From: Chamaesiphon sp.
GTDB lineage: Bacteria; Cyanobacteriota; Cyanobacteriia; Cyanobacteriales; Chamaesiphonaceae
Reading direction: 5' to 3'
Assembly: GCA_965246715.1 (NCBI GenBank)
Contig: CBDFFH010000016.1
Location: 1 to 50,925 of the forward strand
Length of the DNA stretch: 50,925 bases
A program made the translations under genes and the position numbers. Position 1 is the first letter of the stretch, and each line of letters opens with the position of its first letter. The notes under the pieces were generated by a model. The model saw only the letters and a program-made list of their open reading frames with translations. It ran no database searches and had not been told where the DNA came from. Of the stretch, positions 1 to 50,925 are shown piece by piece.

Positions 1-987
1 GCTACGGCCAGTAACGACCACCGCTTGGGTGCGAATGAAGCTCCGCCTGCGATTATTTCAGTCTACCTGGGTTCGCAATTACAAGATGTATTCGAGCAAA
101 TCAAACAGGGTGCGCTCAAAGGTTCGACCGCTAAAGGCATCATGAATATCGGCGTAGACACCCTACCAAAATTACCAAAAGATGCGGGCGATCGCAACCG
201 GACTTCACCATTTGCGTTTACTGGCAACCGCTTTGAGTTCCGCGCTGTCGGTTCCGGTCAGTCGGTAGCAGGGCCATTGGTGGCTATGAATACGATCCTG
301 GCTGATTCGCTCAACTGGATGGCGGACAAATTAGAAGCTGAGACTGCCAAAGGTACCGAACTGAATGCAGCCATTCAGAACATTCTCAAAGAAGTCATCG
401 ACCAACATGGTGCGGTAGTCTTCAATGGCAACGGGTACTCGGAAGAGTGGCACAAAATGGCGGTCGAAGAACGCGGTTTACGCAACCTGCGGACGACAGC
501 CGATGCTTTGCCCGTACTGCAAGAAAAAGAGATCGTCGAATTGTTCGACCACATGGGTATTCTATCCCCTGTGGAACTTGCCAGTCGGTATGAAACTTAT
601 GCCGAGCAGTACATTCTCTCGATCGAAGTTGAAGCTAAACTGGTCATCAGTATTGCGAAAACGCTGATTTATCCAGCCGCAACTCGCTACTTAACCGACC
701 TCGCGACAACTGTTGCCGGACTCAAGGAAGTCGGGATCGATTTCGATACCGAAACCGCTCAAAAGGTGGCAGATCTGACGAAATCGATGATCGACGCAGC
801 CAGCAAGTTAGCTTCAGCAATGGGCAGTCACGATTTTGACTCCACCGAAGCACACATGCAATATCTGGTGAAAACCGTTCGTCCGATGATGGATGACGTG
901 CGGAAGTATGCCGATGCACTCGAAGCTGAAGTAGCTGACGATCTCTGGCCGTTGCCAACTTATCAAGAAATGCTATTTATCAAATAA
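1..987 (+). CDS. glnN: Glutamine synthetase type III, C-terminal part (5' end lies outside the window)
   Basis: Contains NDHRLGANEAPPAIISVYLG and DRNRTSPFAFTGNRFEFRAVGS; ends LWPLPTYQEMLFIK, typical of GSIII. Confidence 0.95.
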   Translation, partial: ATASNDHRLGANEAPPAIISVYLGSQLQDVFEQIKQGALKGSTAKGIMNIGVDTLPKLPKDAGDRNRTSPFAFTGNRFEFRAVGSGQSVAGPLVAMNTILADSLNWMADKLEAETAKGTELNAAIQNILKEVIDQHGAVVFNGNGYSEEWHKMAVEERGLRNLRTTADALPVLQEKEIVELFDHMGILSPVELASRYETYAEQYILSIEVEAKLVISIAKTLIYPAATRYLTDLATTVAGLKEVGIDFDTETAQKVADLTKSMIDAASKLASAMGSHDFDSTEAHMQYLVKTVRPMMDDVRKYADALEAEVADDLWPLPTYQEMLFIK

Positions 988-1007
988 CATTTCACTCTTT
1001 AGAAGTG

Positions 1008-1036
1008 AGACCGTTCGTTGAGAGCGGTCTTTTTTT
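1008..1036 (+). terminator. Intrinsic terminator after glnN
   Basis: AGACCGTTC-GTTGA-GAGCGGTCT hairpin followed by a T run, about 20 bp after the stop. Confidence 0.8.
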
Positions 1037-1163
1037 ATGCTCGATCGAATTATCATGTTGCTGAAAATCGCGATCGATCGACACCTCCAGAATTTTTGTA
1101 GTCTAAACCACAGATAAACGCTGGACTGGTCGATGCTCTTCGACAAAAATCTGATGGTAGATA

Positions 1164-1398
1164 ACCTGAGTTCGGGATAAGGATTTCCGTTCGTGTAGCG
1201 TACCATCGGTAATCGATGACTCCTAGCTTCATTTCCAGACCGCCCTCAAATGAATTAGTTGCTCATAGCAAAAGTTCGTTTTAACGAACTAACTGATTTG
1301 GCAGTTCTCTTCAGAGAACTTTTGCTGTTAGCCCGAACTTCTAGTTCAGGGCGGTGGTTGAGCGAAGCAGATCGGTTTTCCTTAACCCGAACTCACGT
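1164..1398. mobile_element. MITE-like element, copy 1 (235 bp)
   Basis: Terminal inverted repeats ACCTGAGTTCGGGATAAGGA...TCCTTAACCCGAACTCACGT; TAGATA direct repeat on both sides (1158-1163, 1399-1404); homologous to 21663-21921 and 24505-24741. Confidence 0.85.
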
Positions 1399-1409
1399 TA
1401 GATAGAGTT

Positions 1410-1787
1410 CTAAAGCGTTTCTAAATAACTCAACAGATCCGCCATTTCCTGGGGATTGGGTTGGAACTGGGGCATTGGTGGCGTGTTACCGCTAGTAACT
1501 TGTTCGATCAGACTATGGGGAGACTTGCGTTTGGAGATTTCGTGGAGACTGGGGCCGACTCGTCCACTGGCATCTAGTCCGTGACAACCGCTGCAATTGA
1601 TCTGAAAGATTGCATGTCCGAGGGTAGGATCGCCAGTTTTGGCTAAGACGCTAGTAGTATAAGGATTGGAGTCGCGCAGCGATTGCCAGCCAACGATCGC
1701 ACACAAACAGATCGACAAACAGAGCATGAAGATCGCTGCGAGCTTTGGCCATGATGTATCGCTGAGTTTAGGTAGTCGGATATCCAA
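1410..1787 (-). CDS. cytM: Cytochrome cM (c-type cytochrome)
   Basis: N-terminal hydrophobic helix, CSGCH heme motif, GRVGPSL and TPPMPQFQPNPQEMADLLSYL. Confidence 0.88.
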   Translation of the reverse strand: MDIRLPKLSDTSWPKLAAIFMLCLSICLCAIVGWQSLRDSNPYTTSVLAKTGDPTLGHAIFQINCSGCHGLDASGRVGPSLHEISKRKSPHSLIEQVTSGNTPPMPQFQPNPQEMADLLSYLETL

Positions 1788-2024
1788 GACGTGCCTGCTC
1801 TAAATAGATTTAAATTTAAGAATATAAAAATGCAGATTTGGCACTAATGCTCGTATCCGCATCTATCAGTGTATCTATAAATCTAATAATTAGTGAAACA
1901 TTTCTTAAATATCTTAAGATTTTTCTTCGATTGTAAAGTTTTAGACGGCATCGAGTAGCCCAAAAGTAGACACTCTCCTACCGCCTACTTTTTGTCGATC
2001 GTCGACACTATGTCGTACAAATTA

Positions 2025-3119
2025 TTAGAGGTTTACTTGCTCTAGTCTGGATGTCGCCAATCGAGCGAGCCAACCGCTAAAGTAGGCAGAATTTGCCTTC
2101 TGTTCGGCGGGAACTTGAGTACCGACAGGATGCGGTGCGAGTCCGAATATGGCAGCAGAAGTCACACAAAACATTGATTTTTGGAAACTCTGACAGATTT
2201 TCACCCGCAGATCCATTTCGCCTCTGGGAGTATTGAGATAACGTTTGTACAAATAATCGGGTAGATAGTGCCGCATATCTTGCATCAACTGAGTCGGCGG
2301 AATCCCCGCACCGCCGATCGGGACTGGATCGGCATATAGTGCGCCATACGTAAATTCCGATAGATCGTAGGGGATTTGATGTGCCTGAGCGTTAAAAGAT
2401 ACCGTCCCTGGAAATGGCGTACCACGAAAGAAGACTGCCTCGACATAAGGCACCGCAGTATCCATGAGGAAAGTTAAATTAGCCGCAGCCGGGATGATAT
2501 CGTAGAATTTACCCTTAATTTTTACGCCATAGGTAATCGGCAGACCCGCCGCCGCAACTAATGCCGATTGTATATGTTCGACAACTTGCGGAATCGTTTC
2601 AATTTTACCCTCATCGAATCGATCGCTCAATGTAATAAACATATCGCTCATCACCCGCCAAAACTGCCCCAGGGCACTGTAATAAGCAAGTTGGCGAACC
2701 TGTTCGTATAAGAAATCACCAGACAGCCGATCGAGTCCGCGCACAAATAAATGCGATTTAGTCTTGGCATCGATCGCCTGACGCGCTAATGCTAGAAACT
2801 CGGGCGAATCTAAATATTTGTCCATTCCGCCGCCCCCATGCCACATCATCGTGCGCATACAGTATTCAGCGTATTCAAAATTGATGCGATCGTGCCACCA
2901 ATGTTTTAAGATTTTGGGGAAAGAAACTTCACCATTAAAGTATTTAAAAAAGGGAAATAATACTAGAAATTGCTCGTCGGCAATATAAATTAGATTATTA
3001 GAATAAGCATTTAAAACATCCCCATAACTCTTGAGAATCCCGACAACTTCTTCTACGTTGTCGGGGTTATCTGGTAGCAGCGGCACGCCATTCATCAATC
3101 GATCGAGATAATTAGACAT
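2025..3119 (-). CDS. cupB: CO2 hydration protein CupB/ChpX
   Basis: EVVGILKSYG, HWWHDRINFEYAEYC and GAGIPPTQLMQDMRHYLP; 364 aa, shorter than CupA; follows ndhF4/ndhD4 with no cupS. Confidence 0.9.
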   Translation of the reverse strand: MSNYLDRLMNGVPLLPDNPDNVEEVVGILKSYGDVLNAYSNNLIYIADEQFLVLFPFFKYFNGEVSFPKILKHWWHDRINFEYAEYCMRTMMWHGGGGMDKYLDSPEFLALARQAIDAKTKSHLFVRGLDRLSGDFLYEQVRQLAYYSALGQFWRVMSDMFITLSDRFDEGKIETIPQVVEHIQSALVAAAGLPITYGVKIKGKFYDIIPAAANLTFLMDTAVPYVEAVFFRGTPFPGTVSFNAQAHQIPYDLSEFTYGALYADPVPIGGAGIPPTQLMQDMRHYLPDYLYKRYLNTPRGEMDLRVKICQSFQKSMFCVTSAAIFGLAPHPVGTQVPAEQKANSAYFSGWLARLATSRLEQVNL

Positions 3120-3186
3120 GTAAATAAATTATGAATTATGAATATTAACGGGGTGCCCGAGCGGGCAGAGTGGCTTCTAGATGCCG

Positions 3187-4686
3187 CTAACCCTTCTCTC
3201 CTACCTCAGCAATAACCGTCGTCGGCGCACTCATCGTCGCGATCGTGGTTTCACTCCAACGCAGTACCCAGTTAGGTTGCAACCCAAAAACGACGATCGC
3301 TAGCGCTAAAATCAATCCGGGGATGCGTTCGCTCCAGAGAATAATCGGTAATACGCGCGTCTCTGGATCGGGACTAACCTTTGCTTGAGTAGTCAGCCGT
3401 CCGAAAAAGGCGCGATTGACGAGTAACAAGAAATAAACGGCGGTCAAACCGGTACCGACCATACAGAGTAACGTTTGGGTTGGGAAGACGGGGAAGCTGC
3501 CACGAAAGACGATAAATTCAGAGATAAAACCCATCATTCCCGGCATTCCCGCACTCGCCATGACACCGAGGATCGTGAGTGTGCCAATGATTGGCAAACC
3601 GCGCTCGGGATTGAGCAAACCACTGAGGATATTTAAATCTCGTGTGCCAGTTTTCTTGTAGACGACACCAACGCAGAGGAATAATAAGGCCGAAATTAAG
3701 CCGTGACTGACCATTTGAAACACGGTACCCAAAATGCTCAGCGGAGTCGCCGCCGCACAGGCGAGTAAAATAAAGCCCATATGCCCGATCGAACTATATG
3801 CGACCATCTTTTTCATGTCATTTTGGGCGATCGCGATTGCTGAGCCATAGATCGTACTCAATACCGCCCACCATGCCAACCAAGGGGCGAATACCGCCCA
3901 AGCATCGGGAAATAGTCCCAGGCCAAATCGGACTAAACCATAAGTTCCCAGCTTCAATAATACTCCAGCTAGCAATACTGAGATCGGTGTCGAAGCCTCG
4001 ACGTGAGCGTCAGGGAGCCAAGTGTGGAATGGTACTAATGGGACTTTGATGCCAAAGCCAATCACGATCGCCCCTAACAAAATTAACTGCTGTGCCAAGG
4101 GTAGCGTATGACCGAGCAGCGGCACATAATTAAAACTCGTGGAGCCAGTCAACCACGTCAGCCCGAGGAAGGCACCAAGGATGAATACACCCGATAGCGC
4201 CGTATAAATCAAAAATTTCGTAGCTGCGTAACCGCTTCTTTCGCCGCCCCAGATCGCAATCAGCAGATACAGCGGGATTAATTCTAGCTCGTAAAAGATA
4301 AAAAACAGTAGTAAATTATCTGCTAAAAACGCCCCAGCTACGCCCATGTACAAGACTAATAGCAAGACATAATAAAAGCGCGGGCGTTGAATTTTATCGT
4401 CGCTAATATAGATCGCGATCGCCGTTAATAAACTATTCATTACGATTAACGGCAAAGACAAACCATCTAGACTCAACCGATAGGTCAAACCTAAAGATTC
4501 GATCCACGGCAAAAACTCCTGAAATTGGGGGGTGACACTACTCGGCTCGAATTGCCACAGTAGGAACAACGACCAGCCCAAAGCCAATCCCGCTACTAAT
4601 AACGCGATCGATCTCGACCAGACCGCAGGTACCACCCAAATTAATATCGCCCCAACTAAGGGCAGCACAATCAATACACTCAGCAT
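3187..4686 (-). CDS. ndhD4: NDH-1 subunit D4 (NuoM family)
   Basis: Polytopic membrane protein with PFHTWLPDAHVEA and LLKLGTYG; lies between ndhF4 and cupB. Confidence 0.9.
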   Translation of the reverse strand: MLSVLIVLPLVGAILIWVVPAVWSRSIALLVAGLALGWSLFLLWQFEPSSVTPQFQEFLPWIESLGLTYRLSLDGLSLPLIVMNSLLTAIAIYISDDKIQRPRFYYVLLLVLYMGVAGAFLADNLLLFFIFYELELIPLYLLIAIWGGERSGYAATKFLIYTALSGVFILGAFLGLTWLTGSTSFNYVPLLGHTLPLAQQLILLGAIVIGFGIKVPLVPFHTWLPDAHVEASTPISVLLAGVLLKLGTYGLVRFGLGLFPDAWAVFAPWLAWWAVLSTIYGSAIAIAQNDMKKMVAYSSIGHMGFILLACAAATPLSILGTVFQMVSHGLISALLFLCVGVVYKKTGTRDLNILSGLLNPERGLPIIGTLTILGVMASAGMPGMMGFISEFIVFRGSFPVFPTQTLLCMVGTGLTAVYFLLLVNRAFFGRLTTQAKVSPDPETRVLPIILWSERIPGLILALAIVVFGLQPNWVLRWSETTIATMSAPTTVIAEVGEKG

Positions 4687-4829
4687 CTTACTTCATCCAC
4701 TTCTGCTATAAACCGCCATTTTGACTCACGCGCCACTTGCTACATTCACGATTTATGAATGTCGTTTTTTCAGCCTCACTCATCCGAATGCTAGGCACAA
4801 ATTCAGTCCGCCAATGTCGAACACCACCT

Positions 4830-6677
4830 TTACCACAAAGACCACATCAGCGCGATCCCGATCGATACAACACTCATAACGATCGTCAGCATGTAAGACT
4901 GAGATTGTCCGGAAACACTATATTTCAAGCTCTCGCCAGCAAATAGCGAGGCAAACCCCACCATATTCACCAGTCCATCGACGATATAGCGATCGATCCA
5001 CGCACTCACTCGCGACAAACCTGCCACAGCGGCAACTACCGTAAATTTGTAGAATTGGAAGACATAAAAATCCTGAGCTAATAACTCCTGCAACCACCGA
5101 TAGACTCGATCGAGCGAACGCCGATCCACCCGTTCGAGCGGAATCAGTCCACCCACGAGAAAACCGATCGCTCCCGATCCCACTAGCGCCACCGCTGCCC
5201 CCCGATTTAACAGTTCCCAGTCCGGTAATACTTCTACCTGAAGCATCATCAACGGCACGAGCAGGGTAATGATTGTCAGCGAGATCGTCGGTACCGCCAT
5301 CGCCCAGCCGACTTCTGGCGCGCGCCGCGTCTTCTGACGGGATTCACCCAAAAAGGTCAGGCGAAATACTCTAATTAAATTCAGCGCATTGAGTCCATTG
5401 ACCACCAAAATTGTCGCGACCAACCACGGCTGGTCGTACCAAAATACGTCCATCCCATTGAGTAGCGCCCAGAACCCGCCCAAAGGTAGGAATCCGACTA
5501 AACCAGCACTACCGACCACAAAAGCGATTGTGGTTGCTGGCATCTTCCGTCCGAGTCCACCGAGTTCGGTGAGATTTTGACAATTGGTAGTCAAGCTCAC
5601 CGCACTCGAACTCATAAATAACAATGCTTTGGCAACGCCATGAGCGAACAATACCATCAAGGCAAAGCTCGTCCACTGCATTCCCACTGCAATAAATACA
5701 AACCCCAGATACGCGCTGGTAGAATGCGCTAGAGCGCGTTTGACATCGATTTGGGCGATCGATACCAACGAAGCCCCGATCGCAGTGAGCGTGCCCAGAA
5801 ATACCAGGACAGCCGACGCGATCGGCGACAGGATCAAGATCGGCTGAAGCTTAATCAAGACATAAGCCCCCGACCCGACTACTACCGAATTTCGCAAAAT
5901 CGATGCTGGCCCTGGCCCTTCCATCGCTTCGTCCAGCCATAAATGCAGGGGAAACTGAGCGCATTTACCCGTTGGCCCCGCAATTAGCGCCAATCCCAAT
6001 AGCGTCGAGACTAGGGGCGAAAGTTGCGCCGTCTCCGTCCACTCATACAAGTCAGGAAAATTTAGACTGCCAGCATAAACCGATAGCGATAACATCCCCA
6101 TCAATAACAAGACATCACCCACCCGTTTGGTCAGGAAGGCATCTCGTGCTGCTGTTACGACCAAAGGTTGTGCGTACCAAAATCCCACCAACATATAAGT
6201 AGATAAGGTTAATAATTCTAGGAGCGCATAAGTTAGAAACAACGAATCACTAATCGCCAATCCACTTAAAGCCGCTTCAAAAAAGCCGATCAGCGCAAAA
6301 AACCTCGCCAATGCCCAATCTTTTTCTAAATATCCTAGGGCGTATAATTGAGCTAATAAACTCATGATGGTAACTATTCCCATCGCGCCCACCGTAATCT
6401 CCGAAATTTTGACGGCAAAAGTCAGATCGAGATCGGCAACCGATAACCAGTGAAACAAATATTCCTGAGTATCCTGTCCGAGCGTACTTTGAAACGCTAA
6501 GCCCCCATGAATCATGGCAGCTACCGTCATCAAGATATTGAAATAAGCCGCTGGACGCGGCCCGCTGCGATGTACGACCCCGATCGACCACGGTAGCGTG
6601 ACGATCGCACCGATAAGTCCATATAAGGGAATCCAGCAACTAGTCTCAAGCAGAAATTGGTTTACGGGTACGACCAT
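4830..6677 (-). CDS. ndhF4: NDH-1 subunit F4 (NuoL family)
   Basis: GPRPAAYFN and KCAQFPLHLWLDEAMEGP; first gene of the CO2-uptake operon. Confidence 0.9.
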   Translation of the reverse strand: MVVPVNQFLLETSCWIPLYGLIGAIVTLPWSIGVVHRSGPRPAAYFNILMTVAAMIHGGLAFQSTLGQDTQEYLFHWLSVADLDLTFAVKISEITVGAMGIVTIMSLLAQLYALGYLEKDWALARFFALIGFFEAALSGLAISDSLFLTYALLELLTLSTYMLVGFWYAQPLVVTAARDAFLTKRVGDVLLLMGMLSLSVYAGSLNFPDLYEWTETAQLSPLVSTLLGLALIAGPTGKCAQFPLHLWLDEAMEGPGPASILRNSVVVGSGAYVLIKLQPILILSPIASAVLVFLGTLTAIGASLVSIAQIDVKRALAHSTSAYLGFVFIAVGMQWTSFALMVLFAHGVAKALLFMSSSAVSLTTNCQNLTELGGLGRKMPATTIAFVVGSAGLVGFLPLGGFWALLNGMDVFWYDQPWLVATILVVNGLNALNLIRVFRLTFLGESRQKTRRAPEVGWAMAVPTISLTIITLLVPLMMLQVEVLPDWELLNRGAAVALVGSGAIGFLVGGLIPLERVDRRSLDRVYRWLQELLAQDFYVFQFYKFTVVAAVAGLSRVSAWIDRYIVDGLVNMVGFASLFAGESLKYSVSGQSQSYMLTIVMSVVSIGIALMWSLW

Positions 6678-7450
6678 CGATTGAATTATTAAATTGGTGA
6701 GCGATCGGGTTGACGCAACAAAGCGTTCGACCCCAGACCGATTGAATTATAAAGTAGTATATAAAATAGCCAGACAAATAAAAATTGACTTTTTAAACGA
6801 GCAAAGATCCCCGATTCCCAAACGCAGGCTAGTTAATAGACCTATTCTTACTTAGCATACGTCTAAAAACTGAGAAAAGAAAATACTCGATTCTTGTAAT
6901 TAGACAATGCGATCGATAACATTTGCATATACAACAGCAGCATTACAAGGCGTTACATAAATATATGCTAATCACAAGTATATATTAATTTCTCAGCCGA
7001 TCGATCCCTAGCGATCGATCCGGGGATCGCAGGGTGGGATTCAACCGTCGATCGATCGCCACTCCACACGCATTTCCTGCGATCGCGACTGTTGGTAGCG
7101 GGTTCGATTGGCGATTAATTCCGGACGATGCGATCGAAAAATATCGCACTGTTACGACTTTTTCCCGATATTGTTCGAGTGTCATGGCGAGTTCGATCGC
7201 ATGTCTTTGAGCCATGCCGACCGCACTTTTTGCTCGTCGGATCGATCGATCGAAACAAAGCTAGTAATCATGACGAGCGCCGCATCATTACTTAGCTATT
7301 TAATAGCTCCTCAAGTTAATTCAATCACTTTCACGAACAGCACAACCGCTGAAACTACGTGTATATTTCTGAGACAAACATCTTGCACCAGCCGCCCTAA
7401 ACCGATACTCTAGAAGAACTTATCTCAACTTATTTTGGAGTATCAACCTC

Positions 7451-7564
7451 GTGGTAGAACCTTTATTGTCAGGAATTGTCCTCGGTCTCATTGTGGTTAC
7501 GCTCAGTGGCTTATTTGTAGCTGCTTACCTACAGTACAAGCGTGGCGACCAACTCGGTCTGTAG
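7451..7564 (+). CDS. petG: Cytochrome b6f subunit V (37 aa; absent from the ORF track)
   Basis: GTG start after GGAG; translates to [37 protein letters not shown]. Confidence 0.96.
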
Positions 7565-7623
7565 TTTTTTAGGGGTTAGAAACTAGTAACTAGTGTGGAT
7601 AGTTTCTATCGCTCTAAGAGATC

Positions 7624-8184
7624 TCAACTGGATTCTCTGAGGCGATAGAACGAAATTGCTGTATTTCCATAGCTTTTGTGACGACAGAGTTCGAGGGTCG
7701 TCAACACTGCTGGTAACGTACTTATTGACGGATCGGGACTGTGTTCTACCGCCAGCTCACCACCTAGATCTAATAGCTCCAAGCGATCGATCTCACTCAA
7801 TACGGACTCGTAGAGATTGCCAGCATATGGCGGATCGAAATAAATGCGATCGAATTTTTGTCCAGCGAGCAAAGTAATTTTTTGGATGACATCGCCGCGT
7901 AATAGTTGAAATGTCTGGGTTGAATCCGCCACCTTTTCCCAGTTTTGCCAAATCAGATCGCAGGCTGCAGTCGATCGCTCGATGCCGACTACTAGCCTAG
8001 CGCCGCGACATAAAGCTTCCGCGCCCATTGCCCCGCTACCGCTACACAGATCCAACCAGCAACAATTATCGATCGCGCCTTGCCAGATATTAAATAATGC
8101 CTGCCGCACCCGCGACGGTGTCGGTCTGGTGGCTAATCCTGGTAACGTCTTTAACTCCCGATTGCCATAAATTCTAATACTCAT
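7624..8184 (-). CDS. rsmD: 16S rRNA m2G966 methyltransferase
   Basis: TRPTPSRVRQALFNIW, SAM motif LDLCSGSGAMG and DPPY. Confidence 0.92.
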   Translation of the reverse strand: MSIRIYGNRELKTLPGLATRPTPSRVRQALFNIWQGAIDNCCWLDLCSGSGAMGAEALCRGARLVVGIERSTAACDLIWQNWEKVADSTQTFQLLRGDVIQKITLLAGQKFDRIYFDPPYAGNLYESVLSEIDRLELLDLGGELAVEHSPDPSISTLPAVLTTLELCRHKSYGNTAISFYRLRESS

Positions 8185-8221
8185 TACTTACTAACTTTCA
8201 CTAGCTGCTAGCTCCTACCCC

Positions 8222-9247
8222 CTAAATATTAATTTGCTTAAAATGACTGCGTGGATTTGAGGTACGCGTAGTGCGAATTTTTTCGTAGAGTTCGCGTTCG
8301 GCATCTGTAATATTTTTAGGGGTAGCAATGACGATCTTGGCTAGTTGGTCGCCGCGTTCGCCGCGCGGATTTGCCCAACCCTTACCGCGCAGTCGCAGAG
8401 ATTGACCGGAACGCACCCCAGCAGGGACATTAACCGTCACCATACCATCAGGGGTCGGAATCTCGATTTGGGCACCGAGAACAGCCTCGTCGGGGGTAAT
8501 GGGGACTTCACAGGTAAGTTGTTCGCCATCGAGGGTAAAGAAGGGATGCGGTTGCAATTCGACAGTCAGATACAAGTCACCTCGCTGCTTGTTGTAGGTA
8601 TTGATATGCCCTTTACCACGCACGCGAATTCTGCTGCCAGCTTTAGCCCCACCTGGAATTCGGACTTTGACAATTTCATTGCCCAAATTAAAGCTTTTTT
8701 GAACGCCTTTAAAGGCTTCGGTGAGGGATAAACTGATACTTGCCTCACGATCGCCGCCCATATTACTAGCACCTGTCGTACTAGTATTGGTGGTAAAATT
8801 CTCAGCTCCAGTACTAGTGCTGGTCGAGCGCGCATTCGCCGTCTTTTGACTAGCCGGATTTGGATTGCTAGAGTTATTAAATCTACCTAAAAGTTCGTTG
8901 ACAAAATCATCGAAATTATTATATTGACCGAAATCAACCCCATTAAAATCACTAGCCTGATTATTGGGAGTTGGATTTGGAGTCGATCTAGTGTTAGCTC
9001 TGGGTTGTTCGGATTGTTTCCAGTATTGACCGAATCGATCGTATTGGTTGCGTTTTTCGACATCCGAGAGTACTTCATTTGCCTCAGTAATTTCTTTGAA
9101 TTTTGCTTCAGCAGTTTTATCTCCCGGATTGAGATCGGGATGATATTTGCGAGCCAGTCGACGATAGGCTTTTTTGATATCATCGGCGCTGGCGTTCTTG
9201 TTTACCCCCAAGAGCACATAGTAGTCTCGAAAATTTGTCGCTGCCAT
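8222..9247 (-). CDS. Type II DnaJ-class co-chaperone (CbpA-like)
   Basis: J domain with HPD (KYHPDLN); no Cys zinc finger; DnaJ C-terminal domain (LRLRGKGW). Confidence 0.9.
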
Positions 9248-9755
9248 ATTTCAGTTAGTGGCTAGATAGTGGATAGCGTTCGGCGTTTCTCCTGTCGGGG
9301 AGACTACGCCAACGTCGTTCTTGGATGTTCCCGTCAAGGGGAACCCGATGCAAACAGCGGAACAAGAAAGTGGCTAGTAGCTAGTTTTTTACAGAGGAGC
9401 GGTTGTTGGTGTTTAATCTCTATTATTCCCTTGTTATCTGTAAAGTTTATCGATAGTGACTTTTTTGGGCATTTTTCGATCGAACCGATCGTCAGACAAC
9501 AATCAAAGTTACGATCGATCCTCTTAGACTAGATTTCGATCGAGGTCGGTAGGATTTATGCGATGCATAAGTATAGAGCACTCACTGAAAAATAGGCAGC
9601 TATGATTAATTTAACAAGATCGAGCCACAAGTTTCCTGCTGGTATAGCCATTTTAGATGACAAGCGAGCTGCAACTGGCAAAAAACCCCAAGAATCAGGC
9701 TCTCTTGGGGTTAAGGGTAATTAGTTAGCTAAAAAATTACGAATTACCCGCTCCC

Positions 9756-10772
<1,017 letters not shown>

Positions 10773-10940
10773 TTATTATCAGTAGATCGCAGTAGCCACT
10801 GATTATAGATTCTTTGGGCTAATACAGTAGGCGAAAATTAAGGATTGTAAATGTTCGTACAGGCTTGGCGACCAGCTGGCTTAGTGAACTTTTTAGATCG
10901 ATCGTCAGTCTAAAAAATTGTCACACTCGATCGAATTTAT

Positions 10941-11405
10941 ATGTTTTGGTTTCGGATGACTGCGTTTGTGTCGATTTTACTATCGATCGCTACCACAATT
11001 TCTCCCATCCGCGCGGAGATCGCGGGCGCTCAAAATAATCCTGCTGTGAATGGAGAATTTAAAGTTCCAGCGGGTGGCGTGGGTAAATTAGTAAAAGAAC
11101 TCAATCTTTCTCAAGAGCAAATCAACCGACTTCAACAACTGCGGACTGCGTCTAATAGCAAAACTAAAGAACGCCGTCAAGCATTGCGAACTGCTAAACA
11201 AGAGCTTTCACAACTACTGCAAGGGAATGCTAGCTCCGACCAAATTCGCCAAAAACGCCAACAGGTGCAATCTTTACAACGGGAAGTCTCCGATACCAAC
11301 TTTGAAAATACGCTCGCTATCCGTGAGATCCTCACTCCCGACCAACGGGTCAAGTTACAGCAGATAATGCAACAACGTCGCCAAAATCGGGGTAAGTTAA
11401 ATTAG
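10941..11405 (+). CDS. Spy/CpxP-family periplasmic protein
   Basis: Signal peptide; LNLSQEQ and ILTPDQR (LTXXQ-type motifs). Confidence 0.8.
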   Translation: MFWFRMTAFVSILLSIATTISPIRAEIAGAQNNPAVNGEFKVPAGGVGKLVKELNLSQEQINRLQQLRTASNSKTKERRQALRTAKQELSQLLQGNASSDQIRQKRQQVQSLQREVSDTNFENTLAIREILTPDQRVKLQQIMQQRRQNRGKLN

Positions 11406-11493
11406 TGGATAGTTACTGGGGAACAAGGGAGCGGCGATTTATTCGATTCATGATCTTGTCTTCTCAATTTATAATTCGTAATGCATAATTTTC

Positions 11494-12114
11494 ATGCATA
11501 TTTACTTACACGGTTTTGCCTCTGGGCCTGGATCGACTAAGGCTCAGGAATTAAAATCGCGGTGCGATCGAGCGGGGATCGATTTAGTAGTTCCCGACCT
11601 CAATCAGGGCGATTTTACTCATTTGACGATCTCGCGACAAATTGCCCAAGTTGTCGATTTATTTCCTCAAGATAGAACACCAATTACCTTAATTGGTGCG
11701 AGTTTAGGGGGATGGACTGCGGCAATTATCGCCCGGGATTATCCCCAAGTAGAACGGCTGATTTTATTAGCGCCTGCGTTCGATTTCCTGCATCATTGGC
11801 TCCCAAAAATTGGTGACGATCGATTAAAATCTTGGGAAAACAATGGCTACCTACCAATCTATCATCATGCCGCACAAAATTTATTACCCCTACATTACGA
11901 TTTCATTACTGACGCTCGTCAATATCATCTTTTTACGAGCGGTCGCATCATTCCCACTGTAATAATTCATGGCATCCACGATGATGTGATTCCGATCTCA
12001 TCGAGTCGTGATTTCGTCACCAAACATCCTTGGGTCGAACTTATCGAAGTAAATAGCGACCATGCACTTGTCGATTGTATCGAACTAACTTGGCAAAAAG
12101 TGTGTTGTACTTAG
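11494..12114 (+). CDS. YqiA-like alpha/beta hydrolase (esterase)
   Basis: YLHGFASGP, nucleophile motif GASLGG, HGIHDDVIP and SDH. Confidence 0.85.
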   Translation: MHIYLHGFASGPGSTKAQELKSRCDRAGIDLVVPDLNQGDFTHLTISRQIAQVVDLFPQDRTPITLIGASLGGWTAAIIARDYPQVERLILLAPAFDFLHHWLPKIGDDRLKSWENNGYLPIYHHAAQNLLPLHYDFITDARQYHLFTSGRIIPTVIIHGIHDDVIPISSSRDFVTKHPWVELIEVNSDHALVDCIELTWQKVCCT

Positions 12115-12256
12115 CAAATTTAATTACGATTGAGATCGTGAAGCTTATCTCTAGTAAGATCTGACTTTTCGATCGCCTCTGAGTCTCGAAGTAACATTGA
12201 CACATTCAAGACGGCTACAGTAAGATAGTAAGCAATCTTGCAATTAATTACATTGC

Positions 12257-12850
12257 GTGTCCAAAGCCGAACAGACTAAGCAGAGAATTATCGAACAAGC
12301 AGCCATTCTTTTTAATCAAAATGGTTATGCAGGTTCATCGATCGATGGCATCATGAAGTTAACGGGATTGCAAAAAGGTGGAATCTATAATCATTTCAAA
12401 AGTAAAGATGAAATCGCCTTAGCCGCCTTCGATTATACGATCGAGCAACTCAAGCAAAAAGTCTTGGTTGACATCCCCAATCAAAGTCATGCAATCGATC
12501 GATTACATGCTTTCGTTCGCGGGTTTAAAGGTTTTACGGCCAACCAAACGATCGTCGGTGGGTGTCCGATTTTAAATACTGCGGTGGAAAGTGATGATAC
12601 CCATCCAGCATTACGGTTGCGCGCTCAGGGTGCAATTAATGAGATTCGCGCTTTGATTGCTAGCATCGTCGAGTTAGGGATTCGACAGCATGAGATCGTT
12701 TCAGCTACCAACCATGAGGAAGTCTCGATTATCCTAATTGCGACGATCGAGGGGGCAATTATGTTAAGTAAATTATACGGCACGGATACGTATCTCGATA
12801 TCGCGATCTCACAGCTCGATCTTTATATCGATAGTTTTCGGCAGCTATAA
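12257..12850 (+). CDS. TetR/AcrR-family transcriptional regulator
   Basis: N-terminal HTH (GLQKGGIYNHFKSKDEI) and GGCPILN motif. Confidence 0.9.
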   Translation: MSKAEQTKQRIIEQAAILFNQNGYAGSSIDGIMKLTGLQKGGIYNHFKSKDEIALAAFDYTIEQLKQKVLVDIPNQSHAIDRLHAFVRGFKGFTANQTIVGGCPILNTAVESDDTHPALRLRAQGAINEIRALIASIVELGIRQHEIVSATNHEEVSIILIATIEGAIMLSKLYGTDTYLDIAISQLDLYIDSFRQL

Positions 12851-12964
12851 ATATCGGTTGGATTTCCAACTAAATAAGTCGTGCCTTCGTAGAAATTATA
12901 ATCTGCGAATTTTCATCACCAAAATCATGTTCGCGGATTTCCAATCGAGCGATTATTAGGAATG

Positions 12965-13753
12965 TTAATAAAGCTCAATCGACGATGATTTTTCGGCGAT
13001 TGCTAACTTTTCTTCGACGCGCACTGGCTCGGCTTCGACGACTTCGACTTCGACCATCGGCACATTGACAGTTTGCGGCAACCGCAGCGGTATCGCTAGT
13101 GGTTGTTGCTCGGGGATAACCAAGACTTCTTCGAGCCAACAGCTAGCAGTCGGGAGCGTACGTTCGAGATCTTCCAATGGTCTAGGCACGACCATAATCG
13201 ATTTTAATTCGCCAATCAGTTCTGCCGCAGACATCCCAGCATCGAGCGCATAGGTAACATTAGAAACCGTGCCCCGAATAATCGCCGTACAAAGACCAGA
13301 ACCAGTTTTTTCATACCCAGCGACATGGACATCGGCACATTTGAGCATTGCATCCATTGCCCCTACCATCGGTGGGAAGCCCCGCGTTTCCAGTAAACCA
13401 ATTGCGAGATTACTCAGTCGGCTCTTGCTATGTACCTGCGCCAACAATCTCGTGCTGATCGGCAAAATGGCATCGAGATTGGGTAAGGGACGGGGAATTA
13501 CCGATTGGGAGATCAACTCATCCATTTGTGCCGCAACTTCGGCACCTGCGGCTACTGCCAATCGGACTTCGGCAAACCGACCTCGGATCACCGCCGTACA
13601 ATAGCCACTCCCAATTTTTTCATAACCAACTAAGGTAACAGCGGCAGATTTTAACATCATGTCCGCCGTTCCCACCATCGCCGGAAAGCTGCGCGTGGAT
13701 ATCAATCCGATAGCACTCTCGGCATGAATGTCGGTCATGTCCCTTCGCTCCAA
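12965..13753 (-). CDS. ccmO: Carboxysome tandem-BMC shell protein CcmO
   Basis: Two BMC domains (AIGLISTRSFPAMVGTADMMLK; AIGLLETRGFPPMVGAMDAMLK) plus an acidic tail. Confidence 0.9.
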   Translation of the reverse strand: MERRDMTDIHAESAIGLISTRSFPAMVGTADMMLKSAAVTLVGYEKIGSGYCTAVIRGRFAEVRLAVAAGAEVAAQMDELISQSVIPRPLPNLDAILPISTRLLAQVHSKSRLSNLAIGLLETRGFPPMVGAMDAMLKCADVHVAGYEKTGSGLCTAIIRGTVSNVTYALDAGMSAAELIGELKSIMVVPRPLEDLERTLPTASCWLEEVLVIPEQQPLAIPLRLPQTVNVPMVEVEVVEAEPVRVEEKLAIAEKSSSIELY

Positions 13754-13831
13754 TTTAAAACCATTAATCCCGTTAACCCGATCGATAAAATCCAGATTGT
13801 AGGTCTCAAGCTCAAATTTTAACCGCTCGAA

Positions 13832-14173
13832 TTACCTGCCTGCAACCTGCGATCGAAATTCTTCTACTTCCTCAGTATAACCAATTGGCAGAATCCGCTC
13901 AACGTTGGGATGGGGACGCGGGATAATCACCCAAGATTCCAAGGTGCCACCGTAGACTTTTTCGACCACATCAATCCCCGCCGCCATCGCCTGTTTGACT
14001 TCGGAAACGTCGCCACGGACATTGACAGTAAATCGCGCACTCCCAGCCCTAAGATAGCCGACTAGCGTAACGCGTCCAGCCTTGAGCATCGCATCCGCAG
14101 CAGCCAGGACAGCGGGGAAACCTTTAGTTTCGATCGACCCAACTGCCTGTTGAGAACTCATAGAATCAGCCAT
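13832..14173 (-). CDS. ccmK4: Carboxysome shell hexamer CcmK4
   Basis: [41 protein letters not shown]; directly downstream of ccmK3. Confidence 0.9.
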
Positions 14174-14314
14174 TTAGATTTTACTCCTATTTATTGTTTG
14201 ATTGGGAAGGGGAGAGGGGAGGGGTGGGAAGAGTGGCTGTACCACCGTAGTCGGGAGTGTGGGCGTAGAAATCCGTTCACTGTTCACCGTTCACTATCCA
14301 CTGTTCGCTATTCG

Positions 14315-14623
14315 CTAGATCCAGAATTCCTCAGAATCAGGGGTGTATTGAATCGGAAGGACGCTCTCGACATTCTCTGGGGGATTGGGAATGATATAGT
14401 GACTGACGACTCCGCCTCTTTTTGCCTCTTCCCCAGCGAGGACACCAGCTACGACGGCTTGCTCGACTTCCGAGACATTACCGCGAATGGCGACAATAAA
14501 CTCGGCGCGCTCGGCTAAGCCGTAGTAAACCAAAGTCACTGCGCCAGCTTTGACCATCGCGTCGGCGGCTGCTAGCACTGGTGGAAAACCATCTGTTTGT
14601 ATGACCCCAACAGCTTTAGGCAT
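14315..14623 (-). CDS. ccmK3: Carboxysome shell hexamer CcmK3
   Basis: [25 protein letters not shown] with divergent pore loop YYGLAERAEF and IIPNPPEN. Confidence 0.9.
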   Translation of the reverse strand: MPKAVGVIQTDGFPPVLAAADAMVKAGAVTLVYYGLAERAEFIVAIRGNVSEVEQAVVAGVLAGEEAKRGGVVSHYIIPNPPENVESVLPIQYTPDSEEFWI

Positions 14624-14736
14624 TTAATATTTAGATTAAGCTAAAATTTTCATTGTTAAATATGTTCGATCGCTAGGCATATCTGGACTGCTAGCGATCG
14701 TCGATCGATGAATTTATAATTCATACTTTAATTAAT

Positions 14737-15189
14737 TTAGTCCAACCAACCGATGTCGGTATTGGCACGACGAATCGCAGTTTGTTCGCGGGTTTGAGTG
14801 GGTCGAGCGGTAAGCGAAGAATTAGATTTTGTCGAGTTGGCTTTAGTAATCGCGGTGGATTTAGCTGGAGCTTTGCTCGGAGCGGATAATTCTAGTGCTA
14901 ATTTCTTAGCATCTTTGAGTTCGGTGCTTTGGGCAGTTAATTTGGACTTAAGATCCTCAATTTCTTGCTTGAGTTTAGCTTCGGTTTCTTGAATGGCTTT
15001 GATGTTGGCTGCGGTAGCAGCATCGTTAGGCTGAGACATATTAGCTACGTTGGGGGTAGTTGGGTTAGGCTGAGAAATGGTTTGGGGTGGTGGTGGAGTT
15101 GATGCTTCCTTGGGAGGCAGGACTAATGGTTGTTGCATTTCTTGCCGCAACACATCAGCAGCTGATGGTCTTTTTTTTCTAACGCTCAC
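14737..15189 (-). CDS. mcdB: Carboxysome positioning protein McdB
   Basis: Basic N-terminus (RKKRPSAADVLRQE), disordered region, central coiled coil, C-terminal DIGWLD with the near-terminal Trp; directly after a ParA-type ATPase inside the ccm locus. Confidence 0.8.
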   Translation of the reverse strand: MSVRKKRPSAADVLRQEMQQPLVLPPKEASTPPPPQTISQPNPTTPNVANMSQPNDAATAANIKAIQETEAKLKQEIEDLKSKLTAQSTELKDAKKLALELSAPSKAPAKSTAITKANSTKSNSSLTARPTQTREQTAIRRANTDIGWLD

Positions 15190-15192
15190 GAT

Positions 15193-15852
15193 CTAGCTCC
15201 AATCTTTCCAAATTTCATTGACGACACAGCGATAGTCGGCGGCTGCGGTAGCGGCTGCTTGACCTTTACACTGACTGATGGGCAGTCCCGCCAGCGCAGC
15301 GCGCTCGTGAATTTTCAAATTCCGAATTACCGTATAATAAACCGGAATCTGACACTCTAAGAGAGTTTGTTGTGCTTCTTGAGCTTCGCGCAACCCGCGC
15401 GAATTCACTTTGGTCAGGAGTACGCGATGGGTAATCTTGGCTGGCAATACTACCTGTCTGACCGTGCGAATCAATGCCGCTAGATCCATTGGCGCTGGCG
15501 GAGTCGGCAACAATAAGTAATCCGCGATCGGCAGTAATTTCGCCAGCGCGATCGAATCGAGTGCGGGTGGCATATCAACAATGACGATCTGAAAATCAGC
15601 CCATTGCTTGCGGCTGACCTCATTAAAATCGTTGATTGCCGTTGTTGCAAATCCCAACTGGCGATCGGATTGTTTGACCCACCAACTCGCCGAACCTTGA
15701 GGATCGGCATCGACTAATAACACGCGATGCGTCTCGGCAAATAAATCGGCGAGATTGACTGCTGTTGTGGTTTTACCCACGCCACCTTTACCGTTCAACA
15801 CGATTAAGATTTTGGTTGAATTAAGTTTAGGCAGTGTCGTCATTGTTGCCAT
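15193..15852 (-). CDS. mcdA: ParA/MinD-family ATPase McdA
   Basis: Deviant Walker [25 protein letters not shown]; located between ccmN and mcdB. Confidence 0.85.
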
Positions 15853-16528
15853 TATTAGGGAAAAGAGCGCGTTTGATGCGATCGAATTGGGCGCGACCGG
15901 AAACGTAACCGGTAGATGTATGCTCGATCGAAGTCGTTGTTACCGTCACTTGCGATCGATCTGGTAGCGGTGGAGTTGTCGGGGGAACTTCCGCTGGTGA
16001 GGATGGTGGCTGAGTGGGTGGATCGGCTGAGGTTTTCACCTTGTAGTAATGTGGGTACGCCGAAGGACTAACCTTTGGGTTACTCCAGACATCATCAGTG
16101 TCGGGATCTGCTGATGGTGTTGCCCCGTTGAGATTTTCGGGAACCTCACGATCTTCTACCACCTTGACTTCGCCCCGACTGCGATCTCCGAGCAATGAGT
16201 GCGGCGGTACGACGGCACCTTCCTCGATCTGCGGATCGATCGCGGTCGTACCCGCGCCGATACAAGCATCGCGCGCGATCGAGCCACTGCCGATAATCAG
16301 TACTTCTCTGCCGATACAGACTCCAGCACCGATCGTGACATCACCATCATGCGCCCGGACGATCGATCCAGCCCCGATACAGACCCCTGCGGCGATCTCG
16401 ATCCGATTGTTGCCCTCGGCTAAGAGCAATACTCCTGGCGCGATAACCGCACTCCGATCGATCGACACATTACCAGCATACCGAACGGGAATGATGTCCC
16501 TGGCTAGAGAGCGCAACTTAGTTAACAT
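15827..16528 (-). CDS. ccmN: Carboxysome assembly protein CcmN
   Basis: Hexapeptide repeats, Pro-rich linker and C-terminal encapsulation peptide [17 protein letters not shown]. Confidence 0.9.
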
Positions 16529-16590
16529 GAGTATTCCTCCTTCACCAGGGAACTACAAACAGCGAATTTTAGACTGCTTGCAATTCATGC

Positions 16591-18216
16591 TTAAGGGCGT
16601 TGAATAATCTCCTCATGTACCCGCCGCTTGGCTTTGGTATCGATGCCGATCAGCCGCACGTATTCACCTTGGTGATCGGTCAGACAGGTTTCGAGTTGAG
16701 ACACGGCATCTTGGAGGCGATTGCCCGAAACCGGCTTGCAACTGTGCCAAGAACTGCTGCGGAACCGCCGTGCGTCGGCATGTTCGGTCGTGATTTGATA
16801 GCTATTTTCGAGGAGTCGCCGGACGGATGCTACGACTTCGGAACTGAGCGAAGTTTTGACATTAGCATGGGTAGTCGCTGTGCTACTGAAGGAGCTAGCT
16901 TGACCGCCACTACCACTGCTAATTGGGGTGGAGAGCTTACCACCATCGCCCGGCTTGTGGATGACAACTTCGGTCACCCGGCGGCGCGCGCTGGGGTCGA
17001 TGCCGATCAATCGGACGTAATTATCGGGATTGGCAGCAACTAATTCGTTGAGCATGGAAATCGCTTCAGCTTCGCGCGTGCCCTGATAAGATGGGCCGCT
17101 CGTCCAAGAAGTTGCTTTGTAACGACGGGCATCGGCGTATTCAGTACCGATCCGGAAACCTTGATTGAGCAATTGGCGCACCGACTGAGCGATATCCCCA
17201 CCAGTAGCACCATTCGCACTACCATTGCTACCGCTGACAGCTGGCGCACTACCGCTGACACCAGCATGACTTACTTGAGTCACCGCACCATTGGGGCGTT
17301 GGATCATCATTTCCAATACTCTCGATCGAGTATTGGCATCGACACCGATCAGTTGGACGTATTTACCTTGATGCTCTTCCAAGCACCCAGCTAGACTAGT
17401 CAGAACGCTACTTTCGCTGCCTTGCGCGATCGTGCAACTCTGCCACGAACCAGTCCGGAAGCGGCGCGTATCGGCAAATTCTGCGCCGATGCGGTAGCCT
17501 TGGCTCAACAACCGCCGAATTTGTTGGCGAATACTCTCACTAATATTACTCATATCTTCAGTTCCGGTAAAATTATCTATATCTTCTGAATTTAAAATAG
17601 CCGCGTTAGCCGTAGAGCAAACTCCATCTTCGACACACAGATAGCCACTCCGCAAGGAGTCATTAATCCCAATAATGTGATGCGCGAATTTTTCATCCTC
17701 TGCTTTAACATCGGAAAGGCGATCTGCCTGTTGCTGATTGGTGATAATCGAACCAGACGGGACGTATTTCCCGGGAGGAATTTCCACATTTTCAATCAAG
17801 ACGTGCATCATCACGATGCAACCATCGCCGACTTTGGCATTAAATACCGTCGATCGGAAGCCGATAAAACAGTCATCGCCAACATAGGCAGGGCCATGAA
17901 TCAAGGCTTTGTGCGTGATCGAGGTCTTCGCCCCAATCCATACTGAGTAATCGAGATTATCGTCACCTTTGACGCGCCCATCAGCTAGTCCGTGGATTAC
18001 TACCCCATCTTGAATATTGGTGCTATCACCGATATAAAACGGACTACCTTCATCAGCGCGAATCGATACACCAGGAGCGATCATGACATTAGCGCCGATC
18101 TCGACTTCCCCAATAATGCTCGTAGACACATGCACGTAGGCAGTTTCGTCTATTTGCGGACGAGATAGCGTCTGCGACCACGGGGTAGGTGGCGACGCAG
18201 CTTGACGAATCCCCAT
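16591..18216 (-). CDS. ccmM: Carboxysome scaffold CcmM (gamma-CA domain plus three RbcS-like domains)
   Basis: [23 protein letters not shown]; three repeats of the E(F/Y/H)ADxRR(F/Y)...SW type. Confidence 0.97.
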
Positions 18217-18260
18217 GAAATAATTCTCCTAAGACCTAGATCGACTAAATAATAATGTTC

Positions 18261-18563
18261 TTACCTGGCGGCATCTCGCTTGCTGTATGTAAGGTCGTTA
18301 CCAACCGCTACGGTATCGACGATCGCGACGACGAGCGCATCGACTGGATAAGTATCTTTGGTCGAGATTTGACGCGCGGCACTACCCCGGCTGAGCAATA
18401 CTACTTCCGTCAAACCCGCCCCGATACAGTCAGCAGCTACCTCATACTCAGGTAAATCGTTACCTGCGGCATCGAGTAATTGCACGAGCAAAAACTTAGT
18501 CCCAGTTAAACTTTGTTCCTTGTGGGTACTGACCACAGTACCCATCACTCTGGCTAGTTTCAT
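18261..18563 (-). CDS. ccmL: Carboxysome pentamer CcmL
   Basis: GTVVSTHK, YEVAADCIGAG and SRGSAAR. Confidence 0.95.
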   Translation of the reverse strand: MKLARVMGTVVSTHKEQSLTGTKFLLVQLLDAAGNDLPEYEVAADCIGAGLTEVVLLSRGSAARQISTKDTYPVDALVVAIVDTVAVGNDLTYSKRDAAR

Positions 18564-18568
18564 CTAGC

Positions 18569-18922
18569 TTAGGAACGTCTACCGCCGATTGCCAATGGGC
18601 CTGGGCCATTGAGGCTATCGCGGAATTTCTCAACATCTTCGGTGTAGTTCATCGGTAGAACGTACTCCAGGTTTTCGTGGGGACGTGCGATAATGTGAGT
18701 GGACAGTACTTGTCCGCCATTTACGCGCTTGACCGATTCGACACCTGCAGATACCGAAGCTTGCACTTCAGATACGTCGCCACGGACGATTACAGTAACG
18801 CGACCGCTGCCGATTTTTTCGTAACCGACCAAAGTTACGCGAGCGGCTTTGACCATTGCATCAGCGGCTTCGACGACTGCGGGGAAACCTAAGGTTTCGA
18901 TCATTCCAACTGCAATTGACAT
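18569..18922 (-). CDS. ccmK1: Carboxysome major shell protein CcmK1 (with C-terminal extension)
   Basis: [21 protein letters not shown]...YEKIGS plus a 15-16 aa tail; ATG at 18922. Confidence 0.9.
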
Positions 18923-18967
18923 AATCAATGACTCCTAAAATATTTACTTATTTTAAATTTAACTAAA

Positions 18968-19276
18968 TTAGACGCGGAATTTCTCAACGTCTTCGGTGTA
19001 GTTCATGGGTAGGACGTACTCTAAGTTCTCGTGGGGACGAGCGATGATGTGAGTCGATAAGACTTCACCACCATTAACGCGCTTGACGGATTCCACACCT
19101 GCGGACACGGAAGCTTGTACTTCAGATACATCACCACGGACAATGACCGTTACCCGACCGCTGCCGATTTTTTCGTAGCCAACTAATGTGACCCGAGCTG
19201 CTTTGACCATTGCATCCGCAGCTTCAACAACAGCAGGAAAACCTTTGGTTTCAATCATTCCCACGGCAATAGACAT
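18968..19276 (-). CDS. ccmK2: Carboxysome major shell protein CcmK2
   Basis: 102 aa, [21 protein letters not shown]; first gene of the ccm operon. Confidence 0.92.
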
Positions 19277-19977
19277 ATTCTTTTCTTCCTTAGAGTTAAT
19301 TTTGTAATCGACGATCGATCCACTAGCAGCGCAGCTAAGTCAACAAATTTTCGGTTCGCTCGACGTTAGCAAAGCGCGGCAATATTTCACATGGGCGAAA
19401 ACCTATGTGAGGACGGGAACCGAACATTATACGTTTGCTAAGGTCAAGCATAAACTGAGAGGTTGCGCTTTGGCAATATAAGCAACAATTTTAATTGTTT
19501 AATCCAAATATCAGGAAAGTTTATATCTGGTTCGATGGAGCGGGATCTAACAGCAGATCTCCGCTGCAACGCTGGAGTCCAAACTCCCGTGAAGTCAGGA
19601 CGACATCATCGTTGACTGCGAGTGACAACAGGCTTACAAGCGATCGAGAAATAGCGAGTAAACCGATCGTATCCTAAAGTGGGGATCGTATTTTAAAATA
19701 AATAAATAATGGTAATTTTGTCAGTCGTTTGACTGAGTATTAGTGCCTATTCTTGCGATCCCCACAAATGATTGACACTCATTCCGACCGCCAAGTCGGT
19801 TCTTTTAGTATAGTACCAAGCGCTGGTAAATAAGTATTTTTATACCAACCCGATCGCTTGCGGCGATCGAGTAACTCGTGTTATGGTGGTTAAGGCTTAT
19901 TTGCGGCTCGTCCGCATTGTAAAACTGCAAGTATTTGAAGGTTCAGTCGCAAATGCGTTAACCAAAATTAAATAGCC

Positions 19978-20116
19978 AGCCGCAGACAGCAGGAGCAAAA
20001 GCTTAATTTCCTGCCGAGGTTAACGCAAACAGCACGAGCGTAGCTACTCCTAGCGAGTAGTCGGACGCGATCGACTGAATGACAACCTCGGCACATACGT
20101 GTCGGGGTTAGTTTTA
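19978..20116 (+). promoter_or_regulatory. Ribosomal protein L10 leader (cis-regulatory RNA); boundaries approximate
   Basis: AGACAGCAGGAGCAAAAGCTTAATTTCCTGCCGAGG upstream of rplJ, with GCAGGA/TCCTGC and GCCGAGGTT/AACCTCGGC stems. Confidence 0.75.
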
Positions 20117-20170
20117 TCTCTGCTGCGCTGCGTCCACAACTCGTCGCTCGACTATAGAGGTACTCATCAA

Positions 20171-20695
20171 ATGGGTAGAACCCTAGAAAACAAACAAGAG
20201 ATCGTCGCCTCGCTCAAGCATGACTTGAGCGAAGCGACAATGGTCGCGGTGATTAACTACCAAGGTCTAACCGTGGCAGAAATCTCCGACTTACGCAGAC
20301 GGATTCGTCCCAAAGGTGGCACCTGTACGGTCACTAAAAATACCCTGATGGGTAAAGCGATCGAAGGTAACACCGAATGGCAAGCATTGTCACCATTACT
20401 GACGGGTTCTTCGGCGTTTTTAGTACTCAAAGATGACATTGGTGGAGCGATCAAGGCTTACCATGACTTCCAAAAAGCGACTAAGAAAACCGAACTTCAC
20501 GGCGGCGTGATGGAAGGGAAGATCCTTACCGGAGCTGATGTTAAAGCCATCGGCGATCTGCCATCCAAAGAGCAACTCATGGCGCAAATTGCTGGTGCCC
20601 TCAACTCCGTCACCGCGAAAATCGCGATCAGTGTTAAAGAAGTACCTGCTTCCATCGCTCGGGGCTTACAAGCTCACGTTGACAAAGGCGAGTAG
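20171..20695 (+). CDS. rplJ: 50S ribosomal protein L10
   Basis: True start is ATG at 20171 (MGRTLENKQEIV) after AGAGG; contains VTKNTLM and LPSKEQL. Confidence 0.97.
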   Translation: MGRTLENKQEIVASLKHDLSEATMVAVINYQGLTVAEISDLRRRIRPKGGTCTVTKNTLMGKAIEGNTEWQALSPLLTGSSAFLVLKDDIGGAIKAYHDFQKATKKTELHGGVMEGKILTGADVKAIGDLPSKEQLMAQIAGALNSVTAKIAISVKEVPASIARGLQAHVDKGE

Positions 20696-20766
20696 GAAAT
20701 TGGGCGCATTGCACCAGGATCGAGGCAATTGTGAGCTTGAGTTATCAGCCGAATCGAACTAGTCAC

Positions 20767-20803
20767 CAATCCGCAATCCGCAATCCGCAATTCCCAATCC
20801 CCA
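20767..20803. repeat. Short tandem heptamer repeat (STRR-like)
   Basis: CAATCCG x3, then CAATTCC and CAATCCC. Confidence 0.8.
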
Positions 20804-20840
20804 ACCACACAATTTTCACCCTTATTTAGGAACTTAAAAC

Positions 20841-21227
20841 ATGTCTGCTGCAACCGATACAATTTTAGAACAGTTAAAAACTCTCAGCTTGCTCGAAGCA
20901 GCTGAATTAGTCAAACAAATCGAAGAAGCTTTTGGCGTAAGTGCTGCTGCTTCCGTCGGCGTAGCTGTGGCTGCGGGCGCTGCTGCTCCTACAGAAGAAG
21001 CTGTAGAGCAAACTGAGTTCAACGTCATCCTCGAAGGATTGGCTGACGATAGCAAGAAAATCTCTGTCCTCAAAGTCGTCCGTGCGATCACTGGCTTAGG
21101 CTTGAAAGAAGCTAAAGACTTGGTTGAAGCTGCACCAAAAGATGTCCTCACAGGTGTTCCGAAAGCAGCTGCTGAAGATGCGAAGAAACAGCTCGAGGAA
21201 GCTGGCGGTAAGATTGCGATTAAATAG
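20841..21227 (+). CDS. rplL: 50S ribosomal protein L7/L12
   Basis: [32 protein letters not shown] and KKQLEEAG. Confidence 0.97.
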
Positions 21228-21378
21228 TCAGCAACTACAATTTTGCTAACTTAAATCGATCGCTAAAATTCCCGATCGAGTCGGGAAGCAAGATATTATA
21301 CCTGTCGAGTTAGCTAGCTCGATCGGTAGCGATCTTCAACGATCGATCGCCAAGTAGCTACTTTCGATCTAGTTTTGT

Positions 21379-21407
21379 GAGTCAACCTCAGGTTGGCTCT
21401 TTTTTTT
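21379..21407 (+). terminator. Intrinsic terminator of rplJL
   Basis: GAGTCAACC-TCA-GGTTGGCTC followed by T8. Confidence 0.8.
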
Positions 21408-21662
21408 GCTGCAAATAAATCATGGTAGCAACATTAGCGCTGCTACAGCGATCGGTTAGATTTTAATCTTGCGATCGACAATTGGGTGTAAAATTTGGCG
21501 GCAAGATCGATCGCCTCATCTGCTAATCATCTGCTAATATGGAGTAGCCAAATGTCACATTTCTCTAGTAAAGAGATTAGCTACAAGCTAACGGCTGACA
21601 ATTTAAGCTGAATAATGTTGTGAAGTCCTTGGATGGTTAGAGTTAGGTCTAATTACTAGATA

Positions 21663-21921
21663 ACGTGAGTTCGGGATAAGGATTACCGTTCGCGTAGCGT
21701 ACCGGAGGTAATCGATGATTGCTAGCTTCGTTTCTGCACCGCCCTCAAATAAATTAGTTGCTCATAGCAAAAGTTCGTTAAAACGAACTAAGAAATTTGG
21801 TAGTTCTCTTCAGAGAACTTGAGCTATTAGCCCGTTGGCGAAGCCTCTCGGAACGAGACACTTCTAGTTCAGGGCGGTGCTAGAGCGGAGCAAATCAATT
21901 TTCCTTATCCCGAACTGAGGT
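21663..21921. mobile_element. MITE-like element, copy 2 (259 bp)
   Basis: TIRs ACGTGAGTTCGGGATAAGGA...TCCTTATCCCGAACTGAGGT; TAGATA on both sides (21657-21662, 21922-21927). Confidence 0.85.
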
Positions 21922-22108
21922 TAGATATTAAATTTTAGGTTAACTCGAACCAAATTCACTGCTATTAAACAAGCTGAATCGACTGTCGATCGTGACAAAC
22001 AGCTTAATTTGCCAGCATGTTCCTCGGTGCGCTTTGATGCTAATGCATCCAATAACAGCGCAGTCATCTAATTCCCAATCGATAATTCCGCCGATTTTCG
22101 GTTAACTT

Positions 22109-24022
22109 ATGCACTCAGCCACGCGACTGGATGACCTCAAGATTTTAGAGTGTTTCTTGCAAAACTCGCTCCACGCCCACATGGGGCGGATTATCCCGTT
22201 CCGAGTTCAGTGTCTATACAAAGACGAAACCCTGTGGGTACTCGCGCAACATCCCACGGAAGTCGCGATCGATATTCCCGATACTTTTAGCGTCCTAGAA
22301 CGCGCCTTGCAAGCCGAAGAGCCAAAAACCCCGCTGGCAGTGAAATTGTACCTGCGAGCGGAAGGCAATCAACGTCCTTACAGTCAACAAAGTTTTACAG
22401 TTTATCCCCTTGTGAAGAAAGTCGTCCCCGGAGAAGCCGCCCCAGAAATGACTGGAACAGGCGAAGATCGTACCGCACTGGAACGCGATCGCCATGCACT
22501 GCTGTCGGAAACCTCGTATTCATCCCCGAGCGACATCGACGAAGCCAGCACGATAGCAGCAACGATTCCTGAGATCGTATCCGATCGAGAGCATGGTGCT
22601 GACAGCGATTCGAAACAAGGACGGCTGATAACAGCGATCGATGCCGATGCCTTTGTCGCAAATATCGAGCATTCCTTCGGGACGTTTGAAGAGCGCAAAA
22701 ATAGCAATATATATCCACCATCTAGAGATCGTTCCAAGCGCAATCTGCTCCTGCCGATTCTCGGTGGGGTGGGAGCGCTCGCGCTTGCTGCTGGGGGCGG
22801 ATATATGGGTACGCGGCCTTGTGTACTCCAAACCTGTACGGAGCTGAGCACTGCGACACAGCTTACACAATCCTCACTGACGGCACTGAGTAATCCGCAA
22901 GTAACAGTACCAGAAATATTAACAGCCCAAAAACAGCTCCACCAAAGTGTCACAAATCTCAAATCGATTCCGGCTTGGTCTGGTAGCTATGGCACCGCTC
23001 AAAAATCGCTGCAAGCAACCGAACCTCAAGTTGCTGACATGGATACTACAGTTGGGGCGATGAATCAGGCATATCGAGCTACCTCGATCGTCAAAAATCC
23101 GCCGATTCCCGTCCTCAAATGGCAAGAAAGCAAGCAAATGTGGACGGATTCGATCGTGAGTCTGCAAAAGATTCCGGCTGCTAGCAAGGTTTATCCCCTC
23201 GCCCAACAAAAACTCACCGACTATCAAGGCAAATTAGCCGATGTCGATCGGCGGATCGAAGCTGAAACTACCGCCCAAGAGAAGCTCAAATCTGCGGTAC
23301 AGACGATCGATGCTGCCACTAAAGCCCAAGCTGTTGCTAAATCTCTGGCCGAATGGCGTGGCATCAAGACACAGTGGGATAAAGCTAGCAGCGAACTCAC
23401 GAGCATTCCGGTAGCGACGAATGTTTATCCACAAGCCCAAGTTCAGCTCAAAGCCGCTCAACCAAAAATCGCGATCGCCGCCGACAAGGTTGCCGAAGAA
23501 GAACGCGCTGCCCAAAATTACAAGAATGCGATCGCTCTCGCTCAAGCAGCCAAACTATCTCAAAAAACTAACAAGTTAGCTCAAGCAGTCGGACAGTGGA
23601 ATCAATCGGTAGTCGCGATCCAAAGCGTGCCCCAAACTAGCTCGATCTATAGTCAAGCTCAGCCGCTAGCGATCGAGTATACCAAAAGTTTTCAGCAAGC
23701 CGAGGCACAACTCAAAGCCTTGCAACAAATCGCCCTAGCCAATAAAGATCTCCAACGCACTTGTACTGGCAATCCCCAAATTTGCACCTACACAGTTACG
23801 AATAAGGGTATCGTCGTGCGGTTGCTGTCGATTTACACTCAGACCCTAATGCAAACGGCAATTGCCGCATCGACGCAAGGTGATGCTAATGCCAAAGCGG
23901 GCATTCTCAATCATATCAATACGCTCGGTAATGCCCTCCAAACGATCGCTGACAATGCCAAACTTCCCATCCAAGTCTTCGGTGCCGATGGCAAGCAAAT
24001 TCAATTGTATCGTCCGTCTTAA
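22109..24022 (+). CDS. Hypothetical single-pass membrane protein with helical repeats
   Basis: 637 aa ORF; TM segment LLLPILGGVGALALAAGGGY; repeated W..S...LxxIP..SxxYxxAQ units. Confidence 0.8.
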   Translation: MHSATRLDDLKILECFLQNSLHAHMGRIIPFRVQCLYKDETLWVLAQHPTEVAIDIPDTFSVLERALQAEEPKTPLAVKLYLRAEGNQRPYSQQSFTVYPLVKKVVPGEAAPEMTGTGEDRTALERDRHALLSETSYSSPSDIDEASTIAATIPEIVSDREHGADSDSKQGRLITAIDADAFVANIEHSFGTFEERKNSNIYPPSRDRSKRNLLLPILGGVGALALAAGGGYMGTRPCVLQTCTELSTATQLTQSSLTALSNPQVTVPEILTAQKQLHQSVTNLKSIPAWSGSYGTAQKSLQATEPQVADMDTTVGAMNQAYRATSIVKNPPIPVLKWQESKQMWTDSIVSLQKIPAASKVYPLAQQKLTDYQGKLADVDRRIEAETTAQEKLKSAVQTIDAATKAQAVAKSLAEWRGIKTQWDKASSELTSIPVATNVYPQAQVQLKAAQPKIAIAADKVAEEERAAQNYKNAIALAQAAKLSQKTNKLAQAVGQWNQSVVAIQSVPQTSSIYSQAQPLAIEYTKSFQQAEAQLKALQQIALANKDLQRTCTGNPQICTYTVTNKGIVVRLLSIYTQTLMQTAIAASTQGDANAKAGILNHINTLGNALQTIADNAKLPIQVFGADGKQIQLYRPS

Positions 24023-24051
24023 TTAGTAGCTATCTAGCCACGATTCTTTGA

Positions 24052-24085
24052 ATATCCCCAATTTCTCTAGAGAAGTCGGGGATAT
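24052..24085. repeat. Imperfect palindrome (REP-like; possible terminator)
   Basis: ATATCCCCAATTTCTC-TA-GAGAAGTCGGGGATAT just after the stop codon. Confidence 0.6.
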
Positions 24086-24095
24086 GTCATGTCTA

Positions 24096-24498
24096 ACGTC
24101 AGTTCGGGTTAAGGATCTCTCTTTTAGACCCTTTTTGTGGTGGTGCTTAGTTTTGGGTTGCTGGTACTAAAGAACCCGGGTCTGGGGGTTCCGACCCCCA
24201 GACCCCCCGTTGAGGAGCGACCCAAATCGCGCTGAGGTCTCCGTCTGGCGACACGTCTCGCTTCGCTCGCCTACAGCGTGCGTTTGGGTCAAGACAGCGG
24301 AGTGCTGTCTTGATGCGCTAAACCCTCGGGAAACCCGAGGAGCGCGCATCGCCGCCCCTCAAACTCCCCTGCACAAGGGTTGGTTTGTGGGTAGCGTAAA
24401 GCGCTTCGCATTAGCTTCGCAAGGGGAATCGATTGTGGGGGCGGTTCCGAAACGAAGCAAGGAGTCGTTAATCGAAAATCCTTAACCCGAACTGACGT
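24096..24498. mobile_element. MITE-like element, same TIR family with different GC-rich cargo (403 bp)
   Basis: TIRs ACGTCAGTTCGGGTTAAGGAT...ATCCTTAACCCGAACTGACGT; internal hairpins such as GGGGTCTGGGGG-TTCCGA-CCCCCAGACCCC. Confidence 0.8.
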
Positions 24499-24504
24499 TA
24501 TTTA

Positions 24505-24741
24505 ACGTGAGTTCGGGTTAAGGAAAATCGATCTGCTCCGTTCAAGCACCGCCCTGAACTATAAGTGTTTCGTTCCGAAAGGCTACGCCAACGGGCTAAT
24601 AGCAAAAGTTCGTTGAAACGAACTAATCAATTGGGCAGTTCTCTTCAGAGAACTTTTGCTATGAGCAACTAATTCATTTGAGGGCGGTTCAGAAACGAAG
24701 CTAGGAGTCATTAAGTGGACATCTTTAACCCGAACTCACGT
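24505..24741. mobile_element. MITE-like element, copy 3 (237 bp, flanks inverted relative to copies 1 and 2)
   Basis: TIRs ACGTGAGTTCGGGTTAA...TTAACCCGAACTCACGT; TATTTA on both sides (24499-24504, 24742-24747). Confidence 0.85.
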
Positions 24742-25080
24742 TATTTAGCAGCACAATTTCCATCGCTCGGATCGCAGTCAATCGAAATTATAGCGATTAG
24801 CTAGCTTTGATAAGCAAATCTTATGTTTTATGGGGTAGAGCGAGTGAAAGTGTCATCGGTCACCTTGCTGTGCTGTCTGGAATGCTCGCCAACAGGGGTG
24901 TAATAATTTATATCTCTTAAATATTTATCTACAAAAAAGTAAGTTTGCACTTAGATAGATGTGATAAGCTGTCGGGATAATTATTGTAATCCTCAACGGG
25001 TAATCGATATCTGTTTAATTTGCCGAATATATTAACTAAATTTTCAATAAGTTATTTACATTTATCAAAATTGAAAAGAC

Positions 25081-26800
25081 ATGACTAAAGAGATTTTACT
25101 CAGATAGCAATCGCCAACTAGCTAGTCAAGCGCAAACAGCCTCGACGCAGCCTGACGAGAGCGAGCGCGAACTCCAAGGAGCGATCGTCCCAGCACATCC
25201 GAGCGAGATCGAGCGCGAATTTAGAGGATTGGTGCCACATCCGAACGAAGTCGAACGTGGCGAACGCGAACTCAGACCGATTCCGGTAGCAGATAATGGG
25301 ATCGCGACCCAAGATAATGGACTCGCTCCAGCCGAAATCGATCGTCGCCAGCCACCAGAAATCGGCGAAAATGGCGAGCGGCGCACCCCACCGCCTGACA
25401 AAATTCCGAATGTATGGATTTATGATGGTGAAGTTTACGATCTGACCGAATTTATTCAAAAGCATCCTGGTGGCGATTTTTTTATCGGACGCACCAAGAA
25501 TCGCGACATTACGACGATCGTAAATATTTTTCATCGCAATCCTGAAAAAGTCAAAAGAATTCTCAAACAATATGCGCTAAATCGCCCCGCGATTCCTGAA
25601 GACGTACATCCAAAATACACCGCACCACCATTTTTATTCAAACCTGATTTTAATGGTTGGAAAGATACGCCTAAATTTAATTTTAATCGTCCAAATCAAC
25701 TGCTCGATCGGATTAGAAAACGGCTAAAAGAGCCAGAAATGCAAACTAAAGTCGATCGGATGGATGCGCTGTTCGATACGGTATCGATCGGGTTGTTTAT
25801 CATCTATATCCTGACGCAATGGTTGCGATTGACTCAGGTAGAATACATGCCGATTTATGTATTTGTACCGCTAATGGCAATCCTGCGAATATCGCTGTCT
25901 GGTGCAGGTCACTACCTGATTCATCGACCGCAAGTTGGCTGGACGAAGGTATTGGCACATGTGTTTGATTTTAGTTATGTGCCGATGACATTGGTAGTGA
26001 CAGATGGGCATTCGTTGATGCATCATCCGTTTACCCAAAGTGAGGTCGATATCAAACGCAATGTGTTTACAGGAATGTTAGAATTGCCGCGATACTATCG
26101 AGTGCCAGTGCATACGATCCATAAATTCGGTCACGTTATTTGTGGGATGTTAATTCGGACGATCGAGATTATCGCCCTGACTGCCAGAATTGGCGTTAAG
26201 GATAGCTATGGTACTTGGCCGCGCGCTAGTTTGCATTTTTCAGGAGCGATGATTAGTCGGCTGCTATCGATCGGCGAGCTAGTGTTATTTTGTCTGCATG
26301 GCGATGCGATCGCGTGGTTTGCCCAATTTGGATTGACGCTGTGGGTCAACACGTTTATGATTGTCGCCAGTCATGATTTTGAGGATGCAGAAGCTGTCGA
26401 TATCGATAAATTGGAGCTGCAAGATTGGGCGATTTCCCAGATTGAAAACTCTTACGATCTGACGGTAATCGGGAACAAATATATCGATTGTTTTCTCTCG
26501 GCAGGTTTGGCTCCACATCGCGTCCACCATGTTTTGCCTTATCAACGCAGTGGATTTGCCAATATTATTAGCGAAGACATCGTGCGATCGGAAGCAGCCA
26601 ATTTTAACGTGCCTTGGTTACCTGCGAAAAACTTTTTTATCGATCGATTGCCGATTACAATCGCTAAATATTTAACCGGGCCATCGCGGATGGCAGCAGA
26701 ACAAAAATTGGGACTATGGCAAGAGCATTTTCATCCGGAGGCCATTAAAGCAACCGTAGATTATGCGGTGAAAGGATATACCGGAATCAATTCGATTTAG
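25081..26800 (+). CDS. Cytochrome b5-fused membrane desaturase-family protein (Rv1371-like); start uncertain (ATG 25081 with a +1 frameshift, or TTG 25229)
   Basis: WIYDGEVYDLTEFIQKHPGG heme motif; His boxes HYLIH, HSLMHH, HRVHH; reading frame open from 25085 to 26800. Confidence 0.85.
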
Positions 26801-26850
26801 TTTAACCACATATTTACTATTTAACGGCTAACTAACAGGAGTACAACAAA

Positions 26851-28127
26851 ATGCAACTCAACGAAACTCAGCCAGTCGCACGGGCGCTCGACAAATCAAC
26901 TTTCAACCCCCAAATCGACGAACTCGGACTCGATCGACGCGGCATCGCCGAGATCGAGCGCGTTCGACCCAATCCTTTGGTTACGACGATCGAAAGTATC
27001 GCGACAGGCAATCCCGATCGCGTTATCCGCCAATCCGACGCAGCAAAAGTCGTGGCGAAAATGGCGAACTTAGCCAAGCATAGCGAACGCATCGAGAAAA
27101 TCTATCAAAATACCCGGATCGACACTAGACATCTCGCTCTAGATTTATTGTCGGATGAAGCGATCGCCTTTAGTAGGGCGGCGACGATGCAAGCCAGAAT
27201 GCAACTGTATCGAGAACATGCGATCCCCCTAGCCGAAAAAGTCGCGCGAAAAGCACTCAAGTCATGCGGCTGGCAAGCACCGCGCCGAACACCCGTTTGC
27301 CCTCCGATCCGATCGAAGCAACCATCGGATCGATCGTCTTTGTCTCCAGTACTGGCTTTCTCTCACCAGGAGTCGATACGGCAATTATCGAACGGTTGGG
27401 GTTGAGCAGAGATGTCGCCCGCGTCAATATCAATTTCATGGGCTGTGCGGCGGCGATGAATGGTTTACAGGTTGCCAGCAGTTTCGTGCGCTCCAATCCC
27501 AATCGCCGCGCTTTAGTGATTTGTCTGGAGTTGAGTTCGCTCAATGCGGTATTTGAAGATAATATCAACGATCTGATTATCCACAGTATTTTTGGTGATG
27601 GCTGTGCGGCGATCGTGGTTGGGGCTGGCGAAGCAGCATCGCTTGATTAGTGCTGACGGTCATTCCTCCGGTACGGGTCGCGTGATTATCAAAGATCGGT
27701 TCAGCCATCTATTTGAAAATACCGAAGATGGGATCGTCCTAGGCGTTCGGGGATAATGGGATTACCTGCACGCTATCGCGCCAACTGCCCGATTATATCG
27801 AGGCGGGGGTCGGCCCGATCGTCGATCGATTTTTAGCCAGTCACGGACTCAGCAAAGCTGATATCGATGCCTGGGCGATCCATCCTGGTGGTACGAAGAT
27901 TATCGAAAGCGCACAGCGCTCCCTCGGTCTCGATGACTCTCAGGTGAACGGATAGTTGGGCGGTGCTAGCCAAATATGGCAATATGCTCAGTCCCTCGAT
28001 CCTATTTGTGATGGAGCGGATGCTGTTGAGATGGGAAACAACATCACCACCGAAAGTATCGAACGGAGTGGCTTTTTCTTTCTCGCCAGGAGTCGGCATC
28101 GAAGGCATTTTATTCCAGCGAGTTTAA
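26851..28127 (+). CDS. Type III polyketide synthase (Pks18-like), broken by frameshifts as sequenced
   Basis: Segments in successive frames: IESIATGNP, SSTGFLSPGVD, NFMGCAAAMNGL (Cys at 27444), HSIFGDGC, WAIHPGG (His at 27881), YGNMLS (Asn at 27981), FSFSPGVGIEG; stop at 28125-28127. Confidence 0.88.
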
Positions 28128-28314
28128 TACCATTTTGGATTATGGATTAAGAAAGCCTTGCTGTAGGTGAAGTCTGCTAACTTATCTGTCACCCTTATTT
28201 TTTAAATCGGTACAACAACCCAGGACGAGAATTAAGACAAGTAGCGATCCATTACCCATAAGATTGATGACTGGACACACTAATACGAAATTGGCGATTT
28301 AAAGTAGGCGAGTT

Positions 28315-30204
28315 ATGAAATTTATTCGATTTCTTTGGACTTTATCATCGTGGAATCTCCTACTGGCAACGATCGCGGGGCTAATTAGCGGTGTCGGTAA
28401 TGCGATGTTGATTTCGACGATCAATCGATCGATCAATCAGGGTTCGTTTGCGAATGCATTCGTGTTTTTTATCGCCCTGGCTATTTCGATTTTAGTTACT
28501 GGGATTGTCTCCCAATTTTTGCTGATTAATTTATCCCAAAATGCCATTTATCAATTGCGGTTGCGCTTGAGTCGCGATATCCTGGCCGCGCCATTACCCC
28601 ATCTCGAACGGTTGGGCGAAAATCGCTTACTCGCTGCTTTAACAGAAGATATTCGGATTCTGTCACAATCATTTTCGATCGTGCCCAGTCTGTGTATCGA
28701 TCTGGCAACTGTCATTGGCGCACTAACTTATTTAGCATTTTTATCGGGGCCGATTTTTGCCCTGACAATCGGCTCGTCGGCGCTATCGATCGCCTTTATC
28801 CAACTCAGACTCAAGAAAGCGCAGACATTGATGCGCGTCGCCCGCGAAGAGGAAGACACGCTCCTCAAGCACTTTCAATCGATAATTAAAGGGAATAAAG
28901 AACTCAAGCTAAATCGATCGCGGCGGGAAGATTTTGCAACTAATTATCTGCATAGTAGTGCGGCCAAACTCCGGCAGAAAAATACGATTGCGATGAAGGA
29001 TTTTGCGATCGCCAATGGCTTGGGTCAGATGACTCAGTTTCTGGCTGTCGGATTTATTCTGTTTATCCTACCGGGATTGATGCAGATTCCGGTGTCGATG
29101 TTGTCTTCCTATATTATTATTACGACTTTCTTAGGGTTGCCCATGCAAAATCTCTTGCATCGAGCGCCAGAAATTATCCGGGCGAATGTCTCGCTGCGGA
29201 AGATCGAGATGATGGAACTTTCGCTGGCAACTGAAAGTGAATTCGTGCCAGAAAGAAGTAAGCCAGAGCGCGATCGCAAATTCAGCAGACTGAAACTCGA
29301 TCGGGTGACTTATTTATATCATCCCGACGATCGATCTCAAGTTCCCCATTTCCCGCCCCATCCACCTGAAGATATGCCACCAAATCGGCGCGTGGAAGGC
29401 GATCGGGACGATCGAGACAAAATCGCTCACTTACCACCACATCCACATGACGAGCGGCCACCCAGACATGACATGGGACACAATGGACATCCGCCCAGAC
29501 ATCGCCCAGACGATCTCGAACATCGCGGACATCCACCTCGGCATCGACCGGATTTTCCGCCGCCAGAGGAGTTAGAAAGAGGCTTTTTATTAGGGCCGAT
29601 CGATCTGGAGTTAGCTGCTGGCGAGGTAACATTTATTGTCGGCGGTAATGGCAGTGGGAAATCGACACTAGCTAAAGTTATTACGGGATTGTATCCACCG
29701 CAAGCTGGGGCGATTTATCTCGATGATGTCTTAATTACCGAGCAGAATCAGGAATGGTATCGCGAACATTTTTCGTCGATCTTTCACGATTTTTACCTAT
29801 TTGAGCAGTGTCTCGGATTCGATCGCGCCAACCTCGATCGCGAAGTTGAAGATTATTTACAACAATTACAACTCGATCGCAAAGTCAGTGTCAAAAATGG
29901 CGTATTATCGACAATAGATTTATCACAAGGTCAGCGTAAGCGATTAGCTTTGCTGGTAAATTATTTGGAAGATCGCCCGATTTATTTATTTGATGAATGG
30001 GCATCGGATCAAGAGCCATTGTTCCGGGATCTGTTTTATAAACAGATTTTGGTCAAGCTCAAAGAACGCGGTAAAGCCGTCATCGTAATTACCCACGACG
30101 ATCGCTATTTTCATCTGGCCGATCGACTGATTAAACTCAACTATGGCAAGATCGAACATAAATCTGAAGATTTAGGGCGATCGGGTAAATTTAGGCTTGA
30201 ATGA
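28315..30204 (+). CDS. Cyclic-peptide-exporter-type ABC transporter (PvdE/SyrD/YojI family)
   Basis: Membrane domain, GNKELKLN, Walker A GGNGSGKST, LSQGQRKRLAL, FDEWASDQEP and THDDRYF. Confidence 0.9.
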   Translation: MKFIRFLWTLSSWNLLLATIAGLISGVGNAMLISTINRSINQGSFANAFVFFIALAISILVTGIVSQFLLINLSQNAIYQLRLRLSRDILAAPLPHLERLGENRLLAALTEDIRILSQSFSIVPSLCIDLATVIGALTYLAFLSGPIFALTIGSSALSIAFIQLRLKKAQTLMRVAREEEDTLLKHFQSIIKGNKELKLNRSRREDFATNYLHSSAAKLRQKNTIAMKDFAIANGLGQMTQFLAVGFILFILPGLMQIPVSMLSSYIIITTFLGLPMQNLLHRAPEIIRANVSLRKIEMMELSLATESEFVPERSKPERDRKFSRLKLDRVTYLYHPDDRSQVPHFPPHPPEDMPPNRRVEGDRDDRDKIAHLPPHPHDERPPRHDMGHNGHPPRHRPDDLEHRGHPPRHRPDFPPPEELERGFLLGPIDLELAAGEVTFIVGGNGSGKSTLAKVITGLYPPQAGAIYLDDVLITEQNQEWYREHFSSIFHDFYLFEQCLGFDRANLDREVEDYLQQLQLDRKVSVKNGVLSTIDLSQGQRKRLALLVNYLEDRPIYLFDEWASDQEPLFRDLFYKQILVKLKERGKAVIVITHDDRYFHLADRLIKLNYGKIEHKSEDLGRSGKFRLE

Positions 30205-30235
30205 GTGTAGTAAAATCGAAACAATTCATCGATCG

Positions 30236-30323
30236 GCTGAGTCCCCAGTGCGAAGCTCGTGCTTCGCCGACCGCCGAATGACGACGGCGCGCTAGCTTCA
30301 CACTGGGCACTCTAAAACTCAGT
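30236..30323. repeat. Palindromic intergenic element
   Basis: CTGAGTCCCCAGTGCGAAGCT...AGCTTCACACTGGGCACTCTAAAACTCAG stem. Confidence 0.55.
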
Positions 30324-30359
30324 CTTTCACAGTCATCAAACCAAAAATTAATGAGGAAT

Positions 30360-31202
30360 ATGAACAAAACACATCAGCATCGTCCGATGGCGATGGTAGC
30401 ACTGTTGGCGATCGCCGCAAGTAGCTCGCTCATGCTTACAGGCTGTCCTACTACTCCGAAAGACCCGTCCACTCCTACACCTGCACCATCCGTAACAACT
30501 TCTCCCACTGGAACGACTTCTAACACAGATACTCCTGCCGATGAGAAGGGTAAAAATGTCAATACCCCAATGACGGCAGCCATGGGTGGCGATAAACAAG
30601 GTAGCGATCCGGTATCCTTCTTGCTCGACGACCAAGTTAAGAAAGAAGTAAACTTCACTGACGAACAAACTGCCGAACTCAAAAAAGTTAGAGATGAGGT
30701 GAGAGATACCACCAGTGCCAAACTCAAGGCAATGGGTTTGGATAAACTCGATACCGAAGGCAAAAAAGCTAAGATTAAAGAATCTGGTAAAGAGATCGAA
30801 GGGATCTATAACGACTCGCGCGCGAAGATCGACAAAATCATCAAGCCAGCGCAAGCCAAACGCCTCAAAGAAATCGTCCTGCAACGTTATGGTTGGGGTC
30901 CTTTGACTAGCGAACTCTTTAGTGCCGATCTCAAGCTTACTGACAAGCAAAAAGCGGATCTGAAAACGATCGGCGAGCAAATGCAGACCAAAAATCAAAC
31001 TGGTTGGGAACTTCCCACTGGCGATGAAGCAAACAAGACTAAAATCTTGAATGACAACCGCAAACGGATGGAAGCAATCCTCAAAGACGTCAACGAGCAA
31101 TCGATCGCGGTGTTAACACCCGAACAAAAGGCGAGCTTGGACAAACTCAAAGGTGCGCCATTTGCTTATGTGACTCCCGCACCAGGTACGCCAGCTAAAT
31201 AA
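30360..31202 (+). CDS. Predicted lipoprotein with LTXXQ (Spy/CpxP-like) helical repeats
   Basis: Lipobox LTGC, Pro/Thr linker, motifs FTDEQ, LTDKQ and LTPEQ. Confidence 0.75.
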   Translation: MNKTHQHRPMAMVALLAIAASSSLMLTGCPTTPKDPSTPTPAPSVTTSPTGTTSNTDTPADEKGKNVNTPMTAAMGGDKQGSDPVSFLLDDQVKKEVNFTDEQTAELKKVRDEVRDTTSAKLKAMGLDKLDTEGKKAKIKESGKEIEGIYNDSRAKIDKIIKPAQAKRLKEIVLQRYGWGPLTSELFSADLKLTDKQKADLKTIGEQMQTKNQTGWELPTGDEANKTKILNDNRKRMEAILKDVNEQSIAVLTPEQKASLDKLKGAPFAYVTPAPGTPAK

Positions 31203-31224
31203 TCCAAGCTGCTACTTAGAAATG

Positions 31225-31330
31225 CCTACGATTAAAATCGTGGCTAATGATGCAAAGTCCGCCTTCGCGGACTGGTTTATTAGTACAGCTTCGGCGGACT
31301 ATGCAATCTGAGGAGCTGTTTCTATAGCTA
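31225..31330. repeat. REPIN-like double palindrome
   Basis: GCAAAGTCCGCCTTCGCGGACT...CTTCGGCGGACTATGC; homologous to 50321-50498. Confidence 0.7.
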
Positions 31331-31374
31331 GTAGGGTGGGCAATGCCCACCATCAAGGTTTGAGCCTAATACTA
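31331..31374 (+). repeat. GTAG-type REP-like sequence
   Basis: GTAG followed by hairpin GGTGGGCA-A-TGCCCACC; a diverged inverted copy lies at 49684-49728. Confidence 0.75.
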
Positions 31375-31505
31375 GCTCCCCAATATTTGTGCAGATCTAA
31401 TTAGCCCTAAACTATCGTTTTGCGATAATACAGTAGCGAGAGATCTAGATCGTTCTCTACTGTAATAAAAATTTTTCTTTTTGCTGTTTTCACCTTCTTG
31501 CAGTC

Positions 31506-34004
31506 ATGAATAACCCTGGTGGTATCCGCACGGTTTTTGAGTCTTGTCCTCGGATCGACCTCCACTATGAAGACCAAATTCTGTCATTCAATCTCACGGA
31601 GCCAGAACATTACCTCGGTCGCGAACCGTCGCAATCCGCTCCCAGCGGTCTCAAAGCACCACCAGATTGGGTCATCGTCAGTAGACATCAAGCGATGTTT
31701 CGCAAGATCGACGGTCGCTATTTTATTTATGATGGCGATGGGGTCAATTCTAGTAGCAACCGACTATTTATTAACAACCGACTGATTACAGCTACCGAAG
31801 GCTATCGGCTCCAGTCTTACGATGAAATTCGGATCGGCCAAAATCCCGAGCAGTACGCCACACTCTCATTCATCGATCCGCTGCAAATCAAAACCGGAAT
31901 GCGACCGCTCCAAAGATCGCTCCAACTGCGATCGGATCGTCCGGTAGTTCTCGGTAGAGCGGATGGGGAGGGCATCGATCTGGCGCTGGATGCACCGACG
32001 ATTTCTCGCAAACATGCCTCGATCGAAAAGGTGACAGTCGATGGCAAGCAGCGTTATCTCCTGCGGAACTTCAGCACTAATGGGGTATTTGTCGATCGCC
32101 AAGAAGTCACTACTACCTGCGTTCTCAATCCTGGCGCAGTCCTCAAGATCGGCCCCTACACCTTCATCCTCCAAAATGACGAACTGATTTTTGCGGATCG
32201 CGGCGACAGTATCCGCCTTGATGCCGAACAGATTACGCGGATCGTCCAACTCAAGCAAAAGCGCAGTTTGTGCCTGCTCAATGATGTCTCGCTGGCGATC
32301 GAACCGGGTCAATTTGTCGCATTGGTGGGCGGAAGTGGTGCGGGAAAATCTACGCTCCTACGAGCACTTCTGGGCATCGAACCCTGCGATCGCGGTACCA
32401 TCTATCTCAACGGCGATGACCTCGCGACTAACTTTAATATCTACCGCAACTCGATCGGTTACGTGCCCCAGAGCGATATCGTCCATACCAATCTCCAAGT
32501 CAGAGAAGTCCTCGCCTATGCTGCCAAGCTGCGGCTGCCATCGGATGCTAACATCCCTGAAGTTGTCGAAAAAACTCTCCACCAAATCGAGCTATACGAG
32601 CGGCAAAATACCCTCGTCAAAAATTTGAGTGGCGGCCAATTAAAACGCGTCAGCATCGGCGTAGAACTGCTGACAGACCCCAAACTCTTCTTCCTTGACG
32701 AGCCGACTTCTGGACTCGATCCTGGTTTGGACAAGAAGATGATGCAACTCCTGCGGAAACTAGCTGACAAGGGGCGGACGATCGTTTTAGTCACTCATGC
32801 GACGAGTAATATTACCATGTGCGATCGGATCGCGCTGATGGGCTTGGGCGGCAATCTTTGTTATTTTGGCCCCCCGAAGGACGCGATCGAGTATTTCCAA
32901 ATTCCCAGTGGGGATTTTGCGGACATCTACATCCATCTGGAAACCGCCGATGCCGTCCTGCAAACCGCCACTCAGTTTAAAGACTCATCTTACCACCACG
33001 AATACGTTGCCAGTCGGTTGAGCATCCCCACTGCGACCGCTTCCGATCTCAAGCGGCAGCCACCCCCACAGCCCGTCAAGCAATCGATCTTCAAGCAGAC
33101 CAAAATTTTGACCCAACGGTATCTGCAATTAATCCGCCGCGATCCGGTCTATCTGGGATTGTCCTTGCTGACTGCACCACTGGGGATCGAGTTAATTTCA
33201 ATCGCCACCCAAACTAAGGATATCAGCGCGACCAAACCATTTATTCATCCATTCGTCGGGTCGCCCGATCCCGTCCGCGCGGCACTAGCTTTAAAAGTCT
33301 TGTTCGTGTTTACCTGTGCGGCAATTTGGGTCGGTTTGGCAGGTTCGCTCCAAGAAATTATCAAGGAGTCCGCGATTTATTTGCGCGAACGCTTGGTAAA
33401 TCTGCGCCTCTCTGCCTACATCGGCTCTAAAGTAGCGATCTTGGGCGGACTAGCACTAATTCAAAGTATCCTCGTCACCATTGTCGTCTCGATCGGCTTT
33501 AGAGCGCCCACCTCGGAGCTAATTCCCTGGCCGATCGGATTGACGATTACGACATTTTTGACAATTTTAGCAGCCTTCTCGCTGGGCTTGATGGTGTCGG
33601 CAGGAGTCAAAAATAGCTCCCAAGCCAATAGCGCTTTGCCACTATTATTACTACCGCAAATTATTTTTGCAGGGGTGTTATTTAACATGGAAAAAGTGGC
33701 AATCGGTCAATACCTTTCGTGGTTGACGATCGGGCGGTGGTCGATCGGAGCCTATGGTGCGCTCGTCGATATCAATCTGCTGATTCCCCCAGCAAATAGT
33801 ACTGCTGGCAAGGATCTGTTTGAATCTGCCATCGAAACATCAACAGTCTACAATGCTACTTGGGCTAATTTGGGCACTAATTGGGGCATTTTACTGCTCC
33901 ATACCGCAATTTATCTGGGCATCGCGACCTGGTTGCTCAAGCGTAAAGATGTTGTCAAAGATGGTCCGTCTCGTCGCTCAGCAATTAAAAAATCTACCTC
34001 TTAA
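31506..34004 (+). CDS. FHA-domain ABC transporter (two FHA domains, ATPase, ABC-2 membrane domain)
   Basis: LGR...VSRHQA and LGR...ISRKHA...STNG FHA motifs; GGSGAGKST, LSGGQ, LDEPTSGLD; C-terminal TM helices. Confidence 0.92.
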   Translation: MNNPGGIRTVFESCPRIDLHYEDQILSFNLTEPEHYLGREPSQSAPSGLKAPPDWVIVSRHQAMFRKIDGRYFIYDGDGVNSSSNRLFINNRLITATEGYRLQSYDEIRIGQNPEQYATLSFIDPLQIKTGMRPLQRSLQLRSDRPVVLGRADGEGIDLALDAPTISRKHASIEKVTVDGKQRYLLRNFSTNGVFVDRQEVTTTCVLNPGAVLKIGPYTFILQNDELIFADRGDSIRLDAEQITRIVQLKQKRSLCLLNDVSLAIEPGQFVALVGGSGAGKSTLLRALLGIEPCDRGTIYLNGDDLATNFNIYRNSIGYVPQSDIVHTNLQVREVLAYAAKLRLPSDANIPEVVEKTLHQIELYERQNTLVKNLSGGQLKRVSIGVELLTDPKLFFLDEPTSGLDPGLDKKMMQLLRKLADKGRTIVLVTHATSNITMCDRIALMGLGGNLCYFGPPKDAIEYFQIPSGDFADIYIHLETADAVLQTATQFKDSSYHHEYVASRLSIPTATASDLKRQPPPQPVKQSIFKQTKILTQRYLQLIRRDPVYLGLSLLTAPLGIELISIATQTKDISATKPFIHPFVGSPDPVRAALALKVLFVFTCAAIWVGLAGSLQEIIKESAIYLRERLVNLRLSAYIGSKVAILGGLALIQSILVTIVVSIGFRAPTSELIPWPIGLTITTFLTILAAFSLGLMVSAGVKNSSQANSALPLLLLPQIIFAGVLFNMEKVAIGQYLSWLTIGRWSIGAYGALVDINLLIPPANSTAGKDLFESAIETSTVYNATWANLGTNWGILLLHTAIYLGIATWLLKRKDVVKDGPSRRSAIKKSTS

Positions 34005-34156
34005 TTCATCCCCGCACATTCCACAATTGTTGTCGGCGTTGTTCGATCGCGCCGACTGCCATCAAAACACTTACCAATCAATAATTTCCAGCAATCAATT
34101 CGGCACTATTTTAAATCGAGCCACCAGTTCCGAGTCATTCCCAATCGCGATTGGGA

Positions 34157-34639
34157 CTAATTTTTAATTACTGGGCTTTTGAGTGGTTTACGCTCTGGTT
34201 TTGGCTCGAAAACGATCGGACAAGACCAATCGACATCCCACCATTTGCAATGTTGTACTGGGTCGTTAGGATCGGGAATCAATCCGAGCAGATCCTCGCG
34301 AGTCGTATCTAAAAACGTCCCAGAGTTTACATCCATAAACACAGTGTTTAGCAATTTAAAATGCTGCTTGATCTTGACTTTTTCGCCTTTGTCGTTGTGG
34401 TAGACCCTACTCTCAAAAAACTTATTTACCCTACCACCATCCCTAGACCACTGATTGGTGCTACCGGATTTTACCCACTGTACGGTACCATTGGCAAAGT
34501 AAACTATCACCAATTTAGGATCTTCTACTTTCTTTTCGTTCATAAAAATCGCACAATGAATGTGTAGAGCAGTAATTTTGTCAGGTATCGATTGGTTAGG
34601 TGTTGCTGTGACAGCATTACCGCTGTGCGAACAAACCAA
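34157..34639 (-). CDS. Hypothetical protein (start may be ATG near 34543)
   Basis: 160 aa ORF filling the gap between genes; no recognised motif. Confidence 0.5.
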   Translation of the reverse strand: MVCSHSGNAVTATPNQSIPDKITALHIHCAIFMNEKKVEDPKLVIVYFANGTVQWVKSGSTNQWSRDGGRVNKFFESRVYHNDKGEKVKIKQHFKLLNTVFMDVNSGTFLDTTREDLLGLIPDPNDPVQHCKWWDVDWSCPIVFEPKPERKPLKSPVIKN

Positions 34640-35213
34640 CTATCGATCGATTCGCAACGGCGATCTAGTGCGTGCCGTTCCCGTGGCATCGCTGCTTTTA
34701 GCGATCTGAAGTCTGGGTTTGCAACCGATTTAGCGACCTTAAACTTTATATTATATCGTGTTGTTATGAGCGCGCAAAGGCGATCGGGTGAATTGAGTTA
34801 TTTCTAGCTGCAAAAATTGGGTTACGGATCGCTCTAGGTGTCTTCCAAGCAAGCTTTTAGCGATATTCGGTGCCAATCGCATCGATCGTTTTTAGCAATT
34901 TGTTACTAATGCTACCACTCGTTCGGGTAGATTAATTTCCTCTACAATAGATATATCCCTGCTAGCTGAGTTCTACCGATCGATCCGACCGTCGCGACTG
35001 ACGAACCAACAGTACAGTTGCTAGACAAACGCCACCTCGATCGCCTGTGACTGCATCCTTATCGCTAGATCGACCGACTGCTCTCGATCGATAAGATTAG
35101 CTGAATTTTGGTCGTTGGCGAAGCCTACCGGAGGTAATCGTCGTATTAAAACATCTTGTCTGGCATATTTTCAATCAGCAAAACAATTTTAACTACGAAG
35201 TTTAGATCGATCG

Positions 35214-36053
35214 ATGAAATTTAACCGTAAATCATTTATTTCGATCGATAAACTAAAGCTCAAGCAGATCTTTGGTTGGTTATTATTTAGCATCGTCATC
35301 GTATTATGCCTGAGATCGCGAGCGATTAGAACCTTGGCATTTTTTGCTGTGACGATTCTCGTAGCTGGGATTGTCGGCGGCGCGGTTGGGGCGATCGTTG
35401 GCTCGTCAATCGTCTTCATACTTACTACTATTGTCATGCTCGGAATGTGGCTGCAAAGACTCGGGGCGAAATTTACTTCGTCTTGGCAATCCAAACCAAC
35501 TGATTCGGAATATTTCGAGCGCCAGCCGATCTCGACATTTTCGAGACTGCGCTCTGTCCGATCGCAATTACGAATTGCAGCTTCACAATCTCACTCGGAA
35601 CGATTGCGACTGATTGCTGAGTTACATGCTGTGATTAGATCGCGATCTCCAAATTTATCGATTCAAGACCTCCAAGATCTAAATTTTTTAGGTCGCGAAC
35701 GTCACCAAATTATCGATGAAGAATCATGGAGTCCCGTGCGAAGATCGCGAGTCGATCGCATCGCTCAGATTCGCACTTCACGCCGGACTAACGGGCAAAA
35801 CCTACCCGCTGGGCTGGTTGAGGATGAAGAAGAGAGCGAATTTATCGTCACGTACTCCGATCTCCAAGGTTATGGCGTGCTCGATGATGATGACGAACCC
35901 GACGGGATCGGCGATCTGACTTGTCAGTACAACGCACATTCCCTCTTTCTCCGTTGTGCGGTAAATCCTGGTGTGGATACTTGTGAAGGCTGTCGCGATT
36001 ATCGATCGCGCGATCTCGGATCTGGTGAGTATCGATCGGTGCGATCTAGCTAA
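35214..36053 (+). CDS. Membrane protein with C-terminal Cys4 motif (DUF6464-like)
   Basis: N-terminal TM helices; C-terminal IGDLTCQYNAHSLFLRCAVNPGVDTCEGCRDY. Confidence 0.7.
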   Translation: MKFNRKSFISIDKLKLKQIFGWLLFSIVIVLCLRSRAIRTLAFFAVTILVAGIVGGAVGAIVGSSIVFILTTIVMLGMWLQRLGAKFTSSWQSKPTDSEYFERQPISTFSRLRSVRSQLRIAASQSHSERLRLIAELHAVIRSRSPNLSIQDLQDLNFLGRERHQIIDEESWSPVRRSRVDRIAQIRTSRRTNGQNLPAGLVEDEEESEFIVTYSDLQGYGVLDDDDEPDGIGDLTCQYNAHSLFLRCAVNPGVDTCEGCRDYRSRDLGSGEYRSVRSS

Positions 36054-36182
36054 ACATTCGATCGTAAAGTTTCCTATAATGCTAACTGCATCGCTGCTGC
36101 AACTCGTTTGTACCGATGCCTGGAGAGCCGATTTTCTTACAGAAAGGCTTCGCCAACAAATGTTGTTATATCTGGTGATGTC

Positions 36183-37208
36183 GTGCTTGCAGCCCTCCTC
36201 TACGGTCGAGAAGACCTTCGCCTCGAAACACTCGATGTCCCTCAACCTGCAATAGGAGAAGTAATCATCGAAGTCGCCGCCGCAACTACTTGCGGTACAG
36301 ATCTCAAAGTCTGGCGGCGCGGCGGACATGCCAAAATGCTGAAGCTACCCACGATCTTCGGGCATGAAGGAGCGGGTAAGATTATCGCATTGGGTGAAAA
36401 CGTTACCGATTGGCAGATCGGCGATCGAGTCGTCGCAAATAACTCCGCACCTTGTTTTAATTGTTTTTTTTGTCAACGGCAGGAATACTCACTCTGTCCC
36501 AACATCACCTGGAATAATGGTACCTTCGCCCAGTATCTCAGAATTCCCGCCCCGATTGTCAAACACAATCTCCTAAAGCTACCCGCCGCGCTCGATCCCG
36601 CCATCGCCGCCATGACAGAACCATTAGCTTGCGTCTTGCATGGGATAGCGCGGAGTAATTATACCCCTGATTCTAGAATAGTTATTATCGGCGATGGCGC
36701 GATCGGGTTGATGTTTGTCGCAGTACTAGCGGGTCGATGTCAATCGGTATGGCTGTTTGGCGGTAATGACCCTCGGTTAGCAGTGGGCGAAAAATTCGGA
36801 GCCGATCGCACTTGGAATTATCATCAGTGCGATATCCCCAGCACGGTACGGGATTTAACCGAGGGTTGGGGTGCGGATATCGTCATCGAGGCGACGGGAG
36901 TACCGAGTGTCTGGGAAACCGCGATCGCCTGCGGTCGTCCGGGTGCAACAATTAATTTATTTGGTGGTTGTCCGAAGGATACGACGATTAGTGTTAATAC
37001 CGATCGGCTGCACTATAGCGAACTGACACTCAAAGGGGTCTTTCACAATACTCCTCAGCATGTTTGCGCTGCACTCGCATTGCTTGCTGGCAAACAAATT
37101 TCGTTTGAACTCTTGATTAGCGATCGTCGTCCGTTGGCGGATTTAGCGCAAACTTTTAAGGACATGAAGGAGCGTAAGGTGATTAAGGTGGCGATGATGC
37201 CGAATTAA
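36183..37208 (+). CDS. Zinc-dependent alcohol/sugar dehydrogenase (MDR family)
   Basis: TCGTD, GHEGAG, CxxCxxC(7)C and GDGAIG; likely start GTG at 36183. Confidence 0.92.
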   Translation: MLAALLYGREDLRLETLDVPQPAIGEVIIEVAAATTCGTDLKVWRRGGHAKMLKLPTIFGHEGAGKIIALGENVTDWQIGDRVVANNSAPCFNCFFCQRQEYSLCPNITWNNGTFAQYLRIPAPIVKHNLLKLPAALDPAIAAMTEPLACVLHGIARSNYTPDSRIVIIGDGAIGLMFVAVLAGRCQSVWLFGGNDPRLAVGEKFGADRTWNYHQCDIPSTVRDLTEGWGADIVIEATGVPSVWETAIACGRPGATINLFGGCPKDTTISVNTDRLHYSELTLKGVFHNTPQHVCAALALLAGKQISFELLISDRRPLADLAQTFKDMKERKVIKVAMMPN

Positions 37209-37609
37209 TCTGGAACCCACCCCTTACACCTGTCTTGCTGCATTTTGTCGGCTCGTCGACCAGTAGCTTTTTACGTCGGGGAACAGAGCGGTGCGCGCAC
37301 CGCTCTGTTCGCGAAGCGTCTACCTCAGCAGAGGAGGGGAGTTAAAGACAGTGAGCGGTATATCAGCAGTAATATAAGTATTCGATCGGTATTGCGGGAT
37401 AGAGTGAGAATGGCGATCGATTGGATATACCTTTCAGACTTTAGATACAAAAAAATACACTAAGTAAGATTGTTTCTCGCTCAGTGCTTGTAATTTATCC
37501 TTCCCCCATTTCTCCCCAACTGTTATCAACGCCTCACTCTATATCCTTTTGATGCGTTACGATAAATTGTGGTTCTGTTGCTGGAATGGCGTGAAACTAG
37601 ATACTAAAA

Positions 37610-37689
37610 TGGGAAGCGTCGGACTCGAACCGACACGCTTTCGCGGATGATTTTGAGTCAACTGCGTCTACCAATTCCGCCAGCCTCCC
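37610..37689 (-). tRNA. trnL: tRNA-Leu (CAA)
   Basis: GGGAGGC TG GCGGAATTGGTAGACGC A GTTGA CTCAAAA TCATC CGCGAAAGCGT GTCGG TTCGAGT CCGAC GCTTCCC A; long variable arm; CCA not encoded. Confidence 0.93.
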
Positions 37690-38546
37690 CCATTTGTAGC
37701 TTGCTTATCATAGCGCATCGATGGGTTATTTAGCAAGGATTGGTAGCTATCAGTTTGTGCCCACAGATCGATCTCCTTGGCGCGCAATACTGGTACGGGA
37801 TGCGTCAATTGCTCGGTTTGCCCGACGGTGAGCATTTTACCAAAGCTAGTTTTGCCAATGTCTTCGTAGGCACGCGCCTGTGCGAGAAAAGCATCGATGT
37901 TGAGCAGCGGTGCGAGTTGTGGCGAACCACCTGAAAGTTTCATTAGTACGGAAATTACCGTCTTGGGATCTTGACTGACGAGCAATGCTGCACGATCGCA
38001 ACTAAACTCGGCACAGCGTACCCATTGTAACATTTGACCCTGGAGACTTTGGGCGATCGCGGTACCGATGCCAGGAACCAAACCACCAGTCGCCATCACG
38101 ATTAAATTTGCCAGCGTCAGATACACCCCATGCTCGCACTTGAGATGGCCTAATTCGTGTGCGATGACAGCTTGCAGCTCCTCCAGCGTCAGTAAATCGA
38201 CTAAAGAGGTATGAACGACAATAAATGGTTTCTTGCCGCGTACTGCCATCGTATAGGCATTTGGCGCGGGATGCTGTTTGAGATAGAGCTGGGGAACTTC
38301 TAAATCCAGAATCTGACAGGCTTCGACTAATAATTTATGGATGTGTGGTAGTTGCTGTTCGCCAACGAGGACGCTAGCGGCAATGTTATTTAAATATAAG
38401 AATTCTTCAGTTACGCCACCGAGTAGATTGCGAACTAATAAATCCAAACCTGGTAAGCGCCGGAGATTGGTCGTCGCTTCTAAGTCTAAAGGATGGCGAA
38501 AGCGATCGGATTTTAAGCCAATTAACTGGGTTTTAGTAGTTAACAT
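37668..38546 (-). CDS. M48-family zinc metallopeptidase
   Basis: FRHPLD, PNAYT, AHELGH, AEFSCDRA and THPVPVLR. Confidence 0.92.
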   Translation of the reverse strand: MLTTKTQLIGLKSDRFRHPLDLEATTNLRRLPGLDLLVRNLLGGVTEEFLYLNNIAASVLVGEQQLPHIHKLLVEACQILDLEVPQLYLKQHPAPNAYTMAVRGKKPFIVVHTSLVDLLTLEELQAVIAHELGHLKCEHGVYLTLANLIVMATGGLVPGIGTAIAQSLQGQMLQWVRCAEFSCDRAALLVSQDPKTVISVLMKLSGGSPQLAPLLNIDAFLAQARAYEDIGKTSFGKMLTVGQTEQLTHPVPVLRAKEIDLWAQTDSYQSLLNNPSMRYDKQATNGGGWRNW

Positions 38547-38552
38547 CTTCTA

Positions 38553-38587
38553 AAATTATGAATTATGAATTATGAGTTATGAATTAC
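38553..38587. repeat. AATTATG heptamer tandem repeat
   Basis: About five imperfect units; shorter runs near 3127 and 49583. Confidence 0.7.
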
Positions 38588-38741
38588 CAATGTTTCGATC
38601 TCTGGCTAGTAATTAAGTATTCAAGAATAATTAAATATAAAATATCTAGTAGGACGGACAGTGCTCACCCGTTAAACTTTAGTCGCAGCAAACGATCGAA
38701 CAAATTGAATCAACGATTGTAATTCATAATTCTGCGAAGCT

Positions 38742-39173
38742 TTAGTCGTCGGCAAAGATTAGAGTTTCGATGCGTTTGAGACTGGGCCAATCTGGTTTGC
38801 GAGTGAAACCATCTTTGAAATTTTCGACTACTTGCTCGCGGACTTCGGGAGCGGATTCAACGAGACTTTTTGCCATTTCAATATGCTCGCGCACGCCTGA
38901 TTGTTTGGTTTCTAGCATTGCTGCGGCTAGATTGATTCGCGTTTGGGCATCGAAGGGATCGATCTTCATCGATTTTTGGGCGGCTTTGATGGCAAGTTGC
39001 GGTTTACCTTCTAACAAGTATAACCAAGCCAGACAAGTCCAAGCACTATCGAGTTTTGGCGATCGATTGCAAATATCGACGAAAACAGGTAATAGTTTAG
39101 CCGGACTTTCGCCAGCTTGATAATCTTTAATCGCGCGATCGAAGAGATCGGCTACGGTGGTTGCTTCTGTCAT
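38742..39173 (-). CDS. TPR-like protein
   Basis: AWTCLAWLYLL...AIKAAQKSMKIDPFDAQTRINLA. Confidence 0.8.
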   Translation of the reverse strand: MTEATTVADLFDRAIKDYQAGESPAKLLPVFVDICNRSPKLDSAWTCLAWLYLLEGKPQLAIKAAQKSMKIDPFDAQTRINLAAAMLETKQSGVREHIEMAKSLVESAPEVREQVVENFKDGFTRKPDWPSLKRIETLIFADD

Positions 39174-39177
39174 GGAG

Positions 39178-39219
39178 GGGGATAGGGGATAGGGGATAGG
39201 GGATAGGGGATAGGGGATA
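39178..39219. repeat. (GGGGATA)6 heptamer tandem repeat (STRR-like)
   Basis: Six perfect units; a degenerate inverted run at about 39267-39293. Confidence 0.9.
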
Positions 39220-39293
39220 AGATTTTAGAATAGATCGTTTATAAACGCGCCCAGCGCGCTCCTCTCTAATCCCTAATTCCTATCCCCTATTCC

Positions 39294-39650
39294 CTAGACC
39301 GCAAAAGACTTGCCACAACCACAGCTTTGCGAAGCGTTAGGATTAGTGAATTGGAATCCACCGCCGATCATCGCATCGCTGTAGTCGAGGACGAGACCAT
39401 AAACATATAACATACTCTTGCGATCGCAGACTAATTTGAAGCCACCATAGTCGCTGACTTCATCATCATCGCGAATTTGGCTGGGATCTTCAAAGTCCAT
39501 CACGTAGGACATCCCCGAACAACCACCTTGGCGTACGCCAACGCGCAAGCAGAGATCTTTACCTTGTTTTTCGCGCAGTGCGACGACGTGAGCGAGGGCG
39601 CTGTCGGTCATTTGGATGCTAGCTTTGGCGGGGGTAATTACTTCAGACAT
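39294..39650 (-). CDS. A-type Fe-S carrier (IscA/SufA/HesB family)
   Basis: GGCSGMSY and NPNASQSCGCGKSF. Confidence 0.93.
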   Translation of the reverse strand: MSEVITPAKASIQMTDSALAHVVALREKQGKDLCLRVGVRQGGCSGMSYVMDFEDPSQIRDDDEVSDYGGFKLVCDRKSMLYVYGLVLDYSDAMIGGGFQFTNPNASQSCGCGKSFAV

Positions 39651-39952
39651 AGTTGCGATAAACTCCTAATGAACGATCGCTGGCAAATTGCTTGAGTGTC
39701 AGATCGATCTAAACCTTAATCTATGTTAACTTCTCTGACCCGATCGGTGCCGACTGGAAATTACCGCATAAAATCGGAGAGAAGGTAAGGATACCTCAAC
39801 AGAGTAAAGCTACATATCCAAAAATTAGCGAATCTGAAATAAAAAGTAAGTGAAGAGTCTGACGTACCACCTGGTGAAGATCGCCTCCCGATACTACATT
39901 CGCATTGTTTCACCATCCTAACTTAGCTCGATTCTTAGGTGCAATTTTGATT

Positions 39953-41560
39953 ATGACGGCGATTAGTCTTTCAACTCAACGACGACTGCAACAACTCCCA
40001 CAAATTCCCAGCGTGTGGGAGGGAGATCGACGGCATGTAGATCGATTGGTAGAGGAGTTGGAATTAGATAATAACGAAGATCGGCGCGAATTGATCGTCT
40101 GGGTCGATGGGGTAGAAGGTGTCGTCCGATCGATGGAAGTCGTCAATCCAGCGATGGGTAACGAAGCGATCGTCCGCGCGCTGATCAAGGCAATGGAAGC
40201 GCCCCAAGCTCCCTCTCAACCCGCACGTCCGCAGAAAATTATCGTGCGCGATCGCCAATTGCAATTTTACTTGCGGGGTGTGTTGCAGGATCTGGAAATC
40301 GTAGTGGAATATGTGTCAGAATTGCCGATTGTTGATGAATTATTTCATCGCTTTGCGGATATGGCTGGACTCCGCACCCCGAAATTGCAGCGGAAGTATC
40401 TCGATCTGCTCAAGGCGACAGCGCGCGAGATTTGGGACTTAGCACCGTGGTCGATGCTCGCCGATTATGAGGCGATCTCGATCGAGTTAAATCAGTGGGA
40501 CATCGAGAAATTTTATGTCTCGGTGATGGGAATGCTCGGCATGGAATATGGCATCTTGTTATATCGATCGGCAGGATCCCTGCAACGGTTTCGGGCGATG
40601 GCATTGAATGAAGATGGCATTCAAGATATGGAATCAGCGTTCTTGTCTCAAGATTGTATCTTTGTCACGTTCGATGCGATCGCGCCAGATTTAGGCAACG
40701 ACCTCGGTAGCTTACCCGCCAGCGCGATCGAACCTAACTTCGGAAATATCCATCCAATGGAGGGTATGCGCCCGTTCTTGTATGAAGAAGAAGCGATCGC
40801 GACTCAAGTAGCATTGGTTGCGCTGCAACGCTTTGTGAGCGCTTTTACGCAGCAACTACAGGTTGACGATCTACCACAGTTGAACAAGCGAATTAGAGTG
40901 ACAGCACCCGATACGAATACGATCGTACAGGTGGCAGTCGAAACCCTCCCCGAACTATCCCAAGAACTACTCCAGATGCACCTAGCGGTAGATACTGATG
41001 AAGATGAATTCGACCCCTTAGAGCTGCCGATTCGTGAAGACTTGATCCCAGAAGATGCGATCGTCGGTATCGAAATGATGTCCTGGGAGCGCGTAGCAAC
41101 CATCCGATCGGCAGATATTTACCATCAAACTAGCGAAGTCCGATCGGTTGGGGAAGGATTCCCTGTGATTACCATCCAAACTACCAGACCCAGAGCCAAA
41201 GAGCTGCTGCAACGCATTCAACAAGCTGGCGGGTTGCAGGGAATTTGCTTCAATCCCGGCGAAGATCTCCTTGCTGGCTCTAGCTTCGACTTAGGTATCC
41301 TCCAACTAGCAGACGGGGAAATGCAGGTATTCGGCGAGTTTCATCACGACAGTACGACCGATGTGGCAGACCAGAAGAAGTGGCACCAAGGCATCAAAAA
41401 AACTAAAGGTTATTGTGGTTTAGCGATCGCCCAAGGTTTGACAGGCAAAGCTCGGGGTAATCCAGGCGTGCGTGAAACCCTAGCGTTATTAGAAACAAAA
41501 TATTTATCCACCGAGGCACTGGGATTGGGAACCTTACAACTGATGCCGCATTTTGACTAA
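39953..41560 (+). CDS. Conserved cyanobacterial hypothetical protein
   Basis: Long ORF; TQRRLQQLPQIPSVWEGDRR, RPQKIIVRDR and SVMGMLGMEYG; likely start ATG 39953. Confidence 0.8.
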   Translation: MTAISLSTQRRLQQLPQIPSVWEGDRRHVDRLVEELELDNNEDRRELIVWVDGVEGVVRSMEVVNPAMGNEAIVRALIKAMEAPQAPSQPARPQKIIVRDRQLQFYLRGVLQDLEIVVEYVSELPIVDELFHRFADMAGLRTPKLQRKYLDLLKATAREIWDLAPWSMLADYEAISIELNQWDIEKFYVSVMGMLGMEYGILLYRSAGSLQRFRAMALNEDGIQDMESAFLSQDCIFVTFDAIAPDLGNDLGSLPASAIEPNFGNIHPMEGMRPFLYEEEAIATQVALVALQRFVSAFTQQLQVDDLPQLNKRIRVTAPDTNTIVQVAVETLPELSQELLQMHLAVDTDEDEFDPLELPIREDLIPEDAIVGIEMMSWERVATIRSADIYHQTSEVRSVGEGFPVITIQTTRPRAKELLQRIQQAGGLQGICFNPGEDLLAGSSFDLGILQLADGEMQVFGEFHHDSTTDVADQKKWHQGIKKTKGYCGLAIAQGLTGKARGNPGVRETLALLETKYLSTEALGLGTLQLMPHFD

Positions 41561-41916
41561 GACGTGTATTATGGTAAAAATTTAATTAAATAACAATCGA
41601 CAGATTGTGGTTGTGAATTTAACCCCATCGGGCGGGAATTCTAGATATTAGAACGATCTATTTTGTGAGGATCGGATCGATCTGCAACTGACAGATGGCA
41701 AACTCGAAGCTTGCGTGTCGTCATCAGACGATCGAGATCGTGATAAATTCAGCCTTGCAGTAGTCAGAAAAGGGCTTTGTAGGCGATAGTAGATGGGGAT
41801 GTATATTTCGATCTAATGTAGAGATCTGGGAATCCATTCGCTCTAATGTTTAATGCTTTCGACCTGCCTTGTCAAGGCTGCTAATCATCTTTCTCCCATG
41901 TCCTGTTGTCATCCCT

Positions 41917-44082
41917 ATGCTTATCTGCCCCTACTGTCGATCGGTAAATCCACAACATCATAATTTTTGTCAGAGTTGTGGCCGATCGTTAAAGCACAAT
42001 ATCTGTCATAGTTGTGGCTGTAACGTAGAATTTGATGCCGAACATTGTTCCCAATGCCAAGCACCAATCGGTGTCTACTGGTGGGCAATCATCGAACCAA
42101 CAGAGCAATCGATCTCTGATGCTGTAGATCTTGCTTCAGACTTAGCCGCGCCTCAGTCGGATCGGCGGCATCAACCCATCGGCGATGATGCTCCCGAGCG
42201 ACAACCGATCTTGCCAGTTTCTAGCAATCTAGATCTAGAAATTGTCGAACTAGAAACAAATCCTTGGGATTTCCCCGCTGCATTACCTACGGATTCAGCT
42301 AACGACGCACCAAATAACTTGCTGTTAGAAACACCGCTAGATGTCTTGGCAATCGATCCGTGGGATTTACCACAGCCAGCAAGTGAGCTGCTACTAAACG
42401 CTAACCCTGCTGTGACTGACACGGAGAAATTACCCGATTTAGGGAGCCATCCAGATCGGAGTGCATTCGTTGCGACTACATATCTGGATGTACAGTGTCG
42501 TTATCGATTGCTCGATCCTGTAGTTATCCAACTGCTAACGCCTCATGATTCTAGCCAAGTACGGGTAATCGATCTTCAACCTTTTAGCAACTCTTCCTTG
42601 GAGATATTAATGGAGCAAGAACCAGTCACATTAGACAGTCCTACTGTCAATCGCAAACCTGAAGAATATCGCCAATGGCAATTTTGGAATACGCATGGGA
42701 TTCCCAAGGTCGCACAGGCATATATCGCACTCCAAGTAAGTTTGCCAGGAACGATCCCCGCAATTCACGATGGTTGGGATGACGATCGGAAAACTGTCAC
42801 GGTGGTAGAAGATCGCAGTAACTGGATTCAGCTCTCAGAACGCTGGAACGATCCGCAAATTCCGTCATCGCAAACGATTTATTGGCTAGACTATACCCTC
42901 AAGTTGTGGGTGGCACTCGAACCCTGGCAAATGCGTCAAAGTTTGTTAGAAGTTGCCAATTTACTATTGGATGAAGATGCGCGGATCTGCTTTCAACGAC
43001 TTTATCCAGAACTTACCGATCGCAAGCTCAAGCTTGCCGATCTCGCCAGACTCTGGGACAACTTGTTCGAGCGTGCCAACCAACCACCCTCACTATCGTT
43101 GACAGGCTTGATTCAATCGATCGAAAGCGGCGAAATCGAGCGTGTTGAGGATGTGAGATCCCGACTACAACAAATTGCTTACGAACTCGAACCAAAACAA
43201 CTCAGCGCACCGCTTCAGCCTTCTAGTTCAGCAGATTTGAGTGTTCCAGTCGAAGCACCAACCTTTGCCATCGCCCAAAAATTAATCGACTTAGAAGACG
43301 CTGCTGCTACACATACAGGTCGCAAACGCGACCACAACGAGGATTGCTTTGGGATCGTCAGTAGGATCGATCGCCAAAATAGTCCCAAAGGTAAAAATAT
43401 TTCAGCCAAAGGTTTATACATCCTCTGCGATGGTATGGGCGGACACGCGGGTGGCGAGATTGCTAGTGCAATGACGGTGGATTTATTACGGGATTATTTT
43501 GATACGCGATGGGGAGATACGCTCCCTGATGAGCAAACAATCCGTGAGGGCATCATCACCGCCAACGAAGCTGTATTCAAAATTAATGAGAAAAATGCTG
43601 CACATGGTAGTGGCAGAATGGGTACGACGCTGGTGTTGGTATTAGTTCAAGAACAAAATATTGCGGTAGCTCATGTCGGCGATTCTAGATGTTATGGGAT
43701 TACGCCCACGCAGGGGCTGATTCAACTTACCTTGGATCATGAGGTCGGACAACAAGATATCCTCCGGGGTGTCGATCCGGAAATTGCTTACGGTCGTCCT
43801 GATTCTTATCAATTGACTCAAGCGATCGGACCACGCGATCGGAATTATATCGCGCCGGATATTAGATTTTTTGAGTTGCAAGAAGATACGCTGATCCTAT
43901 TAGCTTCAGACGGTTTGACTGACAATCAACTCCTCGAAAATTACTGGCTCACCAACGTCGCGCCACTGCTATCTGTCAACGCTAATCTCCAACATGGAGT
44001 CGAAAGATTAATCGATTTTGCCAATGAATACAACGGTCATGACAACATCACCGCGATCGTCGTCCGCGCCAAAATGGGTTAG
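41917..44082 (+). CDS. PP2C/PPM-family Ser/Thr phosphatase with N-terminal zinc ribbons
   Basis: Four CxxC pairs; GRKRDHNED, CDGMGGH, MGTTL, HVGDSR, SDGLTD and GHDNIT. Confidence 0.92.
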   Translation: MLICPYCRSVNPQHHNFCQSCGRSLKHNICHSCGCNVEFDAEHCSQCQAPIGVYWWAIIEPTEQSISDAVDLASDLAAPQSDRRHQPIGDDAPERQPILPVSSNLDLEIVELETNPWDFPAALPTDSANDAPNNLLLETPLDVLAIDPWDLPQPASELLLNANPAVTDTEKLPDLGSHPDRSAFVATTYLDVQCRYRLLDPVVIQLLTPHDSSQVRVIDLQPFSNSSLEILMEQEPVTLDSPTVNRKPEEYRQWQFWNTHGIPKVAQAYIALQVSLPGTIPAIHDGWDDDRKTVTVVEDRSNWIQLSERWNDPQIPSSQTIYWLDYTLKLWVALEPWQMRQSLLEVANLLLDEDARICFQRLYPELTDRKLKLADLARLWDNLFERANQPPSLSLTGLIQSIESGEIERVEDVRSRLQQIAYELEPKQLSAPLQPSSSADLSVPVEAPTFAIAQKLIDLEDAAATHTGRKRDHNEDCFGIVSRIDRQNSPKGKNISAKGLYILCDGMGGHAGGEIASAMTVDLLRDYFDTRWGDTLPDEQTIREGIITANEAVFKINEKNAAHGSGRMGTTLVLVLVQEQNIAVAHVGDSRCYGITPTQGLIQLTLDHEVGQQDILRGVDPEIAYGRPDSYQLTQAIGPRDRNYIAPDIRFFELQEDTLILLASDGLTDNQLLENYWLTNVAPLLSVNANLQHGVERLIDFANEYNGHDNITAIVVRAKMG

Positions 44083-44192
44083 AAATTATGAGTTATTAAT
44101 TAAATTATCCCCTGACTAGCCACCAGCCACTAGTTCTATGAACGATAGCTGTAACTGATTTTTTGCTTCCCTTAATCCTTATTCCCAATATA

Positions 44193-44235
44193 TTGACATC
44201 TACTTGCAATAGAGTTGATAATGATAGTCATTAAA
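44193..44235 (+). promoter_or_regulatory. Sigma70-type promoter overlapped by a Fur box
   Basis: TTGACA at 44193-44198; GATAATGATAGTCATTAAA at 44217-44235 matches 16 of 19 positions of GATAATGATAATCATTATC; upstream of feoA. Confidence 0.75.
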
Positions 44236-44251
44236 GCTCCAGCCAATTTAT

Positions 44252-44497
44252 ATGCCTACGCCAAATCTCGACTCCTTGGAGACTGGGGAAATTGCTACCA
44301 TTGAGTCACTCGAAAACGAACCAGGATTGCACCAACGCCTGCACGCGCTGGGTTTTCGGTATGGTCGGCAAATTCAGATGGTACGGCGGGGATGGTTGTC
44401 TGGGCCGTTGCACGTTCGGCTGGGGACGACTGAAGTGATGCTCCGCCGTCGGGAAGCGCGGGCGGTAAGAATCATGACTGTTATTCCAGGAGTCTAA
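44252..44497 (+). CDS. feoA: Ferrous iron transport protein A
   Basis: QRLHALGF...GPLHVRLG...LRRREA; directly upstream of feoB. Confidence 0.92.
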   Translation: MPTPNLDSLETGEIATIESLENEPGLHQRLHALGFRYGRQIQMVRRGWLSGPLHVRLGTTEVMLRRREARAVRIMTVIPGV

Positions 44498-44500
44498 ATT

Positions 44501-46291
44501 TTGAAACGGATCGCCCTGCTAGGAATGCCCAATACGGGTAAGTCCACTTTTTTTAATCGCTTTACAGGTGCCCATGCCAGCATTGGTAACTGGCCGGGAA
44601 TTACCGTCGATCTGATGGTTGCCAAAGTGAAACTAGGGGAAGAGGTAGCGGAGGTAGTTGACTTACCAGGAATTTACGATCTACGAGGGTTTTCCGCAGA
44701 TGAGGCGGTGGTATGTGAGTTTTTGGCAGAAACGTCGTTAAATTTAGTACTAATTATTCTCAATTCTACTCAGCTCGATCGCCAGTTGAGTTTGGCACTG
44801 CAAATCAAACACCTAAATTTACCAGCAGTTTTATTGCTGAATATGGCTGATGAGGCTCCCAAATTTGGAGTGTCGGTAGATGCAGCGGGATTGTCAGCAC
44901 GGCTGGGGATGCCTGTGGTGTTGCTGAGTGCCAAGTATGGCAATGGCTACGAACTAGCAGTATCGACGATCGCTCAGACGCTCCAGCAGCAGCCAGAACC
45001 AGTACGTGTGGGTGAATTGAAAGATCGATTTTTATCCGACAGCCAGATGTCTGTACAATTGGGGACATTATTTCAGGAAACGATCGAAGTTCGCGAGCAA
45101 ACTCAAGAGAATCTTACTACCCGAATCGATCGAGTTTTGCTCCATCCAGTTTTTGGTTTACCGATCTTCTTCGCTATCATGTTTGTAATGTTCCAGATCG
45201 TCTATGCGATCGGTACGCCAGTTCAGAAAATATTGGGCAACATCTTTGATTGGTTTAAAACAGTAGCACTCGAACCGATTCTGGCAAATGTACACCCATT
45301 TCTCAAAGCTTTTTTAATCGACGGATTGTATCAAGGGATTAGTACCGTTACGGCATTTGTGCCAGTAATTATCCTGTTCTTCTTCTGCATGGCAATTGTC
45401 GAAGATAGCGGCTATTTATCGCGATCGGCATTTTTGATGGATGCCTTTATGGAACGACTGGGATTGGATGGGCGATCGTTTGTAATGTCCTTGATGGGAT
45501 TTGGTTGTAATGTGCCAGCGATTATGGGAACGCGGGTAATGCGATCTCCAGGATTGCGATTGCTATCGATGATGGTAATTCCATTTTCCCTGTGTTCGGC
45601 ACGGCTGAATGTATTTATGTTCATGTCTACGGCATTATTTGCCCCCACAGTCGCACCTGTAGTTATTTTTAGTCTCTACTTACTCAGCTTTGCGGCGATG
45701 ATTTTAACCGCAGCATTATTTAAAGGAAAATTTGCCAGCAAAGAACCATTCGTACTAGAGTTACCACCTTATCGGTTTCCGACATTCAAACAAATTTGGT
45801 TGCGATCGTGGCGTGAAGTAAAGCATTTTATCTTTTGGTCGCGGCGGTTTATTATCTTTGGGGTGATCGCAATCTGGTTTCTAAATAATTTCCCAACTAA
45901 CGTACCTTCGGCTAGCGATCGAACTCTATCGGGAATCATCGGTACGGCTACTCAACCCTTTTTACACCCGATCGGTGTCAATCCACAATTGGCTGTGGCT
46001 TTGATTTTTGGATTCGTCGCTAAGGAAATTGTCTTGGGTGGGCTGGCAGTGATTTATCATGCCGAAGGCGATGGTTTGAGTCATGCAATCGCTAGCCAAA
46101 TTGATTGGGTACAGGCATATAGTTTTATGTTATTTACATTGTTATATACGCCTTGTCTTTCAACGGTGGCAGTATTAAAAAGCGAATCGAAGAGTTGGAA
46201 ATTTACGCTGATATCGGTAGCTTGGTCGATCGGTTTAGCGTGGCTGGCGAGCTTTATTTTTTATCAAGGTGCTAGAGCCTTGGGCTGGTAG
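44501..46291 (+). CDS. feoB: Ferrous iron transport protein B
   Basis: GMPNTGKS, GNWPGITV, DLPGIY, NMAD, GFGCNVPA and LELPPYRFP. Confidence 0.96.
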   Translation: MKRIALLGMPNTGKSTFFNRFTGAHASIGNWPGITVDLMVAKVKLGEEVAEVVDLPGIYDLRGFSADEAVVCEFLAETSLNLVLIILNSTQLDRQLSLALQIKHLNLPAVLLLNMADEAPKFGVSVDAAGLSARLGMPVVLLSAKYGNGYELAVSTIAQTLQQQPEPVRVGELKDRFLSDSQMSVQLGTLFQETIEVREQTQENLTTRIDRVLLHPVFGLPIFFAIMFVMFQIVYAIGTPVQKILGNIFDWFKTVALEPILANVHPFLKAFLIDGLYQGISTVTAFVPVIILFFFCMAIVEDSGYLSRSAFLMDAFMERLGLDGRSFVMSLMGFGCNVPAIMGTRVMRSPGLRLLSMMVIPFSLCSARLNVFMFMSTALFAPTVAPVVIFSLYLLSFAAMILTAALFKGKFASKEPFVLELPPYRFPTFKQIWLRSWREVKHFIFWSRRFIIFGVIAIWFLNNFPTNVPSASDRTLSGIIGTATQPFLHPIGVNPQLAVALIFGFVAKEIVLGGLAVIYHAEGDGLSHAIASQIDWVQAYSFMLFTLLYTPCLSTVAVLKSESKSWKFTLISVAWSIGLAWLASFIFYQGARALGW

Positions 46292-46589
46292 CTATTTTCG
46301 ATCGGGGTGATAAGTTTTAACAGGTTTATTTTATGTTTGTGGAATATAGCTTGTATGAGGTGCATGTTATGGATAATAGCTAAACCTCGCATTGACCCTA
46401 AATAAATTTACTACCGATCGACATGAAATCTCAACTACATAGGCTGGCTTTAGTTACAACTATTGCACTCGCTACATTCGTCAATCAGATTGACATTATT
46501 TACCATAGATTCGGTAAGCCCCACTGAGATCGATCGACAGATAACCGCTAAAATACTAGTAGTCTCTTCACGATAATGGAACGCTTACC

Positions 46590-47345
46590 GTGCTTTCTTA
46601 CCTCATCGCTGACTTCCGCATCATCTTCGATCGCGATCCTGCTGCACGCAACTGGTTAGAAGTGCTCTTTTGCTATCCCGGCTTGCAAGCGCTGTCACTG
46701 CATCGGTTCGCCCATTGGCTCTATGTTTTGGGTATCCCATTCTTTCCTCGCCTGATGTCGCATCTGGCGCGATTTTTTACGGGGATTGAGATTCACCCTG
46801 GCGCGACGATTGGTAAAGGGGTATTTATCGATCATGGGATGGGTGTAGTGATTGGAGAAACGGCGATAATTGGCGATTTCGCGTTGATTTATCAGGGCGT
46901 GACTTTAGGTGGTACTGGGAAGGAGACCGGAAAACGTCACCCAACCCTGGGCGAAAATGTGGTTGTGGGCGCGGGTGCGAAAGTATTGGGCAATCTCCAA
47001 ATTGGTAGTAACGTCCGCATTGGTGCGGGTTCGGTGGTATTGCGGGACGTACCGAGCGATTGTACTGTGGTCGGGATTCCAGGGCGGATCTTGTATCGAG
47101 CGGGCGAGCGCGTCGGGCCGTTGGAACATGGGAGTCTGCCAGATACAGAGGCAGAGGTGATTCGGGCATTGGTCGATCGGATCGAGAGTTTAGAGCAACA
47201 AGTACAAAAATTGCAAACCGAACAAACTTGCAATGCGATCGTCCGAGGCGAGGAAACGCCCTCAGTCGACAGTGTAGAGTTACCGCCTAGCTGTCATTTA
47301 GATGATAAAGTCATTCGTCAATTCCTGTATGGAGCGGGGATTTAG
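46590..47345 (+). CDS. cysE: Serine O-acetyltransferase
   Basis: [23 protein letters not shown] and [14 protein letters not shown]. Confidence 0.97.
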
Positions 47346-47499
47346 GAACTTTTCAATTGGTAGATTGTCACGGTAAGGGCGATCGACATGCGATCGAGTG
47401 AGGATCGGTAGGTTAGGATTACTCTAGAGCAAAAATATCTTCGCTCTAGAAATTTAGTCAGTATCCGAGCTGCCAGCTTAAAATCCCACATCTACCGAA

Positions 47500-49576
47500 G
47501 TGACAATCCAAATAATGAAAAGATCTTTAACTGTTCTATGTTTGGGCTTAATTTCATTTGAGTTAGCTTATTTGCCCGCTCTTGCTGCTGACAACAAAGA
47601 ATATAAACAAGTCGATAAAGTCATCGCCTGCGATATCTTCATCGCAGGTGGCGGGTTTGAGCGGTACGGCTACCGCTTACGAAGGATTGCTTGCGGGCAA
47701 ACAAGTCTGCATGACGGAGATTACCGATTGGGTGGGCGGACAGATTACCGCTCAAGGGGTATCCGCATTAGACGAACGCCCTACCCAACGATCGAAAAAA
47801 TACTTCCCACGCGGTTATCTCGAATTTCGCCAACAGATTCAAGACTACTATGGCAAACTCAATCCTGGTAAATGCTGGGTCAGCGAAGCTTGCTTCATCC
47901 CCAAAGATGCCAACAATATTCTCTATGGGATGCTGCGAACTGCCGAACGCACTGGCAAAGGTAAATTACACTGGTATCCCAATACCATCGTCAAAGATTT
48001 AATTACGGGAAAACGAGGCGAGGGTCAGCAAATTAATGCGGTAGTCGCGATTCAACACCTCCCTCAGCCCGGAACTCCGCCCGTTAATAGCGAAACCCTC
48101 TCGAAAACGATCGAGGATGCTTACAATTATCAAGATTCGCCCCGGTTCCAGAAACGCAAAATAGTCTTCGTCTCACCATCTAAAACACCCCAACAGCAAA
48201 CAGCTACTCCCGCCGATTGGTATGTCGTGGATGCTACCGAGACGGGCGAACTGATCGGATTAGCCGATGTCCCTTATCGGTTGGGACTCGATGCGAGATC
48301 TTCAGACGAGCCTTCATCGGCGACTACTACAGGCGATCCTTATTGCACCCAAGGGTTTACTTATCCATTTGCGATGGAAACCACCGCTACCCCACAACCG
48401 CAAATCCCACCACCTTTTTATCAGCAGTACTCACCCTACTATAGCTACGAACTCAAGCGTCTCGCTGACTTTGGGGTAGTCTATAGCTATCGCAGGATTT
48501 GGAGTCCCGGCGAAGGTAAACAGACTAAATACGGCGGAATTAATTATACCGCTCCCAGTCCTGGCGATATCTCGATGCAAAACTGGACATGGGGAAACGA
48601 TTATCGACCTGGCAGTCCCCAAGATAATTTGATTCTCGATCGAGCGCAACTGCAAACCTCCGGTCAATTGAAACAAGGCGGTTGGATGGGTGGTTTGCGG
48701 ACGGATACCCTCCGTAAAGGCGAGGAAAACGCGCTGGGATTCTATTATTGGCTAGTCGCAGGTACCACAGATTCGCGCGCCAATCCCGACCCCAAATCAC
48801 CAAATTACTGGATAAAAACGCCCAATCTCAATCAAAAGTATTTATTTGGCTTGGATACGCCGATGGGTACGGCACATGGTTTATCCAAATATCCCTACAT
48901 CCGCGAAGGCCGCAGGATTATCGGTAGACCTACTTATGGGTACAAAGATGGCTTTGTCATCACCGAAGCCGATATGAGCCGCAATAACCTACTCGATCGC
49001 AAAAAAATGCCACCACTATCAGCCGACGAATATCGCCAGCTTAGAGCGGATTTAGCTGGGATCGACGCGATCGATGTACTAACAGAGAATAGCCTGGGCG
49101 AGACTAAGATCACTAGAAATCGATCGCGGATCTACGCTGATACAGTAGGCATCGGACACTATGCGATCGATTTTCACCCCTGTATGCAAAACAGTCCCCC
49201 CGAATCGCCGAACAATACCGAACGTGTGGGCGCGCGGCAGGGTGGCGGCGAAGCTTATCCCTTCCAAATCCCACTCCGTGCGATGATTCCGCAGAAGATC
49301 GATAATATGCTCGTAGCAGGTAAAAGTATTGCCACCAGCCACGTTGCCGCTGCTGCTTACCGGATTCATTCGTTTGAATGGTCGGCAGGTGCCGCCGCTG
49401 GCACCACCGCTGCCTTCGCGCTAGAAAAAGGGATTACCCCAGCCCAGATGGTGGCAGATCTCCCCAATCCCGCACCGCAAATTCTCGAATTACGCAGGCG
49501 GTTAGAAGATCGTAACAACCCCACTTCTTTCCCCAACACCTCGATTTTGAATAACAATTGGAAGGAATGGAAATAA
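47500..49576 (+). CDS. Secreted FAD-dependent oxidoreductase with an apparent +1 frameshift at 47653-47658
   Basis: Signal peptide; removing one base from GGGTTT restores DIFIAGGGLSGTATAYE; also WVGGQ, DATETGE, YIREGRRI and LVAGKSI. Confidence 0.85.
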
Positions 49577-49683
49577 ATGGGGAATTATGAATTATGAATA
49601 TACTGGAACTCAGTATTCCGTAAGGTTAAACATGGTATCAACAGATCTTAATTAAGTCCAGGTTGACATAACATATTTTTAAA

Positions 49684-49728
49684 TAGTGTTAGGCTTAAAC
49701 CCTGATGGTGGGTAGTGTCCCACCCCAC
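49684..49728 (-). repeat. Diverged GTAG-type REP-like sequence
   Basis: Reverse complement GTGGGGTGGGACACTACCCACCATCAGGGTTTAAGCCTAACACTA aligns with 31331-31374. Confidence 0.65.
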
Positions 49729-50320
49729 GACTTTATTGCCGATCTTCGAGCACGTGTCACGATTCAAGGTATCCTAAGTGACTAAATAATCATCATGAAT
49801 CGACCGACAGACAGAGGCATTTCTGAAATAGAACTCAATTCATAATTCAAGTACATTTTAAACATGGTAGTTCAATCGACTGGAAAAGTCCAGTCAGGAA
49901 CAATCCAAAAGCCTCTATCCAAACTTTAACAGTTATTGTCTTAGATGGATTGACTTTAATACCTTTCGAGCACGCTTCACTAATTGTTTGATGCGCTTAT
50001 ATTTAACCCAGGCATGACCGCTAGTCCAAGCGACTCCTGGAAACTGATTAGAATCGAAGTACATAGGATTGAAGCGTAGTGCAATCGTCAACAAGTTGGG
50101 CCGCATTGAGCATATGCTTTCGAACTCTACCACCAACAGGTTACGCCATCGCTAGAAAGATTGACGATGAGCACCGCTCGAAGTATGCTTATTATTTGTT
50201 AGCCGAACGAACTAGCGGAATGTGGGATTTAACCACATAGCTAACCTAAGTTGCTACCAATAGAACGCCCACGATTGTGTCTTGTTGCGCTGTCTTGTCG
50301 TTTTTTCTATTCGGAGGGAA

Positions 50321-50498
50321 CCTACGAATAAAAACGCCGCTTTTTACGTCGGGAAACAAAGGCGTGCGCGCACCGCAAATCGTGGCTAATGTTGCAAAGT
50401 CCGGTTGTTGCCGCGAGCGGCAAAAGCCTGCCTTCGCGGACTAATAAACTAGTCCGCGAAGGCGGACTTTGCATTCCGAGGAGCGGTTTCTAACCGCT
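50321..50498. repeat. REPIN-like double palindrome carrying two small insertions
   Basis: Colinear with 31225-31330 except for inserts at 50331-50376 and 50403-50429. Confidence 0.7.
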
Positions 50499-50537
50499 TA
50501 GGTTGTAGGTAGCAACTTGGGTTAGCTAGCAGCTTTT

Positions 50538-50925
50538 TCAAACAGAATGTTGGATATTTTCGCTGTGACAATCGCTGGGTTCGACGATCGCCCGAAGTTT
50601 ATTAAATAGATATAATTTTCCAGGTGGCGGATGGCGATCGATATCGCTCGGTTCTCGATCGGCGCTGCGCTCGGGGACTGATGGGATTAGCGAAACCGAT
50701 CGATCTAAAGTCTCGGCATTTGGCGCGGACACGAGTATCGTTTGGTCTAATTCTGCTGATGAATTGGTATCTCGATCGCCAGGTGGAACGTGCGACTAAA
50801 ATCGATCGATCGTGATGCTGGAAGGGTGCCGACTCTTCGGGGTTAAGCTGCTCTGGTGGTGCTGGAGCGCTGACGGGTAATTCTCGTTCTGGGTTGCCAA
50901 CTGGTGAGGGGATCGAAGTTATCGG
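50538..50925 (-). CDS. Possible 3' end of a Pro-rich hypothetical gene running off the window; frame uncertain
   Basis: One minus frame is open from the window edge (PITSIPSPVGNPERELP...); the adjacent frame ends at 50538. Confidence 0.3.

What the first reader, a model, noticed from the sequence alone, without database searches (positions are those of the whole stretch)
25081..31202. Mycobacterial Rv1371-pks18-like desaturase/type III PKS pair linked to a PvdE-type exporter and a lipoprotein
Seen: four co-oriented genes encoding a cytochrome b5-desaturase, a type III PKS with a complete Cys-His-Asn triad, an ABC exporter and a lipoprotein. Known, from recall: M. tuberculosis Rv1371 (b5/desaturase-like) precedes pks18, which makes long-chain alkylpyrones in vitro. 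Motifs such as KHPGGxFFIGRTKNRDIT, NFMGCAAAMN and NAVFxDxINDxxIHSxFGDGC match that pair closely. Inference: this is an uncharacterised cyanobacterial pathway for an exported desaturated or oxidised alkylpyrone or alkylresorcinol lipid, shared across phyla but with a different export partner. It is the best candidate for a new system in this window.
Basis: partly seen in the sequence, partly recalled or inferred. Interest (0 to 1): 0.82.

Follow-up and report, generated by a model that had tools for sequence, protein, structure and literature searches.

The report
Pks18-type lipid synthesis-and-export cluster
A cyanobacterial copy of an already described but chemically unsolved gene cluster, shared with mycobacteria and Nocardia, that likely makes a fatty ring-shaped lipid, modifies its tail and exports it; the breaks in its genes here are probably assembly errors.

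Summary
The four genes are real, and the cluster type is in print. Larsen 2021 (PMC8086630) described 16 cyanobacterial 'cytochrome b5 + type III PKS' clusters, tied them to Pks18 and noted their transporters. This scan also flagged one before (e1-2933641). In the window the PKS carries five extra single bases and the b5 gene one. Independent contigs and a complete same-genus genome lack them, the assembly shows the same +1 bias elsewhere, and dN/dS is 0.09-0.14, so assembly error is likely. The 'different export partner' is mostly wrong: the same exporter clade follows the PKS in 27 of 34 actinobacterial loci and lies in or near 18 of 22 other cyanobacterial loci. The seven actinobacterial loci without it carry a sulfotransferase, the M. 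tuberculosis arrangement. An LppX/LprAFG lipid-carrier lipoprotein flanks 29 of 34 actinobacterial loci; the LTXXQ lipoprotein is confined to this cyanobacterial family. The 'b5' is a b5 fused to a nine-histidine membrane diiron domain. Likely product: an exported, tail-desaturated alkylpyrone-type envelope lipid (untested). New member of a known kind; the shared export module was not found in my paper searches.

The parts
25081..26800 (+). Cytochrome b5 fused to a membrane His-box diiron domain (Rv1371/MMAR_2189-like); Pro-rich N-terminal extension; one extra base at 25094
   Evidence: Cyt-b5 hit; HPGG at 25463, second haem His at 25532, His boxes at 25907, 26006, 26369, 26513, invariant in 74 homologues; fold matches; open 572 aa frame in G011
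26851..28127 (+). Pks18-clade type III polyketide synthase; five extra single bases (27264, 27304, 27646, 27749, 27949)
   Evidence: Pfam on four pieces; PDB hits with the G011 protein; triad motifs; indels
28315..30204 (+). Cyclic-peptide-exporter family (SyrD/PvdE/YojI-type) ABC half-transporter with an 87 aa Pro/His-rich insert before Walker A
   Evidence: TIGR01194 over cut-off; clade with actinobacterial cluster exporters 100/100; insert; Walker A, signature, Walker B, H-loop present
30351..31202 (+). LTXXQ (Spy/CpxP-like) lipoprotein, family-restricted accessory
   Evidence: PF07813; lipobox LTGC; in 8 of 9 cluster-bearing and 0 of 18 other genomes of the genus
31506..34004 (+).
   Evidence: Pfam; copies at 61% identity or more in 8 of 9 cluster-bearing genomes and 1 of 18 others (36 candidates scored per genome); next to the lipoprotein in L060, L070-L075

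Best explanation
[quoted passage not shown] Steps: (1) inferred from homologues: the PKS extends a long acyl starter (probably acyl-ACP in a cyanobacterium; own knowledge) with two or three malonyl units and closes an alpha-pyrone, perhaps also resorcinol or phloroglucinol rings as the M. marinum enzyme does. (2) Fold and ligand set supported by alignment and models, reaction inferred: the haem b5 domain passes electrons to a two-iron centre that removes two hydrogens from the alkyl chain; the electron donor is not encoded in the cluster. (3) Linkage shown, substrate inferred: the TIGR01194 exporter moves the product across the inner membrane. (4) Speculative: a periplasmic partner takes it on: LppX/LprAFG in Mycobacteriales, a HlyD-type adaptor in several cyanobacteria, the LTXXQ lipoprotein here. 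The frameshifts are likely assembly errors, so the pathway is probably intact in the organism.
For: PKS: top PDB hits are 7cb3, Pks18 and the brown-algal enzyme 4b0n; 7 of the 8 Pks18 tunnel residues listed in PMC6274091 are identical by my reading of the alignment, and Cys205 is Ser as in 7cb3 and in all 18 cyanobacterial PKSs read. Pks18 makes alkylpyrones; MMAR_2190 makes pyrones, resorcinols and phloroglucinols, is needed for biofilm, and its products were found in biofilm extracts. The M. tuberculosis operon is co-transcribed and affects SDS survival. Diiron enzyme: two haem and nine further His invariant in 74 homologues; the only three chains with Z 5 or more among 48,161 are 8xks_K (Z 15.2, rmsd 4.9, 312 aligned), AlkB (11.5, 5.2, 266) and SCD1 (6.5, 5.5, 204); nearest named Atlas clusters are PF00487 desaturases, score 0.93; PF00487 hits 24 of 74 members at E 0.1. 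Exporter: beside the PKS in 27 of 34 actinobacterial loci, in or near 18 of 22 cyanobacterial loci; one clade against paralogues; cluster-type copy in exactly the 9 cluster-bearing genomes of 27. Assembly error.
Against: No product, transcript or activity was observed. The fold does not separate desaturase from hydroxylase: AlkB ranks second, and the third box is HxxHH, not the QxxHH of b5-fused front-end desaturases (motif rule recalled). Foldseek alone gave no match at E 0.001; the window protein itself gives no PF00487 hit. Two cyanobacterial loci have an MFS gene instead of the ABC, so this exporter is not obligatory. Characterised TIGR01194 members move peptides (family description), not lipids. 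LTXXQ proteins are known as chaperones, not lipid carriers (own knowledge), and the lipoprotein is missing from 13 of 13 loci outside this family. Lipidomics on the M. tuberculosis operon identified no product. No raw reads of the window's own sample were seen.
Confidence: 0.5

Rival explanations
1. Same pathway, but the b5-diiron enzyme is an oxygenase (hydroxylase or ketolase) or an acetylenase acting on the chain or ring, giving a hydroxylated, quinone-type or alkyne lipid.
For: AlkB is the second structural match; third His box is HxxHH; Larsen 2021 suggests oxidation of the PKS product; one diiron scaffold supports all these reactions (own knowledge).
Against: Best structural match is in a complex whose desaturase-like subunit is FAD6a (chain assignment inferred); all 30 named Atlas neighbours are PF00487; distant relatives carry QxxHH (P0262, P0268); no PF04116 hydroxylase hit among 74 members.
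Confidence: 0.25
2. The product is a diffusible antimicrobial or signal, and the ABC gene is mainly a self-protection pump, not part of envelope lipid delivery.
For: Second-best family is the YojI-type multidrug exporter (NF007813, under its cut-off); HlyD-type adaptors follow the exporter in 7 of 22 cyanobacterial loci and MFS genes replace it in 2; patchy distribution (16 of 401 genomes of the order).
Against: An LppX/LprAFG-family lipoprotein flanks 29 of 34 actinobacterial loci, a family annotated as lipid carriers; mycobacterial phenotypes are biofilm and SDS survival.
Confidence: 0.15
3. In this strain the cluster is a recent true pseudogene (independent of what intact copies make).
For: Six of the 13 frameshift events in 228 genes fall in these two genes; the contigs that lack the extra bases may be other strains; frameshifted alleles of the M. 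bovis BCG operon are real.
Against: All six are +1; 12 of 13 events in the sample are +1, one of them in psbD and four in one regulator gene; no internal stop, dN/dS 0.09 and 0.14, like neighbours at 0.06-0.11; a 375-base contig with one other difference lacks the 25094 base.
Confidence: 0.1

Closest known systems
Cyanobacterial 'type III PKS + cytochrome b5' clusters, Clade 3.1 (Larsen, Pearson, Neilan 2021, PMC8086630)
   Same: b5 gene beside a Pks18-like PKS, Cys at the CHS Phe265 position, transporters nearby, a Chamaesiphon example, product unknown.
   Different: The paper calls the partner 'cytochrome b5'; 'desaturase', 'lipoprotein', 'kinase' and 'FHA' have no occurrence in its main text. 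It does not extend the cluster beyond M. tuberculosis in Actinobacteria. Its cluster drawings could not be seen.
M. tuberculosis rv1371-pks18-rv1373 operon (PMC13141999) with lprF = Rv1368 nearby (PMC10996354)
   Same: Putative desaturase directly before Pks18; PKS E 2e-110; product unidentified.
   Different: Third gene is a sulfotransferase and no transporter is encoded; the window has the exporter and no sulfotransferase; Cys205 is Ser.
M. marinum mmar_2189-2193 cluster (PMC12329547, PMC8730385; 7cb3 inferred to be MMAR_2190)
   Same: Best PDB hit, E 3e-114; Ser at position 205; desaturase then PKS.
   Different: Two sulfotransferases and an O-methyltransferase follow; none beside the window's PKS.
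Ectocarpus phloroglucinol synthase (PDB 4B0N)
   Same: Same PKS group, E 3e-91; acyl tunnel like Pks18; makes pyrones and acylphloroglucinols from long acyl-CoAs.
   Different: Eukaryotic; makes phloroglucinol from malonyl-CoA alone; gene context not examined.
SyrD/PvdE/YojI cyclic peptide exporters (TIGR01194)
   Same: Over the curated cut-off.
   Different: Own subclade tied to this PKS, with a 30-175 aa Pro/His/Gly insert absent from 19 of 19 paralogues; no peptide synthetase in the loci read.

Membership tests
Larsen 2021 Clade 3.1 cluster | Cytochrome b5 gene directly beside the type III PKS | tested here: met
   50 bases apart, b5 gene first
Larsen 2021 Clade 3.1 cluster | PKS nearest to Pks18 among characterised enzymes | tested here: met
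   By similarity: 7cb3, 1ted, 4b0n at E 3e-91 or better, next 3e-39. No PKS tree was built.
Larsen 2021 Clade 3.1 cluster | Cys at the position of CHS Phe265 | tested here: met
   GITC in the window and Cys in all 52 PKSs read (one spurious extra row dropped)
Type III PKS | Cys-His-Asn triad | tested here: met
   Motifs at 27435, 27878, 27978, in different frames as assembled
Pks18-type alkylpyrone synthase | Long acyl tunnel residues | tested here: met
   7 of 8 listed residues identical, Cys205 is Ser; Ala148 is Ser in G011 and the window
Pks18-type alkylpyrone synthase | Forms alkyl-alpha-pyrones | not testable with these tools
   Needs an enzyme assay
Membrane His-box diiron superfamily | Conserved His boxes in a membrane helical fold | tested here: met
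   HxxxH, HxxxHH, single His, HxxHH invariant; fold matches
Front-end (b5-fused, delta-5/6/8) desaturases | N-terminal b5 with HPGG | tested here: met
Front-end (b5-fused, delta-5/6/8) desaturases | Third box QxxHH (recalled rule) | tested here: not met
   HRVHH, first His invariant in 74 members; not filed under this family
Fatty acid desaturase (reaction) | Introduces a C=C bond | not testable with these tools
   Fold is shared with hydroxylases
TIGR01194 cyclic peptide exporter | Score over curated cut-off; fused TMD-NBD | tested here: met
   421 bits vs 286
M. tuberculosis rv1371-1373 operon type | Sulfotransferase after the PKS | tested here: not met
   The next genes are the ABC exporter and the lipoprotein; no sulfotransferase Pfam hit among 34 window proteins
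LppX/LprAFG lipid-carrier lipoproteins | PF07161 domain | tested here: not met
   The window lipoprotein hits only PF07813 LTXXQ; PF07161 is on the actinobacterial neighbour

The most novel reading that the evidence does not exclude
Cyanobacteria and Mycobacteriales share one ancient, horizontally moved make-desaturate-export unit for a phenolic or pyrone lipid, in which a peptide-exporter-family ABC with its own Pro/His-rich insert has become a lipid exporter and hands the product to interchangeable periplasmic carriers (LppX/LprAFG, a HlyD adaptor, or a Spy-like lipoprotein). The M. tuberculosis-type loci would be the derived form that swapped the exporter for sulfation, which would make the Rv1371-Pks18 product the native cargo of LprF.
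Probability: 0.3. Interest if true: 0.65.

Novelty: new member of a known kind. Interest (0 to 1): 0.33.

Why it matters
The locus itself is one more copy of a described orphan cluster, and a poor copy to work on because its assembly is damaged. Its value is comparative. The product of the M. tuberculosis operon is still unidentified (PMC13141999), and no cyanobacterial cluster of this kind had been characterised as of 2021; a 2021-onward search returned only that paper. The minimal three-gene core in harmless cyanobacteria gives a clean route to the chemistry of a bacterial b5-fused diiron enzyme, to a possible first cyanobacterial alkylpyrone, and to a lipid cargo for a peptide-exporter family.

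Tried and rejected
Direction of transfer: unresolved. The exporter tree nests Actinobacteria inside cyanobacteria, but holding cyanobacteria together is not rejected (AU p 0.18; 28 of 53 rows, insert columns kept), and the b5-enzyme tree makes them sister groups (94/96, long outgroup branches). The shared insert fits either gain then transfer, or loss in three related cyanobacteria. No PKS tree was built. Expression: no RNA holder listed. Promoter and terminator scans were at chance level (16 vs 14.6; 14 vs 11.7). Foldseek on the whole model gave nothing at E 0.001. PDB sequence searches found only the b5 domain. The Ser/Thr kinase beside the cluster in several relatives is rejected as a core part: it is in 20 of 27 genus genomes and was not found in G000 or G011. 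Recoding or programmed frameshifting was considered and rejected: six unrelated sites, absent from other assemblies. No complex prediction was run. (exporter sought in five sulfotransferase-type genomes) had no positive control; one search added one. Paper searches: Rv1371 + pks18, 2 papers; Nocardia, type III PKS, LppX_LprAFG, desaturase, cyclic peptide export: 2 listings, neither about this cluster by title or abstract start. The library lacks most subscription journals.
Full report
OBSERVATION. The window is contig C16 of a 55-contig assembly. The genus is likely Chamaesiphon: locus L052, so titled, encodes proteins identical to those of a same-genus genome. An FHA-ABC transporter follows at 31506-34004.

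THE BREAKS. Against the complete same-genus genome G011 (93-97% identical in these genes), the window has one extra base in the b5 gene, five in the PKS and one before the exporter. G011 reads 572, 423, 629 and 290 aa without a break. Contigs of public runs lack the extra bases: run X2 at all seven sites, X1 at five to seven depending on the threshold; one X1 contig of 375 aligned bases differs by one other letter only. Of 292 G011 genes from 22 stretches, 228 aligned at 90% or better; 6 were frameshifted in this assembly, and 12 of 13 events were +1, including one in psbD and four in one regulator gene. Codons untouched by gaps hold no internal stop, and dN/dS is 0.09 (b5 gene) and 0.14 (PKS), against 0.06-0.11 for three neighbours. 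The assembly also holds a second, G011-like copy of the DNA right of 32100, so the locus sits near a strain fork. I read the breaks as assembly errors (about 0.9). Source reads were not seen, and the other contigs may be other strains.

THE PKS. With the G011 protein, the best solved relatives are 7cb3 (E 3e-114), Pks18 (2e-110) and 4b0n (3e-91); the next is at 3e-39. I infer 7cb3 is MMAR_2190, since a primer in PMC12329547 encodes a peptide seen in the 7cb3 alignment. Triad and tunnel residues match Pks18 except Cys205, which is Ser in 7cb3, in 18 of 18 cyanobacterial and 22 of 34 actinobacterial PKSs read. Whether Ser205 explains the wider ring chemistry of MMAR_2190 is untested.

THE B5 ENZYME. 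Both haem His and nine further His are invariant in 74 homologues; eight of the nine stay invariant in 52 sequences that include distant ones. A model of the catalytic domain (pLDDT 92) matches only three of 48,161 chains at Z 5 or more: 8xks_K, AlkB and SCD1. 8XKS holds a desaturase-like subunit, FAD6a; that chain K is this subunit is my inference. So the 'cytochrome b5' of the literature is a self-contained b5-diiron enzyme. It fails the QxxHH rule of front-end desaturases (rule recalled), and structure cannot tell desaturase from hydroxylase. A profile search found 81 clusters at 1e-30, with a second tier that includes a pelagophyte and an alveolate protein.

NEIGHBOURHOOD. The gene was found in 9 of 27 genomes of the genus, 16 of 401 of the order and 5 of 401 of the phylum, G000 included. 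A scan of named genomes gave 42 loci, 34 actinobacterial and 8 cyanobacterial; it relies on six peptide patterns and is a sample, 17 loci are Nocardia and two come from one genome. In the 34, the PKS follows in 34, the exporter in 27, an LppX/LprAFG lipoprotein lies upstream in 29, and a sulfotransferase follows in 9. All 7 loci without the exporter have the sulfotransferase; 2 have both. The exporter was not found elsewhere in 6 of those 7 genomes tested (completeness not given; positive control in 136 only). An annotated Tsukamurella record shows the same four-gene order, and the two best plasmid hits of the window's exporter are the two records that hold the b5 gene. Among 22 other cyanobacterial loci (three reached by two routes, counted once), the exporter directly follows the PKS in 13, is rearranged on the same contig in 3, lies on another contig in 2, is replaced by an MFS gene in 2, and 2 end too soon. 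Cluster exporters of both phyla form one clade against cyanobacterial paralogues (100/100; quick tree of 53 rows, which kept 16 of the 27 actinobacterial exporters). A 30-175 aa Pro/His/Gly insert sits at one site in 27 of 27 actinobacterial and 14 of 17 cyanobacterial cluster exporters and in 0 of 19 paralogues. No non-cyanobacterial outgroup was included. Within the genus, the cluster-type exporter (53% identity or more) is in exactly the 9 cluster-bearing genomes; the lipoprotein is in 8 of those 9 and 0 of 18 others; the close FHA-ABC is in 8 of 9 and 1 of 18. These genomes are kin and several are incomplete, so no statistic is given. The lipoprotein sits beside the exporter in 7 genomes of this family; the three family members whose exporter is followed by a HlyD-type adaptor lack it or keep it beside the FHA-ABC. 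It was seen in none of 13 loci outside the family.

MECHANISM. The likeliest reading (0.5): long acyl starter, Pks18-type extension and ring closure, desaturation of the tail by the b5-diiron enzyme, export by the dedicated ABC, hand-over to a periplasmic partner, and a role in envelope or biofilm. Shown here: gene identities, motifs, conservation and linkage. Inferred from homologues: product class and envelope role (PMC12329547, PMC13141999). Inferred from fold: the redox step. Speculative: the lipoprotein as carrier. Rivals: oxygenase or acetylenase chemistry (0.25), a diffusible bioactive with self-protection efflux (0.15), a true pseudogene in this strain (0.1).

WHAT IS KNOWN. PMC8086630 (read: parts 1-4 of 8, term searches in text and one supplement; figures not seen) reports 16 such cyanobacterial clusters, the Pks18 clade, likely pyrones, RND/MFS/ABC transporters, and that the M. 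tuberculosis cluster has no transporter. Its supplementary cluster drawings may show the exporter and lipoprotein. PMC13141999 (parts 1-3 of 5): operon co-transcribed, product unidentified. PMC12329547 (parts 1-3 of 6) and PMC8730385 (passages): M. marinum cluster and products, called exclusive to pathogenic mycobacteria, which the loci here contradict for the b5-PKS pair. PMC6274091, PMC13156891, PMC10996354, PMC3087520 and bioRxiv 2024.09.02.610899: passages only; PMC3087520 lists Rv1371-Rv1376 as candidate horizontal acquisitions. An earlier, unchecked note of this scan describes the b5-PKS-ABC-HlyD form in another genome.

VERDICT. A real locus and a new member of a described orphan family, probably intact in life but damaged in this assembly. 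It is not a new system. The cross-phylum exporter clade with its insert, the carrier lipoprotein, and the exporter-or-sulfotransferase pattern were not found or 97 and are the useful additions. Interest 0.33.

Noticed in passing
window 32101-49599: This half of the contig is only 88-90% like contig C50 of the same assembly, while C50 is mostly 94-99.7% like G011; further 78-96% second copies lie on C15, C21, C23, C44. It looks like a second strain or a chimeric join.
   Followed up: partly
L055 2558-17422 (record titled Stigonema ocellatum): The b5-PKS pair sits inside a violacein-like cluster: amine oxidase, 1149 aa ferritin-like protein, MFS, FAD monooxygenase, a VioE-domain protein and anthranilate synthase.
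   Followed up: partly
L067 7062-13022 (G437): The pair is flanked by an intradiol dioxygenase-like gene, a flavin monooxygenase-like gene and a Bcr/CflA MFS pump instead of the ABC exporter, hinting at ring oxidation.
   Followed up: partly
window 29317-29580: Pro/His-rich low-complexity insert in the exporter; similar PPHPP-type runs occur in the N-terminus of the b5 enzyme of several relatives. Function unexplained.
   Followed up: partly
proteins P0167, P0188, P0208; P0134, P0142, P0148: Full-length b5-fusion homologues that have lost the His boxes, and homologues from a pelagophyte and from Abedinium. The brown-algal PKS is of the same PKS group, so the pair may have reached eukaryotes.
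   Followed up: no
window 24094-24747 and 31229-31273: Direct and inverted repeats, at high depth in all runs laid: multi-copy repeat elements on both sides of the four genes.
   Followed up: partly
L031 4528-6882 and L034 170-1582: FHA-ABC transporters also lie near two actinobacterial loci, one with a kinase, echoing the arrangement in this cyanobacterial family.
   Followed up: no
L013 3807-4892, L014 1560-2651: A YHYH-domain protein follows the HlyD-type adaptor in relatives of the same genus.
   Followed up: no
window 2025-19400 and 10941-11405: Carbon-concentrating genes (ChpXY, two Proton_antipo_M subunits, BMC-domain and CcmM-like proteins) and a second, smaller LTXXQ protein. Ordinary.
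   Followed up: no
L063 8978-10633 (G241): The b5 enzyme gene carries one internal TAA in this genome.
   Followed up: no
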